Below the pieces are notes generated by a model, which was given only the letters and a program-made list of their open reading frames with translations, was not told where the DNA came from and did not search any database. Shown in pieces: positions 1 through 32,000 of a stretch of 32,000 bases of DNA. The stretch comes from Bdellovibrionales bacterium (lineage in GTDB: Bacteria; Bdellovibrionota; Bdellovibrionia; Bdellovibrionales; UBA1609). How positions within the stretch are numbered: position 1 is the first letter of the stretch; each line of letters starts with the position of its first letter. Made by a program: the position numbers and the translations under genes. Where the stretch lies: positions 1,350,001 through 1,382,000 of the forward strand of contig OY843585.1 of assembly GCA_963692945.1 (NCBI GenBank), given 5' to 3'.

Positions 1-81
1 ATCTGTACGGGCAAATATTTCATCATAAAAATGAGAATTTTTTTGATAATTGTTCAACAATCTAAATAAGTTATCTTTCAT
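1..81 (-). CDS. Unidentified gene, N-terminal 27 codons only (runs off the left window edge)
   Basis: ATG at 81-79 on the minus strand, followed by 27 stop-free codons (MKDNLFRLLNNYQKNSHFYDEIFARTD) reaching position 1. No clear SD. Too short to identify. Confidence 0.3.
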   Translation of the reverse strand, partial: MKDNLFRLLNNYQKNSHFYDEIFARTD

Positions 82-457
82 TTTACTATTCACTTAGGAT
101 AGAAACTTTTATTTTATTCTACAAGTTGTCTTTACAAGATTATCCGATACTTTATAAGAATCAATTACCTTTTACTTGATAAATGGAAGAATCATCAAAA
201 CTCCATTCCAGAAAATCTTTTAAAATAAATTTGTCTATTTTTTTATACTCAACTGTTTAATCTTTGAGCCTAGTTTTCGTACAAAAGTAGCCCCATCTAT
301 CTGTACATAACCACAAAAACGCAACACCTAAACCTCCCTTATAAAGGTTTTATAAGTTTTTCATTTTTTTTCAATTGAAATATACAAAATAGTGTTTTAG
401 AGTTTTCTCTAATAGTTCTAAACCAAAAAACTGTCTGTTGTTATAAACAAGGCAATA

Positions 458-3136
458 ATGTCATTTAAAAAACAATTTTTAATCATTTTCTCTTCCGTAT
501 TCATCCTACTTATTAGTGGACTCATCACCTTTTATAACATCCTGCAAAATGAAAAAGCCATTGCTGAATCTGAACTCAAACGCTACGAATCCTATTTACT
601 TGCGGATGAGCTAAGACAAAGCTCTGATGATTTAACACGAATGGCTAGAACCTATACTGTCACCTCTGATTCTAAATTTAGACAATACTTTGACAAAATT
701 TTAGATATAAGAGATGGCAAAGCCCCTCGCCCTAATAATTACAGTGGCATATATTGGGATTTCGTAACAGCAACAGGTGTTTATCCTTCCTCTCCTGCTG
801 ATAAACAAGTGTCCCTAGAAACCTTAATGAATGAAAAGGACTTTACTAGAGATGAGTTTAATTCTTTAAAAGAATCTAAAAACCGATCTGACTCTCTGGT
901 GAAATTAGAAACCCAAGCCATGAACGCCATGATAGGACTTTACCCCAATGAAGATGGAAATTTTACTATAAGAAAAAAACCGGATTTGATTCTTGCTCAA
1001 AAAATTATGCATAGTCCAGAATATCACAAAATTAAAAAAGAAATTATGGAACCTATGCAGACTTTTTTCCAAGAAGTTGATCAACGTACTCGTCAAACAG
1101 TTTCTTTTTATAGAACAAAAGGCAAGAGATTGAATACTCTTATGCTATCTCTTATAAGTTTAGCCGTATTACTTATTTTTATTTCTTTTGTACTCATTCT
1201 CTTTCAAAAAGGAATAAATCAAAAAAATGACATGGAGGCATGGAAACGAAAGGAAGGATGGAAAAGAAAGTTTTTTTACATTTACACTAGCTGGCCTCTT
1301 TTGACCTTAGTTGTCGTCGCTTTTGCAATCAATTTAAGTTTTTTTTGGTGGACTAAAAAGGTTATTGAAGAACAGGTTCATTCCAACTTAAAAGCAGAAC
1401 TTCAAACCATTGTGAAAACAACTCATAAAGGTTCTATTAACTGGCTTGAAAAAGTAGAACAAGAATTAGAATCTTTTATCACTCTTTCTGCATTTAAAAA
1501 TAATTACATCCAATACAAAAGTAAAAATTTGGTAGATAAAAAGATCTCACATCATCTCTTTAAAAAAGATTTAAATCATTTCATCAAAATACATCAATTC
1601 AAAAACTACTTCCTAATAGATAAAAAAGGAAATATGCTATCTTCTAGCCAACAAAATCTTATTGGGAAAAATATTTCAAAATCTCTCCCTAAAAAAATGA
1701 TTTCTCAATTTAAAAGTCATAAAAAAACGGCTTTGATCTTCCCAGAAAATTTAAAACAAAAAAAAGAATCTCTTTTTAAAAACAACATATTTTTAGCTGG
1801 TAAACTTGTATCAAATAAAAAGGAAGAAGGATTTCTTATTTTAGAGATACCCATAAATGGAGATTTTAGCCAAGTTATACAAAATGGTCGCTTTAAAGAA
1901 TCAGGAGAAAGTTATGCTTTCAATAATGAAGGTTATCTTTTAAGTGAAAGTCGTTTTAACGATCAACTCTATAAAATTGGTCTCTTGTCTCAAGGAACAA
2001 ATAGTTCCCTATCTATTCGCGTTGTTGACCCTGAAACAAATCTCACTCTTCATCCAAATATAAACAATCTGGATTTGTCACAAAAAAAATTAACTCAAAT
2101 GGTGCTAAATGCTTTTCAAAATACAAGAGGCGTCACTGTGAAACCTTATAATGATTACCGAGGTGTGCCTGTTATAGGAGCATGGGTTTGGGATGATGAA
2201 TACAGCATTGGTTTTGCAACAGAAATTGATTCAGAAGAGGCTTTTTTAACTTTGCACTCTTTTGAAAAACAAGCAAACATACAATTAATCGTTAATTTCA
2301 TATTGCTTCTCATCTTAACTATTGTTTTTATCTGGAACAAAACTCTTTTTTCAGAAATGAATGAAAAATTACAATTTGCTTATAAATCTATTAAAGTACA
2401 AACAAATAGAATGGAAGATGAGTTAAAATTAGGTCATCAAATTCAAATGAGCATGGTTCCAAGAGAGTTTCCAAAACATAAAAAGTTTTCTGTTCATGCA
2501 AAATTAAAACCTGCTAGAGAATTAGGTGGTGATTTTTATGATTTCTTTTTATTAAATGAGAATCAACTTTGTATTGTTGTAGGAGATGTTTCAGGAAAGG
2601 GAGTCCCTTCAGCTCTTTTTATGGCTGTCACAAAAACTCTTATACGAACTGTTGCTGCAAAATACAACTGCACAGATAAAATACTTTCTGAGGTCAATAA
2701 GAGCATCACTCTCAATAACCCTTATTTTATGTTTGCCACTATCTTTATCGCTATTTTAAATTTATCTGATGGAGAATGCAGTTACACAAGTGCAGGTCAT
2801 CACAGTTCTTACATCAAAAAAGCAGGGGGCACACTTATAAATTTAAATAAAGTCCATGGACCTGTCACTGGTGCTGTAGAAAATGTTCAATATTCAAAAG
2901 ACACTGTCTTGCTTAAAAAAGAAGATATGTTGATTGCTTACACCGATGGAATCACAGAAGCCACTGACGAAAAAGACAACCTTTATGGAGATGAAAAATT
3001 AGAAACCTTACTTAAACAAAAAACATTTGATTCTTCTGAAGTTCTTATAAATACTATTTTAACAAGTGTTACAGATTTTTCTAAGGAAACAAATCAAAGT
3101 GATGATATAACTTTAATGGTTGTAAAATATTTATAA
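458..3136 (+). CDS. Membrane-bound sensor PP2C-family (SpoIIE/RsbU-type) serine phosphatase
   Basis: 892-aa ORF. N-terminal TM helix plus further hydrophobic segments (about aa 225-250, 275-300, 615-640) delimit two large non-cytoplasmic regions. C-terminal PP2C/SpoIIE motifs: GGDFYDF, VGDVSGKGVPSALFMA, YTDGITEA, DDITLMV. Confidence 0.85.
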   Translation: MSFKKQFLIIFSSVFILLISGLITFYNILQNEKAIAESELKRYESYLLADELRQSSDDLTRMARTYTVTSDSKFRQYFDKILDIRDGKAPRPNNYSGIYWDFVTATGVYPSSPADKQVSLETLMNEKDFTRDEFNSLKESKNRSDSLVKLETQAMNAMIGLYPNEDGNFTIRKKPDLILAQKIMHSPEYHKIKKEIMEPMQTFFQEVDQRTRQTVSFYRTKGKRLNTLMLSLISLAVLLIFISFVLILFQKGINQKNDMEAWKRKEGWKRKFFYIYTSWPLLTLVVVAFAINLSFFWWTKKVIEEQVHSNLKAELQTIVKTTHKGSINWLEKVEQELESFITLSAFKNNYIQYKSKNLVDKKISHHLFKKDLNHFIKIHQFKNYFLIDKKGNMLSSSQQNLIGKNISKSLPKKMISQFKSHKKTALIFPENLKQKKESLFKNNIFLAGKLVSNKKEEGFLILEIPINGDFSQVIQNGRFKESGESYAFNNEGYLLSESRFNDQLYKIGLLSQGTNSSLSIRVVDPETNLTLHPNINNLDLSQKKLTQMVLNAFQNTRGVTVKPYNDYRGVPVIGAWVWDDEYSIGFATEIDSEEAFLTLHSFEKQANIQLIVNFILLLILTIVFIWNKTLFSEMNEKLQFAYKSIKVQTNRMEDELKLGHQIQMSMVPREFPKHKKFSVHAKLKPARELGGDFYDFFLLNENQLCIVVGDVSGKGVPSALFMAVTKTLIRTVAAKYNCTDKILSEVNKSITLNNPYFMFATIFIAILNLSDGECSYTSAGHHSSYIKKAGGTLINLNKVHGPVTGAVENVQYSKDTVLLKKEDMLIAYTDGITEATDEKDNLYGDEKLETLLKQKTFDSSEVLINTILTSVTDFSKETNQSDDITLMVVKYL

Positions 3137-3165
3137 ATTTCTTTATCTAAACTTGGACTTTAAAT

Positions 3166-3534
3166 CTATCCAGAACAATAGTCTATAGCTTCTTTTTTTG
3201 TAGAATAGATATTAACAATCTTTTCAAAGCCACTCACTTTTAATATTTGAGAGACTTGGTAATTAGCGTCATTTTTTGAATAAAGCATAACAAACTTTTT
3301 CTTTTTATTTTGAAAATGTTTGGTAAGAAATAAAATCACCCTTAAACCAGAACTCCGAATGATTTTTACATCATTTAAATCTACTATAAGATGAGTAGAT
3401 TCTTTATCTAGTAACTCCAAAATACCATCTTGAATTTGAAAGCAATTTTTTTCGTCAAAACGATCTTTTATTTTTACAACAAGACAATCTGATTCTAAAC
3501 TATCAGATATGAGATCACTTAAATTATCAATCAT
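3166..3534 (-). CDS. STAS-domain anti-sigma-factor antagonist (RsbV/SpoIIAA-like)
   Basis: 122 aa with STAS-like core LIVDLNDVKIIRSSGLRVILFL. Sits between the PP2C phosphatase and the RsbW-like kinase. Confidence 0.8.
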   Translation of the reverse strand: MIDNLSDLISDSLESDCLVVKIKDRFDEKNCFQIQDGILELLDKESTHLIVDLNDVKIIRSSGLRVILFLTKHFQNKKKKFVMLYSKNDANYQVSQILKVSGFEKIVNIYSTKKEAIDYCSG

Positions 3535-3740
3535 AAATCCCCTCCTTTTAAACCTTTTTCATACCAATAAAATTTATTCAATTAGAAAGAAACAACCATT
3601 ATCTGTCAACTATTTTCTTTTTTTTAACCAACCATCTCAAAAAAATAAAGCAAGAAACTCATTCTTTGTTAATGACTTTTTCAATCTTTAGGTATTATCT
3701 TATTTATTAAACTCGCTATTAAAAAAGGTTAGTAATTAAC

Positions 3741-4145
3741 ATGCAAATCTTATTAAAAAATAAACCCCTTAAATCAATAGACCGTCTAAATTTTTTTTTA
3801 CAAGAAATTGGTAAGAAATATAATATTTCAAAACTTATCATCTCTGAAATTGATTTGGCTTTAGGTGAACTTCTCACAAATATTATAAATTATGGTTATA
3901 TACATAAAGAAGATGCCTCTATTCAGATAGATTTTAAAATAGAAAAAAACAAAATTTCTTTTACTTTGATAGACTCAGGCATAGCCTTCAACCCCTTGGA
4001 ACATCAATTTAAAGACCCCACCAAAAACATAAAAGAGGCACCTATTGGTGGCCTAGGTATAATGGTTGCTAAAAAATCTATGGACTCGCTTTCTTATGAA
4101 AGAAAAGACAACAGAAATATATTAAAACTTGTAAAAAATTTTTAA
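3741..4145 (+). CDS. Anti-sigma regulatory factor / HATPase_c serine kinase (RsbW/SpoIIAB-like)
   Basis: 134 aa. N-box-like ALGELLTNIINYG, G1-like LIDSGIAFNP, G2-like GGLGIMVAKK. Confidence 0.8.
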   Translation: MQILLKNKPLKSIDRLNFFLQEIGKKYNISKLIISEIDLALGELLTNIINYGYIHKEDASIQIDFKIEKNKISFTLIDSGIAFNPLEHQFKDPTKNIKEAPIGGLGIMVAKKSMDSLSYERKDNRNILKLVKNF

Positions 4146-4489
4146 CTTCCTTAAATTTTTTACTCCTTAGCTAGATAATAATAAAAACCACTCTTTTTCC
4201 AGAATTACAAAATAATATAACTCACTTTCCTTATCCTATTTTACATATCTTATTGTTTATCCCTACACAGTATTTCGGCCTATCAGATCTAAAAATTTGA
4301 CTGATTTTAGGGCTTTTTGACATAAAAATCCCTTTTTTTAAGCTTTTAACCGCCTGTTTTACTTTAAAAATAGACTTTATACACCATCCATTAGACCACT
4401 AAGAAACTATACAAAAAATAATTCTTGACAGATTTTACACCATAGCAAAAAAATAAACCTAAGAACCATTAAATTAAGGAGTGTAAAAA

Positions 4490-5098
4490 ATGGCTAAGAA
4501 AAAGGGGACTAAGAAGAAGTCCACTAAAAAGAAAGTAACTAAAAAGACAGTCACTAAAAAGAAAGGGACTAAGAAGAAGTCCACTAAAAAGAAAGTAACT
4601 AAAAAGAAGTCCACTAAGAAAAAGGGGACTAAGAAAGTAACTAAAAAGAAATCCACTAAGAAAAAGGGGACTAAGAAGAAAGCAACTAAAAAGAAGTCCA
4701 CTAAGAAAAAGGGGACTAAAAAGACAGTAACCAAAAAGAAAGGGACTAAGAAGAAAGCCACTCAAAAGACAGTAACCAAAAAGAAGTCCATTAAGAAAAC
4801 CGTTTCAAAAAAAGATTCCCCAAAAAAAGAAGCTCAATCCACTCCTGGTCTCATTGAAACGCCTCTAACAGAAAATCTCTCACCATCTAAAGTTTCACTG
4901 ACAAATCAAAAAGAAAAACTATCTGAAAATATGGATTTTATGGATGATGAGGGAACCTTTGAATCTCTTGGAAGTGAAAATGATTACTCTCCTGAAGATG
5001 ATGAGGAAAGTAGCAGTTTTGACAACCCGTTTGATGACGATCCATTTGATAGCCTAGAAGAAGAAAGCGATGATGAAGATGGAGACAATTTCTTTTGA
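4490..5098 (+). CDS. Lysine-repeat histone-H1-like (putative nucleoid-associated) protein with acidic C-terminal tail
   Basis: 202-aa ORF with strong SD (aaggag at 4476-4481). Roughly the first 105 aa are KKKxT pentapeptides. The last ~60 aa are D/E-rich (DNPFDDDPFDSLEEESDDEDGDNFF). A strong terminator follows. Confidence 0.7.
   Translation: MAKKKGTKKKSTKKKVTKKTVTKKKGTKKKSTKKKVTKKKSTKKKGTKKVTKKKSTKKKGTKKKATKKKSTKKKGTKKTVTKKKGTKKKATQKTVTKKKSIKKTVSKKDSPKKEAQSTPGLIETPLTENLSPSKVSLTNQKEKLSENMDFMDDEGTFESLGSENDYSPEDDEESSSFDNPFDDDPFDSLEEESDDEDGDNFF
4496..4798 (+). repeat. In-frame tandem 15-nt (aag-aar-aag-nnn-act) coding repeats, about 20 units
   Basis: Directly visible periodic aagaagaagtccact / aagaaaaaggggact / aaaaagaaagtaact units. 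They also generate the two antisense shadow ORFs at 4469-4765. Confidence 0.85.
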
Positions 5099-5118
5099 TA
5101 CTATTTTAAAATAAAAAA

Positions 5119-5145
5119 AGCCAACATAACATGTTGGCTTTTTTA
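5119..5145. terminator. Bidirectional intrinsic terminator between convergent genes
   Basis: Perfect 9-bp stem agccaacat / atgttggct with a 3-nt loop. Preceded by an A7 run and followed by a T run, so it reads as hairpin plus U-tract on both strands. Confidence 0.8.
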
Positions 5146-5164
5146 GTCCCTTTCTTTGCTTTTC

Positions 5165-6112
5165 TTATTTTGTTTTTATAACCCCTTGTTCTATTTTGTT
5201 ATAAATAGTTTTTACTGAAATATTCAAAGACTCTGCACTTTTCTTTTTAGATTTAAAATACTGTAAAGATTGCGTGATATAATAATTTACTAAATCTTCT
5301 AACTTAATTTTTGGATTGTACTTAATAAATAAAGACAACTCTAAATTTTTACAAGAAGAGATAGGCAATAAATCTCCATAAACAACTTGATTATTATAAA
5401 GAGATGCTATTTGAAAACATACATTTTTCAATTCTATAATATTACCTTTCCAAGAATGTTTTCTTAACTTGTACATTGCAGATTCATCTAAACTTCCTTT
5501 GAAACCATCTTCTTCTAAAAAAATCTTAACCAATTCAGGAATATCTTCCTCTCTTTCAACTAAAGAAGGAACTATCAATAAGGCTCGGCTCAAATAACGA
5601 AAAAGATCTTCTCTAAATTCTCCAGTTTCTATTTTGCGAGAAATAAATTCATTGGCTGTGCATATAATACGAAACTTATAAGACTTCTGATCATTTAAAT
5701 TATTTGTATTTTGAAGAAATCTTAATAATTTAGATTGGATATCTAAAGGAAAAGAATCTATATTTTGTATTAACAAAGTTTTACCTTCTATATCATGAAG
5801 GTAGCCTTTTCTCTTACCATCTTCTGAACCAAAAAATTGAAAATCAATAAGATCAGCATTAACTCCTGAAGAGTTAAAAACAATCAACTCTTTGTTATTA
5901 GTAATGCTACTATGGAAAAGTTTTTCCCCTATCATCTTTTTACCAGATCCATTTTCTCCTAAAATGAGAACTGGAGACGATACTTTACTTATATTTCTAA
6001 CTTCTTTAAGTAAAGTCTTCATAACAGAAGATTGAGATACTATTTTTATCTCCATCTTTTGTGGCAATTCTTTTTCAAATAATCTTTGTTGCCCTGTTTT
6101 TAATTTTATCAC
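5165..6112 (-). CDS. bEBP-like AAA+ transcriptional regulator (NtrC/Fis family core + C-terminal HTH), no receiver domain, GAFTGA loop absent
   Basis: 315 aa. Walker A LGENGSGKK; family signature RIICTANEF...GEFREDLFRYLS...VPSLVEREEDIPEL; C-terminal HTH SAESLNISVKTIYNKIEQ. Where ELFGHEKGAFTGA is expected, the sequence is FFGSEDGKRKGY. Confidence 0.75.
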   Translation of the reverse strand: MIKLKTGQQRLFEKELPQKMEIKIVSQSSVMKTLLKEVRNISKVSSPVLILGENGSGKKMIGEKLFHSSITNNKELIVFNSSGVNADLIDFQFFGSEDGKRKGYLHDIEGKTLLIQNIDSFPLDIQSKLLRFLQNTNNLNDQKSYKFRIICTANEFISRKIETGEFREDLFRYLSRALLIVPSLVEREEDIPELVKIFLEEDGFKGSLDESAMYKLRKHSWKGNIIELKNVCFQIASLYNNQVVYGDLLPISSCKNLELSLFIKYNPKIKLEDLVNYYITQSLQYFKSKKKSAESLNISVKTIYNKIEQGVIKTK

Positions 6113-6229
6113 TATAAAACCTCCTTATTTTATATGTCTCAAAATGAGACAGTCTTTAAAATAACAGAATTTTTTTAATTCTCAATAAAAAAGCAAAAAA
6201 CGGATTAGAAAAAATATTTTAAAATACAA

Positions 6230-6252
6230 AAGTGTTCAGAAAGTTAACACTT
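6230..6252. promoter_or_regulatory. Palindromic operator/UAS-like site 1 (aAGTGTT-N9-AACACTt)
   Basis: Inverted repeat agtgtt (6231-6236) / aacact (6246-6251) in the divergent intergenic region between the AAA+ regulator gene and the xer-type gene. Confidence 0.45.
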
Positions 6253-6280
6253 GGTTTTAAAAATAAGTTTTAAAACTAAA

Positions 6281-6303
6281 AAGCGTTCAGAAAGTTAACA
6301 CTT
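6281..6303. promoter_or_regulatory. Palindromic operator/UAS-like site 2 (aAGCGTT-N9-AACACTt)
   Basis: Near-identical second copy (gttcagaaagttaacact shared) starting 51 bp after site 1. One arm mismatch (c for t). Confidence 0.45.
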
Positions 6304-6330
6304 TTATATATAAAAATCCGATAAGTTATT

Positions 6331-7260
6331 ATGGAAAAAAAAGTTTCAAAAACTTTAAACCACCTCTATTTAATGTTTATTGATTATATGAAATATACAA
6401 AAAAAGTATCTCCTCATACTTTACGAGCCTATAAAAAAGACCTGAGAGATTTTTTTGACAGTTCTAAAAAATGGGAAGCATTAGACTCTCAATCTATAAA
6501 AACCATCTCACCTCTAAAAATACAAAATAAAAAAAACCTAGAACTCATTATAAAAGACTCTATTAAAAAAAGATCTCTCAAGTGGACAAAACTTGCTCCA
6601 GCAAGTAAAGGTCGGAAATTAGCAACCATCAGAAGTTTTATAAAATGGCTTTCAGAAAATCATTACATCCAAACAAATTTTGGTCATCTTTTTAAATCTC
6701 CAAAACAACCTGTAAAGATTCCTAATTTTTTATCTGTTGATGAAATTTTAGCAATTAACAATAAACTTCAACAAGAAAAGAATTCAAAAACTAGAGATAG
6801 AGATAGATCTTTATTTTTTCTACTCTACGGAGGAGGTTTGCGAGTAAGTGAAGCTTGTCATTTAAAAACTAAAAATATTGATTGGAACAATAGCACCATA
6901 AAGGTAAAAGGTAAGGGGAACAAAGAACGTCTTGTGGCCCTACCCAGTCAAGCCATCACCCATTTAAAACCTTTAAAAAATAATTTTCCTTATCTGTTTG
7001 GGAAAGCACCTCTATCTGAAAGAAAAGCTTATGATATTATAAGAAATTTAGGAAAAAAAACAGGCCTCTTAAAAGCCATTCATCCTCATGCTTTAAGACA
7101 TAGTTTTGCAACTCACCTATTATCTGGAGGGGCTGATTTAAGAGTCTTACAAGAATTACTAGGACATAAAACTCTTGTGGCAACACAAAAGTACACTCAC
7201 TTAGACCTTGCTCAACTTTCTCACACTTTAGAAAAGTTTCACCCTATTCATCAAAAATAA
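6331..7260 (+). CDS. Tyrosine site-specific recombinase, XerC/XerD family
   Basis: 309 aa. Catalytic-region motifs GGLRVSEACHL, HPHALRHSFATHLL, LLGHKTLVATQKYTH. N-terminal SAM-like core-binding domain pattern. Confidence 0.85.
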   Translation: MEKKVSKTLNHLYLMFIDYMKYTKKVSPHTLRAYKKDLRDFFDSSKKWEALDSQSIKTISPLKIQNKKNLELIIKDSIKKRSLKWTKLAPASKGRKLATIRSFIKWLSENHYIQTNFGHLFKSPKQPVKIPNFLSVDEILAINNKLQQEKNSKTRDRDRSLFFLLYGGGLRVSEACHLKTKNIDWNNSTIKVKGKGNKERLVALPSQAITHLKPLKNNFPYLFGKAPLSERKAYDIIRNLGKKTGLLKAIHPHALRHSFATHLLSGGADLRVLQELLGHKTLVATQKYTHLDLAQLSHTLEKFHPIHQK

Positions 7261-7267
7261 TATTTTT

Positions 7268-7843
7268 TTATTTACAAAGACACTTTATAGAATCATCTAT
7301 GTTTCTAAATAGAAAAGCCATATGATCTGTGATTTTTATATTGTCTGCTAAATTGTAATAAGAAGCATAACTTAATCTATAATTATTTTTTAATTTGCTA
7401 CAAGTTTCTTTTAAAGTGCTACCTCTAATAGAATCATAATTTATAGGATAAGAACTATTTAAAATAGAGTTTATCTCTAAAAGGTAAATGCCTAAGTTCA
7501 CACTTTTATCTCCATCTTTAACTTTTATATTATTGAAAGAATAAGCATTTCCATCATAGCTTTGTTTAGCAAATCTTTGTAACTTCACTAATTGACCAGT
7601 AAAATTTTTCACTTCTTGTAAATTGGGAGTCTTTTTACAAAACTCCTTCAACTCCACTAATTGTTGAGTGATATTTTCTGAAATATCTTTTACTTTTTGT
7701 TGTGTTAAGCCTGATACCTCTCCAACAAAAATCAAGTTGTCTTCCATTGGATCTACGGATGGAGTGTCTTTTTCAATAAGACCACAAGAACTTATAGTAA
7801 AAGTTAGAAAAATAAAAAGAATCTTAATAGCTATCATCTTCAA
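7268..7843 (-). CDS. Hypothetical lipoprotein
   Basis: 191 aa. Signal peptide ending in lipobox-like ISSC (MKMIAIKILFIFLTFTISSCG). No recognisable catalytic motifs. Confidence 0.6.
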   Translation of the reverse strand: MKMIAIKILFIFLTFTISSCGLIEKDTPSVDPMEDNLIFVGEVSGLTQQKVKDISENITQQLVELKEFCKKTPNLQEVKNFTGQLVKLQRFAKQSYDGNAYSFNNIKVKDGDKSVNLGIYLLEINSILNSSYPINYDSIRGSTLKETCSKLKNNYRLSYASYYNLADNIKITDHMAFLFRNIDDSIKCLCK

Positions 7844-8010
7844 TGTTATTTTATATAAAAAAATACAACCTTGATACTCTTAATAAAAAGAAATAACAAA
7901 ACAAGACCTTAGTTTAAGATAAAAATGCAACACCTAATAAATTAAAAAAAGCACAACAAAGTCTGTTCCTCTAAGATAAAAAATAGATCACTCATGGTTG
8001 AAATAAAATT

Positions 8011-10125
8011 CTAACCCGGACGGACAACAGAAGAAAGTTCTTGAAACTTTAATTTTGTAGATAAATGATTAGGATTTCCAAGATTTGGATCTTTAGAAAT
8101 AAGATCAAAAGCCGCTTTTTTAGCAAGAGATAAAATTTCCGAATCCCTAACTAAATGAGCCACCTTAAAACTTGGAAGACCAGATTGACGACGACCTAAA
8201 AACTCACCAGGCCCCCTTAATTCTAAATCTTTTTCTGCAATTTGAAAACCATCAGAAGTATTTGCCATTATATTGGCCCTCTCTTTGGCTTCTTTAGAAA
8301 ATCTCTCTCCTAAAACAATAACACAATAACTTTTTTCTGAACCACGTCCCACTCGCCCCCTAAGTTGATGCATTTGTGAAAGACCAAACCTTTCAGCATG
8401 CTCAATAACCATAACATTAGCATTAGGAACATCCACTCCCACTTCAATCACTGTTGTAGAAACTAAAACATCTATTTCTTTATTTCTAAATTGATTCATA
8501 ACAGAAGATTTTTCTTCGGCACCCATACGACCTGTTAAAATTCCCCACTTTACATCTTTATAATGACTTTTTAACTTTTCATACTGATCCATAGCATTTT
8601 TTAAATCTAACTTTTCACTCTCCTCTACAAGAGGGTAAACCACATAAGCTTGTCTTCCTTTTTGAACTTGATCCCTTAAAAAATTAAAAACCTCCAGTCG
8701 TTTATTATTAAAAGCTCTACGAGTCATAATAGGCTTTCTACCTATAGGAAGTTCATCAATGATAGAAACTTCTAAATCCCCGTAAAGAGCTAAAGAGAGT
8801 GTCCTTGGAATTGGCGTCGCTGTCATAACCAAAAAATGAGGATGATTCCCTTTTGCTTTAAGGAGAGCTCTTTGATGAGATCCAAAACGATGCTGTTCAT
8901 CTATAATCACAAGACCTAGATTATGAAATTGAATATTTTCTTGAATAAGAGCATGAGTCCCTATACACACAGAACAAAATCCAGAATTTAAAACAGCCCC
9001 AACACTTCTTTTCTCGCTGGCTTTCATTTTTCCTGTAAGTTTTTCCACTTTAACACCAAAGGGTTCTAAAAAAAGACGAGCCTTATTATAATGTTGTTCC
9101 GCTAAAATTTCTGTAGGAACCATAAAGGCTGTTTGATAACCCGCTTTTGCACAAGCCATAGCCGACATTAAAGCTATAACCGTCTTTCCACAACCCACAT
9201 CTCCTTGTATCAACCTGTGCATAGGATGATTGAACTGCAAATCTGTTATGATATGTTTTAAAACTTTTTGTTGAGCTGAAGTGAGCTGAAAAGGAAGTTT
9301 GTTTTCCAACTCTTTTAATGACTTAGTATCTATAGGAATTTGAGGGGATTCCCCTTCTTTCCAACCTTGTTTTTTTAAAGCCAAATAAAATTGAAGCTCA
9401 AAAAATTCATCAAAAATAATTCTCTTATGAAAGTCTGTTCTAGAATTAAAGTAATCCTCAACACGTTTTTGATCTGGAAAATGCAACCCTTTTAAAGCTT
9501 GAAATTTATCTATCAATTTGTATTTTTCTCTCAACCAAGATGGCAACCATTCTAAATCTTCTTCAGAGATTTCTAAATCTTGAAAAATAGTTTTCATAAT
9601 AGATCTTATTTTGTTTTGAGAAATGGATTCTATTTCCATATAAAGTGGCAAAAGAAGATCATCCTCTCTATTTTGATCGGATTCCTCTTTTAATGGAAAA
9701 ATTTCAGGATGATTAAAAGATAAATGATTACGATAAACTGAAGCCACTCCTCTAACTTCAACTCTACCGCCAACTAAAAGGGAGTTAAACCATCCTTTAT
9801 AAGGGTTACGAAAAAACTTACAAGAGATTTTCCCTGCTCCATCACCAATAACAATTTCATAAATTTTTTTATTACGAGCTCTTAAAGGTATAATATTTTT
9901 TTTTAAAATATCACCTACGACAATACTAGGACGACCCACCTGAATCTCTGATAAGTCAGACACTCTACGATTGTCTTGATACGCTCGGGGTAAAAAATAA
10001 ATAAAATCTTCCACCGTACTCAAAGAACGAGTTTTTAAGAAAGAGGCCAACTTCGGCCCCACACCTTTAACATATTGAAGAGATGTCTCTAATTTTAAAT
10101 GATTCTTTTTTACATCTGATGACAT
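8011..10125 (-). CDS. recG: ATP-dependent DNA helicase RecG
   Basis: 704 aa. Wedge/OB N-terminus, then helicase motifs GDVGCGKT, DEQHRFG, TATPIPRTL, QLRGRVGRG. Confidence 0.95.
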   Translation of the reverse strand: MSSDVKKNHLKLETSLQYVKGVGPKLASFLKTRSLSTVEDFIYFLPRAYQDNRRVSDLSEIQVGRPSIVVGDILKKNIIPLRARNKKIYEIVIGDGAGKISCKFFRNPYKGWFNSLLVGGRVEVRGVASVYRNHLSFNHPEIFPLKEESDQNREDDLLLPLYMEIESISQNKIRSIMKTIFQDLEISEEDLEWLPSWLREKYKLIDKFQALKGLHFPDQKRVEDYFNSRTDFHKRIIFDEFFELQFYLALKKQGWKEGESPQIPIDTKSLKELENKLPFQLTSAQQKVLKHIITDLQFNHPMHRLIQGDVGCGKTVIALMSAMACAKAGYQTAFMVPTEILAEQHYNKARLFLEPFGVKVEKLTGKMKASEKRSVGAVLNSGFCSVCIGTHALIQENIQFHNLGLVIIDEQHRFGSHQRALLKAKGNHPHFLVMTATPIPRTLSLALYGDLEVSIIDELPIGRKPIMTRRAFNNKRLEVFNFLRDQVQKGRQAYVVYPLVEESEKLDLKNAMDQYEKLKSHYKDVKWGILTGRMGAEEKSSVMNQFRNKEIDVLVSTTVIEVGVDVPNANVMVIEHAERFGLSQMHQLRGRVGRGSEKSYCVIVLGERFSKEAKERANIMANTSDGFQIAEKDLELRGPGEFLGRRQSGLPSFKVAHLVRDSEILSLAKKAAFDLISKDPNLGNPNHLSTKLKFQELSSVVRPG

Positions 10126-10129
10126 TTTA

Positions 10130-11665
10130 CTATTTTGTTTTTAGTACAGGGAATAACATAGAATCTCTGATATTAGATTTGTCTGTTAAAATCATTACAA
10201 GTCTTTCTACACCAAGGCCAACTCCTCCTGTTGGTGGCATACCTACTTCTAAAGCATGAATAAAATTTTTATCCATAGGATGAGTGATTTCATCCTTTGT
10301 TGGATTTCTTTTTTGATTCTCCAATCTTTCTTTTTGATCCACAGGATCATTTAACTCTGTATAAGCATTTCCAAGTTCCATGCCCGCTATAACAGGTTCA
10401 AATCTTTCCACAAGTCTTTCATACTTTTTATCTTCTTGAGCTTGACGATGTTTTTTTGTTAAAGGAGAAACTTTTAAAGGAAAATCTTTAATAAAAGTAG
10501 GATTCCATAGATGCTTTTCGGCTGTAACTTCATAAGCAAACATTATCAATTCATCTTTAAATTCTTCAGAACTTGTGTTTTTATCATTTATAAATTTTTT
10601 AAAATCTTCTGTAGGTTCTAAAGTTTTTAATTTTGCAAGTAACTCTTCACAAGACATTTTATCAACATCAAACAGACCATACTCTTTGATAGATTCTTTA
10701 ACACTGATACGCTTCCAAGGTTTTGTAAAGTCTAACTCCTTACCTTGATATTCAAACTTCAAAGACCCTTTTATTTTTTCTGTCACAAAACAAACCAAAT
10801 CTTCAAATTGATTCATTTGATATTCATAATCTGTATAAGCTTCATAATATTCCATCATAGTAAATTCAGGGTTATGAGTTCTATCAATTCCTTCGTTACG
10901 AAAGTTTTTCCCAATCTCATAGACTTTTTCAAATCCTCCAACAATCAATTTTTTAAGATACATCTCTGGAGAAATTTTCAGATACATATCATTATTGAGT
11001 CTTCTAAAATGAGTTTGAAAAGGCACGGCGGCTGCCCCTCCATAAATAGGTTGTAACACAGGGGTTTCCACTTCCATAAAATCTTTTGCATTCATGTATT
11101 TTCTAATCTCAGAAATAATTTGTGAGCGTAACTTAAAAGTCTTTCTAGATTCAGCATCCATAATAAGATCTAAATGACGATAACGATACTTGAGTTCTTT
11201 ATCTTCAAGTCCATGATATTTTTCAGGAAGTGTTTCTAAAGATTTACAAAGTATTTTAAAATCCTGAACACGAAGAGATAACTCCCCTTTTTTTGTGCGA
11301 AAAATTTTCCCATGAACTCCAACAATATCGCCAATGTCAGAAAGCTTCCAAACATTCCAAGAGTTATTTTTATCTTTAATCTCTAGAAAATCTTCTTTTT
11401 TGATATAGCATTGAAATTGTCCGTCCTCATCTTGAATATTAAAGAAAGCAGCCTTTCCCATATCTCGCTTTCTCATAATTCGTCCTGCAAGAGAACAGGT
11501 GTTAGAAGAAATCTCTCCCTCTTTAATATCTTTATGTTTTTCAGAAAGCTCTAAAGAGTTATTTTGTTTTTTATAGGTGTAAGGGTAAGGATTGATACCT
11601 TCTTCTAAAATCTTCTCCCTTTTTTTTCTCTTCTCTTTTTTTAAAAGATTATCTTCATTTGTCAT
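10130..11665 (-). CDS. lysS: Lysine--tRNA ligase (class II)
   Basis: 511 aa. OB anticodon-binding N-terminus. Class II motifs FRNEGIDRTHNPEFTMME and GGVGLGVERLVM. Confidence 0.95.
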   Translation of the reverse strand: MTNEDNLLKKEKRKKREKILEEGINPYPYTYKKQNNSLELSEKHKDIKEGEISSNTCSLAGRIMRKRDMGKAAFFNIQDEDGQFQCYIKKEDFLEIKDKNNSWNVWKLSDIGDIVGVHGKIFRTKKGELSLRVQDFKILCKSLETLPEKYHGLEDKELKYRYRHLDLIMDAESRKTFKLRSQIISEIRKYMNAKDFMEVETPVLQPIYGGAAAVPFQTHFRRLNNDMYLKISPEMYLKKLIVGGFEKVYEIGKNFRNEGIDRTHNPEFTMMEYYEAYTDYEYQMNQFEDLVCFVTEKIKGSLKFEYQGKELDFTKPWKRISVKESIKEYGLFDVDKMSCEELLAKLKTLEPTEDFKKFINDKNTSSEEFKDELIMFAYEVTAEKHLWNPTFIKDFPLKVSPLTKKHRQAQEDKKYERLVERFEPVIAGMELGNAYTELNDPVDQKERLENQKRNPTKDEITHPMDKNFIHALEVGMPPTGGVGLGVERLVMILTDKSNIRDSMLFPVLKTK

Positions 11666-11727
11666 TTGCTATCACCTTACTTTTTTTATATTTCTTAACG
11701 GGTCACTTGCATTTCATTGACCTTTAA

Positions 11728-12639
11728 TTAGGGTTTATAGATATCTATAATTTTTGATAAAAGTTCAAGAGCCTCTTTTTTAGGTCGTTGAAAAACATTT
11801 CTTCCAACAATGCTTCCAAAAGAACCACCCTTTGCCAGATCTTTAATTTCTTCCAAAACAGCTCTTGTTTCTTTAGAAGGTCCTCCACTAAAAATGACAA
11901 TTCGCCTTCCATTAAAAGCAGATTGAATCACATGTTCCACTCTTTCAGAAAGAGTTTTTGTAGCCACTTTATTTTCAATGTAAATTTTTTCTTGTTTTTC
12001 AAAAAAATCTTGAGGAGGTTTAACTTTCACAATATGAGCTCCTAATTGACAAGCAATTTGAGCCGCATAGGCCACAACATCTACAGCCGTTTCACCCTGT
12101 TTAGAAAGAGAACCACCTCTTGGATAAGACCAAATCACCAAAGGAAGTCCAACTTGACGAGCCTCCCTACCTATTCTTGTTACATCTTCATACATAGATT
12201 CTCTTGCACCACTTCCAGGATAAATGGTTACACCTATTGCCGAACAACCTAATCTTAAAGCCTCTTCTACACCTGAAGTTATAGCTGGAAGAGGATTTTC
12301 AACATCTTTATAAAGGCTATCTGAATTATTGGCTTTCAAAATCAAAGGAATTTCTCCAGCAAATTCTCTAGCCACAGAATCTAAAAAACCAAAAGGAGCT
12401 GCATAAGCATTGCAACCTCCTTCACAAGCCAATTGAAAATGATAAGCAGGATCATACGCTGGCACATTGGAAGCAAAACTAGCAGCAGGCCCGTGCTCAA
12501 AACCTTGATCCACAGGAAAAATCAACATTTTCCCTGTCCCTCCTAAAACCCCATGATTGAGCATTCGTGCTAGGTTTGTAAGAGTCCCTAGGTTATCACC
12601 ACCATAATGGCTTAAGATTTTTTTTACTGCTTCTGTCAT
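11728..12639 (-). CDS. Class I (DhnA/FbaB-type, DeoC/LacD family) fructose-bisphosphate aldolase
   Basis: 303 aa. Family pattern PVDQGFEHGP, LILKANN, HIVKVKPP (Schiff-base Lys region), GRNVFQ. Confidence 0.75.
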   Translation of the reverse strand: MTEAVKKILSHYGGDNLGTLTNLARMLNHGVLGGTGKMLIFPVDQGFEHGPAASFASNVPAYDPAYHFQLACEGGCNAYAAPFGFLDSVAREFAGEIPLILKANNSDSLYKDVENPLPAITSGVEEALRLGCSAIGVTIYPGSGARESMYEDVTRIGREARQVGLPLVIWSYPRGGSLSKQGETAVDVVAYAAQIACQLGAHIVKVKPPQDFFEKQEKIYIENKVATKTLSERVEHVIQSAFNGRRIVIFSGGPSKETRAVLEEIKDLAKGGSFGSIVGRNVFQRPKKEALELLSKIIDIYKP

Positions 12640-12753
12640 AAAAACCTCTTTTTTCTTTAACTGTTTCCTATCTCAAAACAAACTACAATATATAACTAGA
12701 AAGCTTAAGTCTCAAGTGACAATCAGCATCTCTTGATATAAAATTAAAAAACT

Positions 12754-13326
12754 ATGAAATACCAAGTCACTTATGAATCAACGCCTAATCCTCAATCCTT
12801 GAAATTTATCCTCAACACTCCTATTTGCAATGAAACTTTAGAAATCACCGATAGAAATAAGGCCTCCCGATCTCCTTTAGCTGCAAAAATTCTTGGATTT
12901 CCTTGGGCAAAATCTGTTTTTTTAGGAGAAAATTTTATCACTATCACAAAAGAGGAATGGCTGGAATGGGATATGATCTCAGACCCCCTTGCTCAAATGA
13001 TAAAAGAGCATTTAGAAAAAGGAGGGGAAGTCCTTCTTGCAAAGCCAGAAAAAAAAGAAATGGATCACTCTATGAAAAATTCTACTACTGAAGAAAGTTC
13101 CGAAACAGTTAAAAAAATAAAAGAGATTTTAGAAAAAGAAATTCAACCAGCTGTGGCTATGGACGGAGGTTATATTGAATTTGTCTCTTATGAAAATAAG
13201 AAAGTCTATTTAAGCCTTCAAGGAGCTTGCTCAGGTTGTCCAAGTTCTAGCTACACTCTTAAAGAAGGAATTGAATCTCGTCTCAAACAAGACATTCCAG
13301 AAATAAGCGAAGTTGTTTCTGTATAA
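12754..13326 (+). CDS. Nfu/NifU-like Fe-S cluster assembly/carrier protein (Nfu_N + NifU C-terminal domain)
   Basis: 190 aa. N-terminal TPNPQSLKF motif. C-terminal GGYIEFVSY...LQGACSGCPSS CxxC motif. Confidence 0.85.
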   Translation: MKYQVTYESTPNPQSLKFILNTPICNETLEITDRNKASRSPLAAKILGFPWAKSVFLGENFITITKEEWLEWDMISDPLAQMIKEHLEKGGEVLLAKPEKKEMDHSMKNSTTEESSETVKKIKEILEKEIQPAVAMDGGYIEFVSYENKKVYLSLQGACSGCPSSSYTLKEGIESRLKQDIPEISEVVSV

Positions 13327-13468
13327 TCAAACAGTTCCTGAAATCTGTTTTGTTCTTAATTTCATAAGAATTGAATCTCGTCTCAAACAAGATATTCCAG
13401 AAATAAGCGAAGTTGTTTCTGTATAATCAAACCGTTCCTGAAATCTGTTTTGTTCTTAATTTCATAAG
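13269..13468 (+). repeat. Exact-length 100-bp tandem duplication (2 units, 2 mismatches) covering the nfu-like 3' end and its downstream hairpin
   Basis: Unit 1 is 13269-13368 and unit 2 is 13369-13468 (aattgaatctcgtctcaaacaaga[c/t]attccag...ttcataag). Differences are only c/t and a/c. Confidence 0.95.
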
Positions 13469-13633
13469 AGATTTATCTCTACAAAATACTCTTCCTCTTT
13501 TTAGAAATTTAGATAAATTAAGACCTAAAATTGAAAAATTTCACAACAATATTCAAAATGAGATAAAGTTTATACATCAATCAACCGATTATATTTAAAG
13601 AAAGGTATTTAAATAAGACCTTAGGAAATATTT

Positions 13634-14083
13634 ATGAAAAATTTTTTATTTATTGTGTCTTTGATAAGCCTTACAGCTTGTTCTGGTATTAGCAACTGGG
13701 TTAATAACTGGACAGAATATACAACAGCTAGCATTGCTTCCACAATTTCTAAAAACAATTTTACAAAAAAACAACAAGAAGATCTCTATTATCTTTTTGA
13801 AGATCTCCTTTATGCAAAAAATTGCACTGAACTTCAAAACTATATAGACAACAATCTAACTCTTTATGATTTAGAATTGGAGTATAACTTAAAGGAAGGT
13901 TTCATCTATGATGAGGCATTAGATTTTAAACTGAGTCATCTATTGACTAACTTAGCCAATCAAGATCCATCAAAAACAGCGATGTTTGCCGTTGTTACTT
14001 CTTGGAAACAAAGCTATGTTAGACAAGATATTGACTACGCTATCAAACAAATCAAAAAATGTTATCCTAACAGTCATTTTTAA
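13634..14083 (+). CDS. Hypothetical lipoprotein
   Basis: 149 aa. Signal peptide with lipobox LTAC (MKNFLFIVSLISLTACSG). Confidence 0.6.
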   Translation: MKNFLFIVSLISLTACSGISNWVNNWTEYTTASIASTISKNNFTKKQQEDLYYLFEDLLYAKNCTELQNYIDNNLTLYDLELEYNLKEGFIYDEALDFKLSHLLTNLANQDPSKTAMFAVVTSWKQSYVRQDIDYAIKQIKKCYPNSHF

Positions 14084-14179
14084 AAAACTCTAGTTCTTCC
14101 CTTTTCATTTTAACGAGATTTGAAGAGTGTCCCCATATGCGAAAAACAGTAGTTTTTCTCTAGTTCACTATAAGTAAGA

Positions 14180-14242
14180 ACCCTTTTCTTTTTAGGTGTT
14201 TGAGGAGCTCCTACGACGAAAATCTCCTAAAAAGAAAAGGGT
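14180..14242. terminator. Large perfect hairpin (17-bp stem) between convergent genes, probable bidirectional terminator
   Basis: acccttttctttttagg (14180-14196) is the exact reverse complement of cctaaaaagaaaagggt (14226-14242). The 29-nt loop contains the palindrome ggagctcc. Confidence 0.6.
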
Positions 14243-14265
14243 ATTAAAGTTGAACGAGAGTTTTG

Positions 14266-14790
14266 TTAAAGACCGTCTTTGATTCTCATCTTATCATCTA
14301 CAAGACTGACCACACCAGATTCGCCAAGCTCTTTTCGGTAAGCCAGCTTCCTTATATCATATACAAAATTATCACCAATCAAACCAGGAGTTTGCCATTG
14401 AGGTCCCATTCTAATAGCATCCACAGGACAAGCCTCTTCACAAAAACCACAAAAAATACAACGCAACATATCTATCTCATAAGATATAGGATACTTCTCA
14501 ACCTTTGGGTCTTCGTTTTCAGAAGCTACAATTTTTATACAATGGGCTGGACAGTTTGTTGCACACAACATACAAGCTGTGCATCTTAAAGAACCATCTT
14601 TTTTAACAGTTAAAATATGATTCCCTTTGAAACGAGATCCATATTTGTAATACTCCTCAGGATAATTTAAAGTCATTCTTCTTTTAGGAAACAACAGATT
14701 CATAAAGAACTTTTTTAAAGTGAGCTTCATCCCTCCTATTATGGAAGGAAGATATCGCATCTTTTGAACATCAAGTCGTTTTACTAACAT
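14266..14790 (-). CDS. nuoI: NADH-quinone oxidoreductase subunit I
   Basis: 174 aa. Two 4Fe-4S motifs: CTACMLCATNCP and CIFCGFCEEACP. Confidence 0.92.
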   Translation of the reverse strand: MLVKRLDVQKMRYLPSIIGGMKLTLKKFFMNLLFPKRRMTLNYPEEYYKYGSRFKGNHILTVKKDGSLRCTACMLCATNCPAHCIKIVASENEDPKVEKYPISYEIDMLRCIFCGFCEEACPVDAIRMGPQWQTPGLIGDNFVYDIRKLAYRKELGESGVVSLVDDKMRIKDGL

Positions 14791-14805
14791 GAAACTCCTT
14801 ACAAC

Positions 14806-16320
14806 CTACCACAGTTTCTCAGTTTTACCTAAGAATTGATTGTTTTTAAAATACGGGTGAGTCCTTTTTAAATCCAACTTCTCCCCTTTTAAGAGTTTTA
14901 AAAACTCTTCTACACAAAGAGCTTGAGGAACCAAAGTTTGAACCTTTTGAACTTTCTGTTTTATACCTTTAAAATTGGTATATTCCCCTGTTTTTTCAAA
15001 AAAAGACTTCATAGGTATTTGCCAAAAATGCTCTTTAGGACTTAAGAATTTATTAAAACCCACAGACATCCAAACCACTTTTTGACATTTAGAAAAAACC
15101 AAAGTCTTTTCTTCTAAATCCGTATAGAAATTATGATTTTCAGGAGCCAACACAAAAACCCATTGAAACTGAGAAGAGTTTTTTTCAAAATCTTTCCAAG
15201 TTTTTATTTTAGGAAAAACCTTCTTCAAACCTGAGGTGTTAGGATTTTTATCTCCTCTTAAAAGCAACCCATCAAAATCCTTTTTTTGCTTCTCATCATT
15301 CAACCAATGATAATAAGAACCTTTAGGGAAATGTTTTAATAAAGACTCATACTCTTCGTTTGTGTATTGCCCTGTTAAAACAAAAGCCACCTGGTCTTTT
15401 TGAGATAAAAGATTTTTAAGATTTTCAAGAGCTTGAATAGAAGAAATCGCTTCCCATTTTGAATCTCTCACTTCAAAAGATTCATTCATTCGGTTTTTTC
15501 TATTGGAATTTCTATAAAGACCTCTCCCCTTATCACACATCCAATAACCATTGATCTTTTCATTGTAACGAGGACGAACTCTCCAAAGACCTTCTTCATT
15601 GTAATCTACAAAAATATTACAACCCGTAGAGCAACCTGTGCAAATAGAAGAAGAGGTTTTCATATACCAAACTCTTTGTTTGAAACGAAAATCTTTTGAA
15701 GTCAAAGCTCCCACAGGACAAATATCTACCGTGTTTAATGCATAATCGTTTTCAAGAGGCTTATCTTTAAACACTCCAATTTCACTACGATCTCCACGAT
15801 TAAAAATCCCTAATTCATGAGTTTTTGTCACTTCATCCGTGAAACGAACACAACGAGAACACAAAATACATCTCTCCGTATCTAAAACAATTTTAGAACC
15901 TAAATCTACAACTTTCCGTTTTTTCACTTTGGATTCAGCCATTGTAGGAGTGTAAGTTCCAAATTTCATATATTGATCTTGAAGTTCACACTCTCCTGCT
16001 TGATCGCAAATGGGACAATCTAAAGGGTGATTGATGAGATGAAATTCCAACCCCCAACGAACCGCTTTTTTGACTTTTTGAGATTGGTTACTAATAACCA
16101 TTCCTTCTTGCACTTTTGTATTACAAGCAATTTGAAGTTTATCTTGTCCTTCAATATCAACCATACAAAGACGACAAACTCCTGCAACACTTAAACCAGG
16201 ATGCCAGCAGTAATGAGCAATCTCTTGATTTAATTTTTTAATAGCCTCAATAACCGTTGTGCCTTCTTGAACTTCAACAGCCACACCATTGATTTGACAT
16301 TTAATTTTTTTATTAGACAT
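14806..16320 (-). CDS. nuoG: NADH-quinone oxidoreductase subunit G (short form)
   Basis: 504 aa. 2Fe-2S ferredoxin N-terminus (CWHPGLSVAGVCRLCMV), HPLDCPICDQAGECELQ, CILCSRCVRF. Confidence 0.9.
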   Translation of the reverse strand: MSNKKIKCQINGVAVEVQEGTTVIEAIKKLNQEIAHYCWHPGLSVAGVCRLCMVDIEGQDKLQIACNTKVQEGMVISNQSQKVKKAVRWGLEFHLINHPLDCPICDQAGECELQDQYMKFGTYTPTMAESKVKKRKVVDLGSKIVLDTERCILCSRCVRFTDEVTKTHELGIFNRGDRSEIGVFKDKPLENDYALNTVDICPVGALTSKDFRFKQRVWYMKTSSSICTGCSTGCNIFVDYNEEGLWRVRPRYNEKINGYWMCDKGRGLYRNSNRKNRMNESFEVRDSKWEAISSIQALENLKNLLSQKDQVAFVLTGQYTNEEYESLLKHFPKGSYYHWLNDEKQKKDFDGLLLRGDKNPNTSGLKKVFPKIKTWKDFEKNSSQFQWVFVLAPENHNFYTDLEEKTLVFSKCQKVVWMSVGFNKFLSPKEHFWQIPMKSFFEKTGEYTNFKGIKQKVQKVQTLVPQALCVEEFLKLLKGEKLDLKRTHPYFKNNQFLGKTEKLW

Positions 16321-17609
16321 TAAATTCCACCTTTAGAAAAAACATTTTCCTTAACAGGAAGTCCATTGCTATAAAGACACTCTTCAAAATCAGAGCGAAA
16401 CTTTTGAACAAAACTTATAGCAGGCATAGCTGCAGCATCGGATAAAGCACAGATCGTTCGTCCCATCATATTTTCAGAGATTTTTTGAATCAAATGCCAA
16501 TCACTTATGACACCCTCACCTTTACAAACATCTTTAATGATTTTACTAATCCATCCTGTTCCTTCACGACAGGGAGTGCATTGACCACAAGATTCATGAT
16601 GATAAAATTCCAAAATGATAGACAAAATATCCATCATAGAATGAGAATTATCTATCACAATAACAGCACCTGAACCTAAAAAAGTTCCTAACTCATTTAA
16701 ACTTTCATAATCTAAAAGAGCTCTTCCAGACTCTTCTGCATTCAATACAGGAACCGATGAACCACCTGGTATAACAGCCTTTAAAACTCTACCAGGTTTT
16801 AACCCTCCTCCTAAATTGTAAATTAAATCTTTGAGTGAGTAACCCAATGGCAATTCATAGTTACCAGGTTTTAAAACATCTCCACTTAAAGAAAAGATTT
16901 TTGTCCCTGGTGACTTTTCTGTCCCTATAGATTTATAAACCTTTGATCCATCACGAAGGATAGGAACAACAGCAGCTAAAGTTTCTACATTATTCACAAT
17001 GGTTGGCTTCCCTAAATAACCTTGAACAGCAGGAAAAGGTGGTTTCAATTTAGGCTGCCCCTTTTTTCCTTCTAAAGAAGAAATCATTCCTGTCTCTTCT
17101 CCACAAATGTAAGCACCAGCTCCTAAGTAAATGTCCATTTCATGAGAAAAAGAAGTTCCCATAATTTTATTTCCGAGATAACCCGCTTCATAAGATTCTT
17201 TTAAAGCCTCTTGTAATATTTTATAAGCCTTTTGATACTCTCCACGAAGGTAGATATAAGATTTTTTTGATTTTATAGCATAAGCCGAAATCAGCATTCC
17301 CTCTATCAGTTGATGAGGAGCTCTTTCCATCATCATACGGTCTTTAAAAGTTCCAGGCTCTCCTTCATCGGCATTACATAAAAGATAACGAGGTTCTCCA
17401 TTGTTAGGCAAGAAGCCCCACTTAACACCTGTAGGAAATCCAGCACCTCCCCGACCACGAAGCCCTGATTCTTTAACCTCTGAAACAATCTCTTCTGGTT
17501 TTTTAGAAAGAGTTTTCTTTAAAGTCTGATAACCACCTCTAGATTTATAACCCTCTAAAGTTTTATAGTTATCTCTATGATAATGTTCTGTTAAAAGTTT
17601 GTGTTCCAT
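16320..17609 (-). CDS. nuoF: NADH-quinone oxidoreductase subunit F
   Basis: 429 aa. GLRGRGGAGFPTGVKW (FMN/NADH site) and ESCGQCTPCREG (4Fe-4S). Confidence 0.95.
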   Translation of the reverse strand: MEHKLLTEHYHRDNYKTLEGYKSRGGYQTLKKTLSKKPEEIVSEVKESGLRGRGGAGFPTGVKWGFLPNNGEPRYLLCNADEGEPGTFKDRMMMERAPHQLIEGMLISAYAIKSKKSYIYLRGEYQKAYKILQEALKESYEAGYLGNKIMGTSFSHEMDIYLGAGAYICGEETGMISSLEGKKGQPKLKPPFPAVQGYLGKPTIVNNVETLAAVVPILRDGSKVYKSIGTEKSPGTKIFSLSGDVLKPGNYELPLGYSLKDLIYNLGGGLKPGRVLKAVIPGGSSVPVLNAEESGRALLDYESLNELGTFLGSGAVIVIDNSHSMMDILSIILEFYHHESCGQCTPCREGTGWISKIIKDVCKGEGVISDWHLIQKISENMMGRTICALSDAAAMPAISFVQKFRSDFEECLYSNGLPVKENVFSKGGI

Positions 17610-17689
17610 ATTTTTTTAGATTTCAGAATCTATCTCCTTTAAGTTGTTCCATATTTTTTTAAGACTTCAGAATCTATCTCCTTTAAGTT
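17603..17689 (-). repeat. 43/44-bp tandem duplication of the nuoE-stop / SD / nuoF-start junction
   Basis: Unit 1 (17603-17645) and unit 2 (17646-17689) both read gttccatattttttta(a)ga[t/c]ttcagaatctatctcctttaagtt. On the minus strand each unit carries aaggag and atggaac. Confidence 0.9.
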
Positions 17690-18207
17690 TTTGCAGTTAT
17701 TTTAGATTTTAAAACTTCTATGGCTCTATCCCCTTTAAGTTTTCCTAAATACTGGTCGTTCACTTGCATAACAGGAGCCTCATCACAAGCTCCTAAACAT
17801 TCTACTTTGGATACCGTCCAATTGCCATCAGCACTGATTTCATCTTCTTTCACATCAAAAAATTTACAAAGTCTGTCCATCAATTCTCTACTCCCTTTTA
17901 AAGCACAAGAAACATTACAACAAACTTGCACATGAAATTTACCAACAGGTTTTTTATTAAATAGAGTGTAAAACATAAGAACTTCATAGATATGAGTTTC
18001 AGGAATAGAGGTTTGTTCACTCAACCACGGAATAGATTCAGGAGGAATCCAACCCTTTTCTTTTTGTATTTGATACAAACAAGGAATAAGACAAGACAAT
18101 TTCACTTCGTAACGATTCATTTCTTTTTGAATAATAGAAACTCCTTCGGGAGAAAGAGAAAAAACTTTCTGATGAATTTTATTTTGTTTCATTTGCTCTT
18201 TACCCAT
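17683..18207 (-). CDS. nuoE: NADH-quinone oxidoreductase subunit E
   Basis: 174 aa. 2Fe-2S motifs CCNVSC and CLGACDEAP. Confidence 0.92.
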   Translation of the reverse strand: MGKEQMKQNKIHQKVFSLSPEGVSIIQKEMNRYEVKLSCLIPCLYQIQKEKGWIPPESIPWLSEQTSIPETHIYEVLMFYTLFNKKPVGKFHVQVCCNVSCALKGSRELMDRLCKFFDVKEDEISADGNWTVSKVECLGACDEAPVMQVNDQYLGKLKGDRAIEVLKSKITAKT

Positions 18208-18213
18208 AAAAAT

Positions 18214-19902
18214 CTACCGATCCAGTTCTCCAGCGATAATATTCATACTTCCTAATAATGTCACAGCATCAGCCACTAAATGTCCACTCACTTTATGAGG
18301 ATAAGATTGATAAATAGGAAAACAAGGTGGACGGACTTTTAAACGATAAGGATTAGGACTTCCATCGCTGACAAGATAAAAACCAAGTTCCCCATTAGCT
18401 GCTTCCGTTGCCGAATAAATCTCTCCAGCTGGTGGACGACACCCATTGATAATTAACATAAAATGATTCATCAAACCTTCAATATTTCCATAAACCTCTT
18501 TTTTCTCTGGTAAGACAATGTCTTTGTCGCGAATGGTGTGATCTCCAGGTGGAACATTTTTACAAATCTGTTCAATAATACGAACAGACTGTCTCATTTC
18601 TTCCACACGAACAAGGTAACGGTCATAAGCATCACCCGTTGTTCCAACTGGGATTTCAAAATCTAAGTCATCATACATATAATAAGGTTCCACTTTTCGT
18701 AAATCTAAATTCAAGCCTGTAGAACGAAGACAAGGACCTGTGTATCCCCAAGAAATAGCCTCTTCTGTATCTATAGACCCAACACCTTGATTTCTTTCCA
18801 CCCAAATTTTATTTTTAGTTAACAAAGTATCTATTTCATCAATCCCCACTCGCATCTCTTTGCAAAATTGAAGAATATCTTTAAACCAATTTGGAGGAGG
18901 CTCATCAGCCATACCTCCCACCCGAGTCATAGAAACCGTCAATCTGGCTCCACAAAGTTTTTCAAAAATCGTATAAACTTTTTCCCGATAAGTGAAGGCA
19001 TGAAAAAATCCTGTTAAAGCTCCTAAATCAAAAGCCGCTGTCCCTATACAAACAATATGGTCAATGATACGAGAAAGTTCACAAAGAATGATTCTCATGG
19101 CTTGAGCTTTTGGTGGGATTTCAACACCTAAAATCTCTTCCACTGTTTTGCAATAACCCACATTATTCATAGCTGAAGAGCAATAGTTAAGGCGATCCGT
19201 ATAAGGTATCACTTGATTGTAAGGATGCACTTCTGACATTTTTTCAAAACAACGATGCAAATAACCTATCTCCACATTGGCTCTGTGAATTCGCTCCCCA
19301 TCCATAAGAGCCATAATTCTAAGAGTTCCATGAGTGGAAGGATGAGAAGGCCCTATATTAAGAGGTATTAAATCTTTACCTTCATCATTGGGAGCTGTTC
19401 CGTCCAATTCATTGTCCATATGAAACTCTACGGATTCAGAAAGATGTTGTTGCAAATCGGCTGGATAATCTTTACGCAAAGGATGCCCTTTAAATTGATG
19501 ATGCGTAAGTATCCTCCTCAAGTTAGGATGATCCTTAAATTTCACTCCATACATATCGTAAATTTCTCTTTCAAACCAATCCGCTGTTGGAAAAATAAAT
19601 TGTGCTGTAGGGACTTGCTCCTGTGTAGAAACAGACAGTTTGATTCTTAAACGAGAAATGGTTTTTGTAGAAAACAATTCATAAACAATTTCAAAACGTT
19701 TTTCTCTATTAGGATAATCCACTCCAGAGATACACATTAAAAAATCAAAGCGATTTTCTTTTTTAAAATGATACAAAACAGGTAAAAGCTGCTCCATCTT
19801 TAAAAGGAGCACAGCCGATTTAAAAGACTCTTGAAAAGAAAAAGTCTCTTTTGGAAATTTTTGTTTAAGGTCTCGTGTTAAATCTTCAATATAACTTTTC
19901 AT
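18214..19902 (-). CDS. nuoCD: NADH-quinone oxidoreductase fused subunit C/D
   Basis: 562 aa. NuoC-like WFEREIYDMYGVKF in the N-terminal third. NuoD-like GPSHPSTHGTLR and C-terminal IIAGELDR. Confidence 0.93.
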   Translation of the reverse strand: MKSYIEDLTRDLKQKFPKETFSFQESFKSAVLLLKMEQLLPVLYHFKKENRFDFLMCISGVDYPNREKRFEIVYELFSTKTISRLRIKLSVSTQEQVPTAQFIFPTADWFEREIYDMYGVKFKDHPNLRRILTHHQFKGHPLRKDYPADLQQHLSESVEFHMDNELDGTAPNDEGKDLIPLNIGPSHPSTHGTLRIMALMDGERIHRANVEIGYLHRCFEKMSEVHPYNQVIPYTDRLNYCSSAMNNVGYCKTVEEILGVEIPPKAQAMRIILCELSRIIDHIVCIGTAAFDLGALTGFFHAFTYREKVYTIFEKLCGARLTVSMTRVGGMADEPPPNWFKDILQFCKEMRVGIDEIDTLLTKNKIWVERNQGVGSIDTEEAISWGYTGPCLRSTGLNLDLRKVEPYYMYDDLDFEIPVGTTGDAYDRYLVRVEEMRQSVRIIEQICKNVPPGDHTIRDKDIVLPEKKEVYGNIEGLMNHFMLIINGCRPPAGEIYSATEAANGELGFYLVSDGSPNPYRLKVRPPCFPIYQSYPHKVSGHLVADAVTLLGSMNIIAGELDR

Positions 19903-19920
19903 CTTACACTTCTAAGTGAT

Positions 19921-20442
19921 CTAACGGTAGTGACCTGACTTCCATTGATCTTTATAAGGTCTTGGGATTTGCTCTGTTATCATTTTTTGAACCAACATCA
20001 CAGCGTCAATCACAGCCTCAGGGGTGGGAGGACAACCTGGAACATAAGCATCCACAGGTATCACCTTATCTACACCCTGTAAAACATTATAGGCTCTGTA
20101 AAAACCTCCAGAACTTGCACAAGCCCCCATAGCAATAACATACTTAGGTTCTATCATTTGTTCATAAACTCTAGAAATCACTGGTGCCATTTTTTCTACA
20201 ATGGTTCCAGCCACAATCATTAAATCCGATTGACGAGGTGAAAAACGAACCACTTCCGCTCCAAACCTTGCTAAATCATAGCGAGGCCCTAAAACAGACA
20301 TAATTTCAATACCGCAACAAGCTGTCCCGTAAGTCATGGGCCATAAAGAATTCCGACGACCCCAAGCCACAAACCGATCTAAGCGAGAGGTAAAAAAATA
20401 ACTCTCTTCTTGCTCTTGATACTTTATTTTTTGATTGGACAA
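19921..20442 (-). CDS. nuoB: NADH-quinone oxidoreductase subunit B
   Basis: 173 aa. [13 protein letters not shown] and PGCPP cluster-N2 motifs. Confidence 0.93.
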
Positions 20443-20520
20443 AGACTTTTCCTATTTCTTTTTTTCTAGAAAAATATTATCATATTAAAAATCTTTGTCA
20501 ATGAAAAGTAAAGGTCTTAC

Positions 20521-21222
20521 ATGAGTCAAGAAAACTTAAACAAAGCCATAGAACTCACAAAAAAAAATCAACCCAATGTTGCTGTTGTTTTTGACTTGGA
20601 CTCCACTTTATTTTGCATGAAATATAGGACACAAGCCATTATTAAAGATTATATTAAAAAAGACCATCCTCCTGCTTTGAAAAAACAACTTCAAAATATT
20701 AAAGTCACAGAAAAAGATTGGTCTGTCAGAGAGATTCTCAAAAGACATCGTTTAGACCAAGAAAGAGAACTTTTAATTCAGCTAGAAACTTTTTGGAGAG
20801 ATTCTTTTTTCAGAAATGACTACCTTCATCATGACCAGCCCTATAATAAAAGCATTCAGTTTGTGAAGCATTTGGATCAATTAGGTGGAACTGTTTTTTA
20901 TTTAACAGCGAGAAACAAACTTCATATGGAAGAGGGAACTTTAAAGACTCTTCAAAAATACGATTGCCCCTTAAAAACAAAAGAACATCTTATATTGAAA
21001 TCCAATAAAGAAGAACAGGATGCTGAATACAAAAAAGAAAAGTTACAAAAGTTGTCTCAGCAATTTCAAACCATTTTGTTTTTTGAGAATGAACCCGTGG
21101 TTTTAAATCTCATAGACCAAACTTTACAAAACATTCATTTGTTTTGGATAGACAGCACTCACTCCAGACAACAAGAACCTCCGAAAAAAGCCTTACCTAT
21201 TTCTATAGAATATGAGTTTTGA
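20521..21222 (+). CDS. HAD-superfamily hydrolase
   Basis: 233 aa. Motif I VVFDLDSTLF (DxDxT). Later YLTARN and FFENEP segments fit HAD motifs II to IV. Confidence 0.65.
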   Translation: MSQENLNKAIELTKKNQPNVAVVFDLDSTLFCMKYRTQAIIKDYIKKDHPPALKKQLQNIKVTEKDWSVREILKRHRLDQERELLIQLETFWRDSFFRNDYLHHDQPYNKSIQFVKHLDQLGGTVFYLTARNKLHMEEGTLKTLQKYDCPLKTKEHLILKSNKEEQDAEYKKEKLQKLSQQFQTILFFENEPVVLNLIDQTLQNIHLFWIDSTHSRQQEPPKKALPISIEYEF

Positions 21223-21345
21223 AATTCTCCTATTGGATTTTTGAAGTTCTCCTATTGGATTTTTGAAATTCTCCTATATGAGTTTTGAAATTCATCTCTT
21301 GGATTTTTGAAGTTCTCCTATATGAGTTTTGAAATTCCTATTGAT
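21126..21345 (+). repeat. Left direct repeat of the hip-like insert (last 97 bp of the HAD gene + 5 bp), continuing into an array of ~22-bp tandem units
   Basis: 21126-21227 equals 23174-23275 (102 bp, 1 mismatch). 21211-21345 is about 6 units of tat(a)tgagttttgaaattc / tattggatttttgaagttctcc. Confidence 0.9.
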
Positions 21346-21356
21346 AGTTTAAGTAA

Positions 21357-21761
21357 TCAATTTTTAGAGTTTTTAGAGTTATATTTTTTTTCATACTCTT
21401 TGTCAGTAGAAAATATATAGCTAGATAAAGGACTTTTTTCACTTAACCTGTTCAAAATTTCTATAAAATCTTGTTGTGGCAAAGATTTATAAATCTCACT
21501 TATATTGGGTCTATTTTTATCAGGCAATCTTGCACGAAAAAATGAGTGAAGAGATGTTGCTTCATGATCTTCCAATCCTTCTATTTTTCGATCACCTTTG
21601 GTATATTTAAAAATATATTTACCGGTTTTGTAAGTTAATTCTCCAACTAAAACAATAGATTTTCCATTAGTCGCTTCTTTATCATAAAAATATACAAATA
21701 AAGTCTTTTCAGAAGACTTATTTATAAATGAATTCAACAAATTATTTTTCTTTTCAGACAT
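21357..21761 (-). CDS. HipS-like protein (stand-alone HipA N-terminal subdomain homologue)
   Basis: 134 aa. VLVGELTYKTGKYIFKYT and SFFRARLPD resemble the E. coli HipA N-terminus (RVGELT...HTFKY...FFDNLLPD, recalled from memory). Its start is 1 nt after the stop of the upstream kinase gene. Confidence 0.6.
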   Translation of the reverse strand: MSEKKNNLLNSFINKSSEKTLFVYFYDKEATNGKSIVLVGELTYKTGKYIFKYTKGDRKIEGLEDHEATSLHSFFRARLPDKNRPNISEIYKSLPQQDFIEILNRLSEKSPLSSYIFSTDKEYEKKYNSKNSKN

Positions 21762-21762
21762 T

Positions 21763-23145
21763 TTATAAACCTAATATTTTATTCTTTCTTATCTTAAGTA
21801 CTTGACTAATTCTAACAATTCTGATGGGAGAAATCAAGTTTCTATATTTTTTTGTCAAATTTTCAATATCCAATAGATTTAACCTATGAACGAAATGCTT
21901 AAAAAGAACTGGATTGTTTTTTCTTATATACTGAACCACAGAAAAATGACTTTCATTAAGATTATTTTGAACAGTTAAAAGAGGTTTTGAATTTTCTACA
22001 TACTTTAATAGATTTTTTCTATCTTCATATTTAAAAATTAACTCATAAATATTCTCATTCCAAAACAAACCATGTCCTGTATCAAATAACGGTGTAAAAT
22101 ATATATCTTTAGTTTCATTTGATTGTTTTTTTAAAACTAATCCCCAATTCTCATGATGCCTATCTTGATGTCCCAATAAACAATCAACTAATAACATAAG
22201 ATGAAAATTATCCATATTTTTCTTTCTTTTCATTAAAGTAATAGATTGTTTTTTAAGATACTTTTCTATTGATTCTTCTATTTTTTCTATGGTATAGAAC
22301 TGTCTTTGCTCTTTTCTATGCTTTGGTGGAGTTTCCTCACCTGAATCTTGAAAAATTTCTAGTCCATGAATCAATCTATAATCATATTTTGAATTTTTAA
22401 AAAAAGTAAATATCGTAGAGCAGAGAGATATCCGATCTTTATATATTACTAACCAACATTTTGCAGCTTTTGTAAAGCAACTCGCAATATCAGTCATTAT
22501 AATTTCTGTAACAAGTTCTTTGAATCCATGATTATTCCTATTTTCTGTTTCTTTTGGAAATTTAATAAGAAACTTTGCATCTCTTGATCTAAGAATAAAC
22601 TTCTCAGCTTCCCCTAGAAGTGATTCACTTTCTTTATCTAAAAATTTTAAATGATTTTTATCTTTAATTTTTTTTAAAACATGAGAGCCTGCAAACTCTA
22701 AATATAACCATTTCTGATGGTTCCTTATAATTCTTACAGCTGATGATGAAATTTCATTCTGTTTAATTTTTTCTTTTATCTTTTTCTCTTTTTTTTCTAT
22801 AATTTTTAATTGTTCTTTACTACCTTCATTTTTTGAAACTTCTTCTCTTTCTATTTTTAGAGTTTTTAACTCTTTTTGAAATTTATCATTACAAACTAAA
22901 CAAGAGTAGTTAGGTATAGCAACTTTTTCTTGAAATTTATAATTAGCAATTGCATCTTTTATATGTGAAGACACATGATCTAAAATAAGCACATTTGTTT
23001 TTGTATGACGAACTCTTGCTTCACATCTATTACATTTTATATCTCTAATCATAATATATTTATATTGTATCATTAAGAATCTTTTTTTGTAATTTCTCTT
23101 GCAATAAACTTTCCATGTTTTGAATCCAGCAACAAAATGAGCCAT
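21763..23145 (-). CDS. HipA/HipT-like serine/threonine kinase core with an N-terminal CxxC...CxxC (zinc-ribbon-like) + coiled-coil extension
   Basis: 460 aa. LLGHQDRHHENWG...TPLFDTGHG matches the HipA_C catalytic pattern (HipA: GATDGHAKNFS...TPFYD, recalled from memory). Candidate Gly-rich loop EFAGSHVLKK near aa 150. Cys38/41 and Cys82/85. K/E-rich helix at aa 95-135. The true start may be an internal Met. Confidence 0.7.
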   Translation of the reverse strand: MAHFVAGFKTWKVYCKRNYKKRFLMIQYKYIMIRDIKCNRCEARVRHTKTNVLILDHVSSHIKDAIANYKFQEKVAIPNYSCLVCNDKFQKELKTLKIEREEVSKNEGSKEQLKIIEKKEKKIKEKIKQNEISSSAVRIIRNHQKWLYLEFAGSHVLKKIKDKNHLKFLDKESESLLGEAEKFILRSRDAKFLIKFPKETENRNNHGFKELVTEIIMTDIASCFTKAAKCWLVIYKDRISLCSTIFTFFKNSKYDYRLIHGLEIFQDSGEETPPKHRKEQRQFYTIEKIEESIEKYLKKQSITLMKRKKNMDNFHLMLLVDCLLGHQDRHHENWGLVLKKQSNETKDIYFTPLFDTGHGLFWNENIYELIFKYEDRKNLLKYVENSKPLLTVQNNLNESHFSVVQYIRKNNPVLFKHFVHRLNLLDIENLTKKYRNLISPIRIVRISQVLKIRKNKILGL

Positions 23146-23173
23146 TTTAAATTTTTTTCACTTTATCTAGAAC

Positions 23174-23322
23174 ACAAAACATTCATTTGTTTTGGATAGA
23201 CAGCACTCACTCCAGACAACAAGAACCTCCAAAAAAAGCCTTACCTATTTCTATAGAATATGAGTTTTGAAATTCATCTCTTGGATTTTTGAAGTTCTCC
23301 TATATGAGTTTTGAAATTCTAC
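23174..23322 (+). repeat. Right direct repeat of the hip-like insert (orphan copy of the HAD 3' end + ~3 of the 22-bp units)
   Basis: See the left repeat. 23259-23319 also matches 21256-21327. Confidence 0.9.
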
Positions 23323-23365
23323 ATTGGATTGAAAATAAAAGATTCTTACATCTATTAAATATAAA

Positions 23366-23394
23366 TTGACAATCTCTCCTAACTTGAATATATT
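23366..23394 (+). promoter_or_regulatory. Sigma-70-type promoter of secreted paralogue 1 (TTGACA-N17-TATATT)
   Basis: ttgaca at 23366-23371, 17-bp spacer, tatatt at 23389-23394, about 30 nt upstream of the SD aaaggaga and the ATG at 23427. Conserved exactly in the duplicate. Confidence 0.55.
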
Positions 23395-23426
23395 CAAAAC
23401 AAAGTATTCTTTTTTTCCTAAAGGAG

Positions 23427-23921
23427 ATGATTATGCAAAAAATTATTTTTTTTCTAATTGTTATTTTGTTAGCACCACTCTCAACGGCTAGTGACAAACA
23501 AACATCAATGACTAATGAACTAACTTTAATTCGGCAAGCTCGTGTTCTTATATATATATCACCTATTACTTTTTCTAGCAGAACTGTTAATCTAAATTCA
23601 TGCTCCAATGAAGCTCCTGACATACATATCCAGCTTATCAAAACTCATAAAGGTTGGAAGAAAACATTAGCTAAGCTAGGTCTTGCACATAATTTTTTTC
23701 AGTTCAAACTCTCTGCCAACCCACAAACTGTAAAAGAAGTCGTTTGGGAATTTTCAAAAGAACAATATTTTGGAAGAGAAAATATTGAGGTAAGTGAAAA
23801 AAATGTATTGGTGAATGTATGGCAAAAATTTTCTCCAACTGTTTATCTCGTTTGTAACGATGATACATTACATACGATTGAGCTCTTGATTGACCCAGAA
23901 GAATACATTACATACGATTGA
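23427..23921 (+). CDS. Secreted protein of unknown function, paralogue 1
   Basis: 164 aa. Signal peptide MIMQKIIFFLIVILLAPLSTASD. Good SD. 87% identical to paralogue 2. Confidence 0.75.
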   Translation: MIMQKIIFFLIVILLAPLSTASDKQTSMTNELTLIRQARVLIYISPITFSSRTVNLNSCSNEAPDIHIQLIKTHKGWKKTLAKLGLAHNFFQFKLSANPQTVKEVVWEFSKEQYFGRENIEVSEKNVLVNVWQKFSPTVYLVCNDDTLHTIELLIDPEEYITYD

Positions 23922-24004
23922 GCTCTGGATTAACTCAATTGAATATAAACTTATACGCAATATTGGATTTAAAATAAAAAGTTCTTACATCTATTAAATA
24001 TAAA

Positions 24005-24033
24005 TTGACAATCTCTCCTAACTTGAATATATT
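24005..24033 (+). promoter_or_regulatory. Sigma-70-type promoter of secreted paralogue 2 (TTGACA-N17-TATATT)
   Basis: Duplicate of the 23366-23394 promoter: ttgaca at 24005-24010 and tatatt at 24028-24033. Confidence 0.55.
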
Positions 24034-24065
24034 CAACACAAAGTATTCTTTATTTCCTAAAGGAG

Positions 24066-24560
24066 ATGATTATCCAAAAAATTATTTTTTTTCTAATTGT
24101 TATTTTGTTAGCACCACTCTCAACGGCTAGTGACAAACAAACATCAATGACGAATGAACTAACTTTAATTCAGCAATCTCGCTATCTTATATATACATCA
24201 CTTATTACTTTTCCTAGAAGAACTGTTAATCTAAATTCATGCTCCAATGAAGCTCCTGACATACATATCCAGCTTATCAAAACCCATAAAGGTTGGAAGA
24301 AAGCATTATCTAAGGTAGGTCTTTTATATAATTTTTTTCAGTTCAAACTCTCTGCCAACCCACAAACTGTAAAAGAAGTCGTTTGGGAATTTTCAAAAGA
24401 ACAATATTTTGGAAGAGAAAATGTTGAGGTAAGTGAAAAAAATGTATTGGTGAATGTATGGCAAAAATTTTTTACAACTGTTTATCTCGTTTGTAACGAT
24501 GATACAAAACATACGATTGAGCTCTTGATTGACCCAGAAGAACATATTATACAACAATAG
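24066..24560 (+). CDS. Secreted protein of unknown function, paralogue 2
   Basis: 164 aa with the same signal peptide. Tandem duplicate of 23427-23921. Confidence 0.75.
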   Translation: MIIQKIIFFLIVILLAPLSTASDKQTSMTNELTLIQQSRYLIYTSLITFPRRTVNLNSCSNEAPDIHIQLIKTHKGWKKALSKVGLLYNFFQFKLSANPQTVKEVVWEFSKEQYFGRENVEVSEKNVLVNVWQKFFTTVYLVCNDDTKHTIELLIDPEEHIIQQ

Positions 24561-24627
24561 CATCGTCTTTCTCTTTTTTAAGAGAGATATATATTCAACT
24601 TATCTAATTATCTAAAAACAAATAAAA

Positions 24628-24650
24628 AAAGCCCTCTGGTGGAGGGCTTT
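24628..24650 (-). terminator. Intrinsic terminator (best on the minus strand, possibly bidirectional)
   Basis: Stem gccctc / gagggc extended by A:T pairs, with a 5-nt loop. On the minus strand it is followed by a T7 run. It lies downstream of brnA (minus) and of paralogue 2 (plus). Confidence 0.7.
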
Positions 24651-24662
24651 GTAGATTCTACT

Positions 24663-24697
24663 GAGCTCTTGATTGACCCAGAAGAATACATTACATA
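24663..24697 (+). repeat. Orphan third copy of the paralogue 3' end
   Basis: gagctcttgattgacccagaagaatacattacata equals 23880-23914 (the paralogue 1 version), lying downstream of paralogue 2 and its hairpin. Confidence 0.85.
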
Positions 24698-24841
24698 TTA
24701 CTAACGGCGTAATCAGAATTATAATATCTACAACCACTAAAAGTTCTATTATTTTCTACTGTTGTAACAACTCCAAATGGCTTTCATACGATTTTCTGTG
24801 CTACTCGTAACCCATTATTAAATGCTTATACACAACATCCT

Positions 24842-25168
24842 TTATTTCCTATCAATTTCATCTAAAAGAATTTCATTGATAACACTTTGATAACCTATCT
24901 TTCTTTTTTTAGCTTCTTTTTTAACAAAAGAGACAACTTGAGGATGAAGACGAATAGAGGTAGGTTTATATTTCTCAGCTTTTGGTTTTAAAGGCCTTCC
25001 TCTTAAAGGTCTTTTCTTTTTTAACTTCTTTTCTATAGCCCTATGAGCAGACATCACTTCCGCTTTTGTTATCTTCCTTGCATTTTTAAACAGGAAGATT
25101 TTGATTTTAGCCTTAGATTTTGCTTTCTTCATACGTCCTCCTTTCTTTTTGATTCGCTTTTCTGGCAC
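24842..25168 (-). CDS. brnA: BrnA-family (CopG/RHH-type) antitoxin
   Basis: 108 aa. LRGRPLKPKAEKYKPTSIRLHPQVVSFVKKEAKKRKIGYQSVINEILL fits the BrnA pattern (GRP...K..vSIRL...vl..fk....gYQt.iN). The track start is GTG at 25168; an ATG at 25132 is an alternative. Confidence 0.8.
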   Translation of the reverse strand: MPEKRIKKKGGRMKKAKSKAKIKIFLFKNARKITKAEVMSAHRAIEKKLKKKRPLRGRPLKPKAEKYKPTSIRLHPQVVSFVKKEAKKRKIGYQSVINEILLDEIDRK

Positions 25169-25399
25169 TAATTATCCTATAAATACGACCCTTTGATCTT
25201 TTTGTAAAAATAACAACTAATACACCCACATCAGATAAGCCAATTAACCATTCTCTGTATTCATTAATAGAATGTTTTTCATCTTTGGATATAAGAGCGT
25301 GGGGATCATCAAAAGCTGTGATAGCCTCTTCAAAAGATATTTTATGTTTCCTTTCATTTTGTTTTGTTTTGATTTATTATCATCCCAATCAAATTTCCT
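25113..25399 (-). pseudogene. brnT: brnT (DUF497 ribonuclease toxin) remnant: frameshifted and lacking an ATG
   Basis: My own minus-strand translation. Frame a gives (R)KFDWDDNKSKQNK. Frame b gives ...ERKHKISFEEAITAFDDPHALISKDEKHSINEYREWLIGLSDVGVLVVIFTKRSKGRIYRIISARKANQKERRTYEESKI*. The junction is (caaaa)x3 (plus-strand ttttg x3 at 25357-25371). The expected ATG position reads AGG (25399-25397). Frame b has a TAA at 25376-25374. Confidence 0.75.
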
Positions 25400-25406
25400 G
25401 TATTTT

Positions 25407-25434
25407 AGTATATACAGAAAATACTTTTTGTCAA
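25407..25434 (-). promoter_or_regulatory. Candidate brnTA promoter (TTGACA-N16-TATACT)
   Basis: On the minus strand, ttgaca at 25434-25429 and tatact at 25412-25407. The -10 ends 7 nt before the AGG/ancestral-ATG position, which implies a near-leaderless transcript. Confidence 0.45.
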
Positions 25435-25545
25435 GATCATTCTGGCATTTATTTCATCAAGTAAAATCTTCAATCTTTTTTGCAATAAAAAATTACCAAT
25501 ATTTAGCATCCTGTTGAGTGGTTTTTAGAAGATCTCAAATGAGCC

Positions 25546-25722
25546 TCATGATTTTTTAAGTTTTTTTAGCCTAGTTAAAAAGGCTTTTTTTTTAAAGCAG
25601 AGGAACTCCTCACCTTTTTTTAAACTTCTTTGCTTGAATGTATTTCTTAGCTTTTGAAAAACTCTTGTAACTTTTTTGGTTAAATTTGAAAGCCCAAAGC
25701 CCAATGCTTTCGTTTTTTTAAG
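25546..25722 (+). repeat. Modular intergenic repeat, copy D (modules Y then X)
   Basis: Y (25558-25678) has hairpin agcct/aggct + T9 and near-palindrome gaggaactcctc + T7. X (25679-25719) has hairpin gaaagc/gctttc + T7, with loop ccaaagcccaat. It overlaps the dinD stop. Confidence 0.85.
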
Positions 25723-26569
25723 AATCTTTTTTATTAAAATCACTATATTTTTTAAAAGATTTTTTCTTATCAGATTTAAGTTTTCTTTCTATTTTTTTAA
25801 CATCTTCTTCTGGTGCCAAGCTTTCAGGTGCAATGCCTCGTTCAATTAAAGTTTTCCTAACGCTTTGATTGTTGGTGATATGTTCATTTGATATTTCCTT
25901 TTCGTTTTCCATCTGATTAGTTTTTGCATTAAAAATTGTAATTTCTGTAGCAAAATCCTTGGCTTTTAAAATAAGAGTTGGAGCAAAATCTGATAGAGCT
26001 CGCCCTTTAGGAACTCTCCACTTTTGTTTCATTTGTTCTGTTGTATAGCTAAACAAAGCTTTATCTCCTTTGGAGCGAATGACTCCAAAGTTTTTATCAC
26101 TTCCTGTTTGTTGAAAAATAACACTTGAAAGCTCTCTTTCTGTGTCTGCTAGTTTTTTTCGAGCTGACACCCTTTCTGATTCTAGTAATTTTTGTTGAAT
26201 GATTTCAAATTTTCTCGTTTGAACAGCAAAATAAGTTTGAGCAAAGGCAATTTTTTCTTTACGAGAATCTCCATTTTGAGCAATAAGATAGCAGGCATAG
26301 CGAGTAAGCATAAGCTCATCTATTGTCTTTTCAGCTCCTTTAGGCATTTTGATCGTTTTCCCGACGTCGGTAAAATGATCGGAGACTTGATGATCTGATA
26401 GCTCACAAGCTGTTTTTGCCCTAGAAATAACATCTTTAAAATTATCCCATTTTTCATAACCTAATAGATGCTGTAAATCACGAGCTAGCCAAAATTCCAC
26501 TCCATTTTCTGTCTGGTTGGCATGAGACTCAAAGTCTTTTGTTAAGGATTGGATAAGTTCGCTTTTCAT
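25718..26569 (-). CDS. dinD: DNA-damage-inducible protein D (DinD) family protein
   Basis: 283 aa. FWLARDLQHLLGYEKWDNFKDVISRAKTACE, LTRYACYLIAQNGD and AQTYFAVQTRK match my memory of E. coli DinD (FWSARELAPLLDYRDWRNF..., LSRYACYLVVQNGD, GQTYFAIQTRR). SD taaggag. Confidence 0.7.
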   Translation of the reverse strand: MKSELIQSLTKDFESHANQTENGVEFWLARDLQHLLGYEKWDNFKDVISRAKTACELSDHQVSDHFTDVGKTIKMPKGAEKTIDELMLTRYACYLIAQNGDSRKEKIAFAQTYFAVQTRKFEIIQQKLLESERVSARKKLADTERELSSVIFQQTGSDKNFGVIRSKGDKALFSYTTEQMKQKWRVPKGRALSDFAPTLILKAKDFATEITIFNAKTNQMENEKEISNEHITNNQSVRKTLIERGIAPESLAPEEDVKKIERKLKSDKKKSFKKYSDFNKKDS

Positions 26570-26806
26570 AAAACTCCTTAATGTTTTATCCTAGGTCACT
26601 TATTTTATATTAAAAATATATTAAAAAGCAATTTATGGGTTCTAGAAAAAAGTAAGAATCCATTTTAGAGGGTTTTTAGAGAGAATTTAAGAAGTATGTC
26701 TATACCCCCCACAAGCTGAAAAAGCCCTATAAATTTAAAAGGTTTTAAGTAGAAAATTTTTGATAGCTAGATGAAAGAAAATCACAAAGTATTGTAAAAT
26801 ATCTCT

Positions 26807-27056
26807 GCATTATTTTTGCAGTATTGTGCAGAGTGATCTTTTCGGAAATCACGAGAATTTGAATGAAATTGAGTGAAACTGCAGGAAAATCAAAGAGCCA
26901 ACTTTGTGGTTGATTTTTGTTGAATTTGAAAGCCCAATGCTTTCGTTTTTTTGTCACTCAAGAGGGGACAAATTCCTCATATTTTTTTAAGTTTTTTTAG
27001 CCTAGTTAAAAAGGCTTTTTTTTTAAAGTAGAGGAACTCCTCACCTTTTTTTAAAT
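26807..27056 (+). repeat. Modular intergenic repeat, copy A (W-X-spacer-Y)
   Basis: W at 26807-26918. X at 26919-26952 (hairpin gaaagc 26928-33 / gctttc 26939-44 + T7). 35-nt spacer. Y at 26988-27056 (agcct 26999-27003 / aggct 27012-16 + T8, then gaggaactcctc + T7). Confidence 0.9.
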
Positions 27057-27200
27057 CATTAATATCAGGTTGTAGCGTAATGGCTTCCTAAACGAACATT
27101 AATAGAGTGTGTACAGGTTGTTTTTATACCAGAAGTTTGAATCAAGAAAGTTTATTTTATGCCGATAAGAATATTAATGAAGCAAGCTTAAGGAGTTTTT

Positions 27201-28505
27201 ATGTTCTTTTTTTTAGGTATTTCAATTTTTACTATGCTTTTTCTTAGAAGGCACAATTTAATAAAAAACCACAAACTTATTCTAAATAAAACATTAAAAA
27301 AAACTGATCCTAAAAAAGTTAAAAACCTTAGTTTAAACCTTAAGAAAACATTATTTTTTTCAGGAGCTTTAGGAGCTGATAGTTTATTTAACTATCTTTA
27401 TCAACTAAGTAAAATTGATTCAAATTTCTTAGATGCAATTAAAAGTGTTCATGGAAACTCTCAAAACTTAGATAGTAGTTTAGATGTTATAAACTATGTT
27501 AAAACAGATATTATTCATGATGGTCTTCAATTACATGAAGTTCATAAATATAAAGGCTATGTAGGAGAAAAGGCACATTTTGATTATCTAAGGGCAGAAG
27601 GTCATGAAGTTGAAGTTCCTGATACTCCAAATCAAGAAGGTTATGATGCTATTGTAGATGGTGAAAAAGTTAATATAAAAGTTAGTGATAGCGAAGATTA
27701 CATTCAAAACCATTTAGATGAAAATCTTGATATACCAGTTCATACAGGATCTGAACTAGATCAAATAGATAATGTAGTAGGTTTTGATCATCTATCAAAT
27801 ACTACTATAGAATCTGCAACTGAAGCTGGATTTGAAGACATTGATTCTTTTGGAAAAACAGGAATTCCTTTTATAACTATTGGTTTATCAGGTTACCGTA
27901 ATTTTAAAAAAGTAAAAAATGGAGACAAGGATGCTCTAACAGGTTTAGAACATACAGCAACAGATGTTGTAGGCTTGATAGGTGGATTAGCTATTGGAAA
28001 AGCAGTTATACCAATCCCAATTGTAGGTGCTGTTATTGGAGGATTAGTTGGAAAAAAAATTGGAGACTTATTCAAAGGCAGGCATTTTAGAAAGGCTGAC
28101 AATGAATTCAAAAATCTATGCATATCTATGGCAAATAAATTTCCAAAAAGAGTAGAAAGTATTTCTAATAAGGCTTATGAAATTAATAAGAGCAGGAAAT
28201 CAAAGATCAAAAAACAAGCTGATCAAAATATTTTAATACAATTTTTTAATCCAAACCTTAAAACTACATTTATTAAACTAGCCACAAAGCAAAATGATAA
28301 AGAAGAAAAGCAATTTATCTCTAAGCTAGAAGATATAAAACAACAGATAGAATCTACTGAAGATGATAAGTTATTTAACTTAGGGTATAAGTTATCTCAA
28401 ACAAGAGAATCTTTATTTTTAGGAGATTCTGAGCTTACAAAATTATCTAAAAAAATTAATCGCAAAATCCAAATTGTTGAGAAAGAAAAACGAAAAGCAA
28501 GTTAA
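27201..28505 (+). CDS. Membrane protein of unknown function: N-terminal TM, PD-(D/E)xK-like segment, glycine-zipper TM hairpin, C-terminal coiled coil
   Basis: 434 aa with SD aaggag at 27190-95. GYVGEKAHFDYLRAEGHEVEVPDTPNQEGYDAIVDGEKVNIKVS resembles Mrr/NERD-type nuclease cores. VVGLIGGLAIGKAVIPIPIVGAVIGGLVGKKIG is a glycine zipper. K/E-rich C-terminus. Confidence 0.7.
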   Translation: MFFFLGISIFTMLFLRRHNLIKNHKLILNKTLKKTDPKKVKNLSLNLKKTLFFSGALGADSLFNYLYQLSKIDSNFLDAIKSVHGNSQNLDSSLDVINYVKTDIIHDGLQLHEVHKYKGYVGEKAHFDYLRAEGHEVEVPDTPNQEGYDAIVDGEKVNIKVSDSEDYIQNHLDENLDIPVHTGSELDQIDNVVGFDHLSNTTIESATEAGFEDIDSFGKTGIPFITIGLSGYRNFKKVKNGDKDALTGLEHTATDVVGLIGGLAIGKAVIPIPIVGAVIGGLVGKKIGDLFKGRHFRKADNEFKNLCISMANKFPKRVESISNKAYEINKSRKSKIKKQADQNILIQFFNPNLKTTFIKLATKQNDKEEKQFISKLEDIKQQIESTEDDKLFNLGYKLSQTRESLFLGDSELTKLSKKINRKIQIVEKEKRKAS

Positions 28506-28830
28506 GTTAAAGTTTTTTAATTACTTGATTGTATAAAGAGAAAAAGGGATTCCTTTTTTCTAAGTTAAATCGTGATAGATGTTAAAAAGATCTTCTTTTG
28601 ATAACGAGTGATCGTCTAGAAAAGATTTTGAAGTATTGTACATCTTATCTAAATAGTAGCTATGGTTTTAAAATACTCTTTTTTAAAAAGATTAAAAATC
28701 CCTTTTCCTAGAAGATGAAAAAATGTGTCTATAAACATTTGAAACTTTTTTCCTTGATTTTTTGAGTTTTATTTTGAAGTAAATTAAAAAGAATACAAAG
28801 AAGAGATCCTAAAAAAGTTACAATAACATT

Positions 28831-29008
28831 GCATTATTTTTGCAGTGATTGTGCAGAGTGATTTTTTCGGAAATCACGAGAATTTGAATGAAATTGAAGG
28901 AAAACTAAAAGCTAATATCGTGGTTGATTTTTGTTGAATTTGAAAGCTCAAAACTCAAAGCCCAATGCCCAATGCCCAATGCCCAATGCCCAATGCTTTC
29001 GTTTTTTT
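28831..29008 (+). repeat. Modular intergenic repeat, copy B (W-X, X loop expanded)
   Basis: W at 28831-28932. X at 28933-29008, with gcccaat x5 (28960-28994) inside the hairpin loop, then gctttc + T7. Confidence 0.9.
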
Positions 29009-29072
29009 AAGTAGATACTTTGAAATATTGTTTTGGTTTACTTTAGCAAGATGTTATATTTATATATAATTT

Positions 29073-29417
29073 ATGAGTGAAAAAATAAATCAATTGATAG
29101 TAAGTGTTTTAACTGTGATAGTAGCATCCTTTGTTTCAGCATTTGTGGCTATACAAATTGCTAAATACCAAATTGATAAACAAATTGAAATTAAAAAAAA
29201 AGAATTTCAAATTATGGGAAGAGAGTTTGACGTTATAGATAAATTAATTAAAGACAAACAAGATATAGATCAAAAAATAAACTTAATTTCAAATAATATA
29301 CTCGGCATTTTGACAGGAAGAAATGAAGGAAACCTCAAACTTCTAAGAGCAAAGGCATCTCAACTTAAAGAGAGAAAAATCAGAATCATAGAAGAGATTA
29401 AGTATCGAAGAAAATGA
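29073..29417 (+). CDS. Small single-pass membrane protein with coiled-coil tail, unknown function
   Basis: 114 aa. TM segment LIVSVLTVIVASFVSAFVAIQIA, then a K/E/Q/I-rich helical region. Convergent with the RT gene, 100 bp apart. Confidence 0.55.
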   Translation: MSEKINQLIVSVLTVIVASFVSAFVAIQIAKYQIDKQIEIKKKEFQIMGREFDVIDKLIKDKQDIDQKINLISNNILGILTGRNEGNLKLLRAKASQLKERKIRIIEEIKYRRK

Positions 29418-29517
29418 GATTTCTTCTATGATTCTGATTATTTATGATGATTCAATTTATTATTGAGATATAGAAAATTTATTAAAGAAGAGATGAAGGA
29501 GAATTTTTTAAATCCAA

Positions 29518-31284
29518 TCATAAGATCTCTTTTTTCTTTTTAATAAATTTTCTATAAAATAATGGATAAAATTTACGAAACTCTAAGGGAGTTTCCTTTT
29601 GATAGTTTGTAATATACTTATCATGTAATCGATTCCAAAATTCCCTGTCTGAATTTTTTATAAAACATAAATATCCTTGGATATGTCGAATTTTCTGCTG
29701 ATGCTTGTTTTTTTCATAATCTCTGAGAAGTTTTTTTATATAATTTTTTCTACTTCTTCCTAAAGATATTTTTCCTTCTGGAGTCAGATACAAGCCAGTT
29801 ATTTTTCTTTGACCTTTTTTTGACATATGAAAAGTTTTTTTGTTATTGATTTTTAAATTCAAAGGATAAGGTATTTCTTTTAAAAGATCTTTCACTTTTT
29901 GTTCTAAGACATTTAATTGGTTAGATTTAGAATATGAAAACGTAAGATCATCTCCATATCTTGAATAAGTTATACCTAAATTTTCACTATATTTGAATAT
30001 ATTTTCATCGAAGGAATAAAGAAGAATATTTGATATAACTGGAGAAGTACTAGATCCTATAGGTAGAGGATAATCTTCATTTTTCAAAGAATTATCTTTG
30101 AAAACTATATCACAAATCAACTTTTTATATCCTTTAAAATGATTTTTACTTTCTAAATATTTTAAGAAGTCTGATCTTTTTATAGATGAAAAAAAATTCT
30201 TAAAATCTAATTTTAAAAGAAACTGATTTTTTTGATGTCGTTCTATATTTCTTCTTATACTGTTTTTTTTGATATAAGCTGTTGCAGATGTATGAACAGG
30301 AAAAATATGGTTACAATCTAATATTCTTGTTTTTAATATTTTTTGTAAACTTTTTAGATTCTCATCTGGTTCTTTATAATGCTCTCTTTGAGAATATGAA
30401 AAGCAGTCTGGACTTATAAAATTTTTGATATATTTTAATAGGATTAAATCACTTTCTTCCTCTCTTTCTGTTTGAATAATAGTATGATGTAAAATACTCA
30501 TTTTATTTAATATAGAGCTATCACTTCTTATCAAGCTAAGGTATTTTGTTTGATTGAAATCAGTTTCTTCAACTATAAATTTAAAAGCTTTCAGCATTTT
30601 TAGATGGTTATCTAATTTATCTATGTATTTAGTTAGTTTAGTATCTTTTTTAACCTCTTGATATATTTCCTCTTTAGTTTTCCATTCACATAAAATCCCT
30701 ATAAGAAAAAAATATAGAGATGTTAAATTATTTGTATTTATTTCTATGTTATAATCTGCTTTATTTCTAAAATTAAAAATTTCTTTAAAAACTTTTTCTT
30801 TATGGGATTCATTGCTTTGATCATAGTAAATAATTCTTTCTTTTTCTTTAAGAAATATATCTTCTAATATTGCTTTTTTTATAAATGAGTTTTTTTTACA
30901 ATGTTTTTCATCTACTATAATAAGTAATTTCTTTTTTAACTTAGGATTGCAGAAAAAAGCTCCAGTTTCCACCAGTGCTCCATGACCTTCTAAAAAAATG
31001 GGAATAACTGAAGATAACTCTGCAATTTCCATCTCAAATTCAAATAAGTTATTATATCCAGCATTTTCTTCTTTTAAACATTTTTCCCATAAAGTTTCAA
31101 TTTGCTCTGCTAGGATAATTCTTTTGTCAGAAAAAATATTCTCATCGTCTTTGTTGGTAATGAAAACATCTTTATATGTAGATTTTACATGCTTAAGAAA
31201 TGCATTTCTCATAGAATCTGAACAATTAGAACCGCATAAAAATGCAGTATTAGGCAATCTACCTAAGATATGTTTTTTATTCAT
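29518..31284 (-). CDS. Retron-type reverse transcriptase (C-terminal ~300 aa) fused to a ~290-aa N-terminal Rossmann-like + wHTH-like region
   Basis: 588 aa. RT motifs: SIRRNIERH (retron NAxxH-like), LLKLDFKNFFSSI (motif 1/2), LPIGSSTSPVISNILL (motif 3/4), YSRYGDDLTFS (YxDD), QRKITGLYLTPEGKISLGR (retron VTG-like). The N-terminus has AFLCGSN and PIFLEGHGALVETGAF. Confidence 0.85.
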   Translation of the reverse strand: MNKKHILGRLPNTAFLCGSNCSDSMRNAFLKHVKSTYKDVFITNKDDENIFSDKRIILAEQIETLWEKCLKEENAGYNNLFEFEMEIAELSSVIPIFLEGHGALVETGAFFCNPKLKKKLLIIVDEKHCKKNSFIKKAILEDIFLKEKERIIYYDQSNESHKEKVFKEIFNFRNKADYNIEINTNNLTSLYFFLIGILCEWKTKEEIYQEVKKDTKLTKYIDKLDNHLKMLKAFKFIVEETDFNQTKYLSLIRSDSSILNKMSILHHTIIQTEREEESDLILLKYIKNFISPDCFSYSQREHYKEPDENLKSLQKILKTRILDCNHIFPVHTSATAYIKKNSIRRNIERHQKNQFLLKLDFKNFFSSIKRSDFLKYLESKNHFKGYKKLICDIVFKDNSLKNEDYPLPIGSSTSPVISNILLYSFDENIFKYSENLGITYSRYGDDLTFSYSKSNQLNVLEQKVKDLLKEIPYPLNLKINNKKTFHMSKKGQRKITGLYLTPEGKISLGRSRKNYIKKLLRDYEKNKHQQKIRHIQGYLCFIKNSDREFWNRLHDKYITNYQKETPLEFRKFYPLFYRKFIKKKKEIL

Positions 31285-31297
31285 TTACAAACTCTAT

Positions 31298-31327
31298 AAA
31301 AAATATAAAACCCCTCTTAATAAGGGG
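31298..31327 (-). terminator. Terminator/attenuator-like hairpin immediately upstream of the RT start codon
   Basis: Minus strand reads cccct-tattaag-agggg (31327-31311), followed by ttttatatttttt (31310-31298). The RT ATG is at 31284. Confidence 0.4.
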
Positions 31328-31590
31328 AAGTATATTGAAAACATGAAGTATTTAAAACTGTTTGCAGATATATTCTACCAACACATTAAAAATACTTTAT
31401 TACAAAATACCTGTCAAGATTAGTCGGAAAGTGACAAAAAAGTCAATGACCCTGTGATTGTATCTCTATAGCGATACCTTCTTTTAGATTTTTTTGCTAT
31501 TCTCTATCTTTAATAGATGTTGAAAGAAAGAAGGAAGTCCAAAAATTCCCCTTTTTTTTAATTCATATTTCTAATAGTTATAAGATGATT
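31306..31590 (-). ncRNA. Candidate RT-associated non-coding RNA (retron msr-msd-like) region, boundaries uncertain
   Basis: ~350 nt without a credible ORF upstream of a retron-type RT. Promoter-like TTGAAA-N17-TATGTT (31626-31598, minus). 8-nt inverted pair aaggggaa (31553-31546) / ttcccctt (31329-31322) as a possible a1/a2. These matches are not statistically compelling in AT-rich DNA. Confidence 0.25.
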
Positions 31591-31634
31591 AAAAAAGAAC
31601 ATAAAAAAGGCTCTAATAAGTTTCAAAGAATATT

Positions 31635-31910
31635 GCGTTAATTTTTGCAGTGATTGTGCAGTGATTAGACAGTGATTTTTTCGGAAATCACGAGATTTTG
31701 AATGAAATTGAAGGAAACTGGAGGAAAATCAAAGAGCCAGCTTTGTGGCTGGTTTTGTTGAATTTGAAAGCCCAATGCTTTCGTTTTTTTAAGTTTTTTT
31801 AGGCTAGTTAAAAAGGCTTTTTTTTAAAGCAGAGGAACTCCTCTCTATTTTTAAACTTCTTTGCTTGGATATATTTTTTAGCTTTTAAAAAAGTTATAAA
31901 AGTTTTTCAA
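31635..31910 (+). repeat. Modular intergenic repeat, copy C (W-X-Y)
   Basis: W at 31635-31756 (three cagtgatt boxes). X at 31757-31790 (gaaagc 31766-71 / gctttc 31777-82 + T7). Y at 31791 to about 31910; its first hairpin is broken by aggct in place of agcct. Confidence 0.9.
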
Positions 31911-32000
31911 AATCTCTAGTAGCAACCACCAAGACTCGGGACACACAATGATTTCTTTAAAAAAACAACTTGAGTTATAATTTAACGGCAATTAAAATTT

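Follow-up and report, generated by a model that had tools for sequence, protein, structure and literature searches.

Organisation of the locus

The window, by which we mean the entire 32,000-nt stretch of Bdellovibrionales DNA that was analysed, contains on its minus strand two adjacent ORFs for proteins of 460 and 134 aa, lying 1 nt apart, just as the initial annotation had described them (Table 1). The larger ORF encodes a HipA-like kinase and the smaller one, downstream of it, a protein related to HipS. The junction between them reads TAA-a-ATG, and this 1-nt gap between the stop codon of the first gene and the start codon of the second suggests that the two may be translationally coupled. 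An HTH or HipB gene had been reported as lacking, and none was recovered: the ORFs upstream of the pair gave no HTH match, either in the window or in five homologue loci, and what lies upstream of the kinase differs from locus to locus. An Rfam scan of the 20-32 kb portion of the window returned nothing at gathering thresholds, and a scan for promoters and terminators showed no enrichment relative to shuffled sequences.

Table 1. Coordinates of the kinase/HipS-like gene pair, its domains and the flanking repeats in the window.
Feature	Position	Strand	Basis or remark
HipA-superfamily kinase ORF	21763..23145	-	460 codons as longest ORF
HipS-like small protein, 134 aa	21357..21761	-	ORF listing; profile and fold matches
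Four-Cys putative zinc-finger module, residues 32-88 (C38/C41 and C83/C86)	22882..23052	-	conserved Cys
K/E-rich helical hairpin ("coiled coil"), residues 83-128	22762..22899	-	AF2 model
Pre-kinase helices, residues 134-159, consensus HQKWxYxExxGxHxxKK	22669..22746	-	conserved
HipA-type kinase core, residues ~165-460	21766..22653	-	invariant motifs
Gly-rich loop, S175-K182	22600-22623	-	in kinase core
Catalytic D328-N333	22147-22164	-	in kinase core
Mg-binding D355	22081-22083	-	in kinase core
147-nt direct repeat, left copy	21126..21272	.	95% identity, spacing 2048
147-nt direct repeat, right copy	23174..23320	.	29 nt upstream of longest kinase ORF
22-nt tandem repeat array, core TTTTGAARTTCTCCTAT	21210..21337	.	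between HAD gene and small gene

The pair is bracketed by the two copies of a 147-nt direct repeat. The left copy includes the last 97 nt of a HAD-phosphatase gene (20521-21222, plus strand) together with the first units of the 22-nt tandem repeat array, while the right copy is the duplicated 3' end of the same HAD gene. The array itself comprises 6 matches where chance alone would give 0.18, and a shorter set of 22-nt repeats is present at 23258-23319. Since the homologue loci show no comparable flanking direct repeats, the duplication is specific to the window, and it suggests that the 2-kb segment between the two copies may have been acquired by recombination. Among the other genes of the window, one encodes the antitoxin BrnA, one a Bro-N/PDC-S13 protein and one a retron-type reverse transcriptase fused to an NDT domain, and the pair lies in a defence island, in keeping with the earlier description of a repeat-flanked segment in a defence neighbourhood. 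Type I restriction-modification genes adjoin the module in two related loci (L001 and L003), and distant relatives are found on 59 contigs of viral or proviral origin as well as among the PHROGs.

The kinase core

Profile, motifs and modelled fold identify the 460-aa protein as a kinase core of the HipA superfamily without N-subdomain 1, as had been proposed, and it is predicted to have Ser/Thr kinase activity. The HipA catalytic signature and the Gly-rich loop noted in the initial annotation are both present, and alignments reveal that S175-LLGEAxK182, D328-R-H-H-E-N333 and F354-D355-T-G are invariant in the kinase family. In a profile alignment the catalytic motifs coincide with GNFDRHNGNW and FDCG of CtkA. 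The PADLOC profile PDC-M03A matches residues 171-452 over profile positions 12-267 of 280 (E=1.7e-25). The AF2 model (pLDDT 76.5) retrieves CtkA as the best fold in the PDB (TM 0.77 on the target), followed by HipA and HipT, and CtkA is likewise the closest solved structure by sequence profile (E=3e-8) and by Foldseek (E=4e-9).

At the level of the families, HipA_C matches all seven members of the kinase family and Couple_hipA five of seven members of the small-protein family (best 8.1e-5), but the single sequences score below the curated cut-offs (kinase versus HipA_C, 23.6 bits against 30.5; small protein versus Couple_hipA, 13 bits against 22.5). The assignments therefore rest on family-level matches, folds and a transitive profile match. 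Couple_hipA finds no match in the kinase, whether as a single sequence or as a family, and a single-sequence NCBIfam scan matched neither protein.

The annotated M1 of the kinase is probably not the true start, because homologues begin 6-12 residues ahead of the first Cys and the model falls below a pLDDT of 50 over residues 1-34; M25 (ATG at 23073) or M32 (ATG at 23052) is the more likely start. Immediately preceding the core are helices in which all seven members of the close family retain W146, Y148, E150, G153, H155 and K158; in a ten-sequence alignment with sister kinases only E150 and G153 are still nearly invariant. These helices are common to sister kinases without the expanded N-terminal module described below, the matches of P0017, P0019 and P0020 starting at profile positions 99-103.

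The HipS-like small protein

Profile and fold comparisons indicate that the 134-aa protein is the missing N-subdomain 1, encoded as a free HipS-like protein, and thus bear out the resemblance to HipS and HipA N-subdomain 1 that had been pointed out. HipS chains are the top three PDB folds for its AF2 model (TM 0.67, prob 1.00) and an isolated HipA N-domain is the fourth; a PDB profile search places HipS first as well (7ab3_B, E=0.029). An hhalign comparison with a partner protein from a related locus that itself passes the Couple_hipA cut-off gives 96.9% and E=1.6e-10. The PADLOC profile PDC-M03B matches with E=7.9e-8, over profile positions 4-100 of 245 only, and profile scans detect no HIRAN domain in the 134 aa. 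A single-sequence search with the small protein returned only itself, and its homologues were found with an alignment as query. A sub-threshold match to DUF7774, seen in one of seven members, was judged compositional.

In the E. coli system, HipS neutralises HipT through Trp65 and Glu63, with Trp65 wedging into the pocket of the kinase Gly-rich loop (PMC10627512). The position equivalent to Trp65 is N83 in the small protein and Y, D, Y, E, G or K in its homologues, and that equivalent to Glu63 is D81, which varies in the family; hence the inhibitory mechanism is not simply transferable. By comparison, every family member retains P80 and R84, which form the general Couple_hipA motif PxxxR. Such a pattern could be expected if the two proteins constituted a split kinase, in which the HipS-like protein, as an obligate subunit, completes the enzyme structurally and control is exerted elsewhere, for example by the Cys/coiled-coil module or by autophosphorylation of S175. 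In HipA the equivalent subdomain belongs to an active kinase, and the small protein could likewise serve as a subunit instead of an inhibitor. The 1-nt gap would allow the two proteins to be made by coupled translation in near-equimolar amounts, and the invariant Ser that opens the Gly-rich loop also fits. However, the only tested split systems, the HipBST modules of E. coli and Legionella, have a free HipS that acts as antitoxin (PMC10627512, PMC9325769). Furthermore, some HipS orthologues are themselves missing Trp65 (PMC10627512), so that its absence here is not decisive. We consider a split kinase unlikely.

The N-terminal Cys module and helical hairpin

The initial annotation had assigned to the kinase an extension of ~135 aa with a CxxC-N40-CxxC pattern and a coiled coil. 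The Cys residues and the hairpin are indeed present, but the spacing in the window kinase is CxxC-N41-CxxC, and the module gained relative to related kinases amounts to ~100 aa (residues ~32-130), with the helices at 134-159 falling outside it. All six homologues with the region retain C38, C41, C83 and C86, at 43-48% overall identity, and the four-Cys module may bind zinc as a finger of the zinc-ribbon or treble-clef kind. In the AF2 model the Cys region contains strands at residues 46-53 and 74-81 and short helices at 54-57 and 60-65, and the second CxxC opens a helix. The hairpin that follows is formed by helices 83-105 and 110-128, with block-mean pLDDT values of 75-93 over residues 81-130, and ranges from 39 to 53 aa across homologues. 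Sub-threshold matches of the K/E-rich segment to Cap4_nuclease, MRP-S26 and Acetate_kinase, each in one of seven members, were judged compositional.

Only six known proteins carry the CxxC-N41-CxxC form together with the hairpin. A compact CxxC-N27-CxxC version is seen in three sister kinases, and neither form was found in any other relative surveyed or listed; P0007 and P0019, which are members of the kinase family, have no Cys domain of this type. This rare extension is the sole new feature of the pair, and we take it to be a regulatory add-on, which may serve in sensing, oligomerisation or the binding of nucleic acids or proteins.

One specific form of such a role would be a built-in DNA-binding autorepressor that stands in for HipB, as has been proposed for the N-terminal HTH of HipH/YjjJ. 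The strict conservation of the four Cys, the compact version in the sister kinases and the lack of an HTH gene beside the module in any locus would all suit this role, and HipH/YjjJ offers the precedent of a Hip kinase to which a nucleic-acid-binding domain is joined N-terminally (PMC8262856). Like the window kinase, HipH/YjjJ is a Hip kinase extended at its N-terminus by ~100 aa and has no HipB gene, and its extension has been suggested to bind nucleic acids or to regulate the kinase in cis (PMC8262856); unlike it, HipH belongs to clade X, its extension is an HTH, and it is monocistronic with no HipS partner. Several further observations argue against an autorepressor: 1) no Pfam family, zinc-finger or DNA-binding, matches the Cys module; 2) its charge is not consistently basic, the pI ranging from 6.3 to 9.3 across homologues; 3) the regions upstream of the kinase share no operator-like repeats across the seven loci searched; 4) the 22-nt repeats upstream of the window kinase are part of the flanking duplication and are found downstream too; 5) hipJS modules in general (see below), as well as P0007 and P0019, do without such a domain. 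We consider it quite improbable that the Cys module replaces HipB.

Related loci and relationship to known Hip systems

A gene for a protein of 117-129 aa abuts or overlaps the 3' end of the kinase gene in all nine related loci (L001-L007, L227 and L228), although in L001 the contig end cuts it to only 70 aa. More broadly, the HipS-like gene lies downstream in 111 of 161 related kinases and upstream in none, so that the order which had been termed inverted is in fact the rule in this clade. The short partners in related loci pass the Couple_hipA cut-off, and the long ones consist of HipS and HIRAN. In a neighbour-joining tree of the kinases of the surveyed loci (287 columns), 200/200 bootstraps separate the window family and the kinases with short HipS partners from those partnered by HipN. 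Searches of GTDB genomes, JGI metagenomes and IMG/VR for close relatives yielded distant kinase cores only, whose identity did not exceed 34% over long segments; values of up to 44% were confined to short stretches around the catalytic motif.

A core kinase followed by a downstream HipS, with no HipB, defines the published hipJS modules, and a kinase followed by HipS-HIRAN the hipIN modules (Gerdes, Baerentsen & Brodersen 2021, PMC8262856). The arrangement that the initial annotation did not recognise matches the hipJS organisation, kinase first and HipB absent, and the pair is therefore a two-gene module of a kind already described. It shares with hipJS the core kinase without N-subdomain 1, the single-domain HipS-like gene directly downstream, the absence of an HTH/HipB gene and a Ser beside the Gly-rich loop. 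HipJ kinases are described as 279-321 aa long versus 430-460 aa for the window kinase, the difference being due to the N-terminal putative four-Cys zinc finger and helical hairpin of ~100 aa. We base the hipJS-type label on the architecture and on where the kinase falls in the tree of surveyed loci, HipJ being compared through its published description.

PADLOC catalogues a kinase and partner pair as the candidate system PDC-M03, whose profiles match both window proteins. Given that its B profile spans ~245 aa and that related loci have HipS-HIRAN partners, we infer that PDC-M03 corresponds to hipIN. Gene order is the same in hipIN/PDC-M03 and in the window, the kinase cores are homologous, and so is the N-terminal half of the partner; however, the window partner has no HIRAN half and does not reach the full length of ~245 aa, the window kinase lies in a separate clade, and the PDC-M03 kinase profiles omit residues 1-170. 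As to experiments on hipJS and hipIN, Table 1 of the defining survey lists "None" for clade XI, of which HipJ is a subclade (PMC8262856), and a follow-up literature search found no later experimental work on either module.

HipBST of E. coli O127 and Legionella pneumophila is likewise a split HipA, in which the kinase core and the N-subdomain-1 homologue are made as two proteins. It differs in being tricistronic (hipB-hipS-hipT) with an HTH protein HipB, as against two genes, kinase first and no hipB, in the window; moreover, the window kinase model is nearer in structure to CtkA than to HipT, and HipS Trp65 and Glu63 are not conserved in the small protein. CtkA of H. pylori (JHP940; PDB 3AKJ/3AKK/3AKL) shares the GNxDRHxxNW and FDxG catalytic motifs, but it is a 325-aa chain that matches the kinase core alone (profile positions 283-436) and is described in its PDB title as a proinflammatory kinase, not as a toxin of a toxin-antitoxin system.

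The proximity to CtkA raises the question of a host-directed effector kinase, like CtkA itself or Legionella HipT as first described, with the small protein as chaperone or immunity factor. The source genome is small (1.56-Mb contig) and AT-rich (~31% GC), and Sel1-repeat proteins are encoded on related contigs, all of which would fit. On the other hand, we saw no secretion signal or secretion-system context; the module keeps company with defence and toxin-antitoxin genes in the window and with Type I restriction-modification genes in other genomes; its conserved HipS partner suits toxin-antitoxin logic; and Legionella HipT is now regarded as a toxin-antitoxin toxin (PMC9325769). We consider an effector role very improbable. 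That Hip-type kinases are used in defence is shown by the two-gene module of a HipA-like kinase and DUF3037 (PDC-M66, with an architecture like that of the validated DS-6), which is reported to provide stand-alone phage defence (PMC12548924), although its partner is DUF3037 and not a HipS-like protein as in the window.

Proposed mechanism

By analogy with the characterised systems, we favour, with some confidence, the interpretation that the pair is a hipJS-type module in which the HipS-like protein restrains the kinase, with a toxin-antitoxin or abortive-infection outcome. As in HipBST, the HipS-like protein would dock on the N-lobe of the kinase and keep it inactive. Its loss or displacement, for instance when a phage infects or the element is lost, would free the kinase to phosphorylate an essential host protein. 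The target of characterised Hip kinases is an aminoacyl-tRNA synthetase. Translation would then halt, leading to the toxin-antitoxin or abortive-infection outcome, and the Cys/hairpin N-terminus would be a lineage-specific regulatory add-on to the kinase. A more far-reaching version, which we hold to be rather doubtful, is that this N-terminus acts as a sensor or oligomerisation switch that reads an infection cue, such as a phage protein or nucleic acid, with HipS as the safety catch.

Significance

Both hipJS and hipIN were predicted in 2021 and figure on lists of candidates for phage defence, hipIN in PADLOC if it is PDC-M03 as inferred above; the pair leaves the current picture of Hip kinases unchanged. 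It provides a compact and well-delimited hipJS-type example with an extra conserved domain, and its practical value is as a test case, for which kinase-dead, Cys-to-Ser and N-terminal-deletion variants are three experimental handles. The questions that it raises are whether a free HipS is always an antitoxin, how a Hip kinase is controlled without HipB, and what the Cys module senses or binds. If the sensor-switch reading were true, the pair would represent a self-contained sensor-kinase system for abortive infection, in which a Hip kinase has been newly wired without a DNA-binding antitoxin.

Organization and identity of the gene pair

The two minus-strand ORFs that the initial annotation had described as a HipA-like kinase and a HipS-like mini-protein were recovered with exact coordinates (see table), with a single base separating the stop codon of the kinase gene from the start of the small gene (TAA-a-ATG). 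The GC content of the region, 25-27%, is the lowest in the right half of the window. A gene for a 117-129-aa protein abuts or overlaps the 3' end of the kinase gene in all related loci with downstream sequence (L002-L007, L227 and L228), and in L001 a 70-aa fragment downstream of the kinase gene is ended by the contig edge; the small proteins of the related loci share 33-49% identity with that of the window. The pair is tightly coupled, and the pairing is conserved. The family alignment shows that the Gly-rich loop (S175-LLGEAxK182), the catalytic motif (D328-R-H-H-E-N333) and the Mg-binding motif (F354-D355-T-G) are invariant, and the catalytic residues of the kinase core are intact. Given that kinase homologues have just 6-12 residues before their first cysteine, and that residues 1-34 have pLDDT <50 in the AlphaFold model, the true start is more likely M25 (ATG at 23073) or M32 (ATG at 23052) than M1 of the longest ORF.

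The window kinase matches Pfam HipA_C (E=4.5e-5) with 23.6 bits, under the curated cut-off of 30.5, and this model matches 7/7 members of the kinase family (best E=2e-6); the PADLOC PDC-M03A profiles match it strongly (E=1.7e-25, residues 171-452). In a profile search with the kinase family, H. pylori CtkA was the one protein of solved structure with a significant match (E=3e-8), and the alignment runs through GNxDRHxxNW and FDxG. CtkA is also the best PDB match of the kinase model (pLDDT 76.5, pTM 0.71; E=4e-9, TM 0.77 on target length), followed by HipA and HipT from several species. The large protein is a kinase core of the HipA superfamily that lacks N-subdomain 1. The small protein alone matches Couple_hipA weakly (E=0.15), a model that recovers 5/7 members of its family (best 8.1e-5). 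Searched against the PDB, the family profile ranks HipS from E. coli HipBST first (7ab3_B, E=0.029), in an alignment spanning the VGxL…FxY and FF…P…R motifs. The AlphaFold model of the small protein (pLDDT 74, pTM 0.70) has three HipS chains as top PDB matches (7vkb_B, 7ab3_E and 8ezr_A; TM 0.67-0.68 on target, prob 1.00) and the isolated HipA N-terminal domain (7czo) as the fourth; matches of lower rank were dismissed as noise. Furthermore, hhalign relates the family to the partner protein of locus L008 (96.9% probability, E=1.6e-10), which itself clears the Couple_hipA cut-off (36.4 bits vs 22.5). PADLOC PDC-M03B matches the small protein at profile positions 4-100 of 245 only; the small protein has the HipS-like half of the profile and lacks the C-terminal one. 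It is a free N-subdomain-1/HipS homologue.

Relationship to known systems

HipA homologues have been sorted by gene organization into ten families (Gerdes, Baerentsen and Brodersen 2021, PMC8262856). Two of the organizations, both in clade XI, both without an HTH gene and both predicted from sequence, are hipJS, with a short core kinase ahead of a putative antitoxin resembling HipS, and hipIN, with a kinase ahead of HipN, which combines a HipS-like part with HIRAN (PMC8262856). The window pair has the same gene order as hipJS and likewise no HTH gene; its small protein differs from HipN in being the HipS-like half only. Later experiments on hipJS or hipIN did not turn up in a follow-up search of the literature. 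PADLOC PDC systems, such as the kinase-partner candidate PDC-M03, are candidates obtained by 'guilt-by-embedding' in BREX, DISARM and Type I R-M loci (bioRxiv 10.1101/2024.01.29.577857). The initial interpretation is partly supported: the gene pair is real, and the arrangement it had called unrecognized is an already bioinformatically defined kind, hipJS (PMC8262856), related to hipIN and PDC-M03.

For the gene-order survey, ORFs were called in all fetched loci, and the neighbors of 161 unique full-length kinases were scored with a profile of the window small-protein family. The HipS-like protein downstream is long (>=200 aa) for 103 kinases, short for seven and intermediate for one, while none of the 161 has a HipS-like protein upstream. 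Hence kinase-first is the norm in the clade, and the order is not inverted as had been claimed. No HipS-like neighbor was detectable for 41/161 kinases, many of which still have a ~243-aa downstream ORF; nine of the 161 sit at contig ends. Pfam identifies the short partners as Couple_hipA (3/4 over the cut-off) and finds HIRAN in the long ones.

Among 5.8 billion clustered proteins only six relatives of the kinase exceed 35% identity, at 37-48%. When 1.84 billion representatives were searched exhaustively with a profile, 1,468 relatives reached E<=1e-3 and 334 reached E<=1e-10; of the 150 best matches listed, only two clusters extend over the first ~57 profile positions. GTDB species representatives, JGI metagenome contigs and IMG/VR contigs contain no close relative: their matches are limited to the kinase core, with <=34% identity over long segments and 41-44% only on short stretches near the catalytic motif. 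In a bootstrapped neighbor-joining (NJ) tree of 287 aligned columns, the five long kinases with the zinc/coiled-coil region form a clade (200/200 bootstraps), and together with L005, L227 and L228 a family (196/200). Distant short-HipS-partnered kinases form another clade (183/200), and these plus the family split from all 45 sampled HipN-partnered kinases (200/200) in this tree, which is unrooted, NJ only, has 12% of pairwise distances saturated and includes no reference HipJ sequences. Distant kinase relatives are also found on 59 viral or proviral contigs of IMG/VR (L168-L226), and in PHROGs the phage families phrog_8728 and phrog_8026 have matches to the kinase core (E=3.8e-14) and, for a profile of ~246 aa, to its HipS-like half (E=8.3e-5). 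These profile lengths suggest that (pro)phages carry hipIN-type pairs.

The putative N-terminal zinc module

Four cysteines, C38, C41, C83 and C86 (CxxC-N41-CxxC), are invariant in 6/6 homologues having the region. In the AlphaFold model they belong to a module built from two strands and some short helices, in which a long helix begins at the second CxxC; the module resembles a treble clef more than a classic zinc ribbon. The module matches no sequence family in Pfam, NCBIfam or PDB. The conserved segment after the hairpin is common to sister kinases without the expanded zinc/coiled-coil module, as seen in the alignment and in the profile search, where matches of P0017, P0019 and P0020 start at profile positions 99-103. 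A compact CxxC-N27-CxxC directly precedes the equivalent helices in the sisters P0017, P0020 and P0023, and is absent from P0007, P0018 and P0019. A genuine Cys-rich N-terminal extension was found in 0/161 surveyed distant kinases; the two kinases flagged for one lie in GC-rich DNA, and their ORFs appear to be over-extended.

As the initial annotation had noted, no HTH gene lies upstream of the kinase in the window, and five homologue loci likewise have none; the neighbors on that side are unrelated to each other across these loci. The zinc module might still stand in for HipB, but we found no support for this. HipH/YjjJ is a published precedent for a Hip kinase with an N-terminal DNA-binding domain (PMC8262856). 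The zinc part is basic in some homologues and not in others (pI 6.3-9.3), no shared operator-like repeats were found upstream of the kinase across loci, and the 22-nt repeats upstream of the window kinase are part of the flanking duplication, with more copies on the downstream side. Zinc-finger-tagged Hip kinases are not described in the literature searched. The new part is this conserved putative zinc-finger and coiled-coil extension, making the pair a variant seen in a very small clade.

Genomic setting

Features of the window and of the kinase
Feature	Position	Strand	Remarks
15-nt periodic repeat	4425-4844		~18 overlapping copies
ORF with most of the 15-nt repeat	4490-5098	+	
NifU/Nfu-like gene	12754-13326		
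100-nt tandem duplication	13268-13467		perfect register, 98% identity
NuoB and fused NuoCD (presumed)	18214-20442		named from ORF translations alone
HAD phosphatase	20521-21222		left of pair
22-nt tandem repeats	21210-21337		HAD gene to small gene
Small HipS-like protein	21357-21761	-	134 aa
Kinase	21763-23145	-	460 aa
Four-Cys module	residues ~32-88		
K/E-rich helical hairpin	residues 83-128		AlphaFold model
Conserved segment	residues 134-159		HQKWxYxExxGxHxxKK
22-nt tandem repeats	23258-23319		upstream of kinase
164-aa protein gene, two tandem copies	23427-23921, 24066-24560	+	right of pair
BrnA-family antitoxin	24842-25168	-	right of pair; Pfam E=1e-8
Bro-N/PDC-S13 protein			right of pair
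434-aa protein			right of pair; weak PDC-M09B similarity
588-aa protein, NDT_II-A + RT_II-A retron domains	29518-31284	-	right of pair
Recurrent intergenic element	25544-25722, 26832-27055, 28857-29011, 31671-31856		~150-220 nt

The genes left of the pair (NuoB, NuoCD and the HAD phosphatase) are core genes, and the defence neighborhood claimed earlier is present on the right, with BrnA, Bro-N/PDC-S13 and a retron-type protein. BrnA may be an orphan antitoxin, there being no obvious ORF of at least 50 aa for a BrnT toxin beside it. The gene for a 164-aa protein is duplicated with a 639-nt period (95% identity over 300 nt); the N-terminus of its product is hydrophobic and signal-peptide-like, and the protein has no match in Pfam or PADLOC. 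Type I R-M genes adjoin the module in L001 and L003. The 588-aa ORF combines a nucleoside-deoxyribosyltransferase-like effector domain (NDT_II-A, E=9e-37, residues 9-260) with a retron-type reverse transcriptase (RT_II-A, E=6.6e-76, residues 304-561); since PADLOC models these as separate proteins, it looks like a fused type II-A retron. An Rfam scan of 20-32 kb gave no ncRNA at gathering thresholds. A recurrent element (repeat families D4, D6, D9 and D12), with an AGCCT…AGGCT hairpin and then a T-run, lies between successive defence-type genes and gives the 25-32 kb region the look of a cassette array.

The repeat-flanked segment was likewise confirmed: 147-nt direct repeats (95% identity, 2,048-bp period) bracket the pair, the left copy being the HAD gene's intact 3' end. 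Such repeats are what recombinational insertion beside this gene would leave; the segment contains no recombinase, and homologue loci show no comparable flanking repeats. The 22-nt tandem repeats share the core TTTTGAARTTCTCCTAT (6 matches vs 0.18 expected). As L002 also has tandem arrays directly after its small gene (unrelated, 28-nt; 7823-8045 and 8882-9013 of that locus), short intergenic arrays may be a habit of the lineage. Elsewhere in the window, the NifU/Nfu-like gene has its 3' end within the 100-nt duplication, the second such duplicated gene end, and the 15-nt repeat implies a pentapeptide-periodic protein.

Functional implications

The residues that render E. coli HipS inhibitory, Trp65 and Glu63 (PMC10627512), align to variable positions of the window small protein, N83 and D81, which weakens the case for restraint of the kinase; some HipS proteins, however, are noted to lack Trp65 (PMC10627512). 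In the main rival reading, the kinase is split and the small protein would simply be one of its required subunits. Under the toxin-antitoxin reading that we propose, by analogy with HipS and HipT, the small protein would bind and restrain the kinase; once freed, the kinase would phosphorylate an essential translation factor, and the outcome would be growth arrest or abortive infection.

Follow-up and report, generated by a model that had tools for sequence, protein, structure and literature searches.

In enterobacteria, BIMEs are combinations of REP/PU units, while the pneumococcal BOX elements follow a boxA-boxB(n)-boxC plan, and elements of both kinds can act on termination or on mRNA ends. 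Sibling sRNA families may likewise occupy several nearby copies, as do LhrC1-5 of Listeria and PrrF1/2 of Pseudomonas. The attI sites of integrons comprise a tyrosine-recombinase core plus the accessory sites DR1/DR2. ToxI-type repeats are tandem units of ~34-36 nt, and the associated toxin is an endoribonuclease. ToxIN-like type III toxin-antitoxin loci are arranged as a repeat RNA, then a terminator, then the toxin gene (PMC4147584). Sedentary chromosomal integrons have species-specific attC repeats (VCR/VXR) (PMC13638679).

Here we describe a repeat, W-X-S-Y-Z, that occurs in four copies of one orientation (+) at positions 25534-31910 of the window, a 32-kb stretch of an uncultured Bdellovibrionales chromosome. 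The copies mark the boundaries between anti-phage genes that were probably acquired separately. Our preferred reading, to which we assign a rough probability of 0.4, is that of a lineage-specific mosaic junction repeat that was copied by recombination as gene cassettes accumulated and that acts as a one-way transcription stop. Below, we discuss the anatomy and position of the copies and the alternatives to this reading.

Copies and their modules

Copies D, A, B and C are assembled from the common modules W, X, S, Y1/Y2 and Z (Table 1), where chance would be expected to yield none. Repeat and probe searches recovered all four at the places where an initial annotation of this DNA had reported co-oriented copies. 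Module probes (≤3 mismatches) matched only within 25.5-32 kb of the window, with three matches for the W core (shuffle mean 0.22), four for X (0.00) and three for Y1 (0.00). The count of n=4 covers the 32-kb window, in which a local junction repeat and a sample of a genome-wide family would look the same.

The W-X-Y scheme of the initial annotation holds for the modules it names, although D is in fact S'-Y-Z-X, C extends to W-X-Y-Z, and the X loop of B is expanded. W is a segment of 115 bases. Identity among the W copies, first estimated at 85-90%, is higher at 93-94% (aligned positions; 12-47 gap columns). For Y, identity is 96% for the pair D/A and 92% for A/C; over Y-Z, D and C are 88% identical. 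Module joints between copies fall at a T-run followed by AAG or AAA, and the flanks of the copies share no further homology. The CAGTGATT boxes, reported initially as a feature of W, number three in C and two in B; those of A are degenerate. An 11-nt deletion and a degenerate H2 mark W of copy B, and the GCCCAAT-type heptamers of the X loop number seven in B, two in D and one each in A and C. In C, a C>G change weakens the Y1 stem. Together, the indels, the changes in box number, the loop expansion in B and the broken Y1 stem in C point to a probably loose constraint on exact sequence.

The repeat is noncoding, as had been proposed for W-X. Stop codons in B and C break the 70-aa minus-strand ORF that spans copy A, and there is no protein homologue of this ORF or of a six-frame chimera built from the four copies. 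A collection of 5.8 billion proteins, which includes those of this genome, holds no gene-caller ORF from such sequence.

Table 1. Repeat copies, their modules and the genes between them (positions in the window)
Feature	Position	Strand	Remarks
Copy D, S' remnant-Y1-Y2-Z-X	25534-25722	+	no W, just last ~15 nt of W before X; weak covariance-model match at 25583-25722, 25.5 bits
Copy A, W-X-S-Y1-Y2	26806-27055	+	covariance-model match 182.9 bits
Copy B, W-X	28830-29011	+	covariance-model match 153 bits
Copy C, W-X-Y1-Y2-Z	31634-31910	+	covariance-model match 176.1 bits
W core in C	31648-31691	+	three direct CAGTGATT boxes at 31648, 31659, 31670 (spacing 11 nt), running into H1
H1, GTGATTTT-UUCG-GAAATCAC	C 31672-31691; A 26833-26852; B 28858-28877	+
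H2, 10-bp hairpin then U-rich tail	C 31733-31756; A 26894-26917; B 28908-28932	+	end of W; weak in B
X, GAAAGC-CCAAT-GCTTTC hairpin + G + T7	A 26928-26952; D 25688-25719; B 28942-29008; C 31766-31790	+	terminator-like
Heptamer tract in X loop of B	28946-28994	+	GCTCAAA, ACTCAAA, then GCCCAAT x5
S, GAGGGG-ACAAA-TTCCTC hairpin + T-run	A 26962-26989; D 25534-25560	+	remnant at start of D
Y1, AGCCT..AGGCT + T9; Y2, AGAGGAACTCCTC + T7	A 26999-27052; D 25568-25621; C 31801-31852	+
Z, AT-rich ~60-nt tail	D 25625-25676; C 31857-31910	+	common to D and C, 83% identical
Cassette 1, dinD (DNA-damage-inducible protein D)	25718-26569	-	NF008573 above cut-off; PADLOC candidate PDC-S13
Cassette 2, 434-aa glycine-zipper protein	27201-28505	+	partial matches PDC-M09B and PDC-M72B
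Cassette 3a, 114-aa protein	29073-29417	+	hydrophobic N-terminus
Cassette 3b, retron St85-family (type II-A) protein	29518-31284	-	NDT-like effector (residues 9-260) fused to RT (304-561)
Candidate retron ncRNA, tentative	31317-31556	-	a1 AAGGGGAA / a2 TTCCCCTT close small hairpins + one long hairpin

Position of the copies in the island

Every gap that separates dinD, the gene for the 434-aa glycine-zipper protein and the unit of the 114-aa protein with the fused St85-type retron holds a copy. Functionally distinct units meet at four boundaries, each with one copy, and gaps within a unit, such as that between the 114-aa gene and the RT, have none; the partition into cassettes, as well as the identities and positions of the bracketed genes, agrees with the initial annotation. 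In D, the T-run/AAG of X and the stop codon of dinD (25718-25720) overlap. Copy A lies between the divergent dinD (ATG 26569) and 434-aa (ATG 27201) genes, 145 nt upstream of the latter, and copy B lies 325 nt past the stop of the 434-aa gene and about 61-65 nt upstream of the 114-aa ORF, which bears out the distances of 145 and ~65 nt given earlier. A promoter-like TTAGCA-16-TATAAT (29043-29070) separates copy B from the 114-aa ORF, and 8 nt separate the left edge of C from the -35 of a promoter-like site on the minus strand (31626-31598). Gene orientations across the array are -, +, +, -, and one cassette consists of two genes and an ncRNA.

The 434-aa and 114-aa proteins match no toxin family. 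Downstream of Y, ~45 nt before the 434-aa ORF, lies a motif, TGCCGATAAGA, that a 56%-identical homologue of the 434-aa gene at another locus (L081) has too; that homologue directly follows tRNA-Trp and lacks W. Cassette G+C is 0.32, 0.28 and 0.25, and that of the repeat 0.30-0.36, differences that would fit cassettes acquired separately on a common scaffold. From 21.3 kb on, the island genes are missing beside nuoB-HAD in the closest relative (NuoCD 88% identical). None occurs in the 80 syntenic loci either, apart from one relative of the 434-aa protein, 25% identical, in L003. The same island contains a second direct-repeat pair, 147 bp long and 95% identical, around a HipA-like pair.

Stacked terminator-like units

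In H2, X, S, Y1 and Y2 alike, a short G+C hairpin precedes a run of T7-9, after which comes AAG or AAA; two to five such units are stacked. By pattern match, all five are predicted intrinsic terminators (G+C stem-loop then T-run), and the pattern reads on the + strand only; the 5' half of W and Z hold no such unit. The GTGATTTT/GAAATCAC hairpin, the X hairpin with T7 and the two Y hairpin units of the initial annotation are all present. The region from 25.2 to 32 kb contains 16 terminator-like sites against 2.1 expected, compared with 14 against 5.5 and 6 against 5.2 elsewhere in the window. Repeats account for 11 of the 16, nine of these on the + strand. The nearest strong + strand promoter upstream of D is TTGACA-17-TATATT at 24005, with no + strand terminator before D.

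We infer that the copies may have been duplicated by recombination between common repeat sequence during cassette addition, with module borders at the T-run/AAG junctions, and that they would now stop + strand transcription from one cassette, or antisense starts, from entering the next. Such insulation would matter for cassettes with potentially toxic effectors. Several points tell against a junction repeat of this kind. The stops at A and C would meet only + strand transcription antisense to dinD or the RT, and the need for four or five stacked terminators at these two copies is not obvious. Neither a recombination intermediate nor an empty site was seen. Moreover, W has features needless for a mere passenger, namely periodic boxes, a palindrome and a sharp 5' edge. 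Its 5' half, comprising direct CAGTGATT boxes and a 7-6-7 palindrome (GTGATTT-N6-AAATCAC), is the part that the terminator-stack model leaves unexplained, and may be a protein-binding or transcribed segment travelling with the stack.

The W segment as a possible small RNA

It is possible, though doubtful, that the copies are sibling sRNA genes, in which each W-X would give a ~115-150-nt transcript from the W edge to H2 or X, with Y and Z as back-up terminators, the product being a defence-island-associated regulatory RNA. The 5' edge of W is sharp and common to A, B and C, and -10-like hexamers end 5 nt upstream of it in A (TAAAAT, as ATGAAA-18-TAAAAT at 26771-26800) and in B (TACAAT). Terminators follow W directly and only on the + strand, the region is noncoding, and all three W copies retain an AGGAAAA purine motif. 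H1 has a UUCG loop, with seven of its eight pairs invariant and one C.A mismatch, in A. H2 keeps its pairing through one double-sided change (G-C/A-U) and three one-sided changes, which are not significant with three sequences.

Unlike the real promoters of the window, however, the regions upstream of W have no TTGACA-like -35 in A or B, and the aligned -10 in C is poor. The covariation count is not above shuffles (171/500), and W folds no better than shuffles in A (z -0.7) and B (z -0.1), with + and - strands scoring alike. Copy B combines its 11-nt deletion with a ~50-nt loop in the terminator, D has terminators without W, Rfam offers no match, and no neighbouring mRNA is prominent as a pairing target. 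The sRNA role suggested initially thus keeps its -10-like hexamers in A and B but lacks a -35, a good -10 in C and a consistent fold excess, and is weakly supported. W-X also lacks the end complementarity (a1/a2 inverted repeats) of a retron msr-msd ncRNA and was rejected as one; a separate candidate with such features lies on the minus strand (Table 1).

Relatives of the repeat and known element classes

The repeat matches nothing known in Rfam or the sequence collections searched. No copy turned up in 596 Gb of genomes, JGI metagenomes, IMG/VR, plasmids, phages and the 80 syntenic loci, a collection separate from the source genome's own DNA, or in related loci totalling about 1.39-1.4 Mb. 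Rfam gave no match at gathering thresholds. Below them, the best overlaps were with RyhB, at 21.6 bits where gathering is 55, and with the S15 leader, at 15.9 bits where it is 39.5; E was >1 for both. Neither a match to a known Rfam family nor features of an IS end, either of which would have told against the proposal of the initial annotation, were present.

As an unlikely alternative, many loci of the genome could carry a generic, dispersed mosaic repeat of the intergenic type (REP/BIME-, BOX- or MITE-like), of which the four copies would be a local sample. The copies are indeed mosaic (S'-Y-Z-X, W-X-S-Y, W-X and W-X-Y-Z), and this modular, variable make-up may be likened to that of BIME and BOX elements; the modules are rich in hairpins, the internal repeats are prone to slippage, and many other small local duplications occur in the genome. 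Against this, the ~25 kb of the window outside the cluster (21 kb of core genes with >12 intergenic gaps) contains no copy, so that the placement beside core genes expected of a generic repeat was not seen there or in the related loci. The four copies are also co-oriented and lie at cassette boundaries only, and the lack of ORFs from such sequence in the protein collection weakly argues the same way. End-to-end complementarity was no better than shuffles in 4/4 copies and no 3-10-mer was common to the two flanks of any copy; in the absence of terminal inverted repeats and target-site duplications, a MITE or IS-derived element was rejected.

Less likely still, the copies could be non-integron sites for cassette capture, at which a recombinase encoded outside the window would bind and cut the W palindrome and half-site boxes, or the X end, with cassettes entering or leaving the array as circles. 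The repeats on either side of unrelated cassettes are co-oriented regardless of gene orientation, and packing is tight, with the dinD stop overlapping X and W of C abutting the retron promoter. GTGATTT-N6-AAATCAC with 2-3 direct half-sites at 11-13-nt spacing may resemble a tyrosine-recombinase core with accessory sites. Integron cassettes are known to carry phage-defence genes, as described in a preprint (bioRxiv 10.64898/2026.03.17.712381). Each copy has one GTTRRRY (R'), at the same place despite the sequence difference (GTTGAAT/GTTAAAT), but its chance rate is 0.62 per kb and no copy has the RYYYAAC (R'') partner core. The copies form several separate short hairpins rather than one long attC-type hairpin or an end-to-end pairing, the boxes are degenerate in A, and the right ends vary (after X, Y or Z). 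Between 21 and 32 kb no recombinase or integrase is encoded, and the window's single such gene, of Xer type (6331-7260), lies among core genes 19 kb away. With no core pair, no attC fold, mixed gene orientations and cassettes that have their own promoter-like sites, a strict integron attC array was rejected, and of the integron-like recombination sites proposed initially only another type of site is left, at the low likelihood given here. If the copies were capture sites, the unit-borne terminator stacks would isolate newly captured, possibly toxic genes transcriptionally.

A role as 5' leaders or attenuators of cassette genes on the + strand, another initial suggestion, is very improbable; transcription would start at or before W and read through X/Y only when induced. 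A and B do precede + strand ORFs, the CAGTGATT boxes could pair alternatively with AAATCAC, and W of A and C contains the start of an ORF of 16-19 codons, but this ORF has just 6 codons in B, both + strand genes have promoter-like sequence downstream of the terminator stack (for the 114-aa ORF, between it and B), the L081 homologue shares TGCCGATAAGA without W, D has no + strand gene after it, and a single leader would have to serve two unrelated genes. A TR/VR pair of a diversity-generating retroelement was rejected as well, since the substitution spectrum is mixed rather than centred on adenines, all copies are noncoding and the RT is retron-type.

Comparison with known systems

Like ToxIN loci, the array has, in a defence setting, short direct repeats and then a terminator ahead of a gene that may be toxic. 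However, the boxes are 8 nt long at 11-13-nt spacing rather than ~36-nt units, the downstream glycine-zipper and small hydrophobic-N-terminus proteins match no toxin family, and the promoter-like sites lie downstream of the terminators; a ToxI-like RNA was rejected on box size and protein identity.

The LhrC and PrrF families resemble the array in having several homologous noncoding units of ~100-150 nt in one region, each with an intrinsic terminator at its end. The copies described here differ in having no conserved promoter or seed region and variable internal deletions, and D lacks the would-be RNA body.

As in attC arrays, which can hold defence genes, co-oriented repeats of ~120 nt and ~90% identity partition an accessory array. 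Unlike attC arrays, whose cassettes are usually single ORFs without promoters and in one orientation, this one lacks an R''/R' pair and a long imperfect hairpin formed by the whole site, and no integron integrase adjoins it (21-32 kb). It shows mixed orientations, own promoter-like sites, some two-gene cassettes and a variable 3' extent of the repeat.

Like BIME and BOX elements, the repeat is noncoding, lies between genes, draws on a small set of hairpin modules whose combination and number vary, and shows slippage-type internal variation; it has no sequence similarity to them. BIME and BOX elements occur genome-wide in tens to hundreds of copies, also beside core genes, whereas the four copies seen here lie in one orientation at the cassette boundaries of one 6.4-kb accessory stretch, and their modules carry T-runs, which makes them full terminator-type units.

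Organization of the repeat

Repeat copies stand at each of four boundaries between functionally distinct units, and nowhere else in the window. The repeat is built from module W, which contains hairpins H1 and H2; X, a GAAAGC/GCTTTC hairpin followed by T7; S, a 'spacer' hairpin; Y1 and Y2 (together Y); and Z, an AT-rich tail. The four copies share one direction, and their placement is as the initial annotation described it. Probes made from the W core, from X and from Y1 have no match outside 25.5-32 kb; the match counts predicted from shuffled sequence are 0.22, 0.00 and 0.00. Copy A lies between dinD and the gene for a 434-aa glycine-zipper protein, which diverge, and copy B separates the latter gene from that for a 114-aa protein. 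The T-run of X in copy D overlaps the dinD stop codon. Only 8 nt separate the start of copy C from a promoter-like site on the minus strand (31626-31598, TTGAAA-17-TATGTT), which precedes a candidate retron ncRNA and the reverse transcriptase (RT). Inside cassette 3, the gap between the 114-aa and RT genes contains a bidirectional hairpin of its own and lacks the repeat.

W is 93-94% identical between copies over aligned positions, and it is indels that set the copies apart: W of copy C has one extra 11-nt CAGTGATT box, and 11 nt are missing from W of copy B. Copies D and A match at 96% identity over Y, and D and C at 88% over Y-Z. A and C carry a single GCCCAAT heptamer in the X loop, D carries two and B seven; the expanded, slippage-prone tract should weaken termination at X. 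In B the tract is followed, ~50 nt downstream, by the promoter-like site of the 114-aa gene. Beyond the repeat itself, the flanks of the four copies share no similarity.

W-X was initially called noncoding, and the call holds. A 70-aa minus-strand ORF over copy A is interrupted in both B and C, and a plus-strand ORF of 16-19 codons within W is shortened to 6 codons in B. Searches with translated repeat sequence, aimed at mis-called ORFs over further copies, found no protein match among 5.8 billion proteins, either for the 70-aa ORF or for an 816-residue chimera of stop-free six-frame segments from the four copies.

Positions of the repeat copies and neighboring features
Feature	Position	Strand	Description
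Copy D	25534-25722	+	S' remnant-Y1-Y2-Z-X
Copy A	26806-27055	+	W-X-S-Y1-Y2
Copy B	28830-29011	+	W-X
Copy C	31634-31910	+	W-X-Y1-Y2-Z
Heptamer tract, X loop of B	28946-28994		seven units
Heptamer tract, X loop of D	25694-25707		two units
Core genes	1-21.2 kb		PP2C-type phosphatase, sigma-54 activator, xerC/D-like, recG, lysS, fba, nuoG-F-E-CD-B, HAD phosphatase
HipA-like pair	21357-23145		PADLOC PDC-M03A/B
Split BrnT-like toxin, C-terminal part	25113-25229	-
Split BrnT-like toxin, N-terminal part	25244-25357	-
dinD			cassette 1; NF008573; PDC-S13
434-aa glycine-zipper protein			cassette 2
114-aa protein			cassette 3; hydrophobic N-terminus
Retron St85-family (type II-A) protein	29518-31284	-	cassette 3; 588 aa; NDT-like effector (STM3845 family) fused to RT
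Candidate retron ncRNA	31317-31556	-	a1 31556-31546, a2 31329-31319

The accessory island and its surroundings

The DNA is chromosomal, AT-rich (about 31% G+C) and from an uncultured member of the Bdellovibrionales. In public databases the source genome is represented by a 1.56-Mb contig that encodes the identical (100%) 434-aa protein. NuoCD shares 88% identity with its MAG_seacave_16 counterpart and 79-84% with those of several complete Bdellovibrionales MAG chromosomes. Accessory DNA runs from about 21.3 kb to the window end. Its genes do not occur next to nuoB-HAD in 80 syntenic loci, the one exception being L003, where the 434-aa protein has a 25%-identical relative; the closest relative (L001) has none of them. 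Neither dinD nor the RT has a close relative in IMG/VR. The cassettes are heterogeneous, with G+C fractions of 0.32, 0.28 and 0.25 versus 0.30-0.36 for the repeats.

The HipA-like pair is bracketed by a 147-bp direct repeat (95% identical; 21126-21272 and 23174-23320) that takes in the final ~97 bp of the gene for the HAD phosphatase and 22-bp tandem repeats of the ATTGGATTTTTGAAGTTCTCCT type; it looks like a scar from insertion into the 3' end of that gene. A 639-bp tandem duplication (95% identical, 23323-24261) has given two genes for a 164-aa signal-peptide protein (23427-23921 and 24066-24560), which matches no family; each gene has a strong plus-strand TTGACA-17-TATATT promoter-like site, at 23366 and 24005. 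A BrnA antitoxin gene is intact, and the upstream BrnT-like toxin is frameshifted (24842-25357, minus strand).

The candidate ncRNA, upstream of the retron gene, is enclosed by a1 (AAGGGGAA) and a2 (TTCCCCTT) and contains one long hairpin. Its limits are uncertain because it also contains another strong promoter-like site (31417-31389, TTGACA-17-TATTTT). The repeat itself lacks the features of a retron ncRNA.

Other local repeats occur in the core region: a 51-nt unit present twice with an AAGTGTT..AACACTT hairpin (6202-6303, intergenic, preceding the xerC/D-like gene), a 44-nt unit present three times between nuoE and nuoF (17611-17750), and a 100-bp tandem duplication (98% identical, 13268-13467) spanning the 3' end of a 190-aa ORF and downstream sequence. 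A lysine-rich ORF (4490-5098) has a 15-nt periodic repeat at 4425-4844, and L001 carries a similar K-rich repeat of 15/18 nt at 4594-4800. A replication origin at the cumulative GC-skew minimum (near 26 kb) is rejected, since gene orientation across a short stretch accounts for the minimum.

Terminator-like modules and a possible insulating role

Five modules share one plan: H2 (with which W ends), X, S, Y1 and Y2 all consist of a short G+C-rich hairpin, then T7-9, then AAG or AAA. In a consensus scan all five are terminator-like on the plus strand only. The same scan finds 16 terminator-like sites in 25.2-32 kb versus 2.1 expected; the two remaining parts of the window give 14 versus 5.5 and 6 versus 5.2. 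W departs from this plan in its 5' half, where two to three direct CAGTGATT boxes, spaced 11-13 nt, lead into a 7-6-7 palindrome, which as RNA is predicted to form an 8-bp hairpin with a UUCG loop. Taken alone, W shows no folding advantage over shuffled sequences in A and B (z scores of -0.7 and -0.1; C has -2.5), and the scores are alike on both strands. A hand-drawn structure pairs in 92.6% of cells, with a single double-sided change, in H2; 171 of 500 shuffles match that count, and three sequences are too few to carry a covariation argument.

We tentatively favor, at roughly four chances in ten, a lineage-specific mosaic junction repeat, mostly a one-way terminator stack, that was duplicated by recombination and now isolates the cassettes from plus-strand read-through. 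As cassettes accumulated, the repeat would have been duplicated via recombination between shared repeat sequence, and its terminators would stop plus-strand transcription from passing between cassettes. Further observations count in favor of this reading. The plus-strand promoter-like sites of the 164-aa genes are followed by no plus-strand terminator before copy D, and the 147-bp repeat gives the same island a second module bracketed by direct repeats. The junction-repeat reading does not explain the periodic boxes and palindrome of W, nor why four or five terminators should be needed where only antisense transcription would arrive.

Alternative roles for the repeat

The initial annotation offered three roles, which fare differently. 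Possibly, the W-X copies are sibling sRNA genes. The three W copies have a common, sharp 5' edge, and the hexamers TAAAAT (A) and TACAAT (B) end 5 nt upstream of it; however, no -35 element accompanies them, whereas genuine promoters in the window carry TTGACA, the aligned hexamer of C is poor, and the constraint on the repeat sequence looks loose. A sigma-54 promoter at the W edge (TTGCAT-N5-TTGCAG) is rejected, as it lacks the GG doublet and its spacing is one off in C. Target pairing against all 28 gene starts (RNAduplex) singles out no neighbor, and the duplexes are unrealistic.

An integron-like site in the strict attC sense fails on its features: each copy contains one GTTRRRY and no RYYYAAC. 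The copies form no single long hairpin, and the cassettes, which differ in orientation, each come with promoters of their own. W could conceivably be a recombination site of another kind, as its palindrome and direct half-site boxes have what we take to be the geometry of a tyrosine-recombinase core with accessory sites. No recombinase gene occurs within 21-32 kb, and the Xer-type gene at 6331-7260 sits among core genes.

The proposed leader or attenuator of the plus-strand cassette genes is disfavored. Copy B is separated from the 114-aa ORF by a promoter-like site, TTAGCA-16-TATAAT; the 434-aa gene has the motif TGCCGATAAGA downstream of Y, about 45 nt before its start, in common with the gene for P0002, the only close 434-aa homologue (56% identity), which directly follows tuf-tRNA-Trp without W-like sequence; and copy D precedes no plus-strand gene. 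The P0002 gene (9855-11314 of locus L081, on an ENA contig with 33% G+C) borders a row of genes of unknown function, which suggests a tRNA-linked island there.

That the copies are retro-copies of a transcript, with one shared 5' end, various terminators as their 3' limits and an adjacent RT, is speculation: D has no W, and nothing supports the idea. Readings as a DGR TR/VR pair, a MITE or a ToxI-like RNA are rejected since their defining features are absent.

Relationship to known repeats and systems

The repeat is unmatched in Rfam at gathering and permissive thresholds, the check that had been proposed for it. Exact or IUPAC pattern scans with the W core found no match in 185,579 species genomes and JGI metagenomes, nor did a gapped pattern scan with Y in metagenomes, or scans with the W palindrome, X and Y in IMG/VR. 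The repeat likewise has no match in plasmids or phages (blastn, 'distant' mode) or in 81 related loci (1.39 Mb; blastn and R1, a covariance model built from the repeat), and the relatives' islands (L001-L006 and L081) contain no comparable junction repeats.

Defence islands are mosaics. To our knowledge, except for integrons and mobile-element hotspots, little is understood of how defence systems are added without interfering with one another. In this little-studied, small-genome Bdellovibrionales lineage, the same co-oriented repeat marks each junction among three or four unrelated defence cassettes. If it is only a local insulator or a duplication scar, it would be a neat case of toxic cassettes being isolated transcriptionally; a role of W in recombination, as a site, or in regulation, as an RNA, would instead point to a new route of defence-island assembly or control. 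The repeat is real, and no described family includes it. The most economical reading places it among the mosaic, hairpin-rich intergenic repeats, a known class, and what is unusual in it is its strictly junctional, co-oriented placement in a defence island.

Follow-up and report, generated by a model that had tools for sequence, protein, structure and literature searches.

In the window, by which we mean the whole stretch of 32,000 nucleotides analysed from contig OY843585.1 of a Bdellovibrionales bacterium, one gene encodes both the toxin-like effector and the reverse transcriptase (RT) of a type II-A retron in a single protein. The usual view of retrons is that of tripartite toxin-antitoxin systems: the RT binds the toxin, the msDNA confers antitoxin activity, and the effector is encoded by a separate gene beside the RT. 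Here, by contrast, a single ORF takes the place of both genes, and the gene is a type II-A retron variant with the effector fused at the N-terminus of the RT. The 588-aa fused ORF (29518-31284, minus strand) is intact, starts with ATG and, judged by its translation and domain profiles, consists of an NDT-like domain, a winged helix-turn-helix (wHTH) and a retron RT; its length and all the motifs quoted in the initial annotation, which lie at the expected residues, agree with what was found. As regards identity and architecture, we assign a probability of about 0.72 to the reading that the locus is an effector-RT fusion of type II-A origin with a leader RNA of its own.

Profile searches and structural models support the assignment of the N-terminal half to the Sen2/Ec86 class of effectors, with an NDT-like nucleosidase domain and a wHTH, much as the initial annotation had suspected when it read an NDT/SLOG-like Rossmann fold there. 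At 109.1 bits, residues 9-260 clear the NCBI curated cut-off (100) of STM3845_fam in NCBIfam, the model of the St85/Sen2 retron effectors (STM3845/RcaT family), and the PADLOC model NDT_II-A matches with E = 9e-37; these two matches, the fold and the wHTH together place the effector in type II-A of the Mestre classification. The Rossmann-like N-glycosidase/NDT-like domain itself occupies aa 9-175 (30760-31260, minus strand), with AFLCGSN at aa 14-20 and FLEGHGALVETGAF at aa 97-110. Besides its HMMs (PF28093, NF038232), the STM3845/RcaT family is recognised by an Arg/Glu/Glu/Glu/Phe core, and the corresponding residues R26, E60, E84, E106 and F110, invariant in 63 family members, are all retained in the window protein. 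The candidate catalytic glutamate E106 (codon 30967-30969, minus strand) aligns with the catalytic E106 of the Ec86 effector, whose inactive E106A form is PDB 8qbl. In the model of the N-terminal part, a Rossmann-like nucleosidase domain (pLDDT 81) is followed by a winged helix, as in the Ec86 effector, and its best fold matches are Ec86 effector chains (E ~3e-8); the initial annotation had named the lack of an NDT/SLOG-like fold as a result that would speak against it, and it is the Ec86-effector fold that was found. The wHTH (aa 187-250; 30535-30726, minus strand) is modelled by AF2 with a pLDDT of ~90 as helices H187-197, H204-212 and H218-233 plus a beta hairpin at 237-250, and its fold matches to MecI, SmtB and MarR-type repressors are weak. 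The wHTH-like region had been proposed at aa ~190-290, and while the domain itself stands, its extent does not: residues 251-303 (30376-30534, minus strand) form a junction of variable length and low model confidence, made up of effector C-terminal helices and a degenerate RT start.

For the C-terminal half, sequence comparison supports a retron-clade, St85-like RT (domain at aa 304-561; 29602-30375, minus strand). The NAxxH motif and VTG triplet of retron RTs occur as NIERH (aa 346-350) and ITG (aa 495-497), D360 lies within LDFKNFF, and the YGDD motif is found at aa 443-446 (29947-29958, minus strand). Pfam RVT_1 (PF00078) matches with E = 2.2e-20 and PADLOC RT_II-A with E = 6.6e-76, and the HMM and PADLOC check suggested by the initial annotation returned type II-A models on both halves of the protein; retron_St85_RT of NCBIfam, with RT_II-A the best-fitting model of this half, gives 236.5 bits against a cut-off of 235. 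Domain matches of this strength, in either half, are far from anything that chance would give. The RT is nearest to those of Ec78, Ec83 and St85, and its closest solved relatives are the Ec78, Ec83 and Ec86 retron RTs. D360, Y443, D445 and D446 are invariant across fused proteins of only 33-59% identity, which argues for a polymerase activity that has been kept. The first ~44 residues of a canonical RT are unrecognisable in the window protein, where homology to a canonical St85-type RT begins at residue 45 of the latter.

Could the fusion nevertheless be an accident of one genome, or the RT something other than a retron RT? The comparative sequence data already refute the former idea, namely that the long ORF stems from faulty sequencing or assembly, or from a stop codon lost recently or a pseudogene in this genome alone, and we consider it scarcely credible. 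It is true that many of the homologous contigs are low-coverage long-read assemblies and that some relatives are split or truncated (L007, P0011-P0014); however, the fusion occurs in 12 further loci at 33-59% identity, the ORF is uninterrupted (552-608 aa) in 11 of these 12, the sole exception being L007 with a premature stop at codon 238, and it is intact in three complete MAG chromosomes and also in a second, divergent cluster. The single chain noted from the window alone is thus conserved in 13 loci, and the precomputed Pfam architecture PF28093 STM3845 + PF00078 is found in all fused homologues. An RT from a non-retron defence group (Abi, UG/DRT or group II intron-like) joined to a nucleosidase is just as hard to credit, since the weak secondary matches to Drt2, Drt3a and group II models that might suggest it reach 40-56 bits against cut-offs of 200-390, whereas retron models reach 236-254 bits and every one of the closest relatives of solved structure is a retron RT.

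The fusion is rare and confined to few Bdellovibrionales. All of the 12 further loci lie in Bdellovibrionales MAGs or metagenome contigs, and every titled record is from this order. A profile search of 1.84 billion representative proteins gave two fused clusters among the best 150 of 1829 effector homologues; viral contigs yielded no further family members, and a scan of JGI metagenomes yielded a single match, to the RT part alone, at 35% identity. Homology between loci begins ~100-118 nt upstream of the ATG and stops in the last ~100 nt of the ORF, ahead of the stop codon. Around the window gene there is a defence island, with PDC-S13, PDC-M03A/B and a weak match of PDC-M09B/M72B-like type. 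The initial annotation had remarked that no separate effector gene lies nearby in the same orientation; across the homologous loci compared, neither such a gene nor an accessory gene is conserved in the vicinity, downstream included. Two unfused relatives hint at how the fused architecture could have arisen. In one of them, the canonical locus L017, the order is ncRNA-effector-RT with a2 abutting the effector ATG, and in another (L015) the effector stop and the RT start are 1 nt apart, an arrangement in which stop-codon loss could yield the fused form.

What is conserved together with the ORF is a promoter and a leader RNA of ~87 nt, considerably less than the 350 nt upstream that had initially been suggested as the RNA region. 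A promoter scan located a sigma-70-type promoter (31389-31417, minus strand; TTGACA at 31417-31412, a 17-nt spacer and TATTTT at 31394-31389) that ends 5 nt ahead of hairpin 1; both hexamers and their spacing to hairpin 1 are kept in homologous loci, whereas other upstream DNA is not. The leader (31298-31384, minus strand), a candidate retron-derived ncRNA, is detected by covariance model R1 in the window and in all 12 other fused-gene loci. With a predicted transcript start near 31383 and predicted termination after 31303, it consists of hairpin 1 at the 5' end (31359-31383, minus strand; UGUU.GUAGA-AUAUA-UCUGC.AACA), which resembles msr stem-loop 2, a single-stranded linker (31336-31358, minus strand) with a conserved (A)CAGUUUUAAAUA that is nearly invariant in alignments A2, A5 and A6, and hairpin 2 (31303-31335, minus strand; AUAUA..CCCC-variable apex-GGGG..UAUAU) followed by a U-rich tail, which may be msd-like or an intrinsic terminator. 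Among the 12 best-scoring copies, 95% of cells are paired, versus 39-67% in slid controls, and five pairs are changed on both sides; the compensatory changes in hairpin 1 are U-A to A-U, U-A to C-G and U.G to C-G, and because of the G-U pairs the folded strand is the sense strand. The apex of hairpin 2 varies in length and covaries.

How closely does this leader resemble a retron ncRNA? In unfused relatives, the SL2-linker-msd portion of the canonical ncRNA has a similar layout: in that of L017, SL2 and the msd hairpin are separated by a linker of much the same length, and hairpin 2 of the leader is comparable in size to the msd hairpins of two other relatives (L009 and L016). Compared with the canonical ncRNAs, model R1 aligns to the SL2-msd part of the L017 ncRNA at an E-value of 1.5, which is not significant, and the leader has about half the length of a canonical II-A1 ncRNA (~175 nt in L017, 144 nt in Eco7). 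Searching the window against Rfam gave no match, whether gathering thresholds or a limit of E = 10 were applied, a negative that is uninformative because the textbook ncRNA of the control locus L009 was missed as well.

The strict definition of a retron ncRNA requires a1/a2 repeats enclosing msr and msd and a branching G, and neither was found: no a1/a2 inverted repeats were detected in the leader flanks, at the CDS start or elsewhere in the conserved unit, by a scan that recovered the 15-16-bp a1/a2 pair of the positive control L009, and no invariant G is positioned for branch priming, the bulged G of hairpin 1 being U or C in L005 and L007. With an upstream RNA that lacks detectable a1/a2, the locus is at most a putative retron in the strict, msDNA-producing sense. 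Several candidates were considered and set aside. When the 90 nt upstream of hairpin 1 were compared with the 110 nt after hairpin 2, the best RNAduplex pairings and longest complementary runs differed in position among loci and were no better than in shuffles. An 8-9-bp pair in the window, TGTTGGTA/TACCAACA (+124 in the CDS), drives the window MFE fold and is missing from all homologues; an a2 within the first codons, as in some canonical relatives, does not agree with synonymous sites that vary freely there. The pair GGAGCTAAT/ATTAGCTTC (+50/+266) recurs inside the gene as a consequence of the codons for Gly-Ala-Asn and Leu-Ala-Ser, and L001, L002, L013 and the window itself carry it in disrupted form; a 13-bp in-gene pair of L005 is absent from its sister locus L007. 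An ncRNA within the interdomain junction was considered because L009 and L016 have the order effector-ncRNA-RT, and that region has no repeats and is homologous to effector C-termini.

These results bear on what the leader does. One explanation, which we hold to be rather unlikely, is that the protein is real and no msDNA is made, the leader being a cis-regulatory attenuator or terminator that limits a toxic fusion and the RT domain an RNA-binding or regulatory module, or one that makes another product. The missing repeats and branching G, the terminator score of hairpin 2 and the missing or degenerate RT N-terminus all fit such an explanation, but the invariant catalytic residues and the presence of NIERH and ITG in the window protein do not, nor does the finding that hairpin 1 and the linker motif are more conserved than the synonymous sites of the adjacent CDS, for which a simple terminator would have no need. 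That a canonical ncRNA with a1/a2 and branching G was overlooked, its repeats being very short, wobble-rich or AT-masked, strikes us as quite improbable. The region has a GC content of only 25-30%, which accounts for a high background of inverted repeats, and in canonical relatives a1 or a2 may overlap coding sequence; against this, the best complementary stretches shift between loci and do not exceed shuffled controls, the synonymous sites at the CDS start are free to vary, in-CDS candidates are not kept between sister loci, and a promoter 5 nt before hairpin 1 leaves no space for a1-bG-SL1. It is conceivable, though unlikely, that one lineage of retrons has come to do without an a1/a2 duplex and a branching G, its fused effector-RT working on a minimal two-hairpin RNA with either a non-retron priming of cDNA, for instance with the terminator-like hairpin 2 folding back so that its 3'-OH primes on a linker/hairpin-1 template, or the RNA itself, in place of msDNA, as antitoxin and sensor. 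In that case, a priming or sensing chemistry of another kind would be seen for the first time in a retron-clade RT, within a module of ~1.9 kb.

Under the preferred reading, that of a fusion derived from a type II-A retron with its own leader RNA, the locus would be a compact anti-phage module in which the effector and its cognate clade-1 (St85-like) RT are one polypeptide. Transcription from its own promoter would place the ORF behind the ~87-nt structured leader, and, by analogy with Sen2 and Eco1, the RT domain would bind this leader via hairpin 1 and the linker and reverse-transcribe the region of hairpin 2, yielding a short cDNA. Bound by wHTH and RT, this nucleic acid would keep the tethered nucleosidase domain inactive until a phage factor degrades or modifies the nucleic acid, whereupon the freed nucleosidase might hydrolyse NAD(P)+ or nucleotides and cause abortive infection. 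The analogies are drawn from Sen2, where RcaT is bound by the RT and antitoxin activity is enabled by msDNA (bioRxiv 10.1101/2020.06.22.160168), and from Eco1, where RT-msDNA assembles with an N-glycosidase effector into a filament that hydrolyses NAD(P)+ (PMC12673091); we put an msDNA-based switch at perhaps slightly short of even odds. In the fused protein, the ratio of toxin to antitoxin protein would be fixed at 1:1 and the RT-effector contact would become intramolecular.

What would be the significance of such an arrangement? A natural covalent toxin-RT chain offers a test of the tripartite toxin-antitoxin model, because a protein-protein contact made constitutive by fusion leaves the nucleic acid as the only possible switch. 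It also shows a route to the compaction of defence systems, by stop-codon loss between adjacent effector and RT genes, and provides a compact NDT-type retron module (~1.9 kb including the RNA) for mechanistic or engineering work. Because the a1/a2 repeats are missing, the locus is well suited to asking whether retron-clade RTs need branch priming in order to function, and, being restricted to small-genome Bdellovibrionales, it brings a group of hosts that has been little studied into retron biology.

Among known systems, type II-A1 retrons (Sen2 (St85), Vmi1, Vch2, Eco3) share with the window the STM3845/RcaT effector family, the RT family, the order RNA-effector-RT and a promoter immediately upstream of the RNA. 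They differ in that effector and RT form one polypeptide in the window, where the RNA has roughly half the length, with no a1, branching G, SL1 or a2, and the first ~44 residues of the RT cannot be recognised. Fusion in type II-A is not entirely without precedent, for a partial one is already described in subtype II-A2, in which the wHTH is fused to the RT and the NDT is separate (Mestre et al. 2020; PMC7736814). There too the RT carries effector sequence at its N-terminus, whereas in the window protein NDT, wHTH and RT form one chain. PDLC02940, a 477-position PADLOC model of II-A RTs whose extra N-terminal length is taken to represent the wHTH-RT form of II-A2, matches the window protein via the RT part only (model positions 229-456).

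Retron-Eco1 (Ec86, type II-A3) has the same effector fold and catalytic Glu, and by analogy the action is likely the same, with an RT-nucleic acid complex restraining an NAD(P)+-hydrolysing N-glycosidase. Its RT, however, belongs to a different clade (123 bits versus ~200 bits for clade-1 RTs), its proteins are separate and its ncRNA canonical, unlike in the window, and the assembly of its filament needs an N-terminal RT helix that has no counterpart in the window protein. Types I-C (Eco2/Ec67, RT-Toprim), XI (RT-protease) and XII (RT-TIR) likewise combine an ncRNA with one RT-effector protein, and their fusion-type models match the window via the RT part only, below cut-off. In these types, clade 8 RTs carry C-terminal effectors of other enzyme families (Toprim, protease or TIR), whereas the effector of the window protein is NDT-like and precedes the RT.

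Sequence evidence indicates that the fusion of effector and RT in the ORF at 29518..31284 on the (-) strand, which is intact (588 aa), is real. The initial annotation had proposed such a single chain, and this is borne out by collinear homologues at further loci with the same Pfam architecture. Word-indexed searching of 5.8 billion proteins brought up nine more fused proteins of full length (587-608 aa, 54-59% identity) and one divergent fused protein (552 aa, 33% identity), all of these full-length homologues having PF28093 (STM3845) plus PF00078 as their precomputed architecture; their alignment is collinear, length differences are confined to the junction, and both active sites keep their residues without exception. 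Frameshifts in low-coverage long-read assemblies probably account for several shorter proteins from the first protein search. Scanning one genome per species yielded five loci, each of which lies in a 'Bdellovibrionales bacterium' MAG (1.9-2.9 Mb) or in a fragment of such a genome, and the family reaches 13 loci once four more metagenome contigs are added; the search of viral contigs returned no member, and the sole source name on any member is 'RNA-directed DNA polymerase'. How rare is the fused arrangement? A profile of the effector region gave 1829 matches among 1.84 billion cluster representatives, and the best 150 of these 1829 include only two fused clusters, P0004 (representative of the group to which the window protein belongs) and P0015, the others being mostly stand-alone effectors of 280-330 aa, with some shorter fragments.

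The motifs singled out earlier (AFLCGSN, FLEGHGALVETGAF, NIERH, LDFKNFF, YGDD and ITG) all lie in the window ORF at the residues assigned to them. The C-terminal half had been read as a retron RT, in agreement with its matches to retron_St85_RT (236.5 bits against the curated NCBIfam cut-off of 235), to RT_II-A as the top PADLOC match (PDLC02939, 6.6e-76, aa 304-561; RT_I-A second) and to Pfam RVT_1 (aa 307-498); the nearest solved structures are likewise retron RTs, those of 22et (named only 'Retron'), Ec78 and Ec83 (178-206 bits), followed by that of Ec86 (123 bits). Group II, Drt2 and Drt3a identities were rejected, their NCBIfam scores lying far under the respective cut-offs. The N-terminal half, taken for a Sen2/Ec86-class effector with a Rossmann-like domain and a winged helix, indeed matches STM3845_fam, the St85-family effector (109.1 bits against a curated NCBIfam cut-off of 100), and independently NDT_II-A of PADLOC (9e-37, aa 9-260), and the Ec86 effector is the sole match of its profile among solved structures (4e-20). 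GALVE106TGAF of the window protein aligns onto GSFTE106LGAF of the Ec86 effector, of which E106A is the inactive structure 8qbl, and R26, E60, E84, E106 and F110 are invariant when 62 diverse stand-alone effectors are aligned with the window protein, which has all five. Modelled by AlphaFold on the effector alignment, aa 1-295 (pLDDT 81, pTM 0.78) form a Rossmann-like alpha/beta domain and a winged helix of three helices and a beta-hairpin. In a fold search with this model, strong matches were confined to Ec86/Eco1 effector chains (E 3e-8 to 9e-8), with weaker echoes from LOG, PpnN and NDT proteins and from MecI/SmtB/MarR-type repressors. Of the wHTH-like region initially placed at aa ~190-290, the winged helix stands, modelled at aa 187-250, and the remainder falls away into a junction that is disordered from aa 253 (aa 253-324 in the poorer full-length model, pLDDT 64). 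Homology to canonical RTs does not begin until their residue ~45; the start of the RT, like the 5' portion of the RNA, has therefore been lost or has diverged.

What is conserved besides the protein? At the DNA level, the window is homologous to the other loci from ~100-118 nt 5' of the ATG to a point within the final ~100 nt of the ORF, short of the stop codon; among the fused-gene loci compared, downstream sequences and genes are unrelated. A promoter scan placed TTGACA-17-TATTTT at 31417..31389 (-), and both hexamers, as well as the spacing from them to the element that follows, are conserved, whereas the DNA around them is not. That element is the leader of ~87 nt (31384..31298 (-)), in which covarying hairpin 1 (UGUU.GUAGA-loop-UCUGC.AACA) is joined by a conserved, single-stranded linker (CAGUUUUAAAUA, then variable sequence) to hairpin 2 (AUAUA..CCCC-variable apex-GGGG..UAUAU) with its U-rich tail. 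A covariance model based on eight copies detects the leader in the window and in each of the 12 other loci. When the 12 best-scoring copies are aligned to the model, 95% of cells are paired, as against 39-67% with slid partners, and five pairs show both-sided changes; U.G/C-G alternations in the pairs identify the sense strand as the folded one. Synonymous sites of the first 20 codons vary freely and the leader does not, so selection acts on the leader itself. Two family members show signs of decay: L007 (6001-6714) is cut short by a stop following codon 237 and has changes in hairpin 1, and in L011 an IS (rve transposase) sits between the leader (1991-2083) and the fused gene at 3001.

The leader is a retron ncRNA only in part, as comparison with four unfused relatives (L017, L009, L016 and L015) makes plain. 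In L017, a classical II-A1 locus whose effector (274-1188) and RT (1188-2138) ORFs abut, the upstream ncRNA of ~175 nt comprises a1, G, SL1, SL2, a 24-nt linker, a long msd hairpin and a2; a2 (261-276) abuts the effector ATG and covers a Shine-Dalgarno-like AAGGGA, and a1:a2 folding could, going by the sequence, also keep the toxin gene from being translated. Unlike Sen2-type II-A1 loci, L009 and L016 have the order effector-ncRNA-RT with St85-type RTs, a1 overlapping the 3' end of the effector ORF; their ncRNAs (2895-3049 and 1739-1914, respectively) have a1/a2 of 15-16 bp, perfect, in L009 and of 24 nt, 83% complementary, in L016, and short msd hairpins with 12-bp arms. In L015, from a Klebsiella phage, effector stop and RT start are 1 nt apart. 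The window leader is like a II-A1 ncRNA in position, and its layout is that of SL2, a ~23-nt linker and a short msd-like hairpin; a1-bG-SL1 could not be accommodated, since a mere 5 nt separate the end of the promoter from hairpin 1. Two loci have U or C in place of the G that bulges from hairpin 1. The leader model can be aligned with L017 over the stretch from SL2 to msd, at a non-significant E=1.5, and Rfam has no match to the leader, the control ncRNAs being missed by Rfam too.

For Sen2 it is established that the RT binds the toxin RcaT, with msDNA enabling antitoxin activity (bioRxiv 10.1101/2020.06.22.160168; PMC8632793). It is plausible that in the fused protein the RT domain would bind hairpin 1 and the linker and copy the hairpin-2 region, and that the resulting nucleic acid, gripped by the wHTH and the RT, would silence the tethered nucleosidase; phage interference with this nucleic acid would then unleash E106-dependent hydrolysis and, with it, abortive infection. 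One rival explanation is that the leader is merely an attenuator, hairpin 2 being terminator-like in the scan too, and that msDNA is not made; D360 and motif-C Y443, D445 and D446 stay invariant at 33-59% identity, a sign that selection for polymerisation persists. Another rival, that a cryptic a1/a2 pair was overlooked, has to be set beside searches of the flanks, the CDS start and the whole gene, which found no a2 and gave only inconsistent, shuffle-level or codon-driven a1/a2 matches, the whole-gene repeat scan recovering a1/a2 of L009 as a positive control.

The fused gene lies in a low-GC (23-30%) island that spans 21-32 kb of the window, beside a nuo operon, and neighbours of other family members are IS elements, integrases, and toxin-antitoxin or defence genes. 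PADLOC candidate systems in the island are PDC-S13, a full-length single-gene match (364 bits) to a 283-aa Bro-N domain protein (25718-26569 (-)), PDC-M03A/B, formed by a 460-aa HipA_C/Cap4-nuclease-like protein (21763-23145) and a 134-aa partner (21357-21761), and a weak PDC-M09B/M72B-like match; a BrnA-type antitoxin is encoded at 24842-25168. The two-gene PDC-M03A/B candidate is flanked by a repeat pair (21126-21337 and 23174-23320, 95% identity) containing 22-nt tandem units at 21210-21337. A 300-nt direct repeat (23323-23622 and 23962-24261, 95% identity) gives two near-identical 164-aa ORFs without a family match (23427-23921 and 24066-24560). A composite intergenic repeat of ~150-250 nt, with CAGTGATT repeats, hairpins GTGATTTTTTCGGAAATCAC and AGCCAGCTTTGTGGCTGG, and a terminator-like GAAAGCCCAATGCTTTC followed by a T-run, occurs in four direct copies (25544-25722, 26832-27055, 28857-29011 and 31671-31907), one of them with an expanded microsatellite-like (GCCCAAT)n run (28960-29005). 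These bracket single-gene cassettes (the Bro-N/PDC-S13 gene, a 434-aa Gly-zipper protein, and the retron with a 114-aa ORF) in a layout that resembles a cassette array; no integron integrase adjoins it. Elsewhere in the window, 458-5098 encodes a SpoIIE-type phosphatase (892 aa) and a HATPase_c_2 anti-sigma-like kinase, part of a partner-switching module, and a lysine-rich ORF (4490-5098) weakly resembles the histone-like protein HC2, under the Pfam cut-off.

Where, then, does the fused system belong? In the Mestre classification, types II-A1, II-A2 and II-A3 each have a separate NDT protein, II-A2 has the wHTH alone fused to the RT, and the fusions recorded (Toprim, TIR, protease) are C-terminal (PMC7736814). 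Full-text literature searches, the Mestre supplementary table aside, turned up no account of a chain that unites NDT, wHTH and RT in full, and the system is for that reason rated a new form within known retron types. It departs from type II-A in having no separate effector gene and, until msDNA is demonstrated, from retrons in the strict sense in a1/a2; in the way it would work, it is most like a type II-A retron.
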